A DNA stretch of 64,000 bases from Candidatus Micrarchaeota archaeon (GCA_016207165.1 JACQQD010000009.1:106660-170659); one strand, 5' to 3'. Counted from the first letter of the stretch, positions 1-64,000 are shown. Notes: generated by a model from the letters alone, not told the origin. Numbers and translations are program-made.

Positions 1-222
1 CATTCCGGATAAGGCGTTGGAGAGGCCTGCGACGGCGACAAAAACGGTGGGCTCTTTGGATTGGTTGGCCGTTTCGGCCAATTCCAAAACTTTTTTCGGG
101 GTTCGGTGGGCGGAAGCAATCCGGTATTCAACGGATACGCCGAATTCTTTTGCCGCGGAGCCGATTTGTTGGGCGAACGGCAAGTCGCTTTTGGAGCCCA
201 TGGCGATGATGATCTTACCCAT
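1..222 (-). CDS. purE: AIR carboxylase PurE, class II-like (3' end runs off the window; absent from the ORF track)
   Basis: Manual translation from ATG at 222: MGKIIIAMGSKSDLPFAQQIGSAAKEFGVSVEYRIASAHRTPKKVLELAETANQSKEPTVFVAVAGLSNALSGM. It has the MGSxSD and SAHRTP motifs, with AGGTGA SD upstream, directly after purC. Confidence 0.93.
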   Translation of the reverse strand, partial: MGKIIIAMGSKSDLPFAQQIGSAAKEFGVSVEYRIASAHRTPKKVLELAETANQSKEPTVFVAVAGLSNALSGM

Positions 223-228
223 GTCCAA

Positions 229-1134
229 TCACCTGAATTTCTCTCCGGTCAACTGTTCGAACAATTCAATGTAGAGCCGGCTGGTTTCTTCAATCTTTTC
301 TTTGGGAAGCGGGGGGATGTCTGGTTCCGCTTTTCCGGCTTTTCGGGCGGCGTACAAGGCTTCGTGGTACCCGGTTTCCCTGTAGTGGCTTCGAACAAAC
401 TCCTTGCTTTTCTCGACGTGGTTTCCTTTCTCAAATTCGGCGGCGTCCCAGAAGCGGTCCTCGTCGGCGGTGCCGAACGTGTCCACCACTATGAGTTCCC
501 GGTTCTCGTCCAACGCGAACTCTTTTTTGCCGTCAACGTGGATGAGTCCGCGTTTCTTGACGTGGTCGTTGATTTGCTCGTCGATGCGCAGCGTGGCTTC
601 CCTCAGTTCATTCCACTGGTCGATGGATAACGCGGAAATTTTCATGGCTTCTTCTTTCGTCAGCGGCCGGTCGGTCTTCTCCAGTTTCGTGGTGACTTCA
701 AAAAAGGGCTCCGGCAGCGTCTCGCCTTTTTTCACGGCGTGGCCCTCCGGGAAACCGATGTCCTCGGCTTTGACTTTTTCGTCCTGGAGGCGGTCGAAAA
801 GCGAGCCGTAGGCGAAATAGCGGACGATGACTTCCAACGGAATGAGGTAGTTGGTGGTTTTGGGAGTGATTTGGGAGTAGTCGTAAATCACGTTCACGCG
901 CTTGACTTGCATCTGATTGGGGCCGGTGGTTTTGAGGTAATGGCTTGGGATTTTGGCTTTCCGGCAGACGTCAAACCAGTACGCCGACGTGCGGCAGAGC
1001 GTTTCGCCTTTGAAGGGGATGTCAGAGGGAATGATTTTGTCGAACACGGACACTCGGTTGGAGAACTCAAATTCCAGGGTGTGCTCGTCGACTTCGTACA
1101 CGTTTTTTACTTTTCCTTTGTGAAGCAGTTTCAC
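229..1134 (-). CDS. purC: SAICAR synthetase
   Basis: KGKVKNVY, SNRVSVFD, IPLEVIVR, VDGKKEF and GTADEDRFW motifs; in the purine operon. Confidence 0.97.
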   Translation of the reverse strand: MKLLHKGKVKNVYEVDEHTLEFEFSNRVSVFDKIIPSDIPFKGETLCRTSAYWFDVCRKAKIPSHYLKTTGPNQMQVKRVNVIYDYSQITPKTTNYLIPLEVIVRYFAYGSLFDRLQDEKVKAEDIGFPEGHAVKKGETLPEPFFEVTTKLEKTDRPLTKEEAMKISALSIDQWNELREATLRIDEQINDHVKKRGLIHVDGKKEFALDENRELIVVDTFGTADEDRFWDAAEFEKGNHVEKSKEFVRSHYRETGYHEALYAARKAGKAEPDIPPLPKEKIEETSRLYIELFEQLTGEKFR

Positions 1135-2438
1135 GGCTCGGATTCCCTCCGGACGATGATGTCTTCGCGGTTGGGTCCCACGGACACGGAAAGCACGGGC
1201 ACGCCAGCGTGCTTTTCCATGAAGGCCACGTATTTTTTGGCTTGAAGGGGCAACGCGTCAAAGCCTTTTGATTTTCCTTCGCGGCACACGGCGTTCCAGT
1301 CGGCGTCCTTGAAGCCGCTCAGGGTCTCGTACACGGGTTTTGCTTTTTCCAAAACAGAGTGGCGGGTTGGAAAATAGTCGTAGGTTTTTCCGCCGGATTG
1401 GTAGGCGGTGCACACCGGCAATTCGTCTAAATCCGAGAGGATGTCCAGTTTCGTCACGTGCATGCCGTCGTAGCCGTTGAGTCGGTTTCCCAACCGGATG
1501 ATGGTTAAATCCAGCCACCCGACGCGCCGCGGCCTGCCTGTCACGGTTCCGAATTCCTTGCCTTTGTCGCGAAGCGTTTCCCCGGCGTTTCCCTGGATTT
1601 CCGTGGGAAACGGTCCGGCGCCCACGCGCGTGGTGTACGCCTTGACCACGGTTTCCACGCGCTTTATTTTCTTTGGGGAGACGCCGGTGGACGCCGACGC
1701 GTTGCCGGCAACGGGTTGCGAGGAGGTGACGTAGGGGTAGGTGCCGAAGTTGTTGTCCAGCATGACGCCTTGCGCGCCCTCGAACAAGACGTTTTTTCCG
1801 GCGTCAAGCGCGCCATCGACTTCCTGGGACGCGTCGCAAAGATAGGGTTCCAGTTGTCTTCCAAGTTCCGCGTATTCCTGGAACGTTTTTTCTTTTGAGG
1901 GCAATTGTTGGACGTTGAAGATTTCCTTCAAGGTTTTGGCGTGAACCGGATAGGATTTGTCCAACGCGGCTTCAAGTTGGACGGGGTTGACCAGGTCCTC
2001 CATGCGGATGCCCCACCGCGCGGCCTTGGACTCGTAGACCGGTCCAATGCCTCTTCCCGTCGTACCGATTTTGTGGGACCCGCTTTCTCGGGCCGCGTCC
2101 CAGTACAAGTGCCAGGGCATGATGACGTGCGCCCGAAAGTCCACGCCCAACAGGCTGGGGCCGATGCTTAACCCCATTTTTTCAAGGGTGTCCAACTCCT
2201 TTTTCAGCACCTTGGGGTCCACGACCACGCCGGAGGCAATGAGGCTCCGTTTTTTTCGGATGACGCCGGAGGGCATGAGCTGCAGTTTGAAGACTTGGCC
2301 GCCGGCGTGCACGGTGTGTCCCGCGTTGTTGCCGCCCTGGTAGCGGACCACGACATCGTATTCCTTACAAAGGTAGTCGACGATTTTTCCTTTGCCTTCA
2401 TCGCCCCACTGGGCGCCAATGATGACCGTGCTTTTCAT
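1131..2438 (-). CDS. purA: Adenylosuccinate synthetase
   Basis: GAQWGDEGKGK, RYQGGNNAGHT, GTTGRGIGP and EFGTVTGRPRRVGW; ATG at 2438 chosen over TTG at 2447. Confidence 0.98.
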   Translation of the reverse strand: MKSTVIIGAQWGDEGKGKIVDYLCKEYDVVVRYQGGNNAGHTVHAGGQVFKLQLMPSGVIRKKRSLIASGVVVDPKVLKKELDTLEKMGLSIGPSLLGVDFRAHVIMPWHLYWDAARESGSHKIGTTGRGIGPVYESKAARWGIRMEDLVNPVQLEAALDKSYPVHAKTLKEIFNVQQLPSKEKTFQEYAELGRQLEPYLCDASQEVDGALDAGKNVLFEGAQGVMLDNNFGTYPYVTSSQPVAGNASASTGVSPKKIKRVETVVKAYTTRVGAGPFPTEIQGNAGETLRDKGKEFGTVTGRPRRVGWLDLTIIRLGNRLNGYDGMHVTKLDILSDLDELPVCTAYQSGGKTYDYFPTRHSVLEKAKPVYETLSGFKDADWNAVCREGKSKGFDALPLQAKKYVAFMEKHAGVPVLSVSVGPNREDIIVRRESEP

Positions 2439-2448
2439 GGGCGTCAAC

Positions 2449-3837
2449 CTAGAATTTCGCGTCGACCGTGGACTCCTTGTAGTCGGACAGCTTTTGTTTC
2501 AGCCTGGCGGCCAAGCGCTTCGCTTTTTTCGCGGACAAGCCGACGTGTTTTTTGATGTCCACGTGCGACACCCTCTTTCTGAGCGGATTGTCTTTTCCTT
2601 GAAGGACTTGTTCCCAGGCGGCCATGCTTTCCTCGCGGAGTTTTTCGTGGGCCACTTGCCGGGACGCGCCTTTTTTTACGTAGTCCATGAGGAGCACTTC
2701 CGTCAAGGCAAACGGCGCGTGCACGTCGAGGTGTTTTCGCACGACGGCGTCGTTGACTTGCAGTCCGTTTAGAATACGGTGGGACAAAAGCAGCATTTCG
2801 TCAAGCGCAAGGAAATCCTGTTCCATCCAAATGCGGCGGTTGGCGGAATCATCCAGCGTCCGCTCCAATGCGTTGTTTGCCGCATTCTCCCACGCGATGA
2901 TGGGTGAGGCTGCAACGAGGCGCGCAAGTGAACACATTCGTTCCGAAGCCATGGGGTTGCGTTTGAACGGCATGGCGCTGGAACCCACTTGCTTTTTGTC
3001 GAAGGGTTCCTGGAGTTCCTGCTGCATTTGCAGGAGTCGCACGTCCAAACCGATTTTGTGGAGCGTCTGCGCCAATCCGGCCAGGCAATCGGCCAGGATC
3101 AAGTCTTGTTTGCGGGGATAGGTTTGCGTGGCCACGTCAAAGGCTTGCAATCCCAGTTTTTCCAGGAAATCGGATTCCAGTTTCTCGACTTTTTTTTCGT
3201 CTTTCAAGAGTTCAAGAAAGCTCGCCGACGTGCCGACGGCGCCTTTCAGGCCCTTCGATTGCAAAACCAAAAGCAGCCATTCCAGGGTTAAAAGGTCGGC
3301 AAGCAGGTCTTGGGCCCAGACGGCAAAGCGGTATCCGAGGGTCGTGGGTTCGGCGGCTTGCAAGTGCGTGTACGCCACGCACGGCGTGTCCGCGTACTTC
3401 TCGATGAGCCGGTGAAGGGCGAAAAGCGTGGAAGCCGTGCGTTGGGCCAAGAGTTGGATGGCTTGCTTTTGGCGGAGCACGTCGGCGTTGTCCTGGATGT
3501 CCATGGACGTGGCGCCTACATGCAGTTTTCCGCCGCCGGTTTTGCATTGGGATGCAAACGTTTTCAGTTCAGCGACCATGTCGTGGCGGATTTGTTTTTC
3601 CAATTCAAGGGCTTTTTCCACGTCAACGTCGGGTACGTGTTTTTCGATGTCTTGGTACTCGGCTTTGGTCACCATTCCGGCTTGCATTTGCGCGTATGCG
3701 AGGGCTTGCCAGGTCTTGCGCCACGTCAGGCGCTTGTGGTGTTCCGAGAAAATCGACCGCATGGCCTCCGAGCCATACCGCCACGAAAAGGGCGACAAAT
3801 AGTCGTTAAACCCGAAGGAGGCCACGGTTTTTCCCAC
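2449..3837 (-). CDS. purB: Adenylosuccinate lyase
   Basis: Fumarase-superfamily signature GSSAMPFKRNP, plus HVGATSMD and THLQAAEPTT. Confidence 0.97.
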   Translation of the reverse strand: MGKTVASFGFNDYLSPFSWRYGSEAMRSIFSEHHKRLTWRKTWQALAYAQMQAGMVTKAEYQDIEKHVPDVDVEKALELEKQIRHDMVAELKTFASQCKTGGGKLHVGATSMDIQDNADVLRQKQAIQLLAQRTASTLFALHRLIEKYADTPCVAYTHLQAAEPTTLGYRFAVWAQDLLADLLTLEWLLLVLQSKGLKGAVGTSASFLELLKDEKKVEKLESDFLEKLGLQAFDVATQTYPRKQDLILADCLAGLAQTLHKIGLDVRLLQMQQELQEPFDKKQVGSSAMPFKRNPMASERMCSLARLVAASPIIAWENAANNALERTLDDSANRRIWMEQDFLALDEMLLLSHRILNGLQVNDAVVRKHLDVHAPFALTEVLLMDYVKKGASRQVAHEKLREESMAAWEQVLQGKDNPLRKRVSHVDIKKHVGLSAKKAKRLAARLKQKLSDYKESTVDAKF

Positions 3838-3846
3838 CGTATGCCA

Positions 3847-4572
3847 TCAATGGTTTTTTTGCTTATTAAAGCGTCCGTTGGTTGACGGACGCAGCGTGCC
3901 GTCGGCAATGCCTTTGAGGGTTTGCGGAAAAATGACGAAGTCGCCGGCTTTTTTGAGGCGTTCTTGGTGTTGGAGGGCGACTTTTTCGACTTGCGTTTTG
4001 TTTTGCGGGTCGAATCCTTTCGGGAGTTTCACGGCCACGGGATTGGAGCGCATCAGAATGGGGCCCCCGTCAACTTCTTCAGACACCACGTGCGTGGTGG
4101 CGCGAAGCTGTTTTTCGCCGGCCAAAATCGCGTCGCGTACCGCGTGCGCGCCGGCGTATTTGCGTTTGCCGGTTTCGTTTGCAATGGATAAGTCGGCGGG
4201 GTGTACGTTGATGCCCAAAAACGCGTTGACCAACACCGTGGAGGCGATGGCCATGTACCCCGCAAAGGCCAGCACGTCGGGGTCGTGTCTCCGGAGTTTT
4301 CGGATGGTGATGCTGTCAAATTCGGCGCGAAGCGACAAGTCGGACTTCGGCTTGCCTTTTTTTTTGTAGAAGGCGACCAAATCGTTTTCCTCGCAGGGAA
4401 TTTTGAACTTTTTGGCAAGCGCTTTGGCATTGGATTTTGGGTTGTCGGTGAAAATACAGACCACTTGATACGAGCGGCCGTTTTCTTCGCTTTCCAGAAT
4501 GGATTTCGCCACCGACCCTTTGCCGCTCATGAGGATGGCCACGCGCAGGGGTTTGGGAGGGGCTGGAGGCAT
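3847..4572 (-). CDS. purN: Phosphoribosylglycinamide formyltransferase (folate-dependent)
   Basis: VAILMSGKGS, INVHP (catalytic N/H), THVVSEEVDGGPI (catalytic D); purine context. Confidence 0.9.
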   Translation of the reverse strand: MPPAPPKPLRVAILMSGKGSVAKSILESEENGRSYQVVCIFTDNPKSNAKALAKKFKIPCEENDLVAFYKKKGKPKSDLSLRAEFDSITIRKLRRHDPDVLAFAGYMAIASTVLVNAFLGINVHPADLSIANETGKRKYAGAHAVRDAILAGEKQLRATTHVVSEEVDGGPILMRSNPVAVKLPKGFDPQNKTQVEKVALQHQERLKKAGDFVIFPQTLKGIADGTLRPSTNGRFNKQKNH

Positions 4573-4609
4573 AAAGCCTAATATGGGTTTCGTGCATTAA
4601 TGGCTTTTC

Positions 4610-5500
4610 ATGGCCGCCACGATTTTGAAGGGCAAACCCGTTGCCGAGAAGATCCGCGAGGACTTGGCGCAGAAAGCCGCGGAACTGGCCAAAAAAGTCG
4701 GCCGGCCGCCCGGCTTGGCCGCGATTTTAGTGGGTGAGGACCCTGCGTCGCAGGTTTACGTGTCCATGAAGCACAAGGCTTGCCAGGAAGCCGGCTTTCA
4801 TTCGGAACTCATTCAATTGGAGGAATCCATTCCGCAGGAGGAATTGCTCAAGAAAATACGGGAACTCAACCGCCAAACCACCGTGGACGGCATCCTGGTG
4901 CAACTGCCTTTGCCCAAGCACCTCAACGAGGAAGTAGTGCTTGAAGCGGTAGCGCCGGAAAAGGACGTGGATGGGTTCCACCCTCAAAACCAGGGAAAGC
5001 TTTTGCTGGGTTTGGAGGGTTTTGTGCCGGCCACGCCCAAGGGAGTGATGCGGATGCTGTCGGAAGCCGGCGTCGCGCTCAAAGGAAAGCACGCCGTGGT
5101 AGTGGGCCGGAGCAACATCGTGGGAAAGCCGTTGGCGCTTTTGTTGTTGCGGGAGGACGCGACGGTGACGATTTGCCACTCCAAGACCAAGAAACTGGAG
5201 GAAATCACGCGGCAAGCCGACGTCTTGGTGGCGGCGGTGGGCAAAGCCGGTCTGATCACTGAAAAGCACGTCAAGGACGGGGCCGTGGTCATCGATGTGG
5301 GCACCACCCGGGAAAAGGGAAGGCTTCGCGGGGACGTGGACTTTGACTCCGTGGTAAAAATTGCCTCGTTGTTGACGCCGGTTCCTGGCGGAGTCGGGCC
5401 CATGACCATCGCATTGCTTTTAGAGAACACGTTTTGGGCGTACCAAAAGCGGAATGGCTTGCAGGCTGGAACGAATGAGAATTCAATAAGGCAAGGATAA
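4610..5500 (+). CDS. folD: Methylenetetrahydrofolate dehydrogenase/cyclohydrolase
   Basis: YVSMKHKAC, GILVQLPLP, KDVDGFHP, GRSNIVGKP and TPVPGGVGPMT. Confidence 0.98.
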   Translation: MAATILKGKPVAEKIREDLAQKAAELAKKVGRPPGLAAILVGEDPASQVYVSMKHKACQEAGFHSELIQLEESIPQEELLKKIRELNRQTTVDGILVQLPLPKHLNEEVVLEAVAPEKDVDGFHPQNQGKLLLGLEGFVPATPKGVMRMLSEAGVALKGKHAVVVGRSNIVGKPLALLLLREDATVTICHSKTKKLEEITRQADVLVAAVGKAGLITEKHVKDGAVVIDVGTTREKGRLRGDVDFDSVVKIASLLTPVPGGVGPMTIALLLENTFWAYQKRNGLQAGTNENSIRQG

Positions 5501-5516
5501 CGCAAGGCTACGAAGA

Positions 5517-6305
5517 ATGACCAAGTTGGTTTTTACGGTGGATGTGGACCGCGATGTGGCGTGGCCCATAAACGGTTCGCATGTGGGCGGCTCAAAGCAC
5601 CACTTCGAGCCGTCGTTTGAGTCTTCCCAGAAAGGCTTTTTCGCTCTCCTGGAGTTGGTCAACGAACTTTCGGTGCCTACCACTTTTTTTTTCGAGGCCG
5701 CCACGGCCAAACGCATTGGCCCCGTGTGGTTGGGCCACGAAGTGGCGTGCCACGGGTTTGACCACGAGGATTTCACCGGCAAAAAAACGGGCCGTCCATT
5801 GCCTGCGGTAAAGCGCCGCGTCATCCTTCAAAAGGCCAAGACGGAGTTGGAGGAGTTGTTTGAAAGCCGGGTTTACGGGTTCCGGGCGCCGTACCTGCAT
5901 TGGGACGTGGCGTTGTTGGAGATGCTTGGCCAGAACGGTTTCGCGTACGATTCCTCCGTCGTGGCCGGCGAGTTGGAAAAACCGCCGTTGCCGGAATTGT
6001 TTTTGCCGAGTTGGAGGGACCAAAACGCAAAGGCGTTGTCGGGATACTTGTGGCCGCTCATGGAGGGAAAAAGAGCGGTGGAGGACTACGTGTTGGCCGT
6101 GAAACAAGCGGTTTCCCAAAACGAGCCTTACGTGGTGTTGGCCACGCATTCCTGGCACACGCACGCCTCCGTCGAAAAAGGCGTTTTAAGCGAAGGCCAG
6201 GCCAACCGAAACGTGGGCCGCGTCCGCGAACTCTTGGACGCATTTTTGGGCTTGGACGGCCTGGAATTCGTTTTGGGAAAGGAGGCCGTGCAGGCAAAGC
6301 TTTAA
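5517..6305 (+). CDS. NodB/polysaccharide deacetylase family protein
   Basis: FTVDVD, TTFFF, HEVACHGFDH metal motif, GFRAPY, YDSS and a C-terminal HSW. Confidence 0.85.
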   Translation: MTKLVFTVDVDRDVAWPINGSHVGGSKHHFEPSFESSQKGFFALLELVNELSVPTTFFFEAATAKRIGPVWLGHEVACHGFDHEDFTGKKTGRPLPAVKRRVILQKAKTELEELFESRVYGFRAPYLHWDVALLEMLGQNGFAYDSSVVAGELEKPPLPELFLPSWRDQNAKALSGYLWPLMEGKRAVEDYVLAVKQAVSQNEPYVVLATHSWHTHASVEKGVLSEGQANRNVGRVRELLDAFLGLDGLEFVLGKEAVQAKL

Positions 6306-6335
6306 GCGGTTTTGCGACCAAATCGGCTATTGCGT

Positions 6336-7883
6336 ATGTTTGAAAAACAAATCGACGTCAAGCGGGCGCTCATCAGCGTTTACAACAAGGATGGCGTCGG
6401 CGAATTCGCCTCGTTTTTGCACGGCTTGGGCGTGCAAATCATTTCCACGGGTGGAACCGCGGCACTCATCAAGAAGCACGGCGTGCCGGTGGTGGACGTA
6501 TCCGATTACACGGGTTTTCCAGAAATGCTTTCCGGCCGCGTCAAGACGCTTCACCCCAAGGTGCACGCCGGCATACTGTACCGACGCCAGTTAAGCCAGG
6601 ACGTTTCCGCCATTGAAAAGCACGGCGTGTCCGGCATTGACTTGGTCGTCGTCAACTTGTATCCCTTCCAGGAAACCGTTTCCAAAAAAGGCGTGACGCG
6701 CGAGGACGTCATCGAGAACATCGACATCGGCGGCCCCGCGTTGCTTCGCGCTTCGGCCAAGAACTTTGAGCATGTGGCCGTGGTGTGCGACCCGAACGAC
6801 TACTCGGCTTTGGAAAAGGAATTGTCGGAGTTCAATGGCCGCCTTTCGTTTGAAACCAGGGAAAAACTTATGGTCAAGGCCTTTGAGCACACGGCGGCGT
6901 ATGACGCCGCGATTTGCACGCAATTCCAAAACGAGCAGGACGTGGACTTCCCTTCGTCGGCCACTCGTCACCTCAGGAAAGTCGCCGACTTGCGTTACGG
7001 AGAGAACCCCCACCAGAAAGCCGCGCTTTACTCCTGGAAGACGGGACTGGCCCAAGCGGAACTTTTGTCCGGAAAACCCATGTCGTACAATAATTGGCTT
7101 GACGCGTATTCCGCGTACCGCATCGCCCGGGAATTTGAGGACCCGGTGGCGGTGGTAGTCAAGCACAACAACCCGTGCGGCGGGGCGCAGGACGAAAACC
7201 TCGCGTCGGCCTTGAAAAAAGCGTTGAAGGCGGATCCCGTTTCGGCATTCGGCGGCGTGTACGCCTTCAATGGCCGCGTGGACGCCGAAACCGCTGAAGT
7301 ACTCAAGGACTGGTTCGTGGAAGTCATCGTGGCAAAAGACTTTGACCAAACCGCCTTGGAAATTTTAGTCCAGAAACCCAACCGCCGGCTCTTGGATGCG
7401 TCGAATGTCTGGGATGCGCCGCTTCCACGGGAACTGCGCTCCATTGGGGGCTCGATTTTGTTCCAGGAAACCGATGACCAGCTTTACCAGGAAGTTCGGA
7501 CGGTGTCCAAACGGCTTCCCAGCGCTTCGGAAAAAGACGACTTGGATTTCGCGTGGCGGTTCTGCAAGCACGCCAAATCCAACGCCATCGTTTTTGCGAA
7601 AGACCGCCAAATCGTGGGAGTGGGAGCCGGTCAGATGAGCCGAGTGGATTCGGTAAAAATCGCCGTAATGAAAGCCGGAGAGGCCAAACTGTCCCTGCAA
7701 GGCGCCGTGATGGCTTCCGACGCGTTTTTTCCTTTTCCCGACGGCATCCAACTGGCGGCCAAGGCCGGCATCACGGCCGTCATGCACCCCGGTGGCTCGC
7801 TGAAGGACCAGAACGTCATTGCCGAAGCCGACAAACTGGGCCTGGCTATGGTGTTCACGGGAATGCGGCACTTCCGCCATTAA
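6336..7883 (+). CDS. purH: Bifunctional AICAR formyltransferase/IMP cyclohydrolase
   Basis: ALISVYNK, STGGT, GRVKTLHP, IDIGGP, LRYGENPHQ, KHNNPCG, GAGQMSRVD and C-terminal RHFRH; ATG at 6336. Confidence 0.98.
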   Translation: MFEKQIDVKRALISVYNKDGVGEFASFLHGLGVQIISTGGTAALIKKHGVPVVDVSDYTGFPEMLSGRVKTLHPKVHAGILYRRQLSQDVSAIEKHGVSGIDLVVVNLYPFQETVSKKGVTREDVIENIDIGGPALLRASAKNFEHVAVVCDPNDYSALEKELSEFNGRLSFETREKLMVKAFEHTAAYDAAICTQFQNEQDVDFPSSATRHLRKVADLRYGENPHQKAALYSWKTGLAQAELLSGKPMSYNNWLDAYSAYRIAREFEDPVAVVVKHNNPCGGAQDENLASALKKALKADPVSAFGGVYAFNGRVDAETAEVLKDWFVEVIVAKDFDQTALEILVQKPNRRLLDASNVWDAPLPRELRSIGGSILFQETDDQLYQEVRTVSKRLPSASEKDDLDFAWRFCKHAKSNAIVFAKDRQIVGVGAGQMSRVDSVKIAVMKAGEAKLSLQGAVMASDAFFPFPDGIQLAAKAGITAVMHPGGSLKDQNVIAEADKLGLAMVFTGMRHFRH

Positions 7884-7965
7884 ACCGGTTTAGAGTTTCG
7901 TGGGTTTTCACGGATTGCTATAAAAGGGTTTGCCGCCTTAGATACAACTGGGTGGGACGCCTTCC

Positions 7966-9384
7966 GTGTGCGGCATCGTAGGAGTCATCGGCCAGGACAA
8001 CGTCGCCTTGGACATTTACCAGGGCCTATTGGCCGTTCAGCACCGGGGCCAGGATTCCGCGGGAATCGCGTGTTTTGACAAGGTCCGAATTAATTTAAAA
8101 AAGGGTTTGGGACTGGTTTCCGAGGTTTTCACCGAGGACAACCTCTCGCGTTTAAGTGGGAAAGCGGGTATCGGGCACGTGCGGTATGCCACCGCGGGAA
8201 GCACTCCTTTGTTGGACATGTCGCCGTTTGTCGTCGACATTCCGCACGCCATCGCTTTCGCGCATAACGGCAACACGGTCAATTACCTGGATTGGGAGCA
8301 GGTTTTTCGGGAGCGCATCCAGTCGTGCTGTGACTCCGAGATTTTGTTGCACTTGTTTTCCGATAAGTTAAGCCAGGACAAGCACTTGGACGTGGCATCC
8401 GTTTTTGACGCGGTTTTGTCGTTCATGAAGGACGTCAACGGCTCGTACTCCATTGTCGCCGTGGTCGAACGACTCGGGCTTTTGGCTTTCCGGGACCCCC
8501 ACGCCAACCGCCCTTTGGTCATGGGAAAGCGCGGCAACGACGTGGCGTTTGCTTCCGAGTCCGCGGCACTGGATGCCATGGGCTTTGAGTTGGTGCGTGA
8601 TTTGTTGCCCGGCGAAGCCGTGTTCGTGGAACCCGGAGGCATCATTCACGAGAAAGTGCTTCTCCCCAAAGCGCCGAGGCACTGCATGTTTGAGTGGGTG
8701 TACTTTTCGCGTCCGGACTCCGTTTTGGAGGGTAAAAGCGTGTACGAAACCCGCATCGCTCTTGGAAAACAATTGGCCAAGGCCATTGAGCGAAGCGATG
8801 CGGACTTGGTCATGGCGGTTCCAGACACGTCGCGTCCGGCGGCCGCCGGATTGGCTGAAGAATTGGGCAAGCCTTTGGCGGAAGGCATGATCAAGAACCG
8901 CTACATTGGCCGGACGTTCATCATGCCGACTCAGGAAGGCCGCGAACGCGCCATGCGCGTGAAGCTCAACACCGTCAAAAGCGTGGTGAAAGGAAAGCAC
9001 GTGTTGATGGTGGATGACTCCATTGTGCGGGGCACCACGGCCCGGCGCATCGTCAAACTCGTCAAGAAGGATGCCAAAACCCTGCATTTGGCGTCCACGT
9101 GTCCGCCCATCAAGTACCCTTGCTTTTACGGCATTGATTTTCCGATTCCATCGGAACTGGTGGCCGCCACGGAAAAAGACGAGGATGGCGTCCGAAAGAA
9201 GCTGGGCGCCGACGCGTTGACGTACCAGTCCCTGGACGGGCTGAAAAAAGCGTTGGGCGTGAAAGGACTTTGCACGGCGTGCCTGGATGGGGATTACCCC
9301 ACGGAGATTCCGGTGGACGTGCGCAAGAAGTTGGAGGCTGTTCGCGCCAACGAGCGCAAAAAGGTGGGAAGCGCGTATGTCTAA
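7966..9384 (+). CDS. purF: Amidophosphoribosyltransferase
   Basis: N-terminal (M)CGIVG nucleophile, QHRGQDSAG, VDDSIVRGTT PRPP motif and Fe-S Cys (CFYGID, CTAC); TATA-like CTATAAAA at about 7918. Confidence 0.98.
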   Translation: MCGIVGVIGQDNVALDIYQGLLAVQHRGQDSAGIACFDKVRINLKKGLGLVSEVFTEDNLSRLSGKAGIGHVRYATAGSTPLLDMSPFVVDIPHAIAFAHNGNTVNYLDWEQVFRERIQSCCDSEILLHLFSDKLSQDKHLDVASVFDAVLSFMKDVNGSYSIVAVVERLGLLAFRDPHANRPLVMGKRGNDVAFASESAALDAMGFELVRDLLPGEAVFVEPGGIIHEKVLLPKAPRHCMFEWVYFSRPDSVLEGKSVYETRIALGKQLAKAIERSDADLVMAVPDTSRPAAAGLAEELGKPLAEGMIKNRYIGRTFIMPTQEGRERAMRVKLNTVKSVVKGKHVLMVDDSIVRGTTARRIVKLVKKDAKTLHLASTCPPIKYPCFYGIDFPIPSELVAATEKDEDGVRKKLGADALTYQSLDGLKKALGVKGLCTACLDGDYPTEIPVDVRKKLEAVRANERKKVGSAYV

Positions 9385-10744
9385 GGTACTGCTTGTGGCC
9401 GCCATCGGACGGGGCCACGCGTTGGCTAAAAAATTTCATCAAAGCGGGGTGGAAGTCTACAGCCTCATTCCGTTTGCCAATCCAGGCATCATTTCCTGTT
9501 CCAAAGAGCACCACGTGGTGGACATCACCAATGCACAGACCGTGGCCAAACACGCCGAACGCATCGACCCGGACTATGTGTGGGTGGCGGGCGACGAATC
9601 CATTGCCGCGGGGGTGGCGGACGCCGTTCAGGAAGTGGGTGTGCCAGCCATTGCTCCGCTTAAGACCGTGGCGAGGCTGGAAAGCGACAAGGCGTTTGCC
9701 CGCGAATTCATGAAAGAGTACGTGGGGCATGCCTGTCCGCGGTTTGAATGCTTTACCGACGCGGAGTCCGCCAAAAACCACATTGACGTCGTTCCATACG
9801 ATTTCGTCATCAAACCCATGGGGTTGACCGGCGGAAAAGGCGTGAAAGTCTTGGGCAGCCAACTGAAAGACCGCGAGGAAGCCAAAGCGTACGCCGAGGA
9901 GGCCATCGCCGCCGACCGAATCGGAGGAATCGTGATTGAGGAAAAGCTGGAAGGCGAAGAATTTTCGCTTCAGTGCTTCGTGGACGGCGAGTCTTTTGCG
10001 GCCATGCCGTTGTGCCAGGACCACAAGCCCGCATATGACGGCGATTTGGGGCCCATGACGGGCGGCATGGGCACGTACACGTGCGAGGATGGACGGCTTC
10101 CCTTTGTCTCCGATGAGGAGTACGACGCGGCGTTAAACGTAGTTGAAAAAACGGTGTCCGGCGTGAAAGCAAAGACGGGCGAGGCCTTCAAAGGCGTTTT
10201 GTACGCGCAATTCATGTTGACGAGAAACGGGCCGTTTGTCATCGAGTACAACGCGCGCCTTGGGGATCCGGAAGCCATGAACGTCTTGCCGCTGATGAAA
10301 ACCAATTTCCATGACGTGTGCAAAGCCATCGTGGACGTGGAACTCGAGCGCTTCAAAGTGGAATTCGAGCCGCAAGCCTCGGTGTGCAAGTACGTGGTGC
10401 CGGAAGGCTATCCGGAACGCAAAGACCAATTCGAGTTTTCCTTGGATGAATCCAAGCTTTCCGACGTGGAGTTGTTCTATTCCGGCGTGGAACAAAAAAA
10501 CGGAAAACGCTTCACCACCGGCTCGCGGGGATTTGGCTTGACCGCCCTGGGAGCCAACGTGGCTGAAGCGTACCAGAAGGCCGAGAACGCCTTAAGCCAA
10601 TTGGACCTCAAGGGATTCCGCTACCGCAAAGACATTGCGTCCGAGGCAAGCATTGCGGCCAAGATCCAGCACATGGAATTGATTCGCGGAAGGCCGGCCA
10701 CCGTGGTTCCAGCCCCTCCGGCGTCCACCATTGAGACGGTGTAA
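9377..10744 (+). CDS. purD: Phosphoribosylamine--glycine ligase (divergent motifs)
   Basis: ATP-grasp GKGV, IEEKLEGEEFS, QDHK..YDGDLGPMTGGMG and EYNARLGDPE; ATG overlaps the purF end. Confidence 0.92.
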   Translation: MSKVLLVAAIGRGHALAKKFHQSGVEVYSLIPFANPGIISCSKEHHVVDITNAQTVAKHAERIDPDYVWVAGDESIAAGVADAVQEVGVPAIAPLKTVARLESDKAFAREFMKEYVGHACPRFECFTDAESAKNHIDVVPYDFVIKPMGLTGGKGVKVLGSQLKDREEAKAYAEEAIAADRIGGIVIEEKLEGEEFSLQCFVDGESFAAMPLCQDHKPAYDGDLGPMTGGMGTYTCEDGRLPFVSDEEYDAALNVVEKTVSGVKAKTGEAFKGVLYAQFMLTRNGPFVIEYNARLGDPEAMNVLPLMKTNFHDVCKAIVDVELERFKVEFEPQASVCKYVVPEGYPERKDQFEFSLDESKLSDVELFYSGVEQKNGKRFTTGSRGFGLTALGANVAEAYQKAENALSQLDLKGFRYRKDIASEASIAAKIQHMELIRGRPATVVPAPPASTIETV

Positions 10745-10757
10745 ACCGATTGGCCTT

Positions 10758-11153
10758 TCACGCTTGGGCGAAGTACTCCTTCATGGGCTCGAAATAGTGG
10801 TCCTTCCAACCCGCGTCGTAACTTTTCCCTTGGCCTTTGGGAATGTTCGTGTGGTCCAAAGTCACTTGGCATCCATTCGCCGTCTTTTTGATCGTGAAGA
10901 CGAGCTGGGAGTCCGGCGCGTCGTCCGGAAACTCGGAGGTTCTCCACGTCTGAACGATTTTGTTTCCCGAAACCAGCTCTGTAAAGTTTCCCCAGATGTA
11001 GCCGTCCCACGCCGTCATCTTGCCGCCGACTTTCGCGTCGATTTTCGCGGTGCCGCCCGTTGACTGGGTGTGGCCGTTGGACGTCATGTACGCGTCGTAC
11101 CACTGTTTTGGCGAAACGCCTTCAAATTCAACGGTTTGGTGCACTTCATCCAT
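10758..11153 (-). CDS. SRPBCC/AHSA1-like domain protein
   Basis: GGKMTAWDGYIWG, KIVQTWR and GWKDHYFEPMK pattern typical of AHSA1-like START-fold proteins; ATG at 11153. Confidence 0.85.
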   Translation of the reverse strand: MDEVHQTVEFEGVSPKQWYDAYMTSNGHTQSTGGTAKIDAKVGGKMTAWDGYIWGNFTELVSGNKIVQTWRTSEFPDDAPDSQLVFTIKKTANGCQVTLDHTNIPKGQGKSYDAGWKDHYFEPMKEYFAQA

Positions 11154-11559
11154 TTTTTTCAGCCTCCGGTTTTTTCCGCCGTCTGGCGTTGACGTTGGTT
11201 TCAATCAAGTCCGCAAGCAGGTCAGGGGTGATGCGGCCGTGCGTCGTGGTTTCCAATGGCGCCAACGTGAGCCAAAGAAATGGGCCTTGTTCTTCCTTTT
11301 GTAAATCAACAAGGCCTCCGCTTTTGCCTATTTTCGCTTCATAATCTGCCTTGAGGCGGCTTAAGTCAGCGTGAACTTGGTTGCGGTGGCTGACCGTGGA
11401 ATGCTCTAGAAGCACTCGAACCGGCATGCCGGCTTGGGCGTTGGCTGATTTGATTAGTCCGTTTGAAGCGTGCTGGCTTAAGAGCCCAATGAGGTCCTCG
11501 CGAAAGTTGCTGATGCTGGTTCGCTCCGTCCTGCGGGCACGGTACGATTTTGGCCTCAT
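11146..11559 (-). CDS. Hypothetical protein
   Basis: 137-aa ORF filling the gap, with its stop overlapping the next start; no recognisable family. Confidence 0.6.
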   Translation of the reverse strand: MRPKSYRARRTERTSISNFREDLIGLLSQHASNGLIKSANAQAGMPVRVLLEHSTVSHRNQVHADLSRLKADYEAKIGKSGGLVDLQKEEQGPFLWLTLAPLETTTHGRITPDLLADLIETNVNARRRKKPEAEKNG

Positions 11560-11603
11560 TTTTTTTGTTTCCTCAACTCAGTTTTTTCTTGTCTTGGTTG
11601 TTT

Positions 11604-12008
11604 TCAGATTTCACGCCTTAATTGGGTAAGAATCATAGTCCCGTCTGGATTGTCTTTTCCGGCCAGAATGTAGCCGATGCTGGCGCTTCGATGATACGTT
11701 GGCGTGTCCTCCGTTCTGACTGGGCAGACACCAAGCATTTGCCGGAGGCTTTGGCCCGTGGACGAGAGGTGTCGTATGGCTTTTCGATGCCGACTGAATG
11801 CGTTTTCGTGCGCGCTTTGAATGGCATGTACCGCATGTCCAAGACGCATCTGAATTTCATGTTCAGTAACCTTCTCGTCGTTCACCGGAACGTGCACGAA
11901 CACACCCGTTTCTTCATTGCCCACGACGTGGGCGCTTAATCCTTGTTCGCGCACTTCCTGCGCTACTTCTTGCGCAAAATTTCTTGCAGTAAAAAGACGT
12001 CGTTCCAT
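11604..12008 (-). CDS. Hypothetical protein
   Basis: ORF directly after the purM stop; start at 12008 or 12014; no recognisable family. Confidence 0.6.
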   Translation of the reverse strand: MERRLFTARNFAQEVAQEVREQGLSAHVVGNEETGVFVHVPVNDEKVTEHEIQMRLGHAVHAIQSAHENAFSRHRKAIRHLSSTGQSLRQMLGVCPVRTEDTPTYHRSASIGYILAGKDNPDGTMILTQLRREI

Positions 12009-12010
12009 GG

Positions 12011-13045
12011 TCATTCTTTTCCGTTGATGTGGACCGCGGGTGTCTTGGTGACGTGGCCAACGGTCTTGGCTTCCAGCTTGAATTTCTTGGCTTGTTTCAG
12101 CACGGCATCCGGTTCATCCGTTACCACGAGAAATCCGTTGCCCATGTTCCACGCCTTGTAGGCTTCCGATTCGGCAACGCCGCCCATTTCAATCAGGGTC
12201 TTCATGGCGTTGCAGGGCTCAAAAAGATCGGAAAGTTCTGCTCCAAGGCCGCCGGATGGCTTGAGTGCCCGCCCGAGTTTGCCGGGAATTCCTCCGCCGG
12301 TGACATGCGCCATGGCGGAGACGTGTGCCGCGGGTTGGCCGTCCACGCCGCCAAACAGGGACACGGCAAACCGCGTGTACAGCTTGGAGGGTGAAAGGAT
12401 TTGTTCGGCGAGTTTGCGGTCTTCTTCGTGCCAGTTTTTTCCAAAGTGTTTTTCCATTATTTTGCGGGCCAAACTCAAGCCGTTCGAGCGGAAGCTGTCT
12501 TCTTTCAAGGCGACGATGGCGTGGCCGGCTTTCACGGCTTTCCCGGAAATGAGGCGCTCTTTTTTTGCAAACCAGGTGCAGGAGCTGGTCCAGTTCAAGC
12601 AAAAGGATCCGAATCCGCCGACTTTGGTTCCCAGTTCCGCGATTTCGCCGTTGACCACGGCAACGCCGGCTTCAATGGCCGCCGCTTCCAGGCCTTGGGC
12701 CAACTGCAAAAGCGGTTTGGATTGGATTTGGTTGACGTCCAACACGTTGGTGACGTAAAACGGCTCGCCGCCGCGCACCACGGCGTCGTCGCACACCATG
12801 GCCAGCAAGTCAAAGCCGAGGGTGTCGAATTTTCCGAGGCGTTCGGCGACTTCCGTTTTGGTTCCAACCCCATCGACGTTCTCGCCCATGACGCAGCCCA
12901 CAGGAGGTTGAACGTAACGGAGGCCTGAAAAGTCGTCGAAACCGGTTTGCACGCGGTTTTTCCACGTGCGTTTGGCGGCGGCATAGAAGGCTTTGGAGGC
13001 TTGGTCCCCCGCTTCCACGTTCACGCCGGCATCCGAGTATTTCAT
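12011..13045 (-). CDS. purM: AIR synthase (phosphoribosylformylglycinamidine cyclo-ligase)
   Basis: MKYSDAGV, DGVGTK, SNGLSLAR, AHVTGGG and WNMGNG; ATG at 13045. Confidence 0.95.
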   Translation of the reverse strand: MKYSDAGVNVEAGDQASKAFYAAAKRTWKNRVQTGFDDFSGLRYVQPPVGCVMGENVDGVGTKTEVAERLGKFDTLGFDLLAMVCDDAVVRGGEPFYVTNVLDVNQIQSKPLLQLAQGLEAAAIEAGVAVVNGEIAELGTKVGGFGSFCLNWTSSCTWFAKKERLISGKAVKAGHAIVALKEDSFRSNGLSLARKIMEKHFGKNWHEEDRKLAEQILSPSKLYTRFAVSLFGGVDGQPAAHVSAMAHVTGGGIPGKLGRALKPSGGLGAELSDLFEPCNAMKTLIEMGGVAESEAYKAWNMGNGFLVVTDEPDAVLKQAKKFKLEAKTVGHVTKTPAVHINGKE

Positions 13046-13104
13046 GCCAAATTCCTTAGTCGATTGGATATGTAAATAAAAAGCGTCCAAGGCAATATAA
13101 GCGC

Positions 13105-16020
13105 ATGGTGGCGCATCGCATTGAAGTGGCCTACCGGTTGGATTCCCGCATCGCCCAGCGCACTGCTGGCTTGAAGGCGTTGGGTTTCAAGGTCGAAAAC
13201 GTTCGGTTGGTGGACGTGTACACGCTTTCCCGCGACTTTTCGAGAAAGCAACTGGGGAAAATCGGCTCGATTCTGGCCAACCCCGTTTTTCAGGACTTCA
13301 CCGTGGACAAGGCCACGCAAACGGATTTTGATTTTGCCGTTGAAGTCGGTTTTTTGCCGGGAGTGACGGACAACGTGGGCACTACCGCCCAGGAAATGAT
13401 TGAGGACGCGTTGAAGGCCAAGTTCAAGCCCGGCGAAGCAGTGCACAGCTCGCAATTGTTCTTGTTTGACGGCGACTCCAAACAGGCCAAGGCTATTGGA
13501 TTGGAGTTGGCCAATCCGCTCATCCAGCGCATCCACGCCAAGACGCGGCAAGGGTACGGTCAAGCGGGCATGGACGTGGTGGTGCCGAAAGTCAAACTCG
13601 ACGAGTTGCTCAAAGCGGAACGCGTTGACTTGGAATTGGATGACGAAGCCCTGGCGGAATTGGGCAAGAAAGGCATTTTAGACCCTAAAACAGGGGTGCG
13701 CCGCGGGCCCTTGGCGCTGGATTTGCCGTACTTGCATGCCATCCGCGATTACTTTCTTAAACAGGGGCGCAAGCCCACGGACGTGGAACTGGAGTCCTTG
13801 GCTCAGACGTGGAGCGAGCACTGCAAGCACACCATTTTCGCGGCCGCCATGGACGACGACGTGCCAGAGGGGTTGTACAAGACGTACATTCAGGGGGCCA
13901 CCCGCGCCGTGCGGAAAAAGAAGGGAAAAAACGATTTTTGCGTGTCGGTGTTTTCAGACAACTCCGGCGCCATTGTGTTTGACGAGGAATTTCTCGTCAC
14001 GCACAAAGTGGAAACCCATAACTCTCCGTCTGCCCTGGATCCCTTTGGCGGGGCCATTACCGGCATCGTGGGCGTGAACCGGGACACCATTGGCTTTGGT
14101 TTGGGCGCCAAGCCGGCCATTAACGTCTACGGTTTTTGTTTTGGGAATCCGCAATCCAAGCCGCAGCTGTACCGGGGCAAGAACAAGGCCGACCCCGCCA
14201 TTGCGCCGCGGCGCGTCATGGAAGGCGTGGTGCGGGGCGTGAACGCGGGAGGCAACCAATCCGGCATTCCCACGCCCCAAGGATTTTGTTATTTTGACGA
14301 CCGGTACGCCGGAAAGCCGCTGGTGTTCGTTGGAACGGTGGGCGTCATGCCTTGCAAGATAAACGGCAGGAAGCTCTACGTGAAAAAAGCGGAGCCCGGC
14401 GATGTCATCGTCATGGTCGGCGGACGCGTTGGAAAAGACGGCATTCACGGCGCCACGTTTTCTTCCGAGGCAATGGATTTTGGCAGTCCGGCAACCTCGG
14501 TGCAGATTGGCGACCCCATCACCCAGAAAAAGCTTTCCGATGCCTTGGTCAAGGAGGCTCGCGACTTGGGGTTGTACCACAGCATCACGGACAACGGAGC
14601 AGGCGGCTTATCGTGTTCGGTGGCGGAAATGGCCAAGGAATGCAACGGGTGTTTCGTGGAATTGGACAAGGTGCCGTTGAAGTACCCCGGCATGGCTCCG
14701 TGGGAAATCTGGATTTCCGAGTCCCAGGAGCGGATGACGGTCGCGGTGCCACAAGAAAAACTCGAGGCGTTCATGGACTTGATGCAGCGGCGGGGCGTGG
14801 AGGCCACCGCCATTGGGTCGTTCACCAATTCCGGGCGGTGCGTGGTGGCGTACCACGGTGAAACCGTGATGGATGTTGGGTTAGGGTTTTTGCACGATGG
14901 ATTGCCCAAAAAACACTTGCATTCCACGTTCAAGCCACTCAAGCACCCCGAGCCCAAGCCTTCAGCGAAAAAGGACTTCGGGAAAACGCTTTTGTCGATG
15001 CTCTCGCGCAAGAACATCGCGTCCACGGAATTTGTTTCAACCCAGTACGACCACGCCGTTCAAGGAGGTCTTGTGGTTGGACCCCTCCAAGGAAAAGGCC
15101 GGGTACAGGGTCAGGCGAGTTTGACGAAAGTGGTGCTGGGCTCGAAAAAAGCGGTGGCGTTGTCCCAGGCCACTTACCCGCGGTACTCCGACATTGACGC
15201 ATACCACATGGCCTGCGCGGGCATTGATTCGGCTATTCGGAATTTGGTGGCGTTGGGCGCTGACCCCGAAAAAATCGCGTTGCTTGACAACTTCTGCTGG
15301 TGTTCGTCAAATGAACCGACTAGGCTTGGGCAACTCAAGCGCGCGGTGAAGGCCTGTTACGACGCGGCCACCGCGTTTGAAGCGCCGTTCATCTCCGGAA
15401 AGGACAGCATGTTCAACGATTTTTTGGGTTTTGACGGAAAAAACAATCCCGTGAAAATCTCGATTCCCCCGACTCTGCTTGTGTCCTCCATGGCGGTCGT
15501 GGATGACGCGGAAAAAGCGGTGACTTTGGACTCCAAAGTGGATGGGGATACCGTGTACGTGGTGGGGCCCACGAAAAACGAGACGGGGGGTTCGGAGTAC
15601 TTTGCGTGGCTGGGCTACTTGGGAAACCGGGTTCCAGAAGTGGATTTTGCCGCCAACAAGAAGCGTTATGAACGGTTCCATCAAGCCGTCCAAAAAGGCT
15701 TGGTCGCTTCGGCGTACCCCTTGGGCTTGGGGGGATTGGGCGTGGCGTTGGCCAAGACGGCCATCGCCGGAAAGTTGGGTTTGGACCTTGACGTCCAAAC
15801 AGGCTTGAAACCCGACGAGTGGCTGTTCTCGGAGTCGCAAGGCCGTTTGCTGGTGACTTTGGACCCCAAAAACGTTGAAGCGTTTGAAAAGATCATGGGT
15901 TCCGACGCCGTGAAAATCGGGAAAGTCGGCGGCACGCGGTTGAGGGTCAACGACTGGCTGGACGTGGGCGTGGACGCGTTGGAGTCCGCGTACAAACAGG
16001 TGTTCTCCCATGGTGGATAA
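13105..16020 (+). CDS. purL: FGAM synthase subunit PurL with fused N-terminal PurS-like region
   Basis: QTWSEHCKH, KVETHNSPS, DGIHGA, DNGAGG, SESQERM and ISGKDS; about 200-aa N-terminal extension containing LPGVTDNVG. Confidence 0.96.
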   Translation: MVAHRIEVAYRLDSRIAQRTAGLKALGFKVENVRLVDVYTLSRDFSRKQLGKIGSILANPVFQDFTVDKATQTDFDFAVEVGFLPGVTDNVGTTAQEMIEDALKAKFKPGEAVHSSQLFLFDGDSKQAKAIGLELANPLIQRIHAKTRQGYGQAGMDVVVPKVKLDELLKAERVDLELDDEALAELGKKGILDPKTGVRRGPLALDLPYLHAIRDYFLKQGRKPTDVELESLAQTWSEHCKHTIFAAAMDDDVPEGLYKTYIQGATRAVRKKKGKNDFCVSVFSDNSGAIVFDEEFLVTHKVETHNSPSALDPFGGAITGIVGVNRDTIGFGLGAKPAINVYGFCFGNPQSKPQLYRGKNKADPAIAPRRVMEGVVRGVNAGGNQSGIPTPQGFCYFDDRYAGKPLVFVGTVGVMPCKINGRKLYVKKAEPGDVIVMVGGRVGKDGIHGATFSSEAMDFGSPATSVQIGDPITQKKLSDALVKEARDLGLYHSITDNGAGGLSCSVAEMAKECNGCFVELDKVPLKYPGMAPWEIWISESQERMTVAVPQEKLEAFMDLMQRRGVEATAIGSFTNSGRCVVAYHGETVMDVGLGFLHDGLPKKHLHSTFKPLKHPEPKPSAKKDFGKTLLSMLSRKNIASTEFVSTQYDHAVQGGLVVGPLQGKGRVQGQASLTKVVLGSKKAVALSQATYPRYSDIDAYHMACAGIDSAIRNLVALGADPEKIALLDNFCWCSSNEPTRLGQLKRAVKACYDAATAFEAPFISGKDSMFNDFLGFDGKNNPVKISIPPTLLVSSMAVVDDAEKAVTLDSKVDGDTVYVVGPTKNETGGSEYFAWLGYLGNRVPEVDFAANKKRYERFHQAVQKGLVASAYPLGLGGLGVALAKTAIAGKLGLDLDVQTGLKPDEWLFSESQGRLLVTLDPKNVEAFEKIMGSDAVKIGKVGGTRLRVNDWLDVGVDALESAYKQVFSHGG

Positions 16021-16807
16021 GGCGCTGATTTTCAGCGGGTACGGCGTGAACTCCGAAATGGAGTCCGCCGTTGCCCTCCAGCGCGCGGGAATGGCGTCGG
16101 ACGTCGTGCACGTCAACGACGTGATTGCAAAGCGCGTCAAGCTCAACGATTACCGGATGCTGGTGTTGCCCGGCGGTTTCTCGTACGGCGACGACACGGG
16201 GTCCGGCAACGCGTACGCCTGGCGGCTGCGCAACAACGTGTGGGACGAACTGCTTGAGTTTCTCGACGGCGACAACCTGGTCTTGGGCATCTGCAACGGG
16301 TTTCAAATCCTTGTAAACTTGGGGTTGCTGCCGGCGTTTGGCAAGAAGCGCGAGCGGACCGCCGCGCTCATGCCCAATCAAAGCGGCGTGTTCCAGTGCC
16401 GTCCAGTAACCCTCAAACCCGCGTCCGAATCGTTCTGGACCCGCGGAATTGAGCGCGTGGATTGCCCGGTGGCGCACGGCGAAGGCAACTTCTATTGTTC
16501 TGCCGGGGATTTGAAGCGTTTGGAAGAAAAAAAGTTGGTGGCGTTCCGGTACGTCAAGCCGGACTTGACTTTGGCCAACCGCGAGTTTCCGTTCAACCCC
16601 AACGGCGCGCTTTCTGACATTGCCGGAATTTTGTCGGAGGACCGAAAAGTCTTGGGTTTGATGCCGCACCCCGAGCGCGCCATGGAATCCATTCAGTTGC
16701 GCGACGGTTTTCTGCAAAAAGAGTTGGCGCGTCGCGCGGGAAAGCGCCTTTCCATGGAATCCCACAACCTGCAGTTGTTCCGCAACGCCGTGAACTACTT
16801 CAAGTAG
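16010..16807 (+). CDS. purQ: FGAM synthase glutaminase subunit
   Basis: PGGFSYGD, LGICNGFQ, AHGEG, NPNG and MPHPER. Confidence 0.97.
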   Translation: MVDKALIFSGYGVNSEMESAVALQRAGMASDVVHVNDVIAKRVKLNDYRMLVLPGGFSYGDDTGSGNAYAWRLRNNVWDELLEFLDGDNLVLGICNGFQILVNLGLLPAFGKKRERTAALMPNQSGVFQCRPVTLKPASESFWTRGIERVDCPVAHGEGNFYCSAGDLKRLEEKKLVAFRYVKPDLTLANREFPFNPNGALSDIAGILSEDRKVLGLMPHPERAMESIQLRDGFLQKELARRAGKRLSMESHNLQLFRNAVNYFK

Positions 16808-16810
16808 GCG

Positions 16811-17323
16811 TCAGTCGCCGGGCCGGCCCACGCCGTGAAGTTCGACGCGGTGGCCGAGTTTTTCCAAGAACTCTTTCAACCAGGTGGCCGTGGCTTTAGC
16901 CAAGCCGGGGTCTTGAGGGAATTTTTTCGTCAATGCGTACTCGGATTCCCGTGCGGCTCGGTCCAGGATCAACGTTTCCAGTAGCGCGACGTTGCCCGCA
17001 ATTTTTTGAGGGGACGCGGCGTTTTTTTGTTGTTCTTTGAGCCGTGAAACAATGTTTTCAGTTTCAATGCGGCTGTTGAGTGCATCCAGCGAGGGGTACC
17101 GCTTAGTGGTTTGGCTTGTTCTCTCGGTCGTGAACTGTTGGTGGGGTTCCAGTAACCCATTGATGGCCTCTTTTAGCACCTCGGCATTGGCTTCATCCAA
17201 GGCGTCCGCGCCGTGGCCGACTACTTTTACTTCGTAGTCACCTGCTCTCCAAGAATTTCTGGACTGGCTTTGGGCTGGCTTGAGCCGTGCCAGTTCGTTG
17301 ACTTCCACGTGAAAAAAAGCCAT
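16811..17323 (-). CDS. Hypothetical protein
   Basis: 170-aa ATG ORF 8 nt after the ACT-protein gene, convergent on purQ. Confidence 0.6.
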   Translation of the reverse strand: MAFFHVEVNELARLKPAQSQSRNSWRAGDYEVKVVGHGADALDEANAEVLKEAINGLLEPHQQFTTERTSQTTKRYPSLDALNSRIETENIVSRLKEQQKNAASPQKIAGNVALLETLILDRAARESEYALTKKFPQDPGLAKATATWLKEFLEKLGHRVELHGVGRPGD

Positions 17324-17331
17324 TACTTTTT

Positions 17332-18000
17332 TTACTCCGGTTTGGACGTTCTTTTTTCAGGGTGGCACAATTCAAAAAGAACGCGGTACGCGTTCAGGAC
17401 GTCTTTTTCTTCTACAAAGAGAAGCATTTCCGGCACGCAACTCATCAACTCGTACATGTTGATGTGGTTTCGAGCCAGTTCCATGCAAAGCACGTACATG
17501 ATGCCCGGCGTGGTCACGGCGTCCGGATGCAAATGCATGTTGATTTCCGCGAGGCCGCGTTGCACCTTCAAGACGTTTTTCCGGGGGATGAGGTCCAGCA
17601 TTTTTTCCGCGTTTTTCTCGTCCACCAACAGCTTGATGGATTCTTCGCCTTGCACGATGCGCAACGTCTCGCCCCGCTCGTACTGCACCAAGGAGAACAA
17701 CTTGGGCAAGACTTTCTGGGTTTCCTCGCCTTTAGTCAGTGCGATGTTGACGATGTGGCTTTTCGTGGAAATGTTGGAGTGGCGGATGACGTTTCGGGCG
17801 TTGTCCTGCCACTGCGGCGTCTTGCTTTGCTTGGGGTAGCGGCGGATGGCGGAAATCAGGGCGTCCTCGTTGCCGGCGATGCCGTTTTTTTGGCAGTGCC
17901 GCGCCAGGGCCCGCATGTTGACTAAGCCCCGCGACAAGTCCAATTGGATGGAGGGGTCTGCGTCGATGAGCTTCCACACCGAATCCCTAATATTTGTCAT
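17332..18000 (-). CDS. ACT-domain-containing putative regulator (N-terminal HTH-like region)
   Basis: DLSRGLVNMRALAR..ALISAIRR N-terminal region and C-terminal TPGIMYVLCMELARNHINMYELMSC ACT pattern; divergent from leuA. Confidence 0.8.
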   Translation of the reverse strand: MTNIRDSVWKLIDADPSIQLDLSRGLVNMRALARHCQKNGIAGNEDALISAIRRYPKQSKTPQWQDNARNVIRHSNISTKSHIVNIALTKGEETQKVLPKLFSLVQYERGETLRIVQGEESIKLLVDEKNAEKMLDLIPRKNVLKVQRGLAEINMHLHPDAVTTPGIMYVLCMELARNHINMYELMSCVPEMLLFVEEKDVLNAYRVLFELCHPEKRTSKPE

Positions 18001-18060
18001 TTTGATGTCTAATGTGTCACTTATTTATATTTTTTGCCTTTTTTGTCACAATTTATAAAT
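17995..18060. promoter_or_regulatory. Divergent promoter region (ACT regulator / leu operon) with repeated TGTCA motifs
   Basis: TTTATAAA at 18052-18059 upstream of leuA and TTTATAT near 18025; TGTCA at 17995, 18015 and 18044, with variants at 18006 and 18035. Confidence 0.6.
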
Positions 18061-18086
18061 AGGGGTGGGCCGCCAGAAAAAAGGGT

Positions 18087-19685
18087 ATGGGCGTCAGCGT
18101 ATCTTCGGTTCCAGTCCACGTTTTCGACACGACGCTTCGGGACGGCGAGCAGTCGCCGGGCTGTTCCATGACCGCTGAAGAAAAGCTCATCATCGCCCGC
18201 CAATTGGTTCGGCTGAACGTGGACGTCATTGAAGCGGGGTTTCCCGTTGCCTCCAATGACGATTTTGATGCCGTCAAGCGCATTGCCGAGGAAATTCGGG
18301 TCCCCACAATAGCCGCGCTTTGCCGGGCCCAGCCCGAGGACATCACCCGCGGTGCCAAAGCCATTGAACCGGCGGCCAAGCCCCGCATCCACACGTTTAT
18401 TGCCACGTCCGACATCCACCTCCAGCACAAGCTGAAGATGACGAAACCCGAGGTGCTGGCACGCGTCAAGGAAATGGTGGGGCTGGCAAAAAGCCACGTT
18501 TCGGATGTGGAGTTTTCCTCCGAGGACGCGTCTCGAAGCGATGTTTCATTTCTCAAGCAAGTCGTCCGCACCGCCGTGGACGCGGGGGCCACCACCATCA
18601 ACTTGCCGGATACGGTGGGCTACGCGCAGCCGGCTGAATACGGCGCCATGGTCCGGCAAATTGCGGACATGCCGGAATGTGCGGGGGTCACTATTTCGGT
18701 TCACTGCCACGACGACTTGGGCCTGGCCGTAGCCAATTCGCTTTCCGGAATTCAGAATGGAGCGCGGCAGGTGGAGTGTACCGTGAACGGCATTGGCGAG
18801 CGGGCCGGCAATGCATCCTTGGAAGAAGTCGTGATGAACCTCAAAACCCGGCCGCGCCTTTTTCATGCGCACACCAACGTGGTTTCCCAGGAGCTTTTCC
18901 GTACCAGCCGCCTCGTTGCGGAATTGACGGGTTCGCCCGTCCAGCGGAACAAAGCCATTGTGGGAGCCAACGCGTTTGCGCATGAGGCCGGCATCCACCA
19001 GCACGGGGTCCTTGCCAACCGCATGACGTACGAAATCATGGCGGCCGGGGACGTGGGATGGAAAGGCGAGGACTTGGTCATTGGCAAGCATTCGGGCAAG
19101 CATGCCATTCACGCGGTCTTGTCCGGCATCGGCATCGAATTGGCGCCGGACCAACTGCGGGAAGTCGTGGAGAAAGTCAAGGAGCTGGGTGACAAGCAAA
19201 AAGACGTAGGGTCCGATGACGTCATCGGCATTGCCGAGGACGTCATGCAACGCGGACTGACGCCGGCGTTCTCGGTCCTGGATTACGTCGCCGTAACAGG
19301 CGACAAGGTGCCGGCCACGGCGACCATCAAGCTTTTCAAGGATGGAACCGAAGTCACGACTACCGCGCACGGCATTGGCGTGGTGGACGCCACGTTTTCG
19401 GCGCTCACCAAAGTCCTGCCAATTCAGGCCCGGCTTCAGCGGTACTCCCTTGAGGCCATTACAGGCGGCTCCAACGCCCTGGCCGCGATTACGGTGGTCT
19501 TGGAGGACGAGTCGGGACGCAAATTCCGTTCAAGGGCGGTGCACGAGGACATCGTCTTGGCGTCGCTGAAAGCGTTGGTCAATGGATACAACAAAGTACT
19601 TGTGTCAGGTGAAAAAAATGGGCGAAACAGTGTTTCTCAACGGCAAACCCTTCACCCCGCATCAAATGCCAGTCAGCGCGTTTGA
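18087..19685 (+). CDS. leuA: 2-isopropylmalate synthase
   Basis: DTTLRDGEQ, HCHDDLGLAVAN, GIGERAGN, HEAGIHQHG and a C-terminal regulatory domain; followed by ilvE-leuCDB. Confidence 0.95.
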   Translation: MGVSVSSVPVHVFDTTLRDGEQSPGCSMTAEEKLIIARQLVRLNVDVIEAGFPVASNDDFDAVKRIAEEIRVPTIAALCRAQPEDITRGAKAIEPAAKPRIHTFIATSDIHLQHKLKMTKPEVLARVKEMVGLAKSHVSDVEFSSEDASRSDVSFLKQVVRTAVDAGATTINLPDTVGYAQPAEYGAMVRQIADMPECAGVTISVHCHDDLGLAVANSLSGIQNGARQVECTVNGIGERAGNASLEEVVMNLKTRPRLFHAHTNVVSQELFRTSRLVAELTGSPVQRNKAIVGANAFAHEAGIHQHGVLANRMTYEIMAAGDVGWKGEDLVIGKHSGKHAIHAVLSGIGIELAPDQLREVVEKVKELGDKQKDVGSDDVIGIAEDVMQRGLTPAFSVLDYVAVTGDKVPATATIKLFKDGTEVTTTAHGIGVVDATFSALTKVLPIQARLQRYSLEAITGGSNALAAITVVLEDESGRKFRSRAVHEDIVLASLKALVNGYNKVLVSGEKNGRNSVSQRQTLHPASNASQRV

Positions 19686-20517
19686 CCACGGGTTGTTGTA
19701 CGGAGACGGAGTGTTTGAAGGCATCCGCTTCCAAGAAAAAGGGTTGCTTTTGTTGGATGAACACGTACAGCGCCTCTACGACTCGGCTCGCATGATCCAA
19801 TTGCGCATAGCCCAGAACCCGGACGAAATGCGGCGCATGGTCATCGAAGCGGTTCGGCATTGCGGCATGGAAAACGGGTACGTGCGGTTGGTCGTCACCC
19901 GGGGAGTGGGGGATTTGGGCGTGAACCCAGCCAGTTGCGGGACGCCGACGGTCATGATTTTGGTGTCCACCATTTCGCTTTACCCGGAGAAGTTCTACGA
20001 AGAAGGCCTTCGCGTCCACGTCTGCCAGACTAAAAAGCCTCCCTTGGATGTGCTTCCCTGCAACGCCAAGACGTGCAATTACCTGAACAACGGCTTGGCG
20101 GCCTTGGAGTTCACAAAAGAAGGATGCCAGGAGGGCTTGATGCTGACAACGGAAGGCTTCGTGTCGGAAGCCACCGCGGACAACGTGTTCGGCATTCAGG
20201 GAAACGCGTTGTTCACGCCCAGTCTGGACACGAATTGTTTGCCGGGCATCACGCGCGCCAAAGTCATGGAGTTGGCCAAGGAAAAAGGATTCCAAGTCAG
20301 GGAAGGCAAGTACCTTCCAGACGAGTTCAGGGAGGCCGATGAAGTGTTTCTCACGGGCACCGGAGCGGGCATCATTGCGGTTACGACGCTTGGCGGCCAA
20401 CGCATTGGAAACGGCAAGACCGGTAAAACGACGCGGGCGCTTCGCGACGCGTACGAATCAAAGTGCAGGCAATGGTTGACTTTCGTGGATGCGCATGAAC
20501 GAAAACTTGTTCGATAA
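19618..20517 (+). CDS. ilvE: Branched-chain amino acid aminotransferase
   Basis: [22 protein letters not shown] (PLP Lys), LPGITR and EVFLTGTGA; CAGGTGA SD before ATG at 19618. Confidence 0.95.
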
Positions 20518-21913
20518 GGTCTGGAACGCGCACGCCGTACGACAGCTGCCCAACGGCCAGACGCAGCTGTTCGTGGGATTGCACTTGATTCACGAAGTCA
20601 CGTCCCCCCAGGCCTTTGCCATGCTGGAGGAGAGCAACCTGACGGTTCGCCATCCGGAGTTGACGGTGGCGACCTGCGACCACATTGTTCCCACGGACTC
20701 CCAGCGAAGGCCCTTTTCGGACGCGTTGGCGGAAACCATGATGGCCCGGCTGGAGCAAAACGTCAAAAAGCACGGCATCCGCTTTTTCGGACCGGAAAGC
20801 GGTAGGCAGGGAATAGTGCACGTGATCGGCCCGGAACTGGGCTTCACCCAGCCCGGAATGGTGATTTGTTGCGGCGACTCGCACACCTCGACGCACGGCG
20901 CGTTTGGCGGCATTGCCTTTGGCATCGGCACCACGCAGGTGCGCGATGTACTGGCCACGCAAACCATTGCGGTGACTAAGCCCAAAGTTCGGCAAATCCA
21001 AGTGGACGGAAAATTGGCCCAAGGGGTGTACGCCAAGGACGTGATTTTGGCCATCATCCGCAAACTAGGAGTTAACGGAGGCATCGGGTACGCGTACGAA
21101 TACGCGGGGTCCACGGTTTCCGCCATGTCCATGGAAGCCCGAATGTCGATTTGCAACATGAGCATCGAAGCTGGCGCGCGCTGCGGTTACGTCAACCCCG
21201 ACGAAACCACCGTTAACTACTTGCGGGGGCGGCTGTTTGCCCCGCCAAGCGATGCGTTTCAAGAAGCCGTAGTATTTTGGAAGACCATGGCATCGCCCGC
21301 CGACGCGGACTTTGACGACCGAGTTTCTTTGGACGCCTCCTCTTTGGAGCCCATGGTCACATGGGGCATTCATCCGGGCCAATCCATCGGGATTTCCGAG
21401 AACGTGCCCAAGGTATTCGAACTCGCTGAATCCGAGCAATCCACGGCCCGGCAAGCGCTGGCCCACATGAACTTGAAAGAAGGACAGCCCATCGCCGGCA
21501 CCAGCATTGATGTCGCGTTCATCGGTTCCTGCACCAATAGCCGAATTTCCGACTTGCGGGAAGCGGCGAGCGTGGTTAAAGGCCGAACAGTCAAAGAAGG
21601 CGTGACCGCGTTGGTCGTGCCGGGTTCCCAAGCCGTGGCGGCGCAGGCAGTCGCCCAGGGTTTGGACGCCGTGTTTCGGGAAGCCGGTTTCCAGTGGCGG
21701 AATGCGGGTTGCTCCATGTGTTTGGCCATGAACCCCGACCAATTGGTTGGAAACCAAGTGTGCGCTTCCTCTTCGAACCGCAACTTCATCGGCCGGCAAG
21801 GAAGCCCAACGGGAAGAACCCTGCTGATGAGTCCGGCCATGGTGGCCGCCGCCGCCATCGAGGGACGCGTGACGGACGTCCGCGACTACGTGAGCGAGGC
21901 CGCGGTTGCATGA
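20495..21913 (+). CDS. leuC: 3-isopropylmalate dehydratase large subunit
   Basis: [35 protein letters not shown] and [10 protein letters not shown]. Confidence 0.97.
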
Positions 21914-22530
21914 GTTCCAAAATCCAGCGCATGGCGGGAACGGCCATCGTGGTTCGCGGTGATGACATCGACACGGACCGCATCATTCCCGCGCGCTTTT
22001 TGAAAGCCGTCACGTTTGACGAACTGGGCGGAAAAGTGTTTTACGACGAGCGGTTTGACGCAAACGGCCAAACGAAAAACCACCCCTTGAATGCCCCGCA
22101 CGCCAAACAGGCCAAAATCGGTTTGGTCAACAAGAACTTCGGCTGCGGCTCGTCGCGCGAGCACGCGCCGCAAGCCATCAAACGCTTCGGAATCCAAGCC
22201 CTGGTCGGGGAAAGTTTTGCCGAGATTTTTGCATCCAATTGCCTGGCCATTGGCGTTCCGGCGGTGACGGCTTCGCACGACGACGTGAAAAAAGCCATGG
22301 ATTTCGTGGAAAAAAATTCGGGCCAGCCACTTGAATTGGACGTGGAAAGAGGCACGCTTTCAGTTGGAGGGCAATTTGTTTCCATCGCGCTTCCGGCGGC
22401 GGCAAAAAAGGCGTTGGTGGACGGCCGCTGGGATTTTCTGCAAGAACTCTTGGACGCCGGGGAGCGAATCGAGCAAACCGCTTCGAAATTGCCCTACCTT
22501 TCGTTTAACGCGTGGAGCCAAAAAAGTTGA
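21910..22530 (+). CDS. leuD: 3-isopropylmalate dehydratase small subunit
   Basis: [25 protein letters not shown] and SFAEIF; ATGA overlap with leuC. Confidence 0.97.
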
Positions 22531-22535
22531 CGGGT

Positions 22536-23597
22536 ATGGTGAAGCACTATTCCGTGGCCGTGATTGAAGGCGACGGCATTGGTCCGGAAATCGTTTCCGC
22601 GGCCAAAAACGTGTTGGCCAAGGCCGGCCAATCCGAGGATATTTCCTTTGAGTTTCTCGACGCGCCGGCGGGAGCCAAAACCTTCCAGCAAACCGGTACG
22701 GCGTTGCCCAAAGACACCCTGCAAGCATGCCGGGATGCGGATGCCGTCATCAAGGGCCCGGTGGGTTTGCCTTCAGTTACCCCCGGCGTCGTCGAGCGTG
22801 ACGTGGTCTTGGGTTTGCGCCAGGAACTGGATTTGTACGCCAACGTCCGGCCCACCGTTTTGTACCCTTCGTTGCTGGACCAGTCGCCGCTTCGGGCCGA
22901 AAAAGTCAAAGACGGCGTAGACATCCTATTCGTTCGGGAGAATTCGGAGGGCCTCTACTCGCGTCAAGGATCCAAGGACCAGCACCGTGCAACGGACGTG
23001 AGCGTCTACTCGCAAAAAGGCGTGGACCGGATTCTAGCGTACGCGTTTCAAGCCGCCGAAAACCGGAAAAAGAAGGTTACGTCCGTGGACAAGGCCAACG
23101 TATTGAAAACGAGTTTGTTTTGGCGGGAACGCTTTGAAGCCATAGGCAAAACGCATCCGGGAATCAAGACGGAGTCCGTTTACGTGGACGCCATGTCGCA
23201 GTATCTCCTCCGCTGTCCGTCCAATTACGACGTGGTGGTCACGGACAACTTGTTCGGCGACATCCTCACGGACGAGGCCTCGGAAATCACGGGTTCACTT
23301 GGTTTGGGTCCGGGCGCGAATTTGAATCCTGAAACCAAAACCGGCATGTTTGAGCCGCTCCATGGTTCCGCGCCGGAAATCGGCGGGAAAAACGTGGCCA
23401 ACCCCATTGGCATGATTCTGTCCATGAAGTTGTTGCTGGAGTTCCTGGGGCACCCGGAAGCGGGAAAGCGCATTGACGATGCGGTCCAACACGTACTAGA
23501 AAAAGGTTATCGGACGGCGGACATTGCGGGGAAAAATACGATTGCCATTGGAACACGGGAAATGGGGGCAAGAATTGCATCCATGGCGGGAACCTAA
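22536..23597 (+). CDS. leuB: 3-isopropylmalate dehydrogenase
   Basis: GDGIGPEI, VDKANVL, NLFGDILTD and EPLHGSAPEIGGK. Confidence 0.96.
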   Translation: MVKHYSVAVIEGDGIGPEIVSAAKNVLAKAGQSEDISFEFLDAPAGAKTFQQTGTALPKDTLQACRDADAVIKGPVGLPSVTPGVVERDVVLGLRQELDLYANVRPTVLYPSLLDQSPLRAEKVKDGVDILFVRENSEGLYSRQGSKDQHRATDVSVYSQKGVDRILAYAFQAAENRKKKVTSVDKANVLKTSLFWRERFEAIGKTHPGIKTESVYVDAMSQYLLRCPSNYDVVVTDNLFGDILTDEASEITGSLGLGPGANLNPETKTGMFEPLHGSAPEIGGKNVANPIGMILSMKLLLEFLGHPEAGKRIDDAVQHVLEKGYRTADIAGKNTIAIGTREMGARIASMAGT

Positions 23598-23971
23598 GAC
23601 TTCGAATCTTCTGGAAACTCCGTGCAATCGTATTGGTAGAACGGCAACCCATTGGAAACGAAGACAGTGCGTTGGCCTCCTTCGGAAAACGGCATGCGGT
23701 CCACGGGCAAGTCCTTTTTGATGCCCAAGACGTTAAACGAAATCACGTCGCCGTCCACGGTGATGGGTCCGGTAATGGAAACAGTTGGGGAACGGTATTT
23801 TCCGGAACCGGTAACGGAAATGAGTATGTCGACGGTGGCGTCCTCGGAAACCCAGCAACCCGCCAGGGCTTTCTTGTCTTGCGGCAAGGGCTTGCCTTCG
23901 AATGCGCCCAGGCACCCTGCCAAGAAAGCCGATAGAACGGCCAAAACGATGAACGCCAGGGGGGCCTTCAT
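23594..23971 (-). CDS. Putative lipoprotein
   Basis: MKAPLAFIVLAVLSAFLAGC, a signal peptide with a lipobox-like LAGC. Confidence 0.7.
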   Translation of the reverse strand: MKAPLAFIVLAVLSAFLAGCLGAFEGKPLPQDKKALAGCWVSEDATVDILISVTGSGKYRSPTVSITGPITVDGDVISFNVLGIKKDLPVDRMPFSEGGQRTVFVSNGLPFYQYDCTEFPEDSKS

Positions 23972-24025
23972 GAACACCCAAACGTTGAATCGGTTATTAT
24001 GCGTTTAGTTGAGGACGACGGGTTT

Positions 24026-24511
24026 TCAGCTTTCTTCGTGGGCTTGAAAGCGTGTTCGAATGGCTTGGATGCTGCGCGCCAATTTGGGTTTCCGTCCGGA
24101 GGCAATCCGCTCAAGCGTCCGCGGGGTGGCCCTCAGGATGCCTTGGTCAATTGCTTGAAGGAACAGACGGCGTAGGGCCACGGCTTCGGGGTGCTTGGGT
24201 GCGACGGACGTGAATCTTCGTCGGCCTTCACGAAAATCAACGACGAGGTATTCATCCGTCTGGTGTCGGTAACCGACTTGAATGACTTGCTTGAATTGCG
24301 GGTCGTGAAGGGTCACGTAAAATTCGGCGTTTCTGGGTTGTTGCTGGGGAACTTGCATTTCAAATCCAATGGGGGCGGCGGGATGATCAGGCATCGCATG
24401 ATAATAGTTTCCGCTTTGCAGGCCCCCTTTCTTGCCTTTGGTCCACGCATAGGGTTTTGGCATCCAGTCGGGGTGGCGGCGAACGATTTCCGAGAGCCGA
24501 AGATCCAGCAT
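24026..24511 (-). CDS. Hypothetical basic protein
   Basis: ORF between top6A and the lipoprotein gene; start ATG 24511 (TTG 24535 possible). Confidence 0.55.
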   Translation of the reverse strand: MLDLRLSEIVRRHPDWMPKPYAWTKGKKGGLQSGNYYHAMPDHPAAPIGFEMQVPQQQPRNAEFYVTLHDPQFKQVIQVGYRHQTDEYLVVDFREGRRRFTSVAPKHPEAVALRRLFLQAIDQGILRATPRTLERIASGRKPKLARSIQAIRTRFQAHEES

Positions 24512-24550
24512 GTCTGCAAGGTGAATTGGAAGCAACGTGTTAAAGACGTT

Positions 24551-25687
24551 TTAGGGAAGGAAGTCCTTGGCCTTGATTTTCTCTGGAAGGTAGTTGTTGG
24601 AGATGTACTGCAGGTTTTTAGATGAAAGCGCCTGGATTTCGGCTTTGAGTTTCTTGTCCAAGAACAAGTTGATTTCGTGCTGCCATTCCTTGGCTTTGAA
24701 CCAGTCGTAGGCCTGCATTTCCTTCGCTCTTTTGATGTCGACGTCTTTCGCCTTGATGGTCACCGCTCTCAAGTCGTACGCCTCGATGTCGGAGGTGGAC
24801 ATGCCCAAAAACTTCATGTCCGGGCAACCCAGCCGCTCCGATTCATGGGCGAGGGCCATGGAGCCGTACTTCATGGTTGAATAAATGTACCATCCGTACG
24901 GGTCCGAGTCCGTCAAGCAGTAGATGGGGACTTTGAGTTCCTCGCTGATACGCTGCAAAAGCCTTCTTGCGCCTCGGGCGGCCTGCCCGGCCGTGGTCAT
25001 GAGCAGGCAGTTGTTTTTCTTCCAGTATCCGTCTTCATTGAGGCGGTCAAAAATCGCGTTTTTTTCGGCGACCAGCACGTACTCTATTTCCACGTCCTTG
25101 AACTCGATTTGTTCGACGATGCTGGGAACCGCCCACCCGCCGGAACCCATGCGTTCCAAGTCGATGGTGTCCACCTTGTCTCGGACGCGGTCAACCACCT
25201 TCATGGGTCCGGCCATGCGCCCTTTCGGTTCGGCCCGCAAATGCAGGCGTTCGCGAAAAGAGTCCAAGGCGACTTCCAAGTCGACAATCGCGATGTCGGA
25301 TTCCTTTTGTTCGTCGATGGTATCCTCCTTGGTCCCTTGGATCGTGTGTTTTTTGGCGTAGTACAAGTCACGAAGGGTGGCGGTCAAGTCGTTGGCAAGC
25401 AAATCTTTCTTGACGTAGGAGGCTACAAGCAGTGTCTGCATGAACCGGCGCGCATGCGCCACGTTGAACAAGTAACGGCGCGCCACTTTGTCGCCCAACC
25501 GGATTTTCTTGTCTTTTTCGTCGAAAAAGACGTTGCCGGATCCCCGAATGGGGATGTCCAAGTGTGGGTTCTCCTCTTTTTCTATTTCCTTGATGAGTTG
25601 TTCGGCGAGTTTTTCGATGCGCTGGTTCATTTCCTCGATGCGCTTTTTCTTGTCGGCGGGAGTGGTTGGAGTTCTTTTGGCGTTCAT
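24551..25687 (-). CDS. top6A: DNA topoisomerase VI subunit A
   Basis: TLRDLYY catalytic Tyr; TOPRIM VAEK and TDSDPYG; KAEIQAL. Confidence 0.97.
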   Translation of the reverse strand: MNAKRTPTTPADKKKRIEEMNQRIEKLAEQLIKEIEKEENPHLDIPIRGSGNVFFDEKDKKIRLGDKVARRYLFNVAHARRFMQTLLVASYVKKDLLANDLTATLRDLYYAKKHTIQGTKEDTIDEQKESDIAIVDLEVALDSFRERLHLRAEPKGRMAGPMKVVDRVRDKVDTIDLERMGSGGWAVPSIVEQIEFKDVEIEYVLVAEKNAIFDRLNEDGYWKKNNCLLMTTAGQAARGARRLLQRISEELKVPIYCLTDSDPYGWYIYSTMKYGSMALAHESERLGCPDMKFLGMSTSDIEAYDLRAVTIKAKDVDIKRAKEMQAYDWFKAKEWQHEINLFLDKKLKAEIQALSSKNLQYISNNYLPEKIKAKDFLP

Positions 25688-25696
25688 GATGCAAGT

Positions 25697-27343
25697 TTAC
25701 GCCTCCGCTTCAATTTCTTTCTCGGCTTCGTCTTCAATGGCTTCGAGTTCGTCTTCCGCTTCACTGGCTTCCTGGGATTCGAGGTACTCGGTGCGCTTCT
25801 CGGCAATGCTTTTGAGTTTGGGCATGAGCGCCGAAGCCTTGCGCCCGGAAATGTCTTCCAAGGCTTGAGCGATTTCCGTGATGTACTTGAAAAAGATCAT
25901 GCGTCTTCGCTCTTGCTCTTCGGCTTTCGCCAGCGAACGCAGGTACACGGAGACGTCGCGGGCGGCCTCCATCAAAGCGAACCGGATTTCCGCCACGATT
26001 TCCTCTTCCGCTGAAATGGCGAGTTTCCCGGCGCCGGTGTACGGCACGTACACGGACACCAAATTAACCAGAATGGTGACTGGCAGCGCCTCGAACTCCT
26101 TGAGTTCGTACCGGTTCAAGTCAATGCTCTTGAAGGCCTCCGTAATCGCGCAGTTGCCGGCGTCAAACAACAACGGCACTCGGTTGGCAAACCGCAGCAA
26201 CTCGCCTTTACGCGTTTCCCCGACCAGGGAACCGGAGTTGCCTCCGTACGCGATGGCGACTTCCACGCTGAACGGAATGCCGCCGCGGAACACCTTGGGC
26301 TTTCTCTCAATGACGCGCCACTTCTCGGGCTTCAGCAGGTTCTTGAGCGATTTTTCAAGTTGGTCTTCACCAATGGGAATCAACGTGTCGGTTTCCGGCG
26401 CAATCCACTTGATTTTGGAAAACGCTTTCACGATTTCCTCGGCTTCCGCCCATTGCAAGGCTCTCGGCGACCGCTCCAAATCGATGCCCGGCAGCATGGC
26501 CTGGATTTCCTTGACTTTGTCCGCGGAAATGCGGGTGAAATCGGAAACCAAAAACGAAGAGATTTTTCTCCCGGTGGTCACCGCGGCCATGTCCATGAGG
26601 TCCGACGTCGTCAACCCCAAGGGGTGCGGCTTGACGGCTTTGGCCTTCTTGGGCACTACATTGGTGGCCCTGGGAAAAACCGTCAACTGTTTGTCCGGTT
26701 CCAACAGCGTGATTTGGGCGTGAGGGTTGGCCAACGCCGTCCTTCGCAGGTACTCGTAGACGCCGTACTCGGAGCGGTTGTACCCGACTTCCGCGTACTC
26801 TGCTTCGATGCGCGTGCCCTGGAACTTCCCGGAATACTCCTTCTCGTTCTCGATCTTGGCCGCATTCGTCTTGATGTCGATGGAGACGTCGGCTTCGTAA
26901 ATCTTGCCGTCCCCCAAACTCGTCTTGACGTGCGTGGGTTTGCCCGTCGTGATTTGCGAAAACAGCGTGGCGTACGCGGCGCCAATGCCTTGCTGGCCCC
27001 GCTTCTGGGCGCGGTGATGGAACTTGGTGCCAGCCAAGAGTTTTCCAAGCGCTTGGCCCACGTTTTTCTTGGGGATGCCGGTGCCGTTGTCTTGGACGAC
27101 CACCTTGAAATGGTCTTGGGGCAACTCCGCGATCTCCACGCGGAGGTCCGGCGTGATTTTGGCGTCCTCGCACGAGTCCAAGGAATTGGTGACGAATTCG
27201 TGGACGATGGTCGTCAGGCTGCGCAGCTTGCCGGAGTACCCCAGCATCTGGCGGTTCTTCTTGAAGAACTCCGCCACCGAGTACTCTTGGAAGGCCTTCT
27301 CCAATTCCGTTCGGGTGGGTGCTTTTTCTTCCGCCAAAATCAC
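25697..27343 (-). CDS. top6B: DNA topoisomerase VI subunit B
   Basis: GHKL motifs EFVTNSLD, DNGTGI and RGQQGIG; RFANRVPL; VPYTGAGK. Confidence 0.97.
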   Translation of the reverse strand: MILAEEKAPTRTELEKAFQEYSVAEFFKKNRQMLGYSGKLRSLTTIVHEFVTNSLDSCEDAKITPDLRVEIAELPQDHFKVVVQDNGTGIPKKNVGQALGKLLAGTKFHHRAQKRGQQGIGAAYATLFSQITTGKPTHVKTSLGDGKIYEADVSIDIKTNAAKIENEKEYSGKFQGTRIEAEYAEVGYNRSEYGVYEYLRRTALANPHAQITLLEPDKQLTVFPRATNVVPKKAKAVKPHPLGLTTSDLMDMAAVTTGRKISSFLVSDFTRISADKVKEIQAMLPGIDLERSPRALQWAEAEEIVKAFSKIKWIAPETDTLIPIGEDQLEKSLKNLLKPEKWRVIERKPKVFRGGIPFSVEVAIAYGGNSGSLVGETRKGELLRFANRVPLLFDAGNCAITEAFKSIDLNRYELKEFEALPVTILVNLVSVYVPYTGAGKLAISAEEEIVAEIRFALMEAARDVSVYLRSLAKAEEQERRRMIFFKYITEIAQALEDISGRKASALMPKLKSIAEKRTEYLESQEASEAEDELEAIEDEAEKEIEAEA

Positions 27344-27852
27344 ATCAACTTTTTCTGCCGGTGTTTTTCCCGTTCCAGGTACGAGTACACGCCGACGTGC
27401 TCGGAGCCCTCCAGCAACCTCAATACGGCTTCCTTGGCCGCCCGCAAATCCTCGAATTCGCCAAGAATCGCAATGTGCTCCGGCCCTACGGCCAAAAAAG
27501 CGCCGGAAAGTTCCTGCAACTTTTTCTTCGCGGCGCCTTGTTGCCCAATGATTCGGGCCTTGTAGCGCCGCATCTTCTTCTCGTTGCCGTGAAACGCGTT
27601 TCTCAGGTCAATGGCTTCCAGAAAGTAATCATCGGAGAACAGCTTGAAGGCTTGACGCGGTTGGAACCCGTACGCCAACGCCTTCAACACTTGTTCGACG
27701 ATCCACTCCGTTCCTCCTTCGCCTTCAATGGCGACGTCGCTGTCGTTGATCGCCAAGTCCACTCCGCCTCGCTCAGCGACGTCCTTGAAGATCTTGCCCC
27801 CGTCTTTCTTGAGCAAATTCAGGGTTTTCTTGGGTAACGACAGCAACCGCAT
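27340..27852 (-). CDS. KH-domain rRNA-processing protein (Dim2/Pno1/Krr1-like)
   Basis: GFQPRQAFKL..DDY, ARIIGQQG (GxxG loop) and LLEGSEH..VY; conserved adjacency to top6B in archaea. Confidence 0.88.
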   Translation of the reverse strand: MRLLSLPKKTLNLLKKDGGKIFKDVAERGGVDLAINDSDVAIEGEGGTEWIVEQVLKALAYGFQPRQAFKLFSDDYFLEAIDLRNAFHGNEKKMRRYKARIIGQQGAAKKKLQELSGAFLAVGPEHIAILGEFEDLRAAKEAVLRLLEGSEHVGVYSYLEREKHRQKKLM

Positions 27853-27920
27853 TAAACTTCAATTCCTTATTCCGGCGGGTTCTCGTACCGGATGACTTAA
27901 CCCCTCTTGCTTAAAATACG

Positions 27921-28439
27921 TTATTGTTGTTTTTCGCCGAACGCCTCCTGCAAGACGGCTTCAAGCTCTTCTTGCGTGAACGGCTTGGCGAGGGTATACA
28001 CCTTCCGTCCATGCACCCTCTTTGCATTGCGCATTTCGTCCTGGTGCTGGCCGCTCATGACCACGATGGGAGTCTCCTGGTGTTCGCTTCGGCTTTTGAG
28101 ATTCTGGATGAGTTCCAACCCGCCCAAACCAGTATGAATTCCACGGTAGTGAACATCGGTGAACACGCCGTGGATGACGTCACCGACCGCGTTGGCGTTT
28201 TCCAAGTGTGCTAATGCCTCTTTCAAGTCTTCCGCTTGAAGCACGCGGTGGCCCAGGCGCGTCAAACTGCGGGAGACGACTTTTCGGGGAACCGCTTCGT
28301 CGTCCACGACCAAAAACGTGAGTTTTCGTGGTTCACCGGGCTTTTCAACCAAAGTCGGAGTCGGTCTTCGTCCAAAGGGTTTGGTCAACCACCCCAACCA
28401 CCGGGAAACCGTTTTCCGGAAACCTCCTTCGCGTTGCAT
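27921..28439 (-). CDS. Stand-alone response-regulator receiver (REC) protein with N-terminal extension
   Basis: FLVVDDE, VFTD (phospho-Asp), GLELI, PIVVMSG and LAKPF. Confidence 0.88.
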   Translation of the reverse strand: MQREGGFRKTVSRWLGWLTKPFGRRPTPTLVEKPGEPRKLTFLVVDDEAVPRKVVSRSLTRLGHRVLQAEDLKEALAHLENANAVGDVIHGVFTDVHYRGIHTGLGGLELIQNLKSRSEHQETPIVVMSGQHQDEMRNAKRVHGRKVYTLAKPFTQEELEAVLQEAFGEKQQ

Positions 28440-28528
28440 ACCACAATACGATTTTTGGCCGCTTTAAAGTTTTCCGACCGCCCTCCTTCTCCAAAAGCCG
28501 CTTAAACAATGGCCAGCCCATGCTTTGC

Positions 28529-29443
28529 ATGGACTCCATTTCAATCCGCGCCCCAGCCACCACCGCCAATTTGGGCGCGGGATTCGACGTATGCGGCATG
28601 GCGTTAAGCGAGCCGTTCGACGAGTTTACGTTTTCCAAGTCGGATGCCTGGCACGCCGCCAACGAGACGGCGTTCATTGCGGCCACCGACGAACAAAAAA
28701 GCGTTTTTGGCTTTGTCTGGAACGCCATGAAACAAGAATTCGGTTTGCCGGGAAGCCTCCAGATTTCCGCGAAGAAAGGCATCCAGCCCTCGGCAGGAAT
28801 GGGTTCGTCGGCCGCCGAGGCTTCCGCCACGGCGTTTGCAGTCAACGAATTGTTCGGCTTGAATCTTGAACGGAGCGAATTGGTTCATTGGGCGGGTTTG
28901 GGGGAAGGCTTTACCGCTGGAAACCCTCATTACGACAACGTAGCTCCTTGCGTGCTGGGCGGATTCACCATCACCTACAACACCAACCCGTTGAAAGTCA
29001 AGCGCTTGGACGCGCCAAAGGATTTGGTCTGCATGCTGGTCGTGTCGGAAGTCACCAAACCGTCGACGGCCTTTGCTCGAAGCGTCCTGCCGGAACAAGT
29101 GCCGCGGAGAGACGCATTGGTGAATTGCCAGTACTTGTCCCGGTTGCTGGTGGGCTTTTACGAGAATGACGTACAGACGATTGTTTCGGGTTTCGGCGAC
29201 GCCATTGTCGAGCCGTCGCGGGCGCGCGCCGGGGGTCTCCCGAATTTTCTGCAGTTCAAGAAACTCGGCGACCAGCATGGGTTTGGAACCGCGTCTTCCG
29301 GAGCAGGACCCACCTTGATCGCGTTTGGAGCTGAAGAAAGTCCGGCGTTTAGCGACGCCGTCCTGGATTCGTTCAGCCGGAAAGGGATTCGCGCCAAAAC
29401 GATTTGGACGAAACCGTCGGCTCTTGGAGTTCACGCATTATGA
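28529..29443 (+). CDS. thrB: Homoserine kinase
   Basis: APATTANLGAGFD, GHMP motif PSAGMGSSAA, HYDNVAP and SGAGPT; start at 28529 or 28520. Confidence 0.95.
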   Translation: MDSISIRAPATTANLGAGFDVCGMALSEPFDEFTFSKSDAWHAANETAFIAATDEQKSVFGFVWNAMKQEFGLPGSLQISAKKGIQPSAGMGSSAAEASATAFAVNELFGLNLERSELVHWAGLGEGFTAGNPHYDNVAPCVLGGFTITYNTNPLKVKRLDAPKDLVCMLVVSEVTKPSTAFARSVLPEQVPRRDALVNCQYLSRLLVGFYENDVQTIVSGFGDAIVEPSRARAGGLPNFLQFKKLGDQHGFGTASSGAGPTLIAFGAEESPAFSDAVLDSFSRKGIRAKTIWTKPSALGVHAL

Positions 29444-30693
29444 AAACGTGGTTGGAATGTTGCCGATGCAAAAAACGTTACGCCACGCGTCGGGAGGACA
29501 CGTCGTGCACGGCATGCGGCCACTTGCTTGAAGTGCAGAGGGATGTGGAGAGCGTCGGCGTTTCACGCGATGAGTTTACGGCGCGCCAATCGAAAAGCGG
29601 GGTTTGGCGATTCAAGGAAGTCGTTCACCCTGATTTGAAGGAGGGGCAGATCGTCACGTTTTTTGAAGGCAATACGCCGCTGTACGAATCCGGGCCCGTC
29701 TCGGATTTTGCCGGGGCAAAAATCTTGCTTAAACACGAGGGCCGAAACCCCACGGGTTCGTTTAAGGATCGGGGCATGACGGTTGGAGTGAGCGAAGCCG
29801 TCCGCCGCAAAGCCAAAGCCGTGATTTGTGCGTCCACAGGCAACACGTCGGCATCGTTGGCGGCCTACGCCGCCCGTGCGGGCTTGCCGTGCGTGGTTTT
29901 GCTTCCCGAAGGCAAGATTTCCTACGGAAAATTGGCTCAAGCCATTTCGCATGGTGCCCGCGTCGTCCAAGTGCAGGGCAACTTTGACAAAGCGCTGGCG
30001 TTGGTGCGTGAACTGGCGAAGTCCGAGGGGTATTACGTATTGAATTCCGTGAACCCGTGGCGGTTGGAGGGCCAGAAAACCATTATTTGGGAGGCCTTGA
30101 TGCAGAACGGCTGGAAAGTTCCAGACTTCATCGTGGCACCCGGCGGAAACCTTGGAAACACCAGTGCGTTTGGGAAAGCTTTGTTGGAAGCCAAAAGAAT
30201 GGGTTGGATTGACCGGTTGCCTCGATTGGTGGTGGTTCAAGCCGAACGATCCGCTCCCCTTCACGCCACGTGGAAGCAAAAATCGGACGAACTCTTGAGA
30301 GTCGCCGACCCTGAAACGGTGGCCACCGCGATTCGAATCGGAGAACCAGTGAACTGGGCCAAGGCACTCAAATACATCGAGCGCACCAATGGCCTTGTCG
30401 AATCGGTGACGGACCAGGAACTCCTGGATGCCAAAGCCCACATTGACGCGTCAGGCATCGGGTGCGAGCCGGCGTCCGCGACATCCGTGGCCGGAGTCCG
30501 GAAACTGGTTCGCGCCGGAGTCATCAAACCGCATGACTCCGTGATGTGCGTCCTCACGGGCCACGGCCTGAAAGACGCGGAAACCACAATGGCCTACCAT
30601 CAAGGCACTCTGGAAGGCATCAAGCCGACTCACGCGAACAAGCCCGTCGTGGTTCGGGCCACGTTAACGGACCTCAAGCGCGCCCTTTCGTGA
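29440..30693 (+). CDS. thrC: Threonine synthase
   Basis: N-terminal CxxC..CxxC, NPTGSFKDRG, ASTGNT, PGGNLGN and EPASA; ATGA overlap with thrB. Confidence 0.96.
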   Translation: MKTWLECCRCKKRYATRREDTSCTACGHLLEVQRDVESVGVSRDEFTARQSKSGVWRFKEVVHPDLKEGQIVTFFEGNTPLYESGPVSDFAGAKILLKHEGRNPTGSFKDRGMTVGVSEAVRRKAKAVICASTGNTSASLAAYAARAGLPCVVLLPEGKISYGKLAQAISHGARVVQVQGNFDKALALVRELAKSEGYYVLNSVNPWRLEGQKTIIWEALMQNGWKVPDFIVAPGGNLGNTSAFGKALLEAKRMGWIDRLPRLVVVQAERSAPLHATWKQKSDELLRVADPETVATAIRIGEPVNWAKALKYIERTNGLVESVTDQELLDAKAHIDASGIGCEPASATSVAGVRKLVRAGVIKPHDSVMCVLTGHGLKDAETTMAYHQGTLEGIKPTHANKPVVVRATLTDLKRALS

Positions 30694-31569
30694 AAAGTAT
30701 TTCGCGGCAAAGCCGAACATGGCTTGCATGGCGATCAGTTGCGCCACGGCGACCACGCCGGCCACGGGATTAAACACGGTGGTCAGGACGGTGAGAGCAA
30801 TGGTGCCGTTTTTCATGTGGACGTCTTCGGCAAACGAAATTCGGTCTTTTCGGTTTCGCCCCAAGTGCAGTCCCACGAAAAACAGAATCAAGGAAATGAC
30901 GAGGAAGGCGGCAACCAGTGCCAGGGCGGTGGCGGCGTGGTCGTAAAAGTAGTCTGCGTTTTGCGCGACTTGCGCGCCAATCAAAAGCAGGAGCAACACG
31001 AGGCTGAGCGCCCGGCGGTACGGCGAAATCGCTTCGGGAACCGGGGTGTGGCGCAAGGCCATCACCACGACAAACGGAATGAGGATGTACAGGGCGACGG
31101 CGTGAAACAAGGCCGTCACGTCGATGACGGAGTTGGCGGACCCCAAAAGCAGGATCAAACCCGGCATGACCAACGGCGACAAGGCGTAGGATACGGTGGT
31201 CATGGAGAATGTTCTGCCGACGTTTCCGTGGTACAAGTCCACCATGGCGTTGGCGGAAACTGACGCCGGAGCAGCACCCACGACGACGAAGCCAATGAAG
31301 AGTTCCGGCGGGAAAAACCAGGCCGCGGCAAGACAGAGTGCGGTGAACAAGCCGTAGTTGGCCGCCACGGCCGCCAAATTCTCTTTTTCCAGGCCATGCC
31401 GAAGGCTTTCAAGCAAGGGACAGGGAAGCAGGCTCAAAATCATGACGAAAATGAGCATGGGGCCCGCGTAAGGAAAAAACGGAAGCAGGACGCCTGGAAA
31501 CGCGAGGCCGATGCCGATGGGCAACAACAGAAACGCCCAGAGGTACTCGTCCAAAAACGCGATGTACAT
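30664..31569 (-). CDS. Bile acid:sodium symporter (BASS) family transporter, paralogue 2
   Basis: About 10 TM segments; GAAPASVSA..GNVG and KNGTIAL motifs. Confidence 0.8.
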   Translation of the reverse strand: MYIAFLDEYLWAFLLLPIGIGLAFPGVLLPFFPYAGPMLIFVMILSLLPCPLLESLRHGLEKENLAAVAANYGLFTALCLAAAWFFPPELFIGFVVVGAAPASVSANAMVDLYHGNVGRTFSMTTVSYALSPLVMPGLILLLGSANSVIDVTALFHAVALYILIPFVVVMALRHTPVPEAISPYRRALSLVLLLLLIGAQVAQNADYFYDHAATALALVAAFLVISLILFFVGLHLGRNRKDRISFAEDVHMKNGTIALTVLTTVFNPVAGVVAVAQLIAMQAMFGFAAKYFSRKGALEVR

Positions 31570-31607
31570 GATCGCGTCAAGGAAGGCGGGAAATAAAAGG
31601 CGGCCGT

Positions 31608-32486
31608 CTAGCGGAAGCGCCGGGCCATGTAGACGAACATGACTTGGCTGGAAATGATGTGGGCCACCGCGACCGCGGCGGCCGCCGGAGTGAACAAGGT
31701 CGTCAAGAGCGTCAACGCGAGGGTGCCGTTTTTGTGGTAGGCCAACTGCGCAAACGCGATTTCATCTTTCTTGTTCTTGGCCAGTTGGGTTCCAAGAAAG
31801 AGCTTGACGAAGGACAACAAGACCAGCACCAAGAGGATGAGGCCGAAAGTAAGCGGTTGGCTGTAAAAAAAGGAGGAACTTTCCGCCACCTGGCCGCTGA
31901 CCAGCACCAAGAGCAACGCCACGCTTAACGGGCGTTTGACGTTGGCCAAAGGCTTTGCCGCCGGAGTTTTTCTCAGGACAATGACCAGCACCAAGGGAAT
32001 GACGATATACAAAATCACGCTTTGGAAAAGCGTTGCCGCGTCAATGGCCACGGACTGGCCGGCCAACACCAACACCAGCACGGGCGTGGCAATGGGAGCC
32101 ACGGCGTAGGCCACGGTGGTAACGGCAAAGGCTTTCCCGGTGTTGCCTTTGAAGACGGAGACCAACGCCGGAGCGGAAATGCCGGAGGGCACCACGCCCA
32201 TGACGACGAATCCAATCAACAATGCCGGGTCGAAGAACTGCGCGGCGGCAAGGGCTAACAACCCGGACACGACGTATTGGATGAAAACAATGCCGGTGGT
32301 TTGCGCGTTCAAGCCGGAACGAAAGCTCTCCACAAGGGGCACGTCCAGCAAACTCAACACCATGACGGCGAACAGAAGGGGGACGGCGTAGGGAGCGAAG
32401 ACCGAAAAATAGGCTGGGAAGAATAGACCCAGGAGGGTGGGCACGATGAGGACCGCCCACAAGTGGCGGTTGAAGAATTCAAGCAT
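31608..32486 (-). CDS. Bile acid:sodium symporter (BASS) family transporter, paralogue 1
   Basis: About 10 TM segments; GVVPSGISA..KGN and KNGTLAL; collinear with the neighbouring gene. Confidence 0.8.
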   Translation of the reverse strand: MLEFFNRHLWAVLIVPTLLGLFFPAYFSVFAPYAVPLLFAVMVLSLLDVPLVESFRSGLNAQTTGIVFIQYVVSGLLALAAAQFFDPALLIGFVVMGVVPSGISAPALVSVFKGNTGKAFAVTTVAYAVAPIATPVLVLVLAGQSVAIDAATLFQSVILYIVIPLVLVIVLRKTPAAKPLANVKRPLSVALLLVLVSGQVAESSSFFYSQPLTFGLILLVLVLLSFVKLFLGTQLAKNKKDEIAFAQLAYHKNGTLALTLLTTLFTPAAAAVAVAHIISSQVMFVYMARRFR

Positions 32487-32542
32487 TTTCCAAGGGGTTT
32501 AAACGGGGTTGGATGTTTTAAAGGATTCTTGGTTCGACAATC

Positions 32543-33580
32543 TCACACCAATCCTTTGTGTTTGAGCAGTTCCGCGTGCAAAATGCCGTTGCCGGCGGCC
32601 CCGCGGATGGTGTTGTGGGAGAGAAGCGTGAACTTGACGCGCCGGGGGCCATCCTCGCGGAGCCGTCCGATGGTCGTCGTCATGCCGTTGCCCGCCATGA
32701 CGTCGAGGCGGTGTTGCGGCCGGTTTTCTTGTTCCAGGTATTGGATCGGTTTTTGGGCGGAGGGCAGTTTGGGGTGGTGCATGTGATCGAAAGTAGCCCA
32801 ATCCTTTTTGATTTGGTTCACGGATACCTCGGATTGAAATTCCACGAACACGTTTTCCATGTGGCCTTCTACAACAGGCACCCGGTTGCAGGACGCGGAG
32901 ACCTCGATGCCAGCGGTTTGGATGGAGTCGCCGTTCAACGTGCCTAGCAACTTGACGCACTCGGTTTGGACTTTTTCTTCCTCTCCCGCAATAAAGGGGA
33001 CGACGTTGCCCAACGCGTCCAGGGAGGCGACGCCCGGATATCCCGCTCCTGAAAGTCCTTGCAGGGTGGCCACGTGCACGCGCTGGACGTCGTATTTCAT
33101 CAAGGGCTTCAACGCCATGGCCAACGGCACAGTTGAACAATTGGGGTCCGTGGAAATGAAGCCCGCCCAACCGCGTCTTTCTTGCTGGACGCCGATGAGG
33201 GCAAGGTGTCCGGGGTTGACTTCAGGTACGATGAGAGGCACGTCATCCTCCATGCGGTGGGCGGACGCTTTGGAAACGATTTTCAGCCCTTTCTGGGCGA
33301 GCTTGGCTTCCAGGGGCCCGGCCAGGTTCCCCGGCAACGCGGAGAAAACCAAGTCGACGTCCCGGATTTTTTCCGGAGAACATTCAACCACGGGCAAGTC
33401 CTTTAGGGCATCCGGCATGGGGGAATCCAAAAGCCAGTGGCATGCTTCCGCGTAGGGTTTGCCCGCCGAGCGTTCGGAGGCCCCAAGCAAAGTCACTTCA
33501 AACCATGGGTGGGTCTCCAGCAATTGCACAAACCGCTGGCCGACAAATCCGGTTGCCCCCAACACCGCGGTTTTGATCAT
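32543..33580 (-). CDS. asd: Aspartate-semialdehyde dehydrogenase (archaeal/fungal type)
   Basis: LGATGFVGQRF, PNCST catalytic Cys, QGLSGAGYPG and SHNTIRGAAG; start ATG 33580 or GTG 33592. Confidence 0.96.
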   Translation of the reverse strand: MIKTAVLGATGFVGQRFVQLLETHPWFEVTLLGASERSAGKPYAEACHWLLDSPMPDALKDLPVVECSPEKIRDVDLVFSALPGNLAGPLEAKLAQKGLKIVSKASAHRMEDDVPLIVPEVNPGHLALIGVQQERRGWAGFISTDPNCSTVPLAMALKPLMKYDVQRVHVATLQGLSGAGYPGVASLDALGNVVPFIAGEEEKVQTECVKLLGTLNGDSIQTAGIEVSASCNRVPVVEGHMENVFVEFQSEVSVNQIKKDWATFDHMHHPKLPSAQKPIQYLEQENRPQHRLDVMAGNGMTTTIGRLREDGPRRVKFTLLSHNTIRGAAGNGILHAELLKHKGLV

Positions 33581-33661
33581 GCTTTCTGCCACGAAGAGGC
33601 GCGATGACGCCGAACGTTTCTTACGTTATTGGGTCTTGACTGTACTTTAATGGACGGGGTC

Positions 33662-35047
33662 CTATGCAAGGGAAGCTTCCCCCTCAATGAATTCGGCGTG
33701 AACGGATTTCAGCGCCTTGTCGACGTCGGACTTGGATATGGCGACGGTGATGTTGATTTCCGAGGCGCCTTGGGAAATCATGCGGATGTTGACCTTGGAT
33801 TGCGCCAGGCAGGAAAACAGCCGGGCGGACACGCCGATGGTGTGCCGCATGCCTTCGCCGACCAACCCCAGCAAGGAAACGTCTTTTTCGATGGCGACAT
33901 CGGAAACCGGAATGCGGGCGTGGCCCAAGGCGCGTTGAAGCTCGTGTAAGTACTTTTCTTCCAGGCACAACGATAAATCGGATTGCGACGTGGAAATGGC
34001 GTCAATGGGCAAATCGTGTTTTTGCAGTTCCTCAAACAAGGGGTAGGCAATGCTGGATACATCCAAGAGTGATCCGCCGTGAAGAGTCACGATGCACGCG
34101 TTTTTCTTGACGGCCACGGATTTGGCCACGCTTTTGGCTTGGTGGCCGTTGCCGGAAATCACGGTACCTGTTTTTTGCGGGTCAAAAACGCTTTTGATTT
34201 CCACGGCAATGCCTTTCTCTTGAAGCGGAGCCATGGTTTTGGGGTGGAGGATTTTGGCGCCGAAAAACCCGAGTTCCTCGGCTTCCTTGTAGGTCAAGGA
34301 AGGAATCAGGCGCGCGTTCGGCACGGTTTTGGGGTCGGCGGACATGAATCCTTCCACATCTTTCCACACCAAAAGTTTTTTTGCGTCCAAGGCGTTGGCG
34401 ACCACGCCCGCCGAGTAATCCGATCCGCCGCGTCCCAACGTCAGCACGTGGCCGTCGGCGTTTTTGCCGAAATAGCCGGTCAGAACGACGAGGCCTTCCT
34501 GCACGTCGGGCCGAATGGTTTTCTGGAAATTCTGGGCGGTTTGCGTCAAGTCAACGGTGCCGTTGCTGAAGCGGCCTTCCACGATGAGTCCCGCGTCGTC
34601 GGACATCCACGCCTTGGATCGCACGCCACGGTCCTTGAGGTACGCATCCAGAATCACGGCGGAAAGCCGTTCGCCGAAGCTGTGGACCAACTCGACGGTG
34701 CGCGGCGTGAGCTCCTGGAGAAGGAAAGCGCCGAAAAGCACTTTGTTCAAACGGGAGACCAGCTCCAAGACGCGCTTGGATGCCTCTTTTTGTATGGTGG
34801 AATCGGAGACGTCTTCCAATGCGTGCAAGTGGTCTTCCAAGAGTTTTTGGCTAAACGCGTCCACGTCCCCGCTGTTTGGGGAGAGGTTGGCCAGGATGCC
34901 AGCGAGTTGGTCGGTGACGCCAAACTTTGCGGACACCACGACGACGTTTCCAGGCCCAAATCCATTCAAAATGGTGGCGGCACGCTGGTAGTCCTGCGCG
35001 GTTTTCAGGATGCCGCCGCCGAATTTGTGGACGGTGACGTCAGCCAT
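33662..35047 (-). CDS. lysC: Aspartate kinase with two ACT domains
   Basis: HKFGG, SFGERLS, TLGRGGSDYSA, DVEGFMSADP, GAKILHP and ISQGASEINI. Confidence 0.95.
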   Translation of the reverse strand: MADVTVHKFGGGILKTAQDYQRAATILNGFGPGNVVVVSAKFGVTDQLAGILANLSPNSGDVDAFSQKLLEDHLHALEDVSDSTIQKEASKRVLELVSRLNKVLFGAFLLQELTPRTVELVHSFGERLSAVILDAYLKDRGVRSKAWMSDDAGLIVEGRFSNGTVDLTQTAQNFQKTIRPDVQEGLVVLTGYFGKNADGHVLTLGRGGSDYSAGVVANALDAKKLLVWKDVEGFMSADPKTVPNARLIPSLTYKEAEELGFFGAKILHPKTMAPLQEKGIAVEIKSVFDPQKTGTVISGNGHQAKSVAKSVAVKKNACIVTLHGGSLLDVSSIAYPLFEELQKHDLPIDAISTSQSDLSLCLEEKYLHELQRALGHARIPVSDVAIEKDVSLLGLVGEGMRHTIGVSARLFSCLAQSKVNIRMISQGASEINITVAISKSDVDKALKSVHAEFIEGEASLA

Positions 35048-36008
35048 GCAATTCCCACAAGTCGTTGAGCACGGAGGAAGCCGTCGGCAAGCCCCCAGCG
35101 CCCCGACCCTTGACCGTCACCGCGTCAGCGTGCCGCGTGTAAAACGTCAACGCGTTCCAGGCATCGCCGATGTTGGCCAACGCATGGGTCTTCGGAATTT
35201 GCTGGGGCTTCACGGAAAGCGTGGACTCGTCCACGGTGGCAATCAATTTGAAGCATTCGCCTCGCTTGGAAGCCGCCGAAATGTCCTCCACCGTGATTTC
35301 GGTGATGCCTTGGGGCATGTGGTCGGCGTATCGAGTGTCTTGGTTGAACAAGGCGTTCGCCAAAATCACGGCTTTGCCCAAGGCGTCAAAACCTTGCACG
35401 TCGTTGGCGGGGTCGCTTTCCGCATACCCTTTTTGCTGGGCTTCCAAAAGCGCTTCGGCATAGGTTTTACCGGACTCCATTTGCGTCAGCATGTAGTTGG
35501 TGGTTCCGTTGAGAATGCCTTCCGCGGAAACGATTTCCGCGCCCTTGAGGCAGTGGCGGGCGAAAGAGAAAACGGGTGTGCCGCCGGCCACCGTGGCTTC
35601 AAAAAGCAAGCGCACGCCGTTTTCCTCGGCGGCCGACGTCACGTCCCCGTAATGCAGCGCCAAAGGACCCTTGTTGGCGGTGACCACGTGCTTTTTGCGT
35701 TCAAAGGCGGTCCGCCAATAGGTAGTGGAAGGCTGCGCGTCCGAAAAATTCGTGGGCGTGAGGTCTACCAACACGTCGTATTCAAGGTTTTGAACGGCGT
35801 CCAAGGGGTCCATGGCGGCAAACGCGCGGCTGTGGCTTAAATGCCGGTTGTCGGTTTCCGCCAACAGCTCATCGAGAACGGGGTTCAAGACCGCTCCGTT
35901 GCGGGTGCAAATGGCGGCCGCCTCGATGGCGTCCGGCAGGATGCCAGCCAAGGCTTTTCCAACGTGACCGAAACCCAACACCAGCGCCTTCATCGCCTTG
36001 AACACCAC
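35040..36008 (-). CDS. hom: Homoserine dehydrogenase (no ACT domain)
   Basis: LGFGHVG, VVTANKGPLA, FEATVAGGTP, GILNGTTNY and GRGAGG; start 36008 (GTG) or 35993. Confidence 0.95.
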   Translation of the reverse strand: MVFKAMKALVLGFGHVGKALAGILPDAIEAAAICTRNGAVLNPVLDELLAETDNRHLSHSRAFAAMDPLDAVQNLEYDVLVDLTPTNFSDAQPSTTYWRTAFERKKHVVTANKGPLALHYGDVTSAAEENGVRLLFEATVAGGTPVFSFARHCLKGAEIVSAEGILNGTTNYMLTQMESGKTYAEALLEAQQKGYAESDPANDVQGFDALGKAVILANALFNQDTRYADHMPQGITEITVEDISAASKRGECFKLIATVDESTLSVKPQQIPKTHALANIGDAWNALTFYTRHADAVTVKGRGAGGLPTASSVLNDLWELHG

Positions 36009-36059
36009 CGTCTTTTAAATCCGTGCGAATTATAGCCTTTAAAGGTGAGTGCAACGCGT

Positions 36060-37703
36060 ATGGACGTAAAACTTTTGGGTTTGTTCTTGATTGGCGCATT
36101 GTTCATTGCCGGGTGCGTTACGACCCCCGATGGCCGACCGGCTCCGGAGGGCGTGCAAGTCACAAGCTCGCCCGCGTCACCGACGCCCAGCGGTTCAAGC
36201 AACGGCAACGCCCAAGTGCAGACCCGAAGCGCCCTGCGGGTTCCCCTGAACAACGACGGATCCCCCACGTTGGCGCAAAGCACGGTTCAAGTCCAGGGAC
36301 AAGCCTTGGTGGAGTTCCGCGACGAGCAAAACGGGTACCGCATCATGAAGCCCGGCGGCTGGCAAGCCGACATTTACGAGGACGCGTATTTGCTGGTCAG
36401 CCGGGACGCGGACACGGACGTCTTGGTTTGGCCCATCAAACTCCAGGGCCAATACAAGAGCATGACGGGCGAGGGCTTGGGCAACTACTTGATTGGTTTG
36501 ATCAAGCAGCAGTTCACCGACTTCACTCCGGAAAGCATCAGCGTCTCGCCGGACAAGTCCAGCATGCAAGTCATCGCGACGGTGAGCGTGGAAGGCACGA
36601 AACTGAAAGTCCAAATGAGCACGTTTGTGGACGAAAACGGAAACGGCATTCTGTCCGGGTATGAAGCCCGCGAAGAAGAATTCATCGCATTGGAGCCTTT
36701 GTTGCGCAGCATTGCCACTTCGTATCAACCCATCGTTACGTCGGCCACAAAAGCCGCTGTCGGTCCGGCGCCCACTCAACCCAGTGGGTTCGGCGGTGTC
36801 ACCGGAGTCCAACTGGTTCCATTTACTTCCGGAGACGGTGCATTTTCGTTCCAGTCGCCGGCTGGCTGGAAAGTGGAATCCCTGGGGCAATGCTCCACGA
36901 AATCCATGGCGGCCTACGACCCCCAAAACCCGGTTCGCCGCGTGTTTGCCATCGCATCCAACACGTACTCGTTGCCCGTTGACGGCGCCACGGCGGAAGG
37001 GGTGGCCACCGGAGGCCTGCCCGCCTTATCCCAATACGTGCCCGCTTTTGGAACAATGACCAACGTTCAAGTCACAGCAGGCACGAGGCAAGCCTATCCG
37101 GCCACGCAGGGAGTGCCGGGGATTGTCGACGCGGCCGTGTTTGAAGTCACCATGACCATCGATGGAAAGCCGGCCCGCGGACGCGTGGGCACGTACTTGC
37201 TGGATCCTTCAGGCGGATACTTCGGGTCAAGCGGGGTATACTATTTGAGTTTGGCTGGCTCGTTTGCCGAACCCGAGGCCTTTGATTCCCTCATTGGCGT
37301 GGTTGACCCCTTGGAATCGCGTGGACCACTTGGGAAATCCGTGGGCACGTTTGAAATCAGCCAATCGTATGCCAACGCGTGCACGGCGTCCGGCCAAGCC
37401 GACATTTCGGCGCGAACCGGCGACATTTCCCGCACGCTTTCGGAAACCTCGGACATCATCACCGGAGGATACAACGAGCGTTCGCAGGTAACGGACCGCG
37501 TGGCGCAAAAGTGGTCGGACACCACGCTGGGCGTGGACCGCGTGTACAACCCGGACCGCGACGAAGTCTACCAGGTGCCCAACAACTTCTACGACGCGTA
37601 CGACATCAACCGGCAGAAATTCGAGCAGCAAAACCTCCAGCCGCTCACCCCAGAGCAGTGGAACACGTACGCGCCCCTGGACGGGGCCCTGAACATTCGT
37701 TAA
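36060..37703 (+). CDS. Large putative lipoprotein with two PsbP/DcrB-like repeats
   Basis: MDVKLLGLFLIGALFIAGC lipobox, a Ser/Pro/Thr linker, and repeated GYRIMKPGGWQ / AFSFQSPAGWK motifs. Confidence 0.75.
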   Translation: MDVKLLGLFLIGALFIAGCVTTPDGRPAPEGVQVTSSPASPTPSGSSNGNAQVQTRSALRVPLNNDGSPTLAQSTVQVQGQALVEFRDEQNGYRIMKPGGWQADIYEDAYLLVSRDADTDVLVWPIKLQGQYKSMTGEGLGNYLIGLIKQQFTDFTPESISVSPDKSSMQVIATVSVEGTKLKVQMSTFVDENGNGILSGYEAREEEFIALEPLLRSIATSYQPIVTSATKAAVGPAPTQPSGFGGVTGVQLVPFTSGDGAFSFQSPAGWKVESLGQCSTKSMAAYDPQNPVRRVFAIASNTYSLPVDGATAEGVATGGLPALSQYVPAFGTMTNVQVTAGTRQAYPATQGVPGIVDAAVFEVTMTIDGKPARGRVGTYLLDPSGGYFGSSGVYYLSLAGSFAEPEAFDSLIGVVDPLESRGPLGKSVGTFEISQSYANACTASGQADISARTGDISRTLSETSDIITGGYNERSQVTDRVAQKWSDTTLGVDRVYNPDRDEVYQVPNNFYDAYDINRQKFEQQNLQPLTPEQWNTYAPLDGALNIR

Positions 37704-37733
37704 GGCGTCGTGTGAAGCAAAATGGGTTGGCCA

Positions 37734-38075
37734 ATGGTTAGTAATGAAAAGAGATCTGCTGGTCAGAACTTCGATGCCGAATTAAAGCTCCTTCGATACC
37801 TTGCCGAGAATTCCACTACACAACTCACTGAAGAGTTAATTTACGCTCATTGCGACAACCGAGCGGATGTAGAAGAGCTGATAATTCGGGGACTAATCAT
37901 CGAGAAACCGGTACGGTACGATGATAAAGTAAAAAAGTACTACAAAATCAGTTCAGAAGGATATCGATTCGTAAAAGAAGAAGAGAACCGCGAACAAAAT
38001 AAACGCATACTCATTATCGCAGGACTCACACTGCTTGTTTCAATTCTTGGATTGATTGTTGCCGCGCTTAAGTAA
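37734..38075 (+). CDS. AT-rich hypothetical protein, winged-helix-like with C-terminal TM helix
   Basis: VEELIIRGLI..YYKISSEG pattern and hydrophobic tail ILIIAGLTLLVSILGLIVAAL; visibly lower GC than its flanks. Confidence 0.6.
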   Translation: MVSNEKRSAGQNFDAELKLLRYLAENSTTQLTEELIYAHCDNRADVEELIIRGLIIEKPVRYDDKVKKYYKISSEGYRFVKEEENREQNKRILIIAGLTLLVSILGLIVAALK

Positions 38076-38080
38076 CAAGT

Positions 38081-39502
38081 TTACTCAATTCTCCGAATGA
38101 TTCCCTTCTCGGCGTCGACTTCCACGAGGTCGCCGGTCTTAAACACGCGAGTAGCCATTTTGGCGCCCACGATGCAGGGCTTGCCGAATTCGCGGGCAAT
38201 CACGGAGGCGTGGCTGGACACGCCGCCTTCGTCAGCCACCACCGCCGCCGCGCGTTGGACCAAGGCCGCGTGACCGGGTTGCGTCATGGTCGTGATGAGT
38301 ACGTCGCCGTCTTGAAACGCCGACTCGTCCTTGATGAGTTGTTCCATGCCCGCCACGTGAAGCACGTACGCCTTGCCGCGGGCCATGCCGGGGTTGGCCA
38401 CGAATCCGGATACTTCGGAAACCGTCAAAACCGCGTCCAAACCCATTTTGTTTCGCAACGCGTCAGCGGACTCACCGGTCAACAACTGGGTTTGGCCGTC
38501 GCGCCGCCAAACCGCGTACCCTTGTTTTCGTTCACGGATGACGGTAGCATCCGGAATCTTGTTTTCCAACAAGGCCGACCGAAAGTCGTCGAGTGTGTAC
38601 GCGTACAACAAGTCGTTCAACGGAGTCGTGGTGCGCCGCGCGATTTCAGCGTATAGGGATTGGAAACGCCATTCCGCACCCGCCCACGCGTTTTTTAGGG
38701 CCAAGCGCTCGTGGCCGAGGCGTTGGAGGAGCTTAAGGACGTCCACGGTTTGAGAATCCAGTTGCGCGAAGGCGTTCGCCTGTTTTTCCTTCAATTCGTT
38801 TCGATGCGCTTGGATTTGGTCCAACTGCGTTTGTAGGGTTTGCGTGTCTTGTTCTTGGCGGACGCGGGCGTGAAGCGATTCCAGCACTTTTCCGCGGGCA
38901 AACGTCTGGTAGAACATCCACGCGTGCTTTTGCGCGTGGGCTTCCAATTGCGCGTCGGAGGCAACTTGTTTCGCCAGGGAAATAATGTCCGAAAGTTCGT
39001 CGTCCACGATGTCGGGTTGCGTGGGGCTAGTCAGTTCGGAGAAGGATTTCTCGGAGTCAAACGCGGTGCCTTTCAATCCCGCTTTGGCTTTCTTGACCAA
39101 GGCGTGGGTGCCGGCTTCCTGGGTGGCGGAGAAAATCGTGCCGATTCGGCGGATGTGGCGGCACATGCCGTCCAGCGTTTCCCAAAGAAAAGCGTTGGAG
39201 GCGTCCGAAAGCGGTTGTTCTTTAAACGCGTTGGAAAGCTCGGCCAAGTCCTGGCACGCGGACGCGGATTCACTTAAAATGCGTTCTTGGACGCCCGGCT
39301 GCAACCATGTTGAGCTCATGGCCTGCCATTCCGAAAGCATGGCGCTTGACGCGTAGGCGGCCACGGTCTGGGGGTTGCCGAACACGACGTAGTCCACGCG
39401 TTGGGGTTGACCAAACGCGTAGGGACCGTAAGTCAAAACCGAGCGGTCGTGGATGGAGAAAAACGTGTGGGCTTCCGACCACTGGAATTCGTAGGGTTCC
39501 AT
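38081..39502 (-). CDS. PEP-utilising enzyme mobile (His phosphocarrier) domain protein without ATP-grasp domain
   Basis: C-terminal GDVLITTMT.P..ADEGGVSSHASVIAREFGKPCIVG; true start ATG 39502, because the longer ORF overlaps the tRNA. Confidence 0.88.
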   Translation of the reverse strand: MEPYEFQWSEAHTFFSIHDRSVLTYGPYAFGQPQRVDYVVFGNPQTVAAYASSAMLSEWQAMSSTWLQPGVQERILSESASACQDLAELSNAFKEQPLSDASNAFLWETLDGMCRHIRRIGTIFSATQEAGTHALVKKAKAGLKGTAFDSEKSFSELTSPTQPDIVDDELSDIISLAKQVASDAQLEAHAQKHAWMFYQTFARGKVLESLHARVRQEQDTQTLQTQLDQIQAHRNELKEKQANAFAQLDSQTVDVLKLLQRLGHERLALKNAWAGAEWRFQSLYAEIARRTTTPLNDLLYAYTLDDFRSALLENKIPDATVIRERKQGYAVWRRDGQTQLLTGESADALRNKMGLDAVLTVSEVSGFVANPGMARGKAYVLHVAGMEQLIKDESAFQDGDVLITTMTQPGHAALVQRAAAVVADEGGVSSHASVIAREFGKPCIVGAKMATRVFKTGDLVEVDAEKGIIRRIE

Positions 39503-39565
39503 CCTGGCCTGAAAAGGAAGTTCGGGCTTGATATGGGTTTTGGAATATTGCCCGGGGTGGATGAG

Positions 39566-39691
39566 GACGAGGGCGGGGATTTGAACCCCGGTCTGCGGAT
39601 TTCCGTTCCGAACCCGTCGCCGTTGGCAGGCAACGGCGACTTCGCTCAGAACCACAGTCCACTATCCTGACCAAGCTAGACGACCCTCGTC
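39566..39691 (-). tRNA. tRNA-His(GTG) with encoded G-1 and a 51-nt intron at 37/38
   Basis: Reverse complement: G-ACGAGGG-TC-GTCT-AGCTTGGTCA-GGAT-A-GTGGA-CTGTGG[intron 39651-39601]A-TCCGC-AGAC-CGGGG-TTCAAAT-CCCCG-CCCTCGT-C. Anticodon at 39655-39653; C73; CCA not encoded. Confidence 0.95.
39601..39651 (-). other. Archaeal BHB tRNA intron
   Basis: Central helix CUGU/ACGG, 3-nt bulges GG^U and AA^A, outer helix UCUGAGC/GUUCGGA, and an inner perfect 10-bp stem GUCGCCGUUG/CAACGGCGAC. Confidence 0.92.
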
Positions 39692-39741
39692 ACAAAGAGA
39701 AAATGATTTTGGGTGAGTCCATTTTTCAAGCTTTGGTTTTC

Positions 39742-41517
39742 TTATTCTTTCGCTTCTTTGTTCAGGCCGCGTTCGTCGTCATCGAATTCGATGAGGTCAA
39801 CTGGTTTTTTCCGGAAGCCTTTGCGGGAGAACCACTCGGTGGCAAACAACAACGCCAAAAGCGCGATGACGCCCAAAGGCAGAAGAATCGGGTTGTCGGG
39901 AAATGCCACCAAGCCCGTGATGGGCACCTGGGTGGTGTTCGAGGATTCAGGCGTTGCCGTTGTTACGGGTAGGGATGGAAGGGGAGCCGGAGTGGCGATT
40001 GGAGTGGATGTGCTGGATCCGACCAGTGTCCCCAAGCGTTGCATGATCGCGTCAATGGACAGGTCGGCTTGGCTGGAAGCGGCTGGCTGGGAGGACGCCT
40101 GCGTCGGCTCCGGTTGCGTGGACACGTCTTGAAGCCGGACGTCGATGGACAACTCGAAAATCGGGGTTTGGACCGTGGTTTGCGCGTTGGCGTCCGCGCC
40201 GGTGGCTTGGAAGTAGGCTTTGCAGTTTGCGGCGTACGGTGGCGACTGGATGACCCAGTCGGTGACGGAGGGCGCGTCCGCCAACCGGCCGACGAATTGG
40301 CTGGACAAGCCAATCAATTCACAGCCCTCGCTGACATCCAGTAAAGCCACGGTGGTGTTTTGGGACGCGGCTTGCCCGTCGTTGAAAAGGAATAATTCCA
40401 CGCGCTTGGATTGGGAGGCGTCCAGTTGCAAGGGTTCGGCTTGCAGGCGCAGGGTTGCCGGTCGTTGGACGTCCACGGCCACGGGCGCGGAAATTACGTT
40501 TTGGAAGAGGCCTTGGGTTTGTTCGACGAACTTGCCCGTCACGCGCAAGTCTTTGGTTCCTTCTGGAAGCCGTGTGGGGGCAAACAGGACCGGCTGGGTT
40601 TCGCCAGGGCCCAACGTGGTGAAGAAAGCGCTTTGGACGGGGTTCTGGCCTGCGTTGAGCGTTAAATTGACGTCGCGGGCCGAAGTCTCGCCGGTGTTCT
40701 GGACGTGGACGCCTATGGTGACGAACTCGTTGGCGGAATACGTGGTGCGGGACGGCGGAACCAGGCGCAACGAAAGAGCGGCGGGGTTGAGGACCACTAC
40801 CCGTCTGGAAATAGAGCGCGTCACGGGTTGCCCGTTGTTGGCGTCGGAGCCTAAGACGTCAAAGGCGACGTCCAAGGCGTCGGCGCGTTGCGGGGGCGTA
40901 ACGTTCAGGAGAACGCGTTGGGTTTCGTTCGCGCGCAAGGTGAATGCGCCGGAGGGAGAAGCAACGAAGGGCAAAGACACGTCCACGGCATTGGAAAAGC
41001 CGCGTACTTGGAGGTGGACGTCTTGGGCAGTGGCCTGGCCGGTATTGATGACGGTGAGTTCAACGGGGTTGGAAAGTCCCGTCAGCCAGGAACCCGCGGT
41101 GTTTGATTCCACGGAAAGTTGGGACGGGTTTTGCACGTCGAAAACCACTGACGCGTTGGACGCCAAAGGCCCTTTCGGCGGGTACGCCAAAACGATGAAC
41201 GAGTACGGGCCCGGCGTGGCGGGGGCGCGGGTGCTTAAACCGATAAATCCAGCGGCCAAAAAGTTGGTGCATGGAGCCGGACACGCGCAGTGCACGCGGC
41301 GCTGGGTGTCGGCGTTCTTGAACCAGTCCACGGGACAGGAAAAATCGTTGGGGCTGGCTTGCTGCCAGTTTTCGGGAAAGTACACGAAGACGCTGGAAAC
41401 GGGTTGGGTGGCGGAAAAGGGAAACGAGAGGTTTGCGGCTTGTTGGGTGGTCAACGTCGAGGCGGAAACCGCGCTGGCGAAAAACACGAAGGCAAAGAGA
41501 AACGCAGGATACTTCAT
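39742..41517 (-). CDS. Secreted, C-terminally membrane-anchored surface protein with CARDB/Ig-like repeats
   Basis: Signal peptide MKYPAFLFAFVFFASAVSA; three V/LxNxG..A..V repeats (INTGQATAQDV, QNTGETSARDV, FNDGQAASQNT); Thr/Pro/Ser linker; ITGLV before a TM helix and basic tail. Confidence 0.8.
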   Translation of the reverse strand: MKYPAFLFAFVFFASAVSASTLTTQQAANLSFPFSATQPVSSVFVYFPENWQQASPNDFSCPVDWFKNADTQRRVHCACPAPCTNFLAAGFIGLSTRAPATPGPYSFIVLAYPPKGPLASNASVVFDVQNPSQLSVESNTAGSWLTGLSNPVELTVINTGQATAQDVHLQVRGFSNAVDVSLPFVASPSGAFTLRANETQRVLLNVTPPQRADALDVAFDVLGSDANNGQPVTRSISRRVVVLNPAALSLRLVPPSRTTYSANEFVTIGVHVQNTGETSARDVNLTLNAGQNPVQSAFFTTLGPGETQPVLFAPTRLPEGTKDLRVTGKFVEQTQGLFQNVISAPVAVDVQRPATLRLQAEPLQLDASQSKRVELFLFNDGQAASQNTTVALLDVSEGCELIGLSSQFVGRLADAPSVTDWVIQSPPYAANCKAYFQATGADANAQTTVQTPIFELSIDVRLQDVSTQPEPTQASSQPAASSQADLSIDAIMQRLGTLVGSSTSTPIATPAPLPSLPVTTATPESSNTTQVPITGLVAFPDNPILLPLGVIALLALLFATEWFSRKGFRKKPVDLIEFDDDERGLNKEAKE

Positions 41518-41542
41518 TTCGCACAAGTAACGCCCAGGGAAG

Positions 41543-41550
41543 TATTTATA
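41543..41550. promoter_or_regulatory. Putative bidirectional TATA box
   Basis: TATTTATA/TATAAATA lies about 25 nt from both the minus-strand ATG (41517) and the plus-strand ATG (41574). Confidence 0.65.
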
Positions 41551-41573
41551 GCCGGTGTCGGTAAGTTTGACGC

Positions 41574-42494
41574 ATGGCGGAATGGGAGTGGCTTTGGTTC
41601 GGCGTGTCCATCGCCGTCATCGGATTTGCATTGGTTCGGTCCCTGCGCGGTTCCGGCCAGCACAACCCTTCCTTTTTTTTGTGGTCCATGCTGTTGGCCG
41701 TCTTGTTGGCTGAAGCGGGGGTCCGATTGATCGGCGCGCCGGAGTCCACGCTTCTGAACGCCTACCGCGTCGTGTTGGTGTTCGGTTTTCTCGCCATTTT
41801 TTTGACGTTTCACTACTGGAAAAGCCAGGCGGCTTGGTTGTATGACGCCAAATCCAGTTTGCAGGGATTTTTCTCGTATTACTTGAGTCCCAAAGTCATC
41901 CAGGACTTGGTGTCCCGAGGCCACGTGCCGTTGGGCGGCAAGCGCCGGGACGTGACGGTGTTGGTCACCGACGTCCGCAATTCCACGAAGTTGGCGTTGG
42001 ATTACCCGGCGGAGAAAGTCGTCAAATCACTGAATGCCTACTTTGAGCTGGCCTCCCAGTCCGTGGCCCGCCATGGCGGGGTGGTGGACAAAATCACCGG
42101 CGACGGAGTCATGGCCGTATTCAACGCACTGAACGTTTTGCCGGACCACACCATGAAGGCGTTTTACGCCGCCGCGGAAATCCAGCAGGCCATGCCGGCG
42201 CTCAACGAGAAGCTGCGCAACCGCGGGCTTCCGGTTTTATCGGCAGGAGCCGGCATTGACGCGGGTGACGCCGTGGTCGGCAACATCGGCTCGCGGCACA
42301 TGGTGCGCTTTACGGTGATTGGCGACGTGGCCAATACCGCTAACCGAGTTCAGGAAGCGGCCAAGGACGGGCAAGTGGTGTTGACGGAGGCGGCGTACCG
42401 CCGCGTGGCCGGGCACGTCAAGGGTTCGGGCCCAAAAACCGTGATGGCCAAAAACAAGGGACCGGTTTCCGTGTACGTGGTGAACGTGGTTTGA
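41574..42494 (+). CDS. Membrane-bound class III nucleotidyl cyclase (predicted adenylyl cyclase)
   Basis: Three N-terminal TM helices; VTVLVTDVRNST (metal D), VDKITGDGVMAVF (K, second D), VVGNIGS and FTVIGDVANTANR (T, N, R). Confidence 0.93.
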   Translation: MAEWEWLWFGVSIAVIGFALVRSLRGSGQHNPSFFLWSMLLAVLLAEAGVRLIGAPESTLLNAYRVVLVFGFLAIFLTFHYWKSQAAWLYDAKSSLQGFFSYYLSPKVIQDLVSRGHVPLGGKRRDVTVLVTDVRNSTKLALDYPAEKVVKSLNAYFELASQSVARHGGVVDKITGDGVMAVFNALNVLPDHTMKAFYAAAEIQQAMPALNEKLRNRGLPVLSAGAGIDAGDAVVGNIGSRHMVRFTVIGDVANTANRVQEAAKDGQVVLTEAAYRRVAGHVKGSGPKTVMAKNKGPVSVYVVNVV

Positions 42495-42496
42495 AG

Positions 42497-43261
42497 ATGA
42501 CGTCCAATTCAAGGGGGCGGCTTGGACGAAAAGTAAGTTACGCCGCCGTGTTCCGCCGCATGCGGGCCCGCTTGTCGGAAAAAGACCGGCAGGCGGACCA
42601 AGAGTATGGCCGCGTGTTTCAGGAAGCCCGGCTGAGAGTCCGCACCGACTTGAAAAACTTGGACGGCCATTTGCATTATCACAGCATGTACCACACCGAA
42701 GACGTGGTTCAAACCGCGGAAAGGCTGGCACGCCTCGCACAACAAAAAGGGCAATTGTCGGAGCGGGACGTGTGGCTCATCAAGTTTGCCGCGCTGTTTC
42801 ACGACCACGGGTTTTTGTCCGGCGTGTACCAGGACAACGAGGCGTTGGGCGCTCAGGCGGCGGAGGAACACCTCCGCGGCGCGTTATCGGATGAAGACGT
42901 CGGCATCATTAAAGCCGCCATCATGGATACGCAGCTCCGGGAGCACGGCGGGTACCCCGTGAAAGTGCAGAAACCGGCGACCCTTCACGGCAAATACTTG
43001 TGCGATGCGGACGTGGCAAGCTTAGGCCGAAATGATTACCACCGGCTCAACATGAAATTGTACGCGGAACTCCAGGAGAAAAATCGGCTGCAGAGCCAAA
43101 CGGGCCGCCAGCCATTGGAGGCCTTTTTGGAGCGAAGCATCCATTTCCTCAAGGCGCATGTGTGGCACACGGAAGCGGCGGAAAGCCAGTACGGAGTCCA
43201 GAAACTAGTCAACCTGCGCGGGGTTCAAAAGCAATTGGAGCGCCTCAAAAGCGCCGCCTGA
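42497..43261 (+). CDS. HD-superfamily phosphohydrolase, class I PDE-like motif
   Basis: YHSMYHTEDVVQ, AALFHDHG, NEALGA and LCDAD; starts 2 nt after the cyclase stop. Confidence 0.88.
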   Translation: MTSNSRGRLGRKVSYAAVFRRMRARLSEKDRQADQEYGRVFQEARLRVRTDLKNLDGHLHYHSMYHTEDVVQTAERLARLAQQKGQLSERDVWLIKFAALFHDHGFLSGVYQDNEALGAQAAEEHLRGALSDEDVGIIKAAIMDTQLREHGGYPVKVQKPATLHGKYLCDADVASLGRNDYHRLNMKLYAELQEKNRLQSQTGRQPLEAFLERSIHFLKAHVWHTEAAESQYGVQKLVNLRGVQKQLERLKSAA

Positions 43262-43275
43262 ACGTACGGGCCACG

Positions 43276-45135
43276 CTAAGGGGCTCGCTCGAATTTGGGC
43301 TCCCTTCGCTTCGAAAGGATGAGGCCGAGGCCGGTGGTGGGGCCCGCATACCCTTTGTAGACTTCCATCAAGTGTTCGTCCTGGATTTTCATGGCCGCGG
43401 CGAACACGTCGGGATCGAAATGCCCGCCTTGAGTGAATTCGTGCATGAGGCCGCGCACGCGCTCCCAGGAAAACTGGCGCTTGCCGTATGGAACGCCCTT
43501 GACTTTCTTCATGCGGCGGATGTAGTCACGCTCCGTCAAAAACGCGTCCATGACGTCGGCCATGGCGATGATGCGGGCCACCAACGGAATGTCGGTGCCG
43601 GCCAACCCGTCTGGGTAGCCTTTTCCGTCCCATCGCTCGTGGTGGTGCCGCGCGCCGTTGCGCACGGTTTCGCTGGGCCGGTGAAGCTTCAACTCGTTGT
43701 CGGAGTGGACGGGATGTTCCTTGATTTTCTCGAATTCCTCGTAAGCCAACAAGTCTTTTTTCCTCAGGAGTTCACCGGGTATGCTCAGCTTTCCGACGTC
43801 GTGAAGCAACGCCGCCATTTTGAACGCGTCGATGCGTCTCCGGCTGAACAACTCAACGCCGTGGCGCTCCACGTGGTCGGCGTTCATGATCCGGGCAATG
43901 AGTTCTGAGAGCGCCGCCACGCGTTCCGAGTGGCCCCGGGTGTACTCGTCGTGGTCTTCCAGGTCCTTCATACGGGAAATCAAGCCGGCGTGGCGCCCGA
44001 ATCGGATTTCCATGTTCCGCCACAAGTCCAGCACGGGCCGGTTCAATCGGGCTTGGCGGGCAATCTTATGCATCTCGTCAAATGCCACCGCCGGAAGCGG
44101 CGTGTCCTTGTAGAAGTGAAATGACGCCAAATGGGGGGCCTCCGGGAGGGCGATGTCATCCTCGTATTCGTCGCGCAATTCAGGGGAAAAATGGCCGAGG
44201 TGGATGTCTCCTTCCGTGCAGGGCGTGTAACCCATGGCCTCGTCAATGAATCGCTGGCGCTGGATTTGATTCGGAAAATTCACGGTAAGGTGGGGTGCCG
44301 GCGTGCCATCGGGGTGCTGGTTTCCTTCCATGCCTAAATGCAGGCGCAAGGCGCGATACGTTCCGTGTTCGTCCAACCGCATGACCGGCAACGCGCGTAC
44401 GTTTCGCCCCGTGCCGTCAATCAGGCTGACATACTTCAAATAATCCACGCCAGGGTCGTCCTTTTGGCTGCCGACTTGATAAGGATCCGGTCGGCTGATC
44501 ATGGCCAGGGTTGACGAGCCCCGGAGAGGGCCTTCACCGGGTTGTGGCGGACGCATCTTAAGATGGGGGTCGTGAAGTTCCCGTGCCGTTGGACGCCGGC
44601 CTTCCACGTAGGCGTTGTGCATGTACCAGGCCAAGGCATGCGCGGCCCGGCCTGGCGAAGCTTCACGCTCCATGGCGTGGGCCAACGCGGAAACATCGGG
44701 TTGCCGAAGCGGGGGAATCGTGTTTTCCTCGATTACGGCGGTGGCCAACTGTTTGATCTGGGGCCTGCGTCGTGCGTGAAGGGCGTACGGCTGGATGCGG
44801 TATCTCTGTAGGCCGTCGCGAATGGCTCGTTGGTCCGCGTCGGAAAATTCGCCGTGAATGATCAACGGATTTCCAAACCCGTGGCTGACGCGCTCATCCC
44901 GCTCATTTAAACCAATGGATTGCGCCATGGCCTGGTGAACGCGCTGCATGAACGCCGACATGGATTCCTCGGCTTCGCGTTGCACGTGAATGGGGTAAAC
45001 GCCCAGTTGCTTGAAGACTTCCTCCGATAAAACGCCTGGAACTTGCGTGGGCTTTTGCTCGTTGAAAACCACGGCCGAAGGGCGAACGGCAATTCGCTTG
45101 AGCCTCTGAGGCACCGGCCGAGCCTTGTAGGGCAT
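43276..45135 (-). CDS. HD-GYP domain protein with about 390-aa uncharacterised N-terminus
   Basis: DEYTRGHSERV, LLHDVGK, IKEHP, HHERWDGKGYPDGL, IPLVARIIAMADVMDA and HFDP. Confidence 0.92.
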   Translation of the reverse strand: MPYKARPVPQRLKRIAVRPSAVVFNEQKPTQVPGVLSEEVFKQLGVYPIHVQREAEESMSAFMQRVHQAMAQSIGLNERDERVSHGFGNPLIIHGEFSDADQRAIRDGLQRYRIQPYALHARRRPQIKQLATAVIEENTIPPLRQPDVSALAHAMEREASPGRAAHALAWYMHNAYVEGRRPTARELHDPHLKMRPPQPGEGPLRGSSTLAMISRPDPYQVGSQKDDPGVDYLKYVSLIDGTGRNVRALPVMRLDEHGTYRALRLHLGMEGNQHPDGTPAPHLTVNFPNQIQRQRFIDEAMGYTPCTEGDIHLGHFSPELRDEYEDDIALPEAPHLASFHFYKDTPLPAVAFDEMHKIARQARLNRPVLDLWRNMEIRFGRHAGLISRMKDLEDHDEYTRGHSERVAALSELIARIMNADHVERHGVELFSRRRIDAFKMAALLHDVGKLSIPGELLRKKDLLAYEEFEKIKEHPVHSDNELKLHRPSETVRNGARHHHERWDGKGYPDGLAGTDIPLVARIIAMADVMDAFLTERDYIRRMKKVKGVPYGKRQFSWERVRGLMHEFTQGGHFDPDVFAAAMKIQDEHLMEVYKGYAGPTTGLGLILSKRREPKFERAP

Positions 45136-45152
45136 AGAGTAGCATTGGGGTG

Positions 45153-45173
45153 AAAAGGAATTTAAGTCCTTTT
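45153..45173. promoter_or_regulatory. Symmetric bidirectional BRE-TATA-BRE promoter (HD-GYP / hisS)
   Basis: AAAAGGA-ATTTAAG-TCCTTTT: 7-bp inverted arms around a TTTAAG/CTTAAA core, lying between ATGs at 45135 (-) and 45195 (+). Confidence 0.65.
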
Positions 45174-45194
45174 GCCTGTCCTATCCTTCAACAC

Positions 45195-46493
45195 ATGGAC
45201 CTAACTCCTGCGAAAGGCATGCGCGACTTTCTGCCACCGGAGGCCGCGCGGCGTGAACACGTCGTGGATACCCTGAAAAAAGCGTTCAAGCGGTACGGGT
45301 TTCTGCCCTTGGAAACGCCGGTGGTGGAACGGTACGAGGTTTTGTCCAGCAAGTTTGCCGGCGGCGAAGAGATTTTGAAGGAAACCTTTCGGTTGCAGGA
45401 CCAAGGAAAACGGGAGTTGGGGTTGCGGTACGACTTGACGGTGCCCATGTGCCGGGTGTTGGCAGGCAATACGTCGTTGCCCAAACCGTTTAAACGCTAT
45501 CAGGTCGCGCCCGTGTACCGCGACGGACCCCTCAAGACGGGGCGTTACCGGGAATTCGTCCAATGCGATGTCGACACCGTTGGAGTCTCAGGCGTGCAAG
45601 CGGAAGCCGAGCAGTTGGCGTTGACCGCCCACGTGTTTTTTGAACTGGGTTTGAAGGTAACGATCAAGTTCAACAACCGAAAGCTTTTGAACGGCGTTTT
45701 GGAGGATGCCGGAATTTCCCAAGAAAAGCACCACGGAACGTTGTTGGCGTTGGACAAGCTGTCGAAAATCGGGGAGAACGGCGTTTTAGAGGAACTGGAA
45801 AAAGACCGGGGCCTTGAAAAAAAGGCGGCCAAACATTTGCTGGATGTTTTTATGAAGGCGGGATCCGGAGAAAAAGCGTTGAACGCGTTGAAGAAAACCG
45901 CGAAATCCGAATCCGGAAAACAAGGCCTATCGGAACTGGAGCAACTCGTGGAATCGCTCAAGGCGTACGGCGTGAAGAACGCGGTGTTCTCGCCGGAACT
46001 TTCGCGGGGTCTGAATTACTACACGGGCACCGTGTTCGAGGTGTTTGCAAAGGAAAGCGAGATTTCCTCTTCCTTGGCTGCGGGCGGGCGGTACGACGAC
46101 ATGATCGGCAACTTTTCCGGTAAAGAGAAAACGCCAGCCGTCGGCATCTCGTTCGGGCTGGACGTAATCGGGGAAGTGCTCAAAGAGAAAAGCGGCTCCA
46201 TGCCGTCGCCCGTCCAAGTATTCGTTGTTACGGTGGGCGACGTGCAAAACGACGCCATCCACGTGGCGGAGTCCCTCCGGAAATCCGAGGTGAACGTGTT
46301 GTTGGACTTGGCGGGCCGCGGCGTGTCCAAGAATCTTTCATGGGCTTCCGCGCAACAAATTCCTTTTGTAGTCATCGTCGGCGAGAAAGAAGTCCGATCC
46401 GGCAAGTTTACGCTTCGGGACATGGCTTCCGGCAAAGAAAAGTCGTTGAGCTTGCAAGGCTTGGCGTTGGCTCTGGGGGCAAAAACGGATTAG
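45195..46493 (+). CDS. hisS: Histidine--tRNA ligase
   Basis: KGMRDFLP, LRYDLTVP, GRYREFVQCD, RGLNYYTG, GGRYD and AVGISFG. Confidence 0.98.
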   Translation: MDLTPAKGMRDFLPPEAARREHVVDTLKKAFKRYGFLPLETPVVERYEVLSSKFAGGEEILKETFRLQDQGKRELGLRYDLTVPMCRVLAGNTSLPKPFKRYQVAPVYRDGPLKTGRYREFVQCDVDTVGVSGVQAEAEQLALTAHVFFELGLKVTIKFNNRKLLNGVLEDAGISQEKHHGTLLALDKLSKIGENGVLEELEKDRGLEKKAAKHLLDVFMKAGSGEKALNALKKTAKSESGKQGLSELEQLVESLKAYGVKNAVFSPELSRGLNYYTGTVFEVFAKESEISSSLAAGGRYDDMIGNFSGKEKTPAVGISFGLDVIGEVLKEKSGSMPSPVQVFVVTVGDVQNDAIHVAESLRKSEVNVLLDLAGRGVSKNLSWASAQQIPFVVIVGEKEVRSGKFTLRDMASGKEKSLSLQGLALALGAKTD

Positions 46494-46561
46494 ATTTCAA
46501 ACGCGCGTTCTCCGTGCTTTTCCTCAAGTTGGCGTCTTCGGGCCCCTGCATTCGGTCGCCG

Positions 46562-47503
46562 TTAATGCGTACGCGTCATCAAGGCCGGCACCACGCATTT
46601 TCTCCTCCAGACGACGTTGGTGCCTGTGTCGATGCGGTAAACGGGGTTGTCTGGGCTGGGCTTTAGCCGGATCTGGGCGCTTGGGAGTCGCTTAAGGAAT
46701 TGGACTTCACTGAGTTTCTTGAACAGATTCCATTCCGGGTCAATCAGGTACGGCGTGCCGTCTAATTCGGCATGCACCCAGGCATGCCTTCCGCGGCTCG
46801 TTCCGGCATTCAAGTCTCCCCGAACGTAGCGGGCATCGATTCCCGCTTCCTGGAGGCTTTGAACCAATAAAGCGGCTTTGTGCCGGCAAACGCCTTCACC
46901 GGATCGGATGATGGTTCCCGCTCCCAACACGCTGCCGGCTTCCGGTTCGCGCCCACGGGCACGTAGAGGGGCCTGGTCATGCAAGGCGTGAAGCAGCTCC
47001 CGTGCGATTTGAACTTCCGAGAACGTCGTTACGGCGAGGCGTCTGGCTCCAAGGGTGTACGGTAACGTGTTGGGTGAATCTTTATTGATTTTGAGTAACT
47101 CGCGGTCGTACGTAGCGAGGTGACCCAATTCAAACTGGGTGCCAGGAAGAATGTCGCCGTGGAACAAGTAGGAAAGTCCGGTTCGTTCCTCGTGGGTGGC
47201 GTCCGACGGCTTTTCGTCGGGCCGGACATGGGCTTCTTTCTCCACCAAGGCGTTGAGCAACGGGGCCTGCTCGTAAAAAGATTCGCGATCCGGCGCCGGA
47301 AGTCCTCGGATGAAGTCGTTCTGGCGGCGGACCATGGACAACGGGTCCTTGAAATAGGTGGAGAGGTATTTGGCGAAGCGTTCGGCGGTCAAGTCGCCGG
47401 GTTTGACGCGTCTTGAATCCGGAACCTCCAGGACGCAGGAGGCCATGAGGCGTTTTTGGTGGCCGGAGAGTTGCTTCCACACGCGCTGAATCAATTCATT
47501 CAT
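46562..47503 (-). CDS. Transglutaminase-like (papain-fold) Cys-His-Asp protein
   Basis: GVCRHKAALL..GIDARYVRG..HAWV..YLIDP catalytic triad; about 190-aa unknown N-terminus. Confidence 0.8.
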   Translation of the reverse strand: MNELIQRVWKQLSGHQKRLMASCVLEVPDSRRVKPGDLTAERFAKYLSTYFKDPLSMVRRQNDFIRGLPAPDRESFYEQAPLLNALVEKEAHVRPDEKPSDATHEERTGLSYLFHGDILPGTQFELGHLATYDRELLKINKDSPNTLPYTLGARRLAVTTFSEVQIARELLHALHDQAPLRARGREPEAGSVLGAGTIIRSGEGVCRHKAALLVQSLQEAGIDARYVRGDLNAGTSRGRHAWVHAELDGTPYLIDPEWNLFKKLSEVQFLKRLPSAQIRLKPSPDNPVYRIDTGTNVVWRRKCVVPALMTRTH

Positions 47504-47515
47504 TACAGGACTCCC

Positions 47516-50479
47516 TCAACCGGTTTTCTCGAAGGAGAACGACACGTCCACATCCTCGGCGTTCTCCTGGATTTTCTGTTTGGAGTCCGCCAAAGTTGCG
47601 TTGGAAGCGGAAACCGCGGACTTTAGTTCGCCCAAGTGCTTGGAAACAAAGTCGCGAAATGACGAGTCGGCCACGTGCAGGGACAGCGCGATTTGGTCCT
47701 TGACATGCAGGCCCGCCTTCTTTCGTTCGGCTTGGATTTTGCGCGTCAATTCGCGGAAGCGCGCCATGTGTTCCAGGTTATCGTCGCGTTCCGTGTTGAC
47801 AAAAACGGCGCCGCCCTTGAATTCTTTGACCGCGTAGGCGCCGCCTTGCGGTTTTTCCTGGTGGTAGGACACTTCCAACGCGTTCAGTGAAGAAAGTAGG
47901 ATGGATTGGAGGTTCACGACGGCGTTCTCCACGGCTGGCTCTCCGGTGACGACGACTTGGCGGACGGGCCAGCGCAGCTTGAATCCGGCGTCTTTTCGGG
48001 CGGCGTTGGTGGCCTCCGTCACATGCATGGCGGCCTGCATGGCGGCTTCCAAGTCGTTTTGAATGCGGGCTTCGTCGGGCACCGGATAGGATTCGAAATG
48101 GACGCTGTTCTTGTTTCCAAGGTGGTGCCACACGTATTCGGTGGCAAACGGCGTGATGGGCGCCAACAAAAGCGTGAGTTGGCGTAAAACGTGGTGGAGG
48201 GTATCAAAGACGTCTTCGTCGTTGCGGTCTCGCACCAGCTTGATGTACCACCTCGAAAAATCGTTGACGGCAAAGTCCACTAATTTTCGGCCCACGTGGT
48301 GGAATTCAAACGATTCGTAGTGCGCTAGGATTTCTTTCGTGATGGTGTTCAGGCGGGAAACCAGCCACGCGTCCTCCACGGCCTTGAGAGAGGGTTCTTT
48401 GGGCATCCATGTTGCAGGCTTGTATGAATCGTAGTACAGAAAGGCGTTCCAGTAAATGTTGAGCGCCTTGTAGACTTCCTTGGCGGAGGTGAAGGAGAAC
48501 TTTTGCACGTCCCAAGGCGCGATGTCCCAGCAATAATACAAACGCATGACGTCGCCGCCCAATTCTTTGACCGCGTCCTGGGCCCAGACCACGTTGCCGA
48601 CGCTTTTGCTCATTTTGTTGCCTTTCTCGTCGACCACCCAGCCCATCATGGAGACGCTGCGGTAGGCGGGTTTGTCGAAAACCGCCATGCCCGTAAACAA
48701 GAGCACGTAGAACCAGCCGCGGATTTGGTCCTGGCTTTCCGTGACCAAGTCCACCAAACAGTCGCCGGACAAGCGTTCAAAGAGTTCCTTGTTCTGGTAT
48801 GGGTAACCCAACGACGCCCAGGGCGCAATGGAGGAGTCAAACCAGACGTTGAAGATGTCCTTGATGCGCGACATTTTTTTGCCGCAGTCGCATTCAAGCT
48901 GGATGCCGTCCACGGAGTGCCTGTGCAAGTCCGAAAGTTCACCGGGGTCCTTGGTGGCGGACGCGCGCAGCTCATCAACGGAGCCGATGACTTTCTTTCT
49001 TCCGCAAGAACATTGCCAAATGGGGATGGGAATGCCCCAGAAACGTTGTTGGGAAATGCACCAGTCTTGGGCGTCGGCGAGCCAATTGTTCATGGCTTCC
49101 CTTCCAAACTCCGGCATCCAATTCACGTTGGCGTTGGCGGACAACAACTTTTCCTTGATGGGTTCAACGGACAGGTACCATTGCCGGGAGACGCGGAAAA
49201 CCAGGGGCGACTTGCACCGCCAGCAAAGAGGGTAGCTGTGCGTGACCGTTCCGGAATGCAAGAGATTGCCTTGGCGTTCCAGGAGTTCCAAAACCGTCTT
49301 GTTGGCTTTCTTGAAGAACTGGCCCTTCAGAAATCCGACTTTCTCGCTGAATTGCCCTTGCTCGTTGACCGGCGACAAAACGGGAAGGTTGTAGTGTTTT
49401 CCAAAAAAGTGGTCGGTTTGCCCGTGACCGGGAGCGGTGTGCACCAGGCCCGTACCGTCGTCGACCGTGACGAACTGCTGGAATTCTTCTTCCACCTTGG
49501 CCTTGGTCTCGTGCTTCTTGTACTTTTTCTTGGCCATCAAGTTGATGCTCAAGTAGACTCGGTACGCGCCTTCGTTGGACGCAATCTCTTTTTGCTGCTC
49601 GCACGAAACCAGTGGTTCGTACCGGAGGCCGTCGAGTTTTTCGCCCTTGAATTCCTCGACGATTTCAAAGTCAAGTCCAATGGTTTGCTTCAAGACGTCG
49701 TCGGCGCGTTTCTTGGCCAAAATGTACGTGTCCTTGCCGGCCTTGGCCCGAACATACGTCTCGGATGCCAGAACCGCAATGGCGACGTTGCTTGGCAGAG
49801 TCCACGGCGTGGTGGTCCACACCAAGAGGTACTCGTCGGGTTTTCCTTTGACTTGGAACTTGACGTAAAGGGAGGGGTCCGTGACATCCTTGTAGGAATC
49901 CGAGACCTCGTACCCGCTTAACGCGGTTTCGCAGTGGGGACACCAGTGAATGGCTTTGTTGCCCTCCACGAGAAACCCTTTTTCGTGCAAGGTCTTCAGC
50001 GTCCACCACGCGCTTTCAACGTAGTACGGCTTGTACGTGAAATACGGTTCAACGTAGGCTCTCCACGCGCCGAGTTGGTCGTAGACGGAGAGCCAGACTT
50101 TCTCGTTGTTGAGCACTTTTTGCAGGCATAGCGCGTCGAATTTTTCGACGCCCATTTTCTCGACGTCCTGCTTGCTTTGGATGCCCAACTCTTTTTCGAC
50201 CATGACTTCAACCGGCAAGCCATGGCAGTCAAAACCGGGCTGGATCTTGGCGTCAAAACCCTGCATGATTCGCAGCCGCGTCCAAATGTCTTTGCACGTG
50301 GTGGCTTTGACGTGGCCGACGTGAGGCGACGCGTTGACGTACGGCGGACCGTCCAGCAAATAGAAGGGTCTCGCGTTTTTCCGGTGCGCAGAGAGTTTCT
50401 GGGGCACCTTTTCTTTTTTCCAGTATTGTCGCACCCATTCTTCGATGCGGTGGGGCTCAAAGCGTTGGAGTTTTTCCAT
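47516..50479 (-). CDS. ileS: Isoleucine--tRNA ligase (archaeal/eukaryotic type)
   Basis: DGPPY, HVGH, DCHGLPVE, WTTTPWTLP, DWCISQQRFWG, DQIRGWF and KMSKS. Confidence 0.95.
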   Translation of the reverse strand: MEKLQRFEPHRIEEWVRQYWKKEKVPQKLSAHRKNARPFYLLDGPPYVNASPHVGHVKATTCKDIWTRLRIMQGFDAKIQPGFDCHGLPVEVMVEKELGIQSKQDVEKMGVEKFDALCLQKVLNNEKVWLSVYDQLGAWRAYVEPYFTYKPYYVESAWWTLKTLHEKGFLVEGNKAIHWCPHCETALSGYEVSDSYKDVTDPSLYVKFQVKGKPDEYLLVWTTTPWTLPSNVAIAVLASETYVRAKAGKDTYILAKKRADDVLKQTIGLDFEIVEEFKGEKLDGLRYEPLVSCEQQKEIASNEGAYRVYLSINLMAKKKYKKHETKAKVEEEFQQFVTVDDGTGLVHTAPGHGQTDHFFGKHYNLPVLSPVNEQGQFSEKVGFLKGQFFKKANKTVLELLERQGNLLHSGTVTHSYPLCWRCKSPLVFRVSRQWYLSVEPIKEKLLSANANVNWMPEFGREAMNNWLADAQDWCISQQRFWGIPIPIWQCSCGRKKVIGSVDELRASATKDPGELSDLHRHSVDGIQLECDCGKKMSRIKDIFNVWFDSSIAPWASLGYPYQNKELFERLSGDCLVDLVTESQDQIRGWFYVLLFTGMAVFDKPAYRSVSMMGWVVDEKGNKMSKSVGNVVWAQDAVKELGGDVMRLYYCWDIAPWDVQKFSFTSAKEVYKALNIYWNAFLYYDSYKPATWMPKEPSLKAVEDAWLVSRLNTITKEILAHYESFEFHHVGRKLVDFAVNDFSRWYIKLVRDRNDEDVFDTLHHVLRQLTLLLAPITPFATEYVWHHLGNKNSVHFESYPVPDEARIQNDLEAAMQAAMHVTEATNAARKDAGFKLRWPVRQVVVTGEPAVENAVVNLQSILLSSLNALEVSYHQEKPQGGAYAVKEFKGGAVFVNTERDDNLEHMARFRELTRKIQAERKKAGLHVKDQIALSLHVADSSFRDFVSKHLGELKSAVSASNATLADSKQKIQENAEDVDVSFSFEKTG

Positions 50480-50569
50480 ACAACGAAGTCACCTGTTCAT
50501 CGGATCCAGGAAAAAAATTTGGGCTTGACGCTTATATTAAGGGTGGCTTCCAATTGCATTTCGAGTTTT

Positions 50570-52000
50570 ATGCCGTTGAAACATCCGAAAGCCAAGGAGT
50601 TTGCCGAGTGGTACATTGAGCTCGTCGAGAAAGCCGAGTTGATGGATTATTCGCCCATCCAGGGCTGCATGACCATTCGGCCGCGGGCGTACGGCATTTG
50701 GGAAAAATACCAGGACATCATCAACGCGCGCATGAAATCGGATTCCGTGCAGAACGCGTACTTTCCCATGTTCATTCCGGAATCCTTTTTGAAAAAAGAA
50801 GCCGAACACTTCGAAGGCTTTGCGCCGGAAGTGGCGTGGGTCACGCACGGCGGAAACGAAGAGCTTGCGGAAAAGCTGGCGCTGCGTCCCACGTCCGAAA
50901 CCATCATGTACCACATGTTCGCCAAATGGATCCAGAGCCACCGCGACTTGCCGTTGAAAGTCAACCAGTGGTGCAACGTCATCCGGTGGGACACCAAGAC
51001 CCTCAAGCCGTTCCTGCGCACCCGCGAATTCTTGTGGCAGGAAGGCCACACGGCCCACAGCACGGAAAAAGAAGCCGAAGAAATGGTTTTGCGCGCGTTG
51101 TCCTGGTACCGGGAAGCCTGCGAGCAATACCTGGCCATTCCCGTAATGCTCGGAAAGAAATCCAAGGGAGAAACGTTTCCGGGAGCCAAGTACACCACCA
51201 CCGTCGAGACGCTCATGCCGGACGGAAAGGCTTTGCAGGCCGGCACCTCACATTTGTTGGGCCAGTCCTTTGCCAAAATGTTCAACGTGACGTTCAAGGA
51301 CCAAAACGAGAAAGACCAGTTCGCCTGGCAGACCAGTTGGGGCACGTCCACGAGGCTTTTGGGCGCCATGTTCATGCTGCACTCCGACGACAAGGGACTG
51401 GTGTTGCCGCCTAAAGTCGCGCCGCTTCACGTCGTCATCGTGCCCATCGCGAAAAAAGACGACGAGTCGGCCATGGCCTTGCAGGCCGCCGAACGCGTCA
51501 AGAAATCCCTGGAAGAGCAAGGGTTGCACGTGCACATCGACAACCGAAAAGAACGCACGCCGGGTTACAAGTTCAACGACTGGGAACTCAAGGGCGTGCC
51601 GCTTCGCATGGAAATCGGCTTCAAGGAACTCTCCGAACGCAGCGTGACGGTGGCGCGACGGGACACCGGCGAAAAGGACGTCATCCCAGAGGACAAGCTG
51701 GCGCTTAAAACCGTGGCCATCCTGGATGCCATCCAAAAAAACCTGCTGGAAAAAGCGCGCCAATTCATGAACGCCAACACGGCTCCGGCAAAAAACTTCG
51801 GGCAACTCAAAAAGACGCTGGAAGACATGCGGGGCTTCGTGGTTTCCGGCTGGTGCGGGGACCCGCGGTGCGAACAAGCCATCAAGGAGGACACCGGGGC
51901 CACCATCCGATTGATTCCATTCAACGACGAGCCAAGCGGAGTATGCGTCATGTGCGACCGGGACTCCAAGCACACGGCGTACTTTGCCAGGGCCTACTAA
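50570..52000 (+). CDS. proS: Proline--tRNA ligase (archaeal/eukaryotic type)
   Basis: LRPTSET, FLRTREFLWQEGHT, QAGTSHLLGQ, C-terminal Zn Cys and ARAY terminus; no INS editing domain. Confidence 0.97.
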   Translation: MPLKHPKAKEFAEWYIELVEKAELMDYSPIQGCMTIRPRAYGIWEKYQDIINARMKSDSVQNAYFPMFIPESFLKKEAEHFEGFAPEVAWVTHGGNEELAEKLALRPTSETIMYHMFAKWIQSHRDLPLKVNQWCNVIRWDTKTLKPFLRTREFLWQEGHTAHSTEKEAEEMVLRALSWYREACEQYLAIPVMLGKKSKGETFPGAKYTTTVETLMPDGKALQAGTSHLLGQSFAKMFNVTFKDQNEKDQFAWQTSWGTSTRLLGAMFMLHSDDKGLVLPPKVAPLHVVIVPIAKKDDESAMALQAAERVKKSLEEQGLHVHIDNRKERTPGYKFNDWELKGVPLRMEIGFKELSERSVTVARRDTGEKDVIPEDKLALKTVAILDAIQKNLLEKARQFMNANTAPAKNFGQLKKTLEDMRGFVVSGWCGDPRCEQAIKEDTGATIRLIPFNDEPSGVCVMCDRDSKHTAYFARAY

Positions 52001-52013
52001 GCGAGTCACCCTC

Positions 52014-52910
52014 ATGCAGAACCACTTCCGCATGGAAGTTCCCCCACTTCGGCGCATCGTCCAGGAACGCGACGTGCGGGACGCAATCCAATCCATGCTG
52101 AAAAGCGTGTTCAGTCACCTGGGGGTTAACGGCCGGAAAGCCAATGGATTGATCCGGGAGTGCCTGCGCTTGGCTGGAGAATCCAAGACGGAAATGGAGT
52201 ACGAAAACAGGGCGCATGCGTTGCTGGAGGAAGCCGGACTTGTCGCATCCATCCAAGAAAAACTCCGCGAACGCTCCGCCCTCATCCACGCGCAAATCCG
52301 GGAGCACCTGTCTGAAGGAAAAACCCTGGACGTGGGATGCGGAGACGGCCGCGTCGGCGCACTTCTTTCCAGAGACGGCCACGACGTGCATTTGGCGGAC
52401 GTGTACGCGCACCCCCAAGTTCAAACCCACGGCCTGCCGTTTTCGAGGTTCCGCCAAGGCGAGGCACTGCCTTTCCGCGACCAAGAATTTGACAACGCGG
52501 TGGTGTTGACCGTCTTTCACCACGCCGAAAATCCGGAGCACGCGTTGCGCGAAGTCCACCGCGTGCTTCGCCCTGGGGGCCGCGTGGCCGTGATTGAATC
52601 CGTGTACGGCGTTGAGGGAGATGAATTGACTCGTGATCAAAGAAAGGCGGCACGTGCCTTTGTAGACTTGTTGCCGAAACAGCAACGCTGGGCCAACGTT
52701 TTTTTCGACCATTTCTACAACCGCGTTCTGCATTACAGCGCTTCGCCGAACGGAAAAGTCAACGTGCCGTTCAACTTCAACACGCCCGCCGAGTGGAATC
52801 GATTGTTCAAAGCGCATGGATTTGACGTGGAGAAAACCATTCATTTGGGCGTGGATCAGCCCACCGTTCCGGAATACCACACGCTTCACGTCCTGCAAAG
52901 GCGGGAATGA
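52014..52910 (+). CDS. Class I SAM-dependent methyltransferase
   Basis: LDVGCGDG motif I, LPFRDQEFD, VFHH and RVLRPGG; start uncertain (51984, 52014 or 52032). Confidence 0.88.
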   Translation: MQNHFRMEVPPLRRIVQERDVRDAIQSMLKSVFSHLGVNGRKANGLIRECLRLAGESKTEMEYENRAHALLEEAGLVASIQEKLRERSALIHAQIREHLSEGKTLDVGCGDGRVGALLSRDGHDVHLADVYAHPQVQTHGLPFSRFRQGEALPFRDQEFDNAVVLTVFHHAENPEHALREVHRVLRPGGRVAVIESVYGVEGDELTRDQRKAARAFVDLLPKQQRWANVFFDHFYNRVLHYSASPNGKVNVPFNFNTPAEWNRLFKAHGFDVEKTIHLGVDQPTVPEYHTLHVLQRRE

Positions 52911-52989
52911 ACAAGGGTGGCCCTCGGGCATTTGAGGAGTTGCACGACATGCACACTCCCATTTAAGCCGGCGACGCTCTTAGAACGCC

Positions 52990-53844
52990 ATGCTTTCATT
53001 GGACTGGTTTCAGTACGCTCTGCTGGGAGCCGTTTCGTCTTCCGCGTTTTGGATCGTGTGCCGCGCGTTCTTGAAAAACCAGGAGCACCACCGCGCGTTC
53101 GCGCTGGTCATGCAGTTTCTCCCGCTGGTTTTCCTCATTCCCGTACTGGCCGTGGAACCCTTGGCGCTTCCGCAAACGCAGGCGGGTTGGCTTTGGCTTT
53201 TTTTGGCGGGATCGGTTTGGGCCATCCAGCAAATCGTGGTGTTCAAGAGCCTGCGGTTCGTCGACGTGTCGACTCGTGAGCCGTTGTACCGAACCAAAAT
53301 GGTTTGGGCCGTTGCGCTCGGAATTCTCTTCCTCGGCGAAACGCTCACGCCCAGAGCCGGCGCCGGCATCCTGCTGGTTTTTTTGGGCGCCATGGCGTTG
53401 GTCTACCGGCCGGGGATGCGAATCGATTTGGGACTCGGAGTGCAACTCGTACTGCTGAGCGCTTTTCTGCGGGGCATCACGTATCTTTCCGACAAACTGG
53501 CCCTCGAGCATTTCAGCGTCACGGCCTACTTTTTCGCGGTCTCCATCGTGTCCGGAACGCTGATGCTGTTGGACCCCAAGACGCGGAGGGAACCGGTCAA
53601 GGCTTTTTTCTCCAGCCACGCCAAGACGCTGGCCGTCATTTCATTTGTCGGAATATTCGGGTACTGGTTTAACATCAAGGCGTTGTCTTTGGGGCCGGTC
53701 AACGGCGTGGCGTCCGTCGGGGAGTTAAGCATCGTTTTTACGAGTTTGGGCGGCATTCTGTTTTTAGGCGAGAAAGACCATTTGTTGCAAAAAGCGGCGG
53801 GAGCCATACTGGCACTGGCTGGCGCATTCCTGCTTTATTCTTGA
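52990..53844 (+). CDS. EamA/DMT family transporter
   Basis: About 10 TM segments in two repeats, each ending ILFLGE. Confidence 0.9.
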   Translation: MLSLDWFQYALLGAVSSSAFWIVCRAFLKNQEHHRAFALVMQFLPLVFLIPVLAVEPLALPQTQAGWLWLFLAGSVWAIQQIVVFKSLRFVDVSTREPLYRTKMVWAVALGILFLGETLTPRAGAGILLVFLGAMALVYRPGMRIDLGLGVQLVLLSAFLRGITYLSDKLALEHFSVTAYFFAVSIVSGTLMLLDPKTRREPVKAFFSSHAKTLAVISFVGIFGYWFNIKALSLGPVNGVASVGELSIVFTSLGGILFLGEKDHLLQKAAGAILALAGAFLLYS

Positions 53845-53858
53845 CGTGAAGAATTCAC

Positions 53859-54632
53859 TCAAGCCAAGGAGTGCTTTTTCCACAAGTACTCGAACTGGCT
53901 TGAAAACGTCTCCACCACTTGCCTGGATTGGATGCGTAGCGCAATGACTTCCGGAGCGTAAATCAGGATCAGCACGTTGTTTCCGAAGACCACCCACACG
54001 ATGGGCATGTACAATTCCTCCGGCAGCCACTTGAGTTGAACGTCCGTGGTTTTCTTGGCGGCGTTCAGCAACGAAATGATTTTGTCGTTCTTCGTGGCAA
54101 AAAGCCGGAACCTCGTCTTCTTGAACCATTTACGGAATTCAATGGGAAAGAATTCCTGGACTTGAAGATTGCCAAACCCCTTCCATTGCGTGGGCGCCTC
54201 GGCGCGCACGATTTCCGAGATGAGCGCCTTATAGCCTTTCCGTCCCTTGTAGACCTCAAACAAATCCGTCTCCCGCAGGGACTCGTATTGCTTGGAAAGC
54301 TCCGGCATGACGCGGTGAACCTCTTTTTTGAACGCCTCGTGCCGAATTTGTTGTTGCCGCCAATTCTCCTCCAAGACGTCCGAGAGCTTGTCGGGATGCG
54401 TGGGCCGGAACACCCGCTTTTTACCCTCGAAAATCGAGGTGCACAAACCCAGTTCCATGAGGCGATCCAACGCCGCGTACACGTTAGGCTTGTAGGTTCC
54501 CACCCGTTTGGCGACGGCGTCGGCGCTACAGGGCCCCAATTCCACCAACGCCAAGTAGGTTTTGGCGGCCGTCGGGCTCAAGTCAAAGCCCTCCAAGACC
54601 CTCGAGGAATCCTGGCTCGAACGCATTTTCAT
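53859..54632 (-). CDS. TrmB family transcriptional regulator
   Basis: LSPTAAKTYLALVELG..VAKRVG..NVYAALDRLMELGL wHTH; YKGRKG and C-terminal sensor region. Confidence 0.9.
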   Translation of the reverse strand: MKMRSSQDSSRVLEGFDLSPTAAKTYLALVELGPCSADAVAKRVGTYKPNVYAALDRLMELGLCTSIFEGKKRVFRPTHPDKLSDVLEENWRQQQIRHEAFKKEVHRVMPELSKQYESLRETDLFEVYKGRKGYKALISEIVRAEAPTQWKGFGNLQVQEFFPIEFRKWFKKTRFRLFATKNDKIISLLNAAKKTTDVQLKWLPEELYMPIVWVVFGNNVLILIYAPEVIALRIQSRQVVETFSSQFEYLWKKHSLA

Positions 54633-54664
54633 AGTAGCATTATACTACTACTCATAGTATTATT
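54632..54664. promoter_or_regulatory. Putative TrmB operator overlapping a divergent promoter
   Basis: TACT-CAT-AGTA at 54649-54659 and TAGTAG-N7-CTACTA at 54632-54650. Confidence 0.65.
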
Positions 54665-54685
54665 CGTTTCGGTGCCCATTTTCGT

Positions 54686-54973
54686 ATGGCTGATTGGGAT
54701 CCGATGAAGGTGGTGGCTGTTTTTGCCGCCGTGTTTACCTTCGAGTTCGCGGTTGGAACGAGTCTGGGAAGTGGACCCATACTCGGCGCCATCGGAATGC
54801 TTGCCGTGGGGCCCCTGACACTGATGAAAGCCGTTTCCAACGCGTTCCCGCTTTTCGCCCCGCTCGCGTTTTTGGTGGTGCCGGTGTTGTTGCTCCGCTT
54901 TTACCGCATGCACTTGGGCCAGGGGGCCGTGCTTTTCATTTTGGGCTCAGCCGTGGCCTTGATGGCGGCATGA
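54686..54973 (+). CDS. Small hydrophobic membrane protein
   Basis: 95 aa with 3-4 hydrophobic segments; divergent from trmB. Confidence 0.65.
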   Translation: MADWDPMKVVAVFAAVFTFEFAVGTSLGSGPILGAIGMLAVGPLTLMKAVSNAFPLFAPLAFLVVPVLLLRFYRMHLGQGAVLFILGSAVALMAA

Positions 54974-55033
54974 CGAGTCACCGGCCAGGACGCCTCCGAT
55001 TCTATTTAAGGCAAAAAATTCGGTATACCGTTC

Positions 55034-55312
55034 ATGAAACACATCACCACACTTAGACGAGACGGCTCAATCGGCTTACCTAAAGCAATTCGTGCGAAAG
55101 CAAGACTCGAACCAGGAGACTGGGTTGAAATTGCCTTTGAAGAAAGAAAAATCGTGATAAACCGCGCACCGGGGCCCATCCTACGCAAAATGGGCAAAAG
55201 GGAAGCCGCGTTGGTTCAGAAGGCGGTTGACAAAGAAATGGAAGGAATTCGATCTGGAGAGAAAAAAACGCATCCCTTGGAGCAGGTTCTGAAAAAAGCA
55301 GGCTTAGACTAG
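55034..55312 (+). CDS. AbrB/MazE/SpoVT-family DNA-binding protein
   Basis: GSIGLPKAIR..LEPGDWVEI..KIVI swapped-hairpin pattern; own TATTTAAG promoter about 30 nt upstream. Confidence 0.85.
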   Translation: MKHITTLRRDGSIGLPKAIRAKARLEPGDWVEIAFEERKIVINRAPGPILRKMGKREAALVQKAVDKEMEGIRSGEKKTHPLEQVLKKAGLD

Positions 55313-55420
55313 GAATTGCCGGATGGGGTTGGGAATCACGTTTTTGAGGTTGGCAGCTGTCGAACGCCCATCCGCGCATAAACTTCCTGTTTTTAACGTC
55401 GCATTGCGTCAACGTATTGA

Positions 55421-55436
55421 GCCGCTTGCAAGCGGC
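55421..55436. repeat. Perfect 16-bp palindrome
   Basis: GCCGCTTGCAAGCGGC, ending 4 nt before the marC GTG. Confidence 0.8.
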
Positions 55437-55440
55437 GGGC

Positions 55441-56022
55441 GTGGAAATCGTGTTGGAGCAGTTCGTGTACGCGTTCATCGCATTGTTCGTGATTTTGGAT
55501 CCGTTTGCCAGCATCCCGCCGTTTTTTGGTTTGACGCGCAAAATGAGTGATGACCAGCGCAAGCACATTGCACGCAAAGCCGTGCTGGTCGCCGGAATCC
55601 TGGCGGCGTTGTTTTTGGTGGCCGGGTCAAGCCTTCTGGGCACGTTGGGAATCTCGTTGTCTTCGTTCAAGGTCGCCGGCGGCATCGTGTTGGGCTTGAT
55701 GGGTTTGGAAACGGTATTGAACATGCATTTTGGCGGGGCGTCAAAACCGGACCAGGACAGCGTGGCCATCCTCATTGCCACGCCGCTTCTAACCGGTCCG
55801 GGCATGATTTCCACCATCATCGTCTTGTCGCAGCAAGTCGGACAAGTGACTACGGGGTTGGCGGCGTTGGTGGCGTTGTTGCTGGCGTACGCGATTCTCT
55901 ACTTGGCGCCGCTTCTTCGAAAAGCCGTGGGAGACAAGACCATTGAAGCATTCTCGAAGATCATGGGATTGGTGTTGTTGGCCTTGGCTGTGGAATTCAT
56001 TCGCACCGGTTTGGCCGGCTGA
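55441..56022 (+). CDS. MarC family membrane protein
   Basis: LFVILDPFASIP, FKVAGGI, PLLTGPG and KIMGLVLLALAVEFI. Confidence 0.92.
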   Translation: MEIVLEQFVYAFIALFVILDPFASIPPFFGLTRKMSDDQRKHIARKAVLVAGILAALFLVAGSSLLGTLGISLSSFKVAGGIVLGLMGLETVLNMHFGGASKPDQDSVAILIATPLLTGPGMISTIIVLSQQVGQVTTGLAALVALLLAYAILYLAPLLRKAVGDKTIEAFSKIMGLVLLALAVEFIRTGLAG

Positions 56023-56072
56023 AAAACAAAAGAAAAAGAAAACGGGAAGCGCTTACGCGTAAATGCGCTTCC
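56022..56072 (-). terminator. Hairpin plus oligo-U tract (minus strand)
   Basis: GGAAGCGC (56045-52) / GCGCTTCC (56065-72) stem, followed on the minus strand by TTTTCTTTTTCTTTTGTTTTT. Confidence 0.6.
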
Positions 56073-56106
56073 ACTCCTCGATTCGGGGCTTTTTGGGGTC
56101 GTCCAT
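56053..56106 (-). CDS. Candidate 17-aa microprotein MDDPKKPRIEEWKRIYA
   Basis: ATG at 56106 and TAA at 56053; TATA-like TTTTTCAA about 26-33 nt upstream; U-tract downstream. Confidence 0.35.
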   Translation of the reverse strand: MDDPKKPRIEEWKRIYA

Positions 56107-56211
56107 ACTGATTGGACTAATGGGGCTTGACTTGAAAAAGGTTTTGATTCAGTCAAGGGATTCGGAAAGTTGCCTGACGCGGCGCTGGATTTCGTCGCGG
56201 ACGTCCGGATA

Positions 56212-56302
56212 TAGCAAACCAAGAAAGTTTCCCGACTCTTTTCTTGGTTTGCTAGACAGCAAGACCGGCCTATTTCGTCGTGTTATTTGCCGGTCTTGCT
56301 GT
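56212..56302. repeat. Twin perfect hairpins (possible MITE-like element or structured RNA)
   Basis: 15-bp stem 56212-26/56240-54 and 14-bp stem 56256-69/56289-302, 1 nt apart; TA at 56210-11 and 56302-03. Confidence 0.8.
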
Positions 56303-56316
56303 ATTCTTCAATGGGT

Positions 56317-57558
56317 TTACCGGAGGGGGTGGTTCTCCATGGGTTTGCCCAGCGTCACGGGCAACGAAAGCAGGAGAATGGCCTGTTCTTGGATTTCCTG
56401 TTCCCTGGAAGCGATGCGCGCCGTGACGTCGGCTTCTTTTTGCGTCAAGGTTTCTTCCAAGTGCGTGCATTCCTGGATGGAGGCGTCAAGGGACGCCGCT
56501 TTTTGTTGGGGGCCTTGGACTTGGGCGAGTCGGCGTTCCAGGTCCAAGCGTTTTTCGCGGGCTTCATCATAGGCGTCGGCCCACGCAAGTCGGTTGGAGC
56601 GGAATTCGGCGACCGGCGCGTCGGCGGCGTTCAAGTCCAATCCTGAAAGAAGGGGCTCCAAGTCCTCGCTGTCCAGCAAACAGTCTTTGAGGAAGTCTTC
56701 TTTGACGCGCAGGTATTTTTCGGCGACATTCGCGTAGGCTCCGGGGTCTTTTCCTCGCGCGTATTTTTTCAGGGGGCCTTCCAGGGACTCCAAGACGGCG
56801 TAAAAACGGTTGGCGGCGCGTTGTTCCTCGGTTTTGGCTTGAGTCGCGTCGCGTTGGAGTTGCTCGGTGGCGGAGACGTCAAAGGCCGGGGAAGCGGCCT
56901 TTTCGTCGCGGAGAGCCTTGAGGCGGGATTGCAGTTGGGCTTTCTCTCGGCGCACGCGCTCCAATTGCTCGGAAAGCGTGTCGTCGCCTCGTTTTTGCTC
57001 CAAGGCAAGGCGTTGGCGTTCAAAAGCGCGCACCGGCTCCAACACGTCATGCAGACCCGCATCCAGAGCCAAGAGTTCCTTCATGGCCGCATTGAATTGC
57101 GTCACGTCGCGTTCAAAAAACGCGTAGATGTAGCGGTTGTCCTTGACTACGGTATTGATGGAAGCCAAAATGGAGGAAAATTCTTGCTGAGTTCCGGAAA
57201 GGCCGTCAAAGTCGTCCGGGAAAACCAAGGCATGCAATTGCCGGTGGAGGCCTTCGGTTTTGGCGACGAACGTGCGCTGGTGTTCTTCGGCAATGCGTTG
57301 GTGGGGGCCGGGTTGTTTGGGCGTGGCGCGGGCAATGGCGTCAATGCCTTGCTTCAAACGCGTGACGGGTTCGGAAACTCGTTGAGCCAGGGGGTTGGCC
57401 TTGGTTGCGGCTTTTTCTTTCCAGAAAACCGTTTTGGCGTAGAGTTTGGCAAACGCGTCCTGGCCGGCCCACACCGGTTCGGAAACGGCTTGGGGTTCGG
57501 CTTTGGCCGGGCGGGAAAAAAGTGCCTTGATTTGGGTGAAAAGTTTCTGGAGGGCCAT
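56317..57558 (-). CDS. Coiled-coil hypothetical protein
   Basis: Long heptad-rich Q/E/L/R segments; amphipathic N-terminus MALQKLFTQIKALF; ATG at 57558. Confidence 0.75.
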   Translation of the reverse strand: MALQKLFTQIKALFSRPAKAEPQAVSEPVWAGQDAFAKLYAKTVFWKEKAATKANPLAQRVSEPVTRLKQGIDAIARATPKQPGPHQRIAEEHQRTFVAKTEGLHRQLHALVFPDDFDGLSGTQQEFSSILASINTVVKDNRYIYAFFERDVTQFNAAMKELLALDAGLHDVLEPVRAFERQRLALEQKRGDDTLSEQLERVRREKAQLQSRLKALRDEKAASPAFDVSATEQLQRDATQAKTEEQRAANRFYAVLESLEGPLKKYARGKDPGAYANVAEKYLRVKEDFLKDCLLDSEDLEPLLSGLDLNAADAPVAEFRSNRLAWADAYDEAREKRLDLERRLAQVQGPQQKAASLDASIQECTHLEETLTQKEADVTARIASREQEIQEQAILLLSLPVTLGKPMENHPLR

Positions 57559-57612
57559 GGGACGGCGTGACGATTTTGAGGGGCAGGCTATAACTTTGTT
57601 TGGGCAACCCAA

Positions 57613-58284
57613 CTAGTATCCGAGTTTTTCTTTGACGAGTATGACTTTCGTTCGGTTGGGGTCGAATTCAAAGCCCAAGACCGCGATTTTTGAGATTCGG
57701 CTTCCCATGTTGTACACTTTTTGGGCGCGCAGGTTCTCCAGGGGATACGCGAACTCTTGAATGCGTTTTAGGGCGGCTTCCTGGTTTTCCACGATCTTGT
57801 TGGTGCCCGCCACGATGAGCAGGTGTTTGGCGGCAAAAAGCCATGCGCCCACCCGGCTTCCGGAGGCGTCGCAACCCACGATTTTTCCGTCCTTTGTGAC
57901 GGCCTGGGCACTTGAAACGAAGTAATCCGCCGTGGTGGCCTCGCGCCGCGCGTCGGCTTGCTTGGCGGGGTCGGAGACAGCGAACACGGACGCGTGCAGG
58001 TTGTTCCACGCGTGTTGCTTGGATTGCAGCAAATCGACGAAACCGATTTCCGCCAGGGTGGTGCTGGAGCCGTTCATGACTGAAGCGCCTTGGGGAATGG
58101 TTTTCTTGATTTCCTCCAGGGCCGCGTCAGATGAGTCTACGACTACCGCCGAAATGTGGTTCTGTTTGAGGGCTTGGACGGTTTCATGGATGGTGGAGTC
58201 TTGGGCGAGCTGATTCCATTTGCCTTCGTCGACTTGCACTTCGGCCTTCATTTTCTCCAAACTGTGTTCCACGGCGCTGCCCAT
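57613..58284 (-). CDS. LUD domain protein (LutC/YkgG-like)
   Basis: GSSTTL, ADYFVSSAQAVT.DG.IV..DASGSRV and AGTNKIV. Confidence 0.85.
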   Translation of the reverse strand: MGSAVEHSLEKMKAEVQVDEGKWNQLAQDSTIHETVQALKQNHISAVVVDSSDAALEEIKKTIPQGASVMNGSSTTLAEIGFVDLLQSKQHAWNNLHASVFAVSDPAKQADARREATTADYFVSSAQAVTKDGKIVGCDASGSRVGAWLFAAKHLLIVAGTNKIVENQEAALKRIQEFAYPLENLRAQKVYNMGSRISKIAVLGFEFDPNRTKVILVKEKLGY

Positions 58285-58347
58285 CTCTAAACCACCCTCT
58301 TATCGTACACCCAATACATGCAAAATAGTTCTTAATAAAGACGCGGG

Positions 58348-58842
58348 TTACTCCGCTTTGGCCACGTCCAATTCCGCGGCGCCAATGGACTTGAACGTGG
58401 TGCGCAAATCGGCGCTTCTCATTTTGATGGACTTGGTTTTCAGTCCGGCGTTAAAGGCGGACCAGGGTTGTTTGAAGATGCGGGGGTCCACCAAAATGGC
58501 CATTTTTTCTTTGTGGGCAAACGGCGGCACGGCGCCCAATTCGCACCCGGTTTTCTGAACGACCTCTTCCGGCTTGGCCAGGGCCACGTCCTCGGCTTGC
58601 AAGACTTTTTTGACTTTCTTGAGGTCCAATTTCTTGTCCGCGGGCAGGTTCACCACCACGAAAAAAGTCTGGCCCCGGCGCTCAAACCGCACCAAGAGGG
58701 CCTTGACGCCTTCGGAAAGGGAGGTGCCGCGGGCAAGGGCTGATTCCTCGCTGGTTCTGACTTCCAAATGCTCGATGACTTGGAAGGAAACGCCTTGCTC
58801 TTCCAGGATGCGCTTGAGGTTTTCAAATTCGGTTTGCGACAC
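58348..58842 (-). CDS. YbaK/ProXp aminoacyl-tRNA trans-editing domain protein
   Basis: H..VRTSEESA, VKALLV (conserved K), TGCELGAVPPF (GxxxP) and FNAG. Confidence 0.9.
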   Translation of the reverse strand: MSQTEFENLKRILEEQGVSFQVIEHLEVRTSEESALARGTSLSEGVKALLVRFERRGQTFFVVVNLPADKKLDLKKVKKVLQAEDVALAKPEEVVQKTGCELGAVPPFAHKEKMAILVDPRIFKQPWSAFNAGLKTKSIKMRSADLRTTFKSIGAAELDVAKAE

Positions 58843-58992
58843 CAGGATTGTTTCCCAAGCAAGATTAATATCCGTTTTACTTCAGACAAATCAAATGCCA
58901 TGCATGAAGGCAACCGCTCTGCTTTTCAAGTTTTTTGCAAACGCGGGGTGACCGGGGAAAACCATTTCAATGTTTGGCGACTGACGGAATGC

Positions 58993-59517
58993 ATGATGGA
59001 TCACTTGGCGGAAGCGCAACGCATCCACGGTGAAATCCGGGAACGGTTGGGTTGGCGTGACCACCGCCTTGACGCGGAACGCATGCAGGCCATCGTAGAG
59101 GAATACGAAAAAACGCATGCGTCACGGCAAGAAGAAAGAGGCGGGGAACGCTATTACGTGGCCAATAACGCGGGCCATCGGTTCCTTCGAGAGCACATCC
59201 TGGACGCCTTGAAAAACAGGGGGGTTCAAGAAACGCACGTGGAGTCCATTCGCCGAGCCTTGGGCGAGGTGCTTCAACCGTTTTCTGAAACCGGCTCGAA
59301 AAAAATATTCGCGGAACTTCGCGCCACCAAAAAAGGAAGCCAAGCCTACGGGCATTTCAAGGAAATCGTGCAGGCATTGCTTCAAGACGACGAAGCAATG
59401 AAGAAAAAAATGCGGCAGGCAAAACAGCGTGACGTACGCCAATTCTTCAAGAACGCATTGACGTCAATGAAAGCGGAAATTCTTTTCTCGGAAATAAACG
59501 GGGAGGGCGTTAAATGA
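58993..59517 (+). CDS. Hypothetical protein
   Basis: Helical, charged ORF; start uncertain (58900 or 58993); stop overlaps the next ATG. Confidence 0.6.
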   Translation: MMDHLAEAQRIHGEIRERLGWRDHRLDAERMQAIVEEYEKTHASRQEERGGERYYVANNAGHRFLREHILDALKNRGVQETHVESIRRALGEVLQPFSETGSKKIFAELRATKKGSQAYGHFKEIVQALLQDDEAMKKKMRQAKQRDVRQFFKNALTSMKAEILFSEINGEGVK

Positions 59518-60101
59518 ACGCCACGCACGTCGGCATTTACCACCGCGTTGGAGGCCGCGCCGGAAACGAAACCCATCACGTTTCGTTCCGCTTCGGACAA
59601 GCCGGGGAGTTCAATCCGACGCACCCGGATTGCTTGGGCAAGGGACAGACCCGCCTGATTCACGTGGAAGCCATACCGCAGGAATACGTGGATGAAATCC
59701 GGACGTGGCTCGAGACGAATCCGGCTCTGGAAGAGGTTTTTCCGCCCACGCACCGCTTGATGGGGCGCATGACCATTGACGCGAAAGGAAAAAATGCGGT
59801 GACTCGCGAAGTTTACCCGAAACGCGGCTTAAGCGGGACCAAGAGGTACGCCGACGTTCCGGGATACGGCGCTCATTTGGAATCCGTGTGCCTCAACTAT
59901 TTGGCCCAAGTTCACGGACTTGAACAAATCAGGAGCACGGATCACCCCCAACGCGGACGCCGGAAAGTCTTGGACCGAATCGGGCTGCAGTACGACACGG
60001 ATTACCCCATTTCGTATTGGGCGGAAAAAATGGAGCGATACTTTCAGGAACGCCTTGCGCAATACCGGGAAAAAAAACGAAAAAGGCGCGAAGGACTATA
60101 A
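59514..60101 (+). CDS. Hypothetical protein, possible degenerate GNAT fold
   Basis: VYP..PGYGAHLE..LNYL and RKVLDRIGL resemble GNAT motifs A and B. Confidence 0.55.
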   Translation: MNATHVGIYHRVGGRAGNETHHVSFRFGQAGEFNPTHPDCLGKGQTRLIHVEAIPQEYVDEIRTWLETNPALEEVFPPTHRLMGRMTIDAKGKNAVTREVYPKRGLSGTKRYADVPGYGAHLESVCLNYLAQVHGLEQIRSTDHPQRGRRKVLDRIGLQYDTDYPISYWAEKMERYFQERLAQYREKKRKRREGL

Positions 60102-60128
60102 ACCTGGAAAGCGTTTTCACGGTTCGAC

Positions 60129-61403
60129 ATGAAAACGTCAAGACAGAACTGGTCTTCCCGGACTCTGTTCATCCTGGCGGCCATCGGCTCGGCCGTGGGC
60201 ATCGGCAACATCTGGCGGTTTCCCTACATCTTCGCCACCCAGGGAGGAACCGCTTTTCTTTTGCCGTACCTCATCGTGGTTTGCGTCATCGGCTTCCCCT
60301 TGATGTTGCTGGAAACCTCGGCGGGCCAGAAAATGCGGAAAGGCTTTCCGTCGGCGTTCAAGCAACTCAAACTTCCGTCTTGGGTCGGCTGGATTCCCTT
60401 ATGCTTTGGCCTAGTGATTTTGTCCTATTACCTGGTCATCACGGGCTGGACCCTTTACCACGCGGCGTCTCTGGCGTTGACTGGCACCTCTTCTTTTGAG
60501 GCCTCGGCGTCTCCCCTGGCATCGATTGCCTTTGGTTGGGGCGTCCTGTCGATTTCCATCCTGGTGGCCGTGGCCGGAATCCGCGGCGGCATCGAAACGG
60601 TGTTGAAAATTGCGGCACCGCTTTTCGTCTTGGGCATGCTGGCCTTGCTTGGCTTTTCCCTTTCGCTTCCAGGAACCCTGAGCCAACTCATGGACTTGTT
60701 CGTCTTGGATTTCTCGGGACTGGCCAATCCCACGGTGTGGCTGTTTGCCGCATCCCAAGCCATTTTTTCGCTTTCCGTGGGCTACGTCATCTTGTACACG
60801 TACGGCACGTACCTGAAAAACACGGATCGGCTCGCGTCTTCCATGGCGTGGGTGGCTTTGGGCGACACGTTGGTGGCGGTGTTGGCCGTGGCCGTGACGC
60901 TGCCCATTGCACTGGCAACCGGGGGCACGGGAGGCTTTTCAGTGGCTTTTGATTCGGCGTTGCTCTTGTTCTCGCACATGGAAAACGGGGTTTGGTTTGG
61001 CACCGTATTCTTTTTCCTCTTGTTCTTGGCGGCATTCACGTCCATCATATCCATGATGGAGGCCCCGGTTTTGGCGGCGCAGGATTACTTCCGCATTGAA
61101 CGCCGAAAAGCCGTGGACTACGTCGGACTGGTCCTGCTTCCCTTGATAGCGTTTTCCGCGTTAAGTTATGCGGGCGTTCACGTGGGCGGGCTTCCGGGCA
61201 TCGAGTTCTTGGATTTGTTGTTCGGCAGCTTGCTGGCCCCGGCATCCGCGTTCGTCGTGGCCGTGGTCGTGGCCTGGCGCATGGATCCGGAAGCCTTGTT
61301 TGAAAAAGCGGGATTCAAGTTGCCCGGCAGATTCGTGCAAGTCCTCACACGGTTCGTCATCCCGTTGGTGCTGGCGGGATTGGCGGTCGTCGCGTTTTTA
61401 TAA
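60129..61403 (+). CDS. NSS/SNF family sodium-dependent transporter (LeuT-like)
   Basis: RQNWSSR, GSAVGIGNIWRFPY, GGTAFLLPY, QAIFSLSVG and AAFTSIIS. Confidence 0.94.
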   Translation: MKTSRQNWSSRTLFILAAIGSAVGIGNIWRFPYIFATQGGTAFLLPYLIVVCVIGFPLMLLETSAGQKMRKGFPSAFKQLKLPSWVGWIPLCFGLVILSYYLVITGWTLYHAASLALTGTSSFEASASPLASIAFGWGVLSISILVAVAGIRGGIETVLKIAAPLFVLGMLALLGFSLSLPGTLSQLMDLFVLDFSGLANPTVWLFAASQAIFSLSVGYVILYTYGTYLKNTDRLASSMAWVALGDTLVAVLAVAVTLPIALATGGTGGFSVAFDSALLLFSHMENGVWFGTVFFFLLFLAAFTSIISMMEAPVLAAQDYFRIERRKAVDYVGLVLLPLIAFSALSYAGVHVGGLPGIEFLDLLFGSLLAPASAFVVAVVVAWRMDPEALFEKAGFKLPGRFVQVLTRFVIPLVLAGLAVVAFL

Positions 61404-61439
61404 GAAGCAAAAGAAGACTAGAACGAAAAATGTGAAAAA

Positions 61440-62066
61440 ATGGCAAAACTGACGAAAATTCTGATCGGTCTTTTATTTTGGTTAATTATACTTGCGTCAT
61501 ATCTGTTTATTTGCTACTTGACAACGAAATTTGAGCTAAACGTCCTCTCCTTGCTTTCTCTTGGAGCAACCTGGGCGACATTTGGAGCAGTATTCATAGC
61601 GGGGGGCACTCTCCTACAAAAACAGGCAGAAAGTCGTTGGAAAACCAATTTGAATGCACTATCTGAAATTAGTAAGCAGCCAGTCTGGACCCGCTGGCCA
61701 TTTCTTAAGAATCACGAGACCGTGCCATTATACGCGGGACACAAAATTGTTACCAAAATCTCATACCCGAAACAACGATTCATCTTTTCAAGAAAAGAAG
61801 AACTCACAGTCGAAATTCCAAGTACCAATTATGATTTAGAAGAATTACCCATCATGTCAAAATATCTTGAAATGAGTTCAAAAAAGGAACGGTATTTCAG
61901 AACCTTGAAATCAAAAGAAGACATAATTGATTTTCTAAAATATTCCTGTTTACAGGACTTGCTTAAGTACGCTAGCATCGATCGTATTGCAACCGTTTTT
62001 GTAACATTCGGTATAGCGCTTTCGTTAGGGGCAATCATTTCGGTTTTCAGCCTTATTGCAATCTAA
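61440..62066 (+). CDS. AT-rich hypothetical membrane protein
   Basis: Two N-terminal and one C-terminal TM segment; markedly AT-rich relative to its flanks. Confidence 0.65.
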   Translation: MAKLTKILIGLLFWLIILASYLFICYLTTKFELNVLSLLSLGATWATFGAVFIAGGTLLQKQAESRWKTNLNALSEISKQPVWTRWPFLKNHETVPLYAGHKIVTKISYPKQRFIFSRKEELTVEIPSTNYDLEELPIMSKYLEMSSKKERYFRTLKSKEDIIDFLKYSCLQDLLKYASIDRIATVFVTFGIALSLGAIISVFSLIAI

Positions 62067-62533
62067 TTAAGAAGCCTCAAAGAGGTGTGAAGGGTCATGG
62101 CTCGGCCGACCAAGACGCCGCCCAAGACGGTGAAGGCGAACATGGCGACGGCGGCATTGTTGACTGACGCGCCGAAAAGAGGCACGCGCAGCACCGCCAT
62201 GACGGCGTACACGCTGAAGACCATGGCGGCCATGCGGTTGAGGCGTTGGCCGACTTGTTCATGCGAGTCGCTGAACTTTCGGCTCAGCCAATGCCCAGCC
62301 ACGTACCCGAACACGACGCCCAGCGCCACGCCCAAAAGCAAAAGCCAAAGCGGTAGAACGCCCTGGTAAAAGTCGAAGGCCAACAGCGCGGCGAGGCCGA
62401 AAAGAAACGGGAAGAAGACTTGGATGCGCCAGGAAAGAATCGGGAAAGACGCATCGGATCGGGTAGCCGCCGCATGAACTGGACGCGTTGGCTTGTCTTT
62501 TTTCTTTCGCGGGGTTTTCTTGCGGGAAGGCAT
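62063..62533 (-). CDS. Hypothetical four-TM membrane protein
   Basis: Basic N-terminus MPSRKKTPRKKK followed by four hydrophobic segments; start 62533 or 62545. Confidence 0.7.
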   Translation of the reverse strand: MPSRKKTPRKKKDKPTRPVHAAATRSDASFPILSWRIQVFFPFLFGLAALLAFDFYQGVLPLWLLLLGVALGVVFGYVAGHWLSRKFSDSHEQVGQRLNRMAAMVFSVYAVMAVLRVPLFGASVNNAAVAMFAFTVLGGVLVGRAMTLHTSLRLLN

Positions 62534-62589
62534 CACGTAACCCAACGAATCAAGGGTATAAAAACGCGTCTGGAATCAGCGCGTAGCCG

Positions 62590-62772
62590 TTATCCGTGGT
62601 GGGTTTTGAATTGCAGCACGTCAAGAATCAGAAAGGCCAAAGCGGAGGACAGCGCGATGCCGGCGCCCAACAACGCATCGGATAGCGCCGCGTAGATGCC
62701 GAAAAGAATCAGGCCAAGGGGCACGACGATTTTCGCCCAGAAAAAAAGGGGGCCAAGCGCGTTGAAATCCAT
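62590..62772 (-). CDS. Small membrane protein
   Basis: 60 aa with two TM segments; in line after gnd. Confidence 0.55.
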   Translation of the reverse strand: MDFNALGPLFFWAKIVVPLGLILFGIYAALSDALLGAGIALSSALAFLILDVLQFKTHHG

Positions 62773-62790
62773 GTGCGGTAAACGCCCACG

Positions 62791-63696
62791 TTACTCTTTT
62801 TTGACTTGGTGGCCGCCGAAACCAAACCGGAGCGCGGCGACCAACTGGGCGGCGTACGATTTTTTCTCTCGCGAGCGGTAACGCAAGTTCAACGCCGTGG
62901 AAATCATGGGAGTCGGGGTTTTCTGCTCGATTCCGGTCTGAACCGTCCACTCGCCGGTGGAGCCCCCTTCAATTTCTTGGCCTACCTGCGAAAGATCGTT
63001 GCCGTTTTCCTTCAACGCGTTTTCCGCGAGTTCCATGAGCCAGGAGCGGATGACGGAGCCGTGGTTCCAAACCGACGCGGCCTCGTGTAAATCGATTTGG
63101 TAGTCCTTGGAGTCTTTCAAAAGCTCGAAGCCTTCGCCAATGCTTTGCAAAATGGCGTACTCGATGCCGTTGTGCACCATTTTGACGAAGTGGCCGGAGC
63201 CCGACGGTCCGAAGTGCGCGTAACCGCCCGGAGCGGCAAGGACTTTCAAGGCGGGTTCGACGAGTTTGTAGGCTTTCTTGTCGCCGCCCACCATGAAGCA
63301 ATAGCCTTGTTTTTCGCCGCCCAAGCCACCTGACGTGCCGATGTCCAGATAGTAAATGCCTTTCTTGGCCAGTGGGGGGGCGCGGCGGACGGCGTCCTTG
63401 TAGTATGAGTTGCCGCCGTCCACGATGACGTCGCCTTTTTCCAAGTAGGGCAAAAATTGGGAAATCATGTCGTCCACCGGCGCTCCATGAGGCACCATGA
63501 TCCACACCACTCTTGGCGGATTGAGTTTGGAGACAAATTCTTTGGGCGAGTGGCCGCCTTCAATTCCGTGCTCTTTTTGGAGGGCCTTGGTTTTTTCGGT
63601 GGTGCGGTTGCCGGCCACCACGTGAAAACCGTGTTTGTGCAGGCGAAGCACCATGTGCTTGCCCATGCGTCCAAGTCCCCAGATGCCGAAGCTCAT
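62791..63696 (-). CDS. gnd: 6-phosphogluconate dehydrogenase (decarboxylating), short type
   Basis: GLGRMG, MVPHG, DGGNS, GTSGG, GHFVKMVHNGIEY, SVIRSWL and RFGFGGH. Confidence 0.95.
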   Translation of the reverse strand: MSFGIWGLGRMGKHMVLRLHKHGFHVVAGNRTTEKTKALQKEHGIEGGHSPKEFVSKLNPPRVVWIMVPHGAPVDDMISQFLPYLEKGDVIVDGGNSYYKDAVRRAPPLAKKGIYYLDIGTSGGLGGEKQGYCFMVGGDKKAYKLVEPALKVLAAPGGYAHFGPSGSGHFVKMVHNGIEYAILQSIGEGFELLKDSKDYQIDLHEAASVWNHGSVIRSWLMELAENALKENGNDLSQVGQEIEGGSTGEWTVQTGIEQKTPTPMISTALNLRYRSREKKSYAAQLVAALRFGFGGHQVKKE

Positions 63697-63765
63697 AGCG
63701 TAGAATCACCTTTGTCAAAGCGTTGTAGGTTGCGGACGTTTTTATGGGGTTTGCTTGCACTTTTT

Positions 63766-64000
63766 TTAAAGCGAAATCCAGTCTCCTGGCCTGCTGTAGC
63801 TAATTGGGAGGGCATTTTGAGGGTAGTGACGGCGCACCATGTTGTCCAACAGTTCCAGAAGGTAGGCGTTGGCGGCGGGGCCGTATTCGTGGTTGAGGAG
63901 CATCTGGATGGCTTCAGGGGTTCGTGGAAACACCTTGGATTTTTTTCCGTTCGCCGTCAGCGTCACGGCATCCCATTCCCGGACAGGTCTGGCCTTTTGG
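63766..64000 (-). CDS. Hypothetical protein, 3' part (start outside the window)
   Basis: The frame is open from the window edge to TAA at 63766. Confidence 0.5.
   Translation of the reverse strand, partial: QKARPVREWDAVTLTANGKKSKVFPRTPEAIQMLLNHEYGPAANAYLLELLDNMVRRHYPQNALPISYSRPGDWISL

Follow-up and report, generated by a model that had tools for sequence, protein, structure and literature searches.

The plant protein CAPE combines a class III adenylate cyclase (AC) with a class I phosphodiesterase (PDE), and represents, as outlined in PMC8115329, a make-and-break logic in a eukaryote. For archaea, the outline in PMC10249747 is that cAMP is found in these organisms, and that no enzyme making or degrading archaeal cAMP has been characterised. 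In bacteria, a family of HD-domain proteins is joined to class III cyclases as pairs of REC-cyclase and HD-YitT genes in Bacteroidota, or as cyclase-HD fusions. In Pycsar systems (PycC with PycTM or PycTIR), too, a class III-type cyclase gene precedes a second gene that is tightly coupled to it.

Here, we describe a locus in a stretch of 64,000 nucleotides (the window) from a Candidatus Micrarchaeota genome, in which a gene for a membrane-anchored class III cyclase is followed by a gene of the same HD family. The make-and-break logic of CAPE, as that source outlines it, is the one proposed for this pair. By comparison with the bacterial and plant combinations, this one is archaeal and divided between two genes; its cyclase is held by a transmembrane (TM) anchor in place of REC or Y_Y_Y sensors, and its HD protein carries neither YitT nor any further domain and belongs to a clade that is not nested in the cyclase-linked bacterial clade. 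On balance, the evidence tips gently towards a two-gene cAMP make-and-break unit in a Micrarchaeota archaeon.

Organization of the locus and its host

Table 1. Features of the locus, numbered from the first nucleotide of the window.
Feature	Coordinates	Strand	Remarks
Surface protein ORF	39742-41526	-	ATG at 41517; gene from that ATG 39742..41517
TATA-box-like element TATTTATA	41543..41550	none	in 56-nt divergent spacer 41518-41573
Cyclase gene	41574..42494	+	306 aa; Pfam PF00211
HD gene	42497..43261	+	254 aa; ORF 42491/42497-43261
HD-GYP gene	43276..45135	-	619 aa; Pfam HD_5

An earlier note on this DNA had placed the HD gene 2 nt after the cyclase gene and the HD and HD-GYP genes 14 nt apart in convergent orientation, and direct reading of the junctions confirms both spacings. 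The TGA stop codon of the cyclase gene ends at position 42494 and the HD ATG lies at 42497; with an alternative HD start, an in-frame TTG at 42491, the two genes would overlap by 4 nt. At its other end, the HD gene finishes with a stop at 43261, and the stop codon of the HD-GYP gene lies at 43276-43278. In the same study, two further runs yielded contigs that span all three junctions with zero differences.

The central TATA-like sequence claimed for the spacer between the cyclase gene and the divergent CARDB surface gene is also present, with TATTTATA at a distance of 23 nt from the ATG of the cyclase gene and of 25 nt from that of the surface gene. This 8-mer occurs three times in the window, against 0.07 expected, and the other two copies fall in another divergent intergenic region, 21-25 nt upstream of starts at 18000 and 18087. 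The element is a putative promoter, and both divergent transcripts would be nearly leaderless.

Read from its ATG, the surface protein has a hydrophobic signal at residues 4-24, a C-terminal TM segment at 536-564, and a CARDB match (PF07705, E=6.1e-09, 36.5 bits versus a cut-off of 22.7), with NPCBM_assoc below cut-off. These are the features of a secreted, C-terminally membrane-anchored surface protein of CARDB type with CARDB/Ig-like repeats. The earlier note had included this protein in the system. However, tblastn finds no counterpart beside the cyclase or HD gene in the syntenic loci of three related genomes (G001, G002 and G009), and the surface protein is probably a neighbour rather than a component of the module.

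The assignment of the host, a tiny archaeon of symbiotic type, to the DPANN archaea (Micrarchaeota) is supported by topoisomerase VI A and B genes within the window and by nearest relatives in Candidatus Micrarchaeota. The signalling genes lie in the middle of a contig of 170,659 bases, with a GC content of 0.596-0.598 versus 0.51-0.59 in the rest of the window, and form an islet flanked by a PEP-utiliser-domain gene on one side and hisS on the other. The wider setting includes the housekeeping genes hisS and ileS.

The membrane cyclase

The Guanylate_cyc model (PF00211) matches residues 125-303 of the cyclase (E=3.1e-16, 59.9 bits versus a Pfam cut-off of 21.9), the catalytic domain spanning approximately residues 120-303, and three hydrophobic segments (6-24, 32-55 and 58-81) provide an N-terminal TM anchor. 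Six catalytic positions are present (D133, D177, K173, T247, N254 and R258), for which the roles of metal-binding Asp, transition-state Asn and Arg, and purine selectors are assigned by textbook class III numbering. Among 14 DPANN cyclase homologues, K173 is found in 13 and the other five residues are invariant. The match, the residues and the hydrophobic segments bear out the earlier description of a 3-TM class III cyclase with all catalytic residues.

The nearest solved structures are 6fht (E=3e-31) and the class IIIb guanylate cyclase Cya2 of Synechocystis (2w01, E=6e-30), from which the adenylate cyclase in 6fht is derived. With both, the window cyclase shares a catalytic alignment of ~185 residues, the two metal Asp residues and the Asn/Arg pair. 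K173 pairs with Lys in 6fht and with Glu in Cya2, an enzyme with Glu/Gly selectors and cGMP as its product. Lys173 and Thr247 are the purine selectors, the Lys being that of 6fht. The predicted product is cAMP, and the protein looks, from its sequence, like an active, class IIIb-like adenylate cyclase. It differs from Cya2 in its short 3-TM anchor, and neither a HAMP or CHASE domain nor any sensor can be recognised in it. The window cyclase is the only PF00211 match in its genome. The 3-TM form is common to about a dozen DPANN clusters, with the ~305-aa form seen full-length only in clusters of Micrarchaeota, Norongarragalinales and Woesearchaeota.

Sequence and fold of the HD protein

The second gene encodes a predicted soluble metal-dependent phosphohydrolase of the HD superfamily, for which the Pfam matches to HD, HD-CE and PDEase_I are all sub-threshold. 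The score against PF01966 is 17.1 bits (cut-off 22), a model that is matched at E<=0.001 by 32 of 40 long relatives, these being the sequences of >300 aa among the best 150 matches in a family profile search that returned 3447 relatives. The H...HD...D metal motif is present (H66, H102-D103 and D170), and 66 sequences of the family carry H62, H66, H102, D103, T145, D170, D172 and E191 without exception.

With eukaryotic class I PDEs such as PDE4, PDE5 and PDE10, the protein shares the HD-fold metal centre, a YHxxxH motif, an HD dyad 36 residues on and a distal Asp. The YHxxxH...HD motif aligns weakly to PDE sequences, and the 36-residue spacing from His to HD is that of class I PDEs. The score against PDEase_I (PF00233) is 16 bits, below the cut-off of 24.8, and covers profile positions 1-45 of 238. 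Class I PDEs carry the signature HD[LIVMFY]xHx[AG]xx[NQ] after the HD dyad; this signature is not matched by the HD protein, which reads HDHGFLSGVYQDN from residue 102 (HDHGF). For an AlphaFold2 model (pLDDT 95.1), every PDB structure listed from first place to rank 48 is a catalytic domain of a class I PDE (E 3e-4 to 2e-3), with a moderate likeness of fold (TMq 0.46-0.60, rmsd 6-9 A) and a core of ~200 aa versus about 270-330 aa in the PDEs. By its fold the HD protein may work like a class I PDE, and membership of that family is not claimed.

The locus in related genomes

The locus was compared in G001 and G002, which belong to the same genus as the window genome (G000), and in G009; G000, G002 and G009 are 90%, 82% and 71% complete, respectively. 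Conservation of the four-gene neighbourhood, put forward in the earlier note as a check, holds in part. In G001 the order is cyclase, small TM protein, HD and convergent HD-GYP, and the window order is kept at 43-46% identity. However, the surface gene is not kept, and the other two genomes have only part of the set: G002 has the cyclase, with HD and HD-GYP orthologues not found, and G009 has the HD and HD-GYP genes, with the cyclase not found. Relatives of all three proteins (cyclase 86% identical, HD protein 51%, HD-GYP protein 76%) each have a longest contig of 13,652 bases, which is counted towards synteny. In the two congeners the islet adjoins hisS, and in G001, G002 and G009 alike it lies beside the same PEP-utiliser gene as in the window; its gene order differs in each of the four genomes. 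The cyclase stop codon in G001 and G002 is overlapped by the gene of a polytopic membrane protein of 168-169 aa; no Pfam model matches this protein, and G000 lacks it.

The HD-GYP protein

The third enzyme of the islet matches HD_5 (PF13487, E=3.6e-25, 89.1 bits versus a cut-off of 27.2), the only such match in the genome, with an HD-GYP domain at about residues 392-545 that retains H402, H445-D446 and the motif HHERWDGKGYP (498-508). Its sequence matches in the PDB are V-cGAP3 (5z7c, E=3e-27) and PmGH (4mcw, E=1e-17), and its model aligns to HD-GYP structures (9rbz, 4r8z) with TMt 0.72-0.78. The HD_5 domain, the full set of metal-binding His and Asp, the HHExxDGxGYP motif and the fold are thus shared with V-cGAP3, PmGH and PA4781 (4r8z). 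The window protein differs from these enzymes in having KKD for the KPG motif and RDYI for RxY[K/R] (RPYK in PmGH), the corresponding residues being RPYP in G001 and RDYV in G009; in the account of Galperin and Chou, the KPG and RxxK (RxY[K/R]) motifs bind the bases of c-di-GMP. It differs also in its N-terminal 390 residues, a lineage-specific region that has no Pfam match and zero atlas matches, with a single other cluster in 5.8 billion proteins, and in the setting of a genome in which no cyclic-dinucleotide synthase was found.

The protein may be an ordinary phosphodiesterase for c-di-GMP or 3'3'-cGAMP that has nothing to do with the cAMP pair. Its substrate would then be made by a synthase encoded in the 10% of the genome that is not assembled, or would enter from host or neighbouring cells. 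The complete metal ligands and HHExxDGxGYP motif are as expected of such an enzyme, and the best solved relative, V-cGAP3, is a cGAMP phosphodiesterase, followed by the c-di-GMP enzymes PmGH and PA4781. Moreover, in a sample of 401 genomes of the phylum, GGDEF is present in 26 of the 39 genomes that bear HD_5, versus 149/401 overall, counts that also qualify the earlier view of HD-GYP proteins as rare in archaea. Archaeal GGDEF proteins, some of them on DPANN contigs, are reported to be active diguanylate cyclases in the material given in PMC13725321. However, GGDEF was found in none of the three genomes of the genus (82-90% complete), DAC, SMODS (CD-NTase) and EAL were not found in G000, the base motifs are altered in the window protein, as is RxY[K/R] in G001 and G009, and in these two genomes the gene is still a neighbour of the HD gene. 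An ordinary role is rather unlikely, though a serious contender. The search for GGDEF, DAC and CD-NTase genes having found none in the window genome, and the base motifs being altered, the clearing of cyclic dinucleotides by this protein, as envisaged in the earlier note, is unproven. The link of the HD-GYP protein to the cAMP pair is only positional.

Ties between the HD family and class III cyclases

PF00211 lies on the same polypeptide in 25 of the 40 long relatives of the HD protein, and GAF in five; other fusion partners are HAD, polyphosphate kinase, SpoIIE and histidine-kinase modules. At the level of gene neighbourhoods, a class III cyclase gene is found in the flank of 16 of 50 HD loci, mostly in Bacteroidota; in 14 of the 50 it is the gene immediately upstream, in the same orientation as the HD gene. 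In a FastTree tree, cyclase association shows up in two or more separate branches of the family. The window clade stands apart from the bacterial clade of cyclase-fused and cyclase-adjacent members and beside HD-GAF-histidine-kinase fusions with weak support (80), GAF fusions being among its nearest bacterial neighbours. The family-wide fusion and adjacency, together with the class-I-PDE-like fold, make the HD protein plausible as the phosphodiesterase of the cyclase.

Alternatively, the cyclase is real, and the HD protein is a general phosphohydrolase (for instance, a nucleotidase, a 2',3'-cNMP hydrolase or an alarmone hydrolase) and no dedicated PDE, its position after the cyclase gene in this genus being an accident of a rearranging region. 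The distribution in the phylum is in keeping with this. The HD family is present in 24 of the 401 genomes, and since PF00211 accompanies it only in G000, G001 and, weakly, G004, 21 of the 24 have no class III cyclase; likewise, at 18 other HD loci of Micrarchaeota, no cyclase lies within 1.5 kb. The separate tree clade, the diverse non-cyclase fusion partners, the PDEase_I score below the Pfam cut-off, and the islet order that differs in every genome compared all point the same way. On the other side stand the spacing of 2 nt, or overlap of 4 nt, between the two genes, the order kept in G001 at 43-46% identity, the recurrence of cyclase association in the family tree with GAF fusions in the nearest bacterial neighbours, and the ranking of class I cNMP PDEs first among all HD-fold structures in the PDB. 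Taken together, a general phosphohydrolase is unlikely.

Pycsar defence and contamination as possible alternatives

It is very improbable that the locus is a Pycsar-like anti-virus system, in which a cyclic (pyrimidine) nucleotide would be made on infection, with the HD protein or the small membrane protein serving as effector or off-switch. The cyclase does match 13 PADLOC PycC models (best E=6.6e-22), but the PycC models are class III cyclase models and a match is expected for any class III cyclase; the other proteins have no meaningful PADLOC match. HD-PycTM fusions (two of the 40 long relatives) and the polytopic membrane protein overlapping the cyclase stop in G001 and G002 are also in its favour, the latter offset by its missing Pfam match and its absence from G000. 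In contrast to Pycsar, the window cyclase has the conserved purine selectors K173 and T247, and the locus sits in a housekeeping context, in conserved synteny among hisS and ileS, and not in a defence island. Membership, which takes a PycC plus an effector, was rejected: no PycTM, TIR or cNMP-binding effector was found in the window, and PF00027 has no match in the genome.

Bacterial contamination or mis-assembly in an archaeal bin is scarcely credible: the three domains are far commoner in bacteria, and Galperin and Chou, in the passage concerned, saw most HD-GYP ORFs of archaeal MAGs as possible contamination, but this is already contradicted by the position of the genes in mid-contig with both topoisomerase VI genes, the GC content, the shared hisS and PEP-utiliser flanks, the bridged junctions and the occurrence of the 3-TM cyclase form across DPANN clusters.

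A proposed make-and-break unit

The favoured reading, then, is that of a cAMP make-and-break pair. A homodimeric, 3-TM-anchored class III adenylate cyclase would make 3',5'-cAMP from ATP on the inner side of the membrane, and the HD gene 2 nt downstream would probably be translationally coupled to it. Its product, a compact, soluble HD metallo-phosphodiesterase with a class I PDE-like core, would hydrolyse cAMP to 5'-AMP, which would make for a brief, local signal. The two genes sit in a small, rearranging signalling islet, between the PEP-utiliser-domain gene and hisS. The HD-GYP phosphodiesterase, also part of the islet, has its metal centre intact, its base motifs changed and an N-terminal region that may act as the regulatory part.

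The module of the earlier note is supported for the cyclase-HD pair, by the fusions, the adjacency and the fold, and weakened by the 21 of 24 HD-bearing genomes that have no cyclase; the cyclase residues, the G001 synteny and the bridged junctions are likewise counted for the pair. Against it are counted the sub-cut-off Pfam scores of the HD protein, the moderate likeness of fold, the missing class I signature, the 0/18 loci, the separate clade, and the gaps in G002 and G009. The description of the module as self-contained is not upheld, as the cNMP receptor domains PF00027 and GAF_2 have no match in the 90%-complete window genome, which is counted against the pair as well. The cyclase and the HD protein are testable candidates for the handling of cAMP in archaea.

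Organisation of the locus

Positions 39742-45135 of the window are filled by four ORFs, namely a divergent gene for a CARDB surface protein, a cyclase gene, a gene for an HD-superfamily protein (hereafter, the HD protein), and a convergent gene for a separate HD-GYP protein. The gene distances claimed in an earlier note were borne out by reading the junctions, with 2 nucleotides separating the cyclase stop codon from the ATG of the HD protein and 14 nucleotides lying between the convergent stop codons. An alternative in-frame TTG start for the HD protein is present at 42491, creating a 4-nucleotide overlap with the cyclase stop. Logan contigs from two other runs within the study cross all three junctions with 0 differences; the four sequencing runs listed for the locus are all DNA from one groundwater study, with no RNA run among them.

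The same note had placed a central TATA element in the shared divergent spacer, and TATTTATA is present there as read directly. This sequence occurs 3 times in the window, as compared to 0.07 expected from shuffling, and both other copies lie 21-25 nucleotides upstream of start codons at 18000 and 18087, where they look like a local TATA-box consensus of leaderless genes. Because it is over-represented, and because the other two copies precede divergent starts at this spacing, TATTTATA is a plausible, putative archaeal TATA box for near-leaderless transcripts. No Rfam families were found in the window.

Features of the locus, its surroundings and related sequences
Feature	Sequence	Position	Strand	Remarks
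TATTTATA, other copies	window	18022-18029 and 18054-18061	opposite strands	86-nt spacer between divergent genes
Topoisomerase VI subunits A and B	window	24551-27343
552-aa protein	window	36045-37703	+	lipoprotein-like N-terminus; no Pfam match
PEP-utiliser family protein	window	38081-39655	-	~500 aa
Surface protein ORF	window	39742-41517 (ATG 41517) or 39742-41526 (TTG)	-	592/594 aa
TATTTATA	window	41543-41550		56-nt divergent spacer, surface-protein gene/cyclase gene
Cyclase ORF	window	41574-42494	+	306 aa
HD protein ORF	window	42497 (ATG)-43261	+	254 aa
HD-GYP ORF	window	43276-45135	-	619 aa
HD-GYP paralogue	L052, contig C1 of the window's genome	6025-7821	+	598 aa
Two genes in place of HD and HD-GYP	L018, congener G002	5066-8025		upstream of cyclase
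Polytopic membrane protein, 168-169 aa	L018	9133-9639		overlaps cyclase stop
Polytopic membrane protein, 168-169 aa	L019	9201-9710		overlaps cyclase stop

The cyclase

The cyclase matches the Pfam Guanylate_cyc family (59.9 bits), and among solved structures it is closest to the catalytic domain of Cya2 (2w01) and to the phytochrome-linked adenylate-cyclase derivative of Cya2 (6fht). Across 14 DPANN cyclase homologues there is no variation at the metal residues D133 and D177, the transition-state residues N254 and R258, or T247, and 13 of the 14 keep K173. K173 is aligned with a Lys of 6fht and a Glu of 2w01, at the position that, in established work on Cya2, changes the substrate from GTP to ATP. 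Ahead of the catalytic domain lie three hydrophobic segments (6-24, 32-55 and 58-81), joined by loops too short to hold a sensor domain. Matches to the whole of this ~305-aa, three-TM form (87-99% query coverage) come exclusively from archaeal clusters, mostly of Micrarchaeota, with bacterial matches confined to the catalytic domain. In the window's own 90%-complete genome (G000) it is the one match to PF00211, a family with members in 28 of the 401 phylum genomes sampled.

The model of the HD protein resembles class I phosphodiesterases

By itself, the HD protein has only sub-threshold Pfam matches (HD-CE, DUF7108, HD and PDEase_I), as might suit a general phosphohydrolase. The AlphaFold2 model is confident (pLDDT 95.1), and the PDB matches listed to rank 48 are all catalytic domains of class I cyclic-nucleotide phosphodiesterases (PDE5, PDE4D, PDE10, PDE6, PDE9, TcrPDEC1 and RhoPDE; E 3e-4 to 2e-3, TMq 0.46-0.60), with other HD proteins beginning at rank 49. 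In addition, the 36-residue YH-x3-H...HD spacing is that of PDE4, and a weak phmmer alignment with a phosphodiesterase covers the same stretch. Eight residues (H62, H66, H102, D103, T145, D170, D172 and E191) are invariant in 66 sequences. The HD family looks like a minimal eukaryotic class I phosphodiesterase core. A complex predicted between the HD protein and the catalytic domain of the cyclase scored 0.00, which gives no verdict and counts neither way.

With the HD protein itself, a word-based search found 2 clusters only. When a profile built from four close relatives was run against 1.84 billion representatives, 3447 relatives came up at E<=0.001, 2140 of them at E<=1e-10. They are mostly ~200-aa stand-alone proteins, and two of ten clusters checked are named ('HD domain-containing protein' and 'adenylate/guanylate cyclase domain-containing protein'). 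Among the best 150 of the 3447, 40 exceed 300 aa, and in 25 of the 40 a class III cyclase domain is part of the same polypeptide, frequently as Reg_prop/Y_Y_Y-cyclase-HD. The other fusions involve GAF (five), HATPase_c (four), PycTM (two), and single instances of PPK, HAD and YitT. Across relatives of the HD protein (P0021, P0095, P0110; L096, L100, L102; L062-L089), the HD domain is also joined to GAF-histidine kinases, the PycTM of Pycsar effectors, YitT_membrane-DUF2179, polyphosphate kinase and HAD hydrolases.

Genomic neighbourhoods also link the family to cyclases. A class III cyclase gene flanks 16 of 50 HD loci collected with a profile from a 4-row alignment, at least 7 of the 34 negatives having less than 500 nucleotides of upstream sequence and hence being unjudgeable. 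In 14 of the 16 the cyclase gene lies immediately upstream of the HD gene and is read in the same direction, typically as a REC-cyclase followed by an HD-YitT-DUF2179 protein in Bacteroidota.

There are, however, points against reading the HD protein simply as a cyclase partner, and the same points speak for a general phosphohydrolase. The family is found in 24 of the 401 phylum genomes, of which only G000, its congener G001 and (weakly) the further genome G004 also have PF00211, and no cyclase lies within 1.5 kb of the HD gene at any of 18 further Micrarchaeota loci. In a FastTree phylogeny of 110 HD domains, the window's clade (four members, support 96) is sister to bacterial HD-GAF-histidine-kinase fusions with weak support (80); bacterial members fused to a cyclase or lying next to one make up the other large clade. 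From this placement, and from the genome and locus counts, it follows that the family acquired cyclase linkage on more than one occasion and that not all members have it. Such repeated linkage supports a functional tie between the HD family and cyclases, yet other substrates are possible. On balance, the cyclase and the HD protein are probably a co-expressed cAMP synthase/phosphodiesterase pair.

The HD-GYP protein and the signalling-domain inventory

The HD-GYP protein matches Pfam HD_5 (89.1 bits), has V-cGAP3 (5z7c, E=3e-27), PmGH (4mcw) and PA4781 (4r8z) as its closest solved sequence relatives, and aligns through its modelled C-terminal domain with HD-GYP structures at TMt 0.72-0.78. The residues H402, H445-D446 and HHERWDGKGYP (498-508) are present. 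The base-binding motifs are not kept, KPG being replaced by KKD, and RxY[K/R] by RDYI in the window, RPYP in G001 and RDYV in G009, a genome of the same family and another genus. According to the available text of Galperin and Chou (bioRxiv 10.1101/2021.11.05.467447), both motifs bind the guanine bases.

The earlier note had envisaged a self-contained signalling module, a claim that is not supported. Searches for cNMP_binding, GGDEF, DAC and CD-NTase-type (SMODS) domains, as well as GAF_2, EAL and CYTH, found 0 matches each in 90%-complete G000, which has one HD_5 match. GGDEF was not found in congeners G001 or G002 either (0 of 3 in the genus), and endogenous c-di-GMP is unlikely there. Phylum-wide, GGDEF is found in 149 of 401 genomes and 71 of 155 genera (including one unpublished genome, G087), and in 26 of the 39 genomes with HD_5. 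This occurrence agrees with a 2026 report (PMC13725321) that, in its accessible portion, describes active archaeal GGDEF proteins, some from DPANN contigs, and raises HD-GYP co-occurrence as a question.

Residues 1-390 of the HD-GYP protein have no Pfam match and no usable protein-atlas match, and a word-based search of 5.8 billion proteins found one other cluster. The model has an alternating beta-alpha subdomain at ~20-140 (pLDDT 80-94) and a less confident beta-rich part at ~200-345. A GAF-like sensor is unsupported, with weak Foldseek matches (E 0.007-0.045) and an hhalign probability below 1% against a 20-sequence GAF alignment. A paralogue on contig C1 of G000 shares this lineage-specific N-terminal region, and has a degenerate HD-GYP domain that keeps the HD dyad and has no HHExxDGxGYP motif; it is a candidate non-catalytic sensor or receptor.

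Conservation of the locus in related genomes

Gene order at the locus in the window and in related genomes; (-) marks genes on the opposite strand
Genome	Gene order
G000 (window)	PEP-utiliser(-), surface(-), cyclase, HD, HD-GYP(-), hisS
G001 (same genus)	cyclase, 169-aa polytopic membrane protein, HD, HD-GYP(-), PEP-utiliser(-), hisS
G002 (same genus)	PEP-utiliser(-), TIM-barrel, 666-aa P-loop protein, histidine-kinase-like, cyclase, 168-aa membrane protein, HAD(-), hisS
G009 (same family, other genus, 71% complete)	PEP-utiliser(-), HD, TIM-barrel(-), HD-GYP(-), contig end

The proposed four-gene neighbourhood is conserved in part: the cyclase, HD and HD-GYP genes lie near one another in G001, but HD and HD-GYP orthologues are absent from G002, and no cyclase was found in 71%-complete G009. 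The surface protein was rejected as a module member, having no counterpart at syntenic loci. The neighbouring PEP-utiliser gene was likewise rejected, its family being found in 60 of 61 relatives. That protein carries a C-terminal PEP-utilisers mobile domain after ~440 residues without a Pfam match, and its family is strongly expanded, with 11 matches in 1.27-Mb G000 and up to 24 in one relative. In both congeners, the membrane protein encoded at the cyclase stop has no Pfam match, and no homologue was found in G000. Of the two genes upstream of the G002 cyclase, one encodes the 666-aa protein, which has a P-loop motif near its N-terminus and ends in a degenerate HD-GYP/HDOD-like region, and the other a 320-aa soluble histidine-kinase-like protein with HATPase_c.

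For a cyclase of 86% identity, an HD protein of 51% and an HD-GYP protein of 76%, the longest contig is in each case 13,652 bases, which fits a possible fourth copy of the trio. Of the 61 relatives, 11 were found to have the cyclase, 4 the HD protein and 13 an HD-GYP-type match. Cyclase and HD_5 occur together in 10 of 28 cyclase-bearing phylum genomes versus 29 of 373 others, a comparison that is descriptive, kin not being independent. In the phylum sample the two genes are adjacent only in G000 and G001, and the tie of the HD-GYP protein to the cAMP pair is one of position only.

A Pycsar-like defence role, which is very unlikely, would draw on the PycTM fusions of the HD family; the conserved purine selectors K173 and T247 of the cyclase speak against it. 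Contamination can be dismissed, as the host is a DPANN archaeon: the window lies in a 170,659-base contig of a 12-contig genome that also encodes topoisomerase VI, GC at the locus (0.596-0.598) is near that of the remaining window, and the nearest HD-protein loci and named cyclase homologues are titled Candidatus Micrarchaeota, Norongarragalinales or Woesearchaeota. No 16S rRNA was found in the assembly.

Implications for archaeal cyclic-nucleotide signalling

cAMP has been measured in archaea, and the available text of a 2023 review (PMC10249747) describes archaeal proteins making, degrading or binding it as uncharacterised. A literature search found no description of bacterial or archaeal cyclase-HD or class-I-like phosphodiesterases, nor of Micrarchaeota cyclases, although the supplementary ORF lists of the HD-GYP and GGDEF papers may already include relatives; a cyclase-phosphodiesterase fusion, CAPE, was met in plants.

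A bolder and improbable reading would unite the three genes in one archaeal cAMP circuit without bacterial or eukaryotic counterpart. Here, cAMP that the three-TM cyclase produces at the membrane, trimmed by the class-I-like HD phosphodiesterase, would gate an HD-GYP hydrolase retargeted from c-di-GMP, with the N-terminal 390 residues as the missing cAMP receptor. The new targets might be nucleotides that this archaeon, with its reduced genome, acquires from the host cell it depends on.

Taken as a cAMP synthase/phosphodiesterase pair, the locus offers a compact, clonable candidate on a genuine archaeal contig. A well-anchored HD-GYP gene in a lineage where no GGDEF was found also bears on the question of which HD-GYP genes of archaea are genuine and on their substrates (PMC13725321). 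A total of 70 archaeal HD-GYP ORFs, nearly all MAG-derived, are listed as possibly contaminant in the accessible part of Galperin and Chou (bioRxiv 10.1101/2021.11.05.467447). More broadly, the analysis brings to notice a large, unnamed prokaryotic HD family of 3447 representative clusters, in which fusion to class III cyclases, or a position next to them, recurs. If this family acts on cAMP, class I-like phosphodiesterases would extend to bacteria and archaea.
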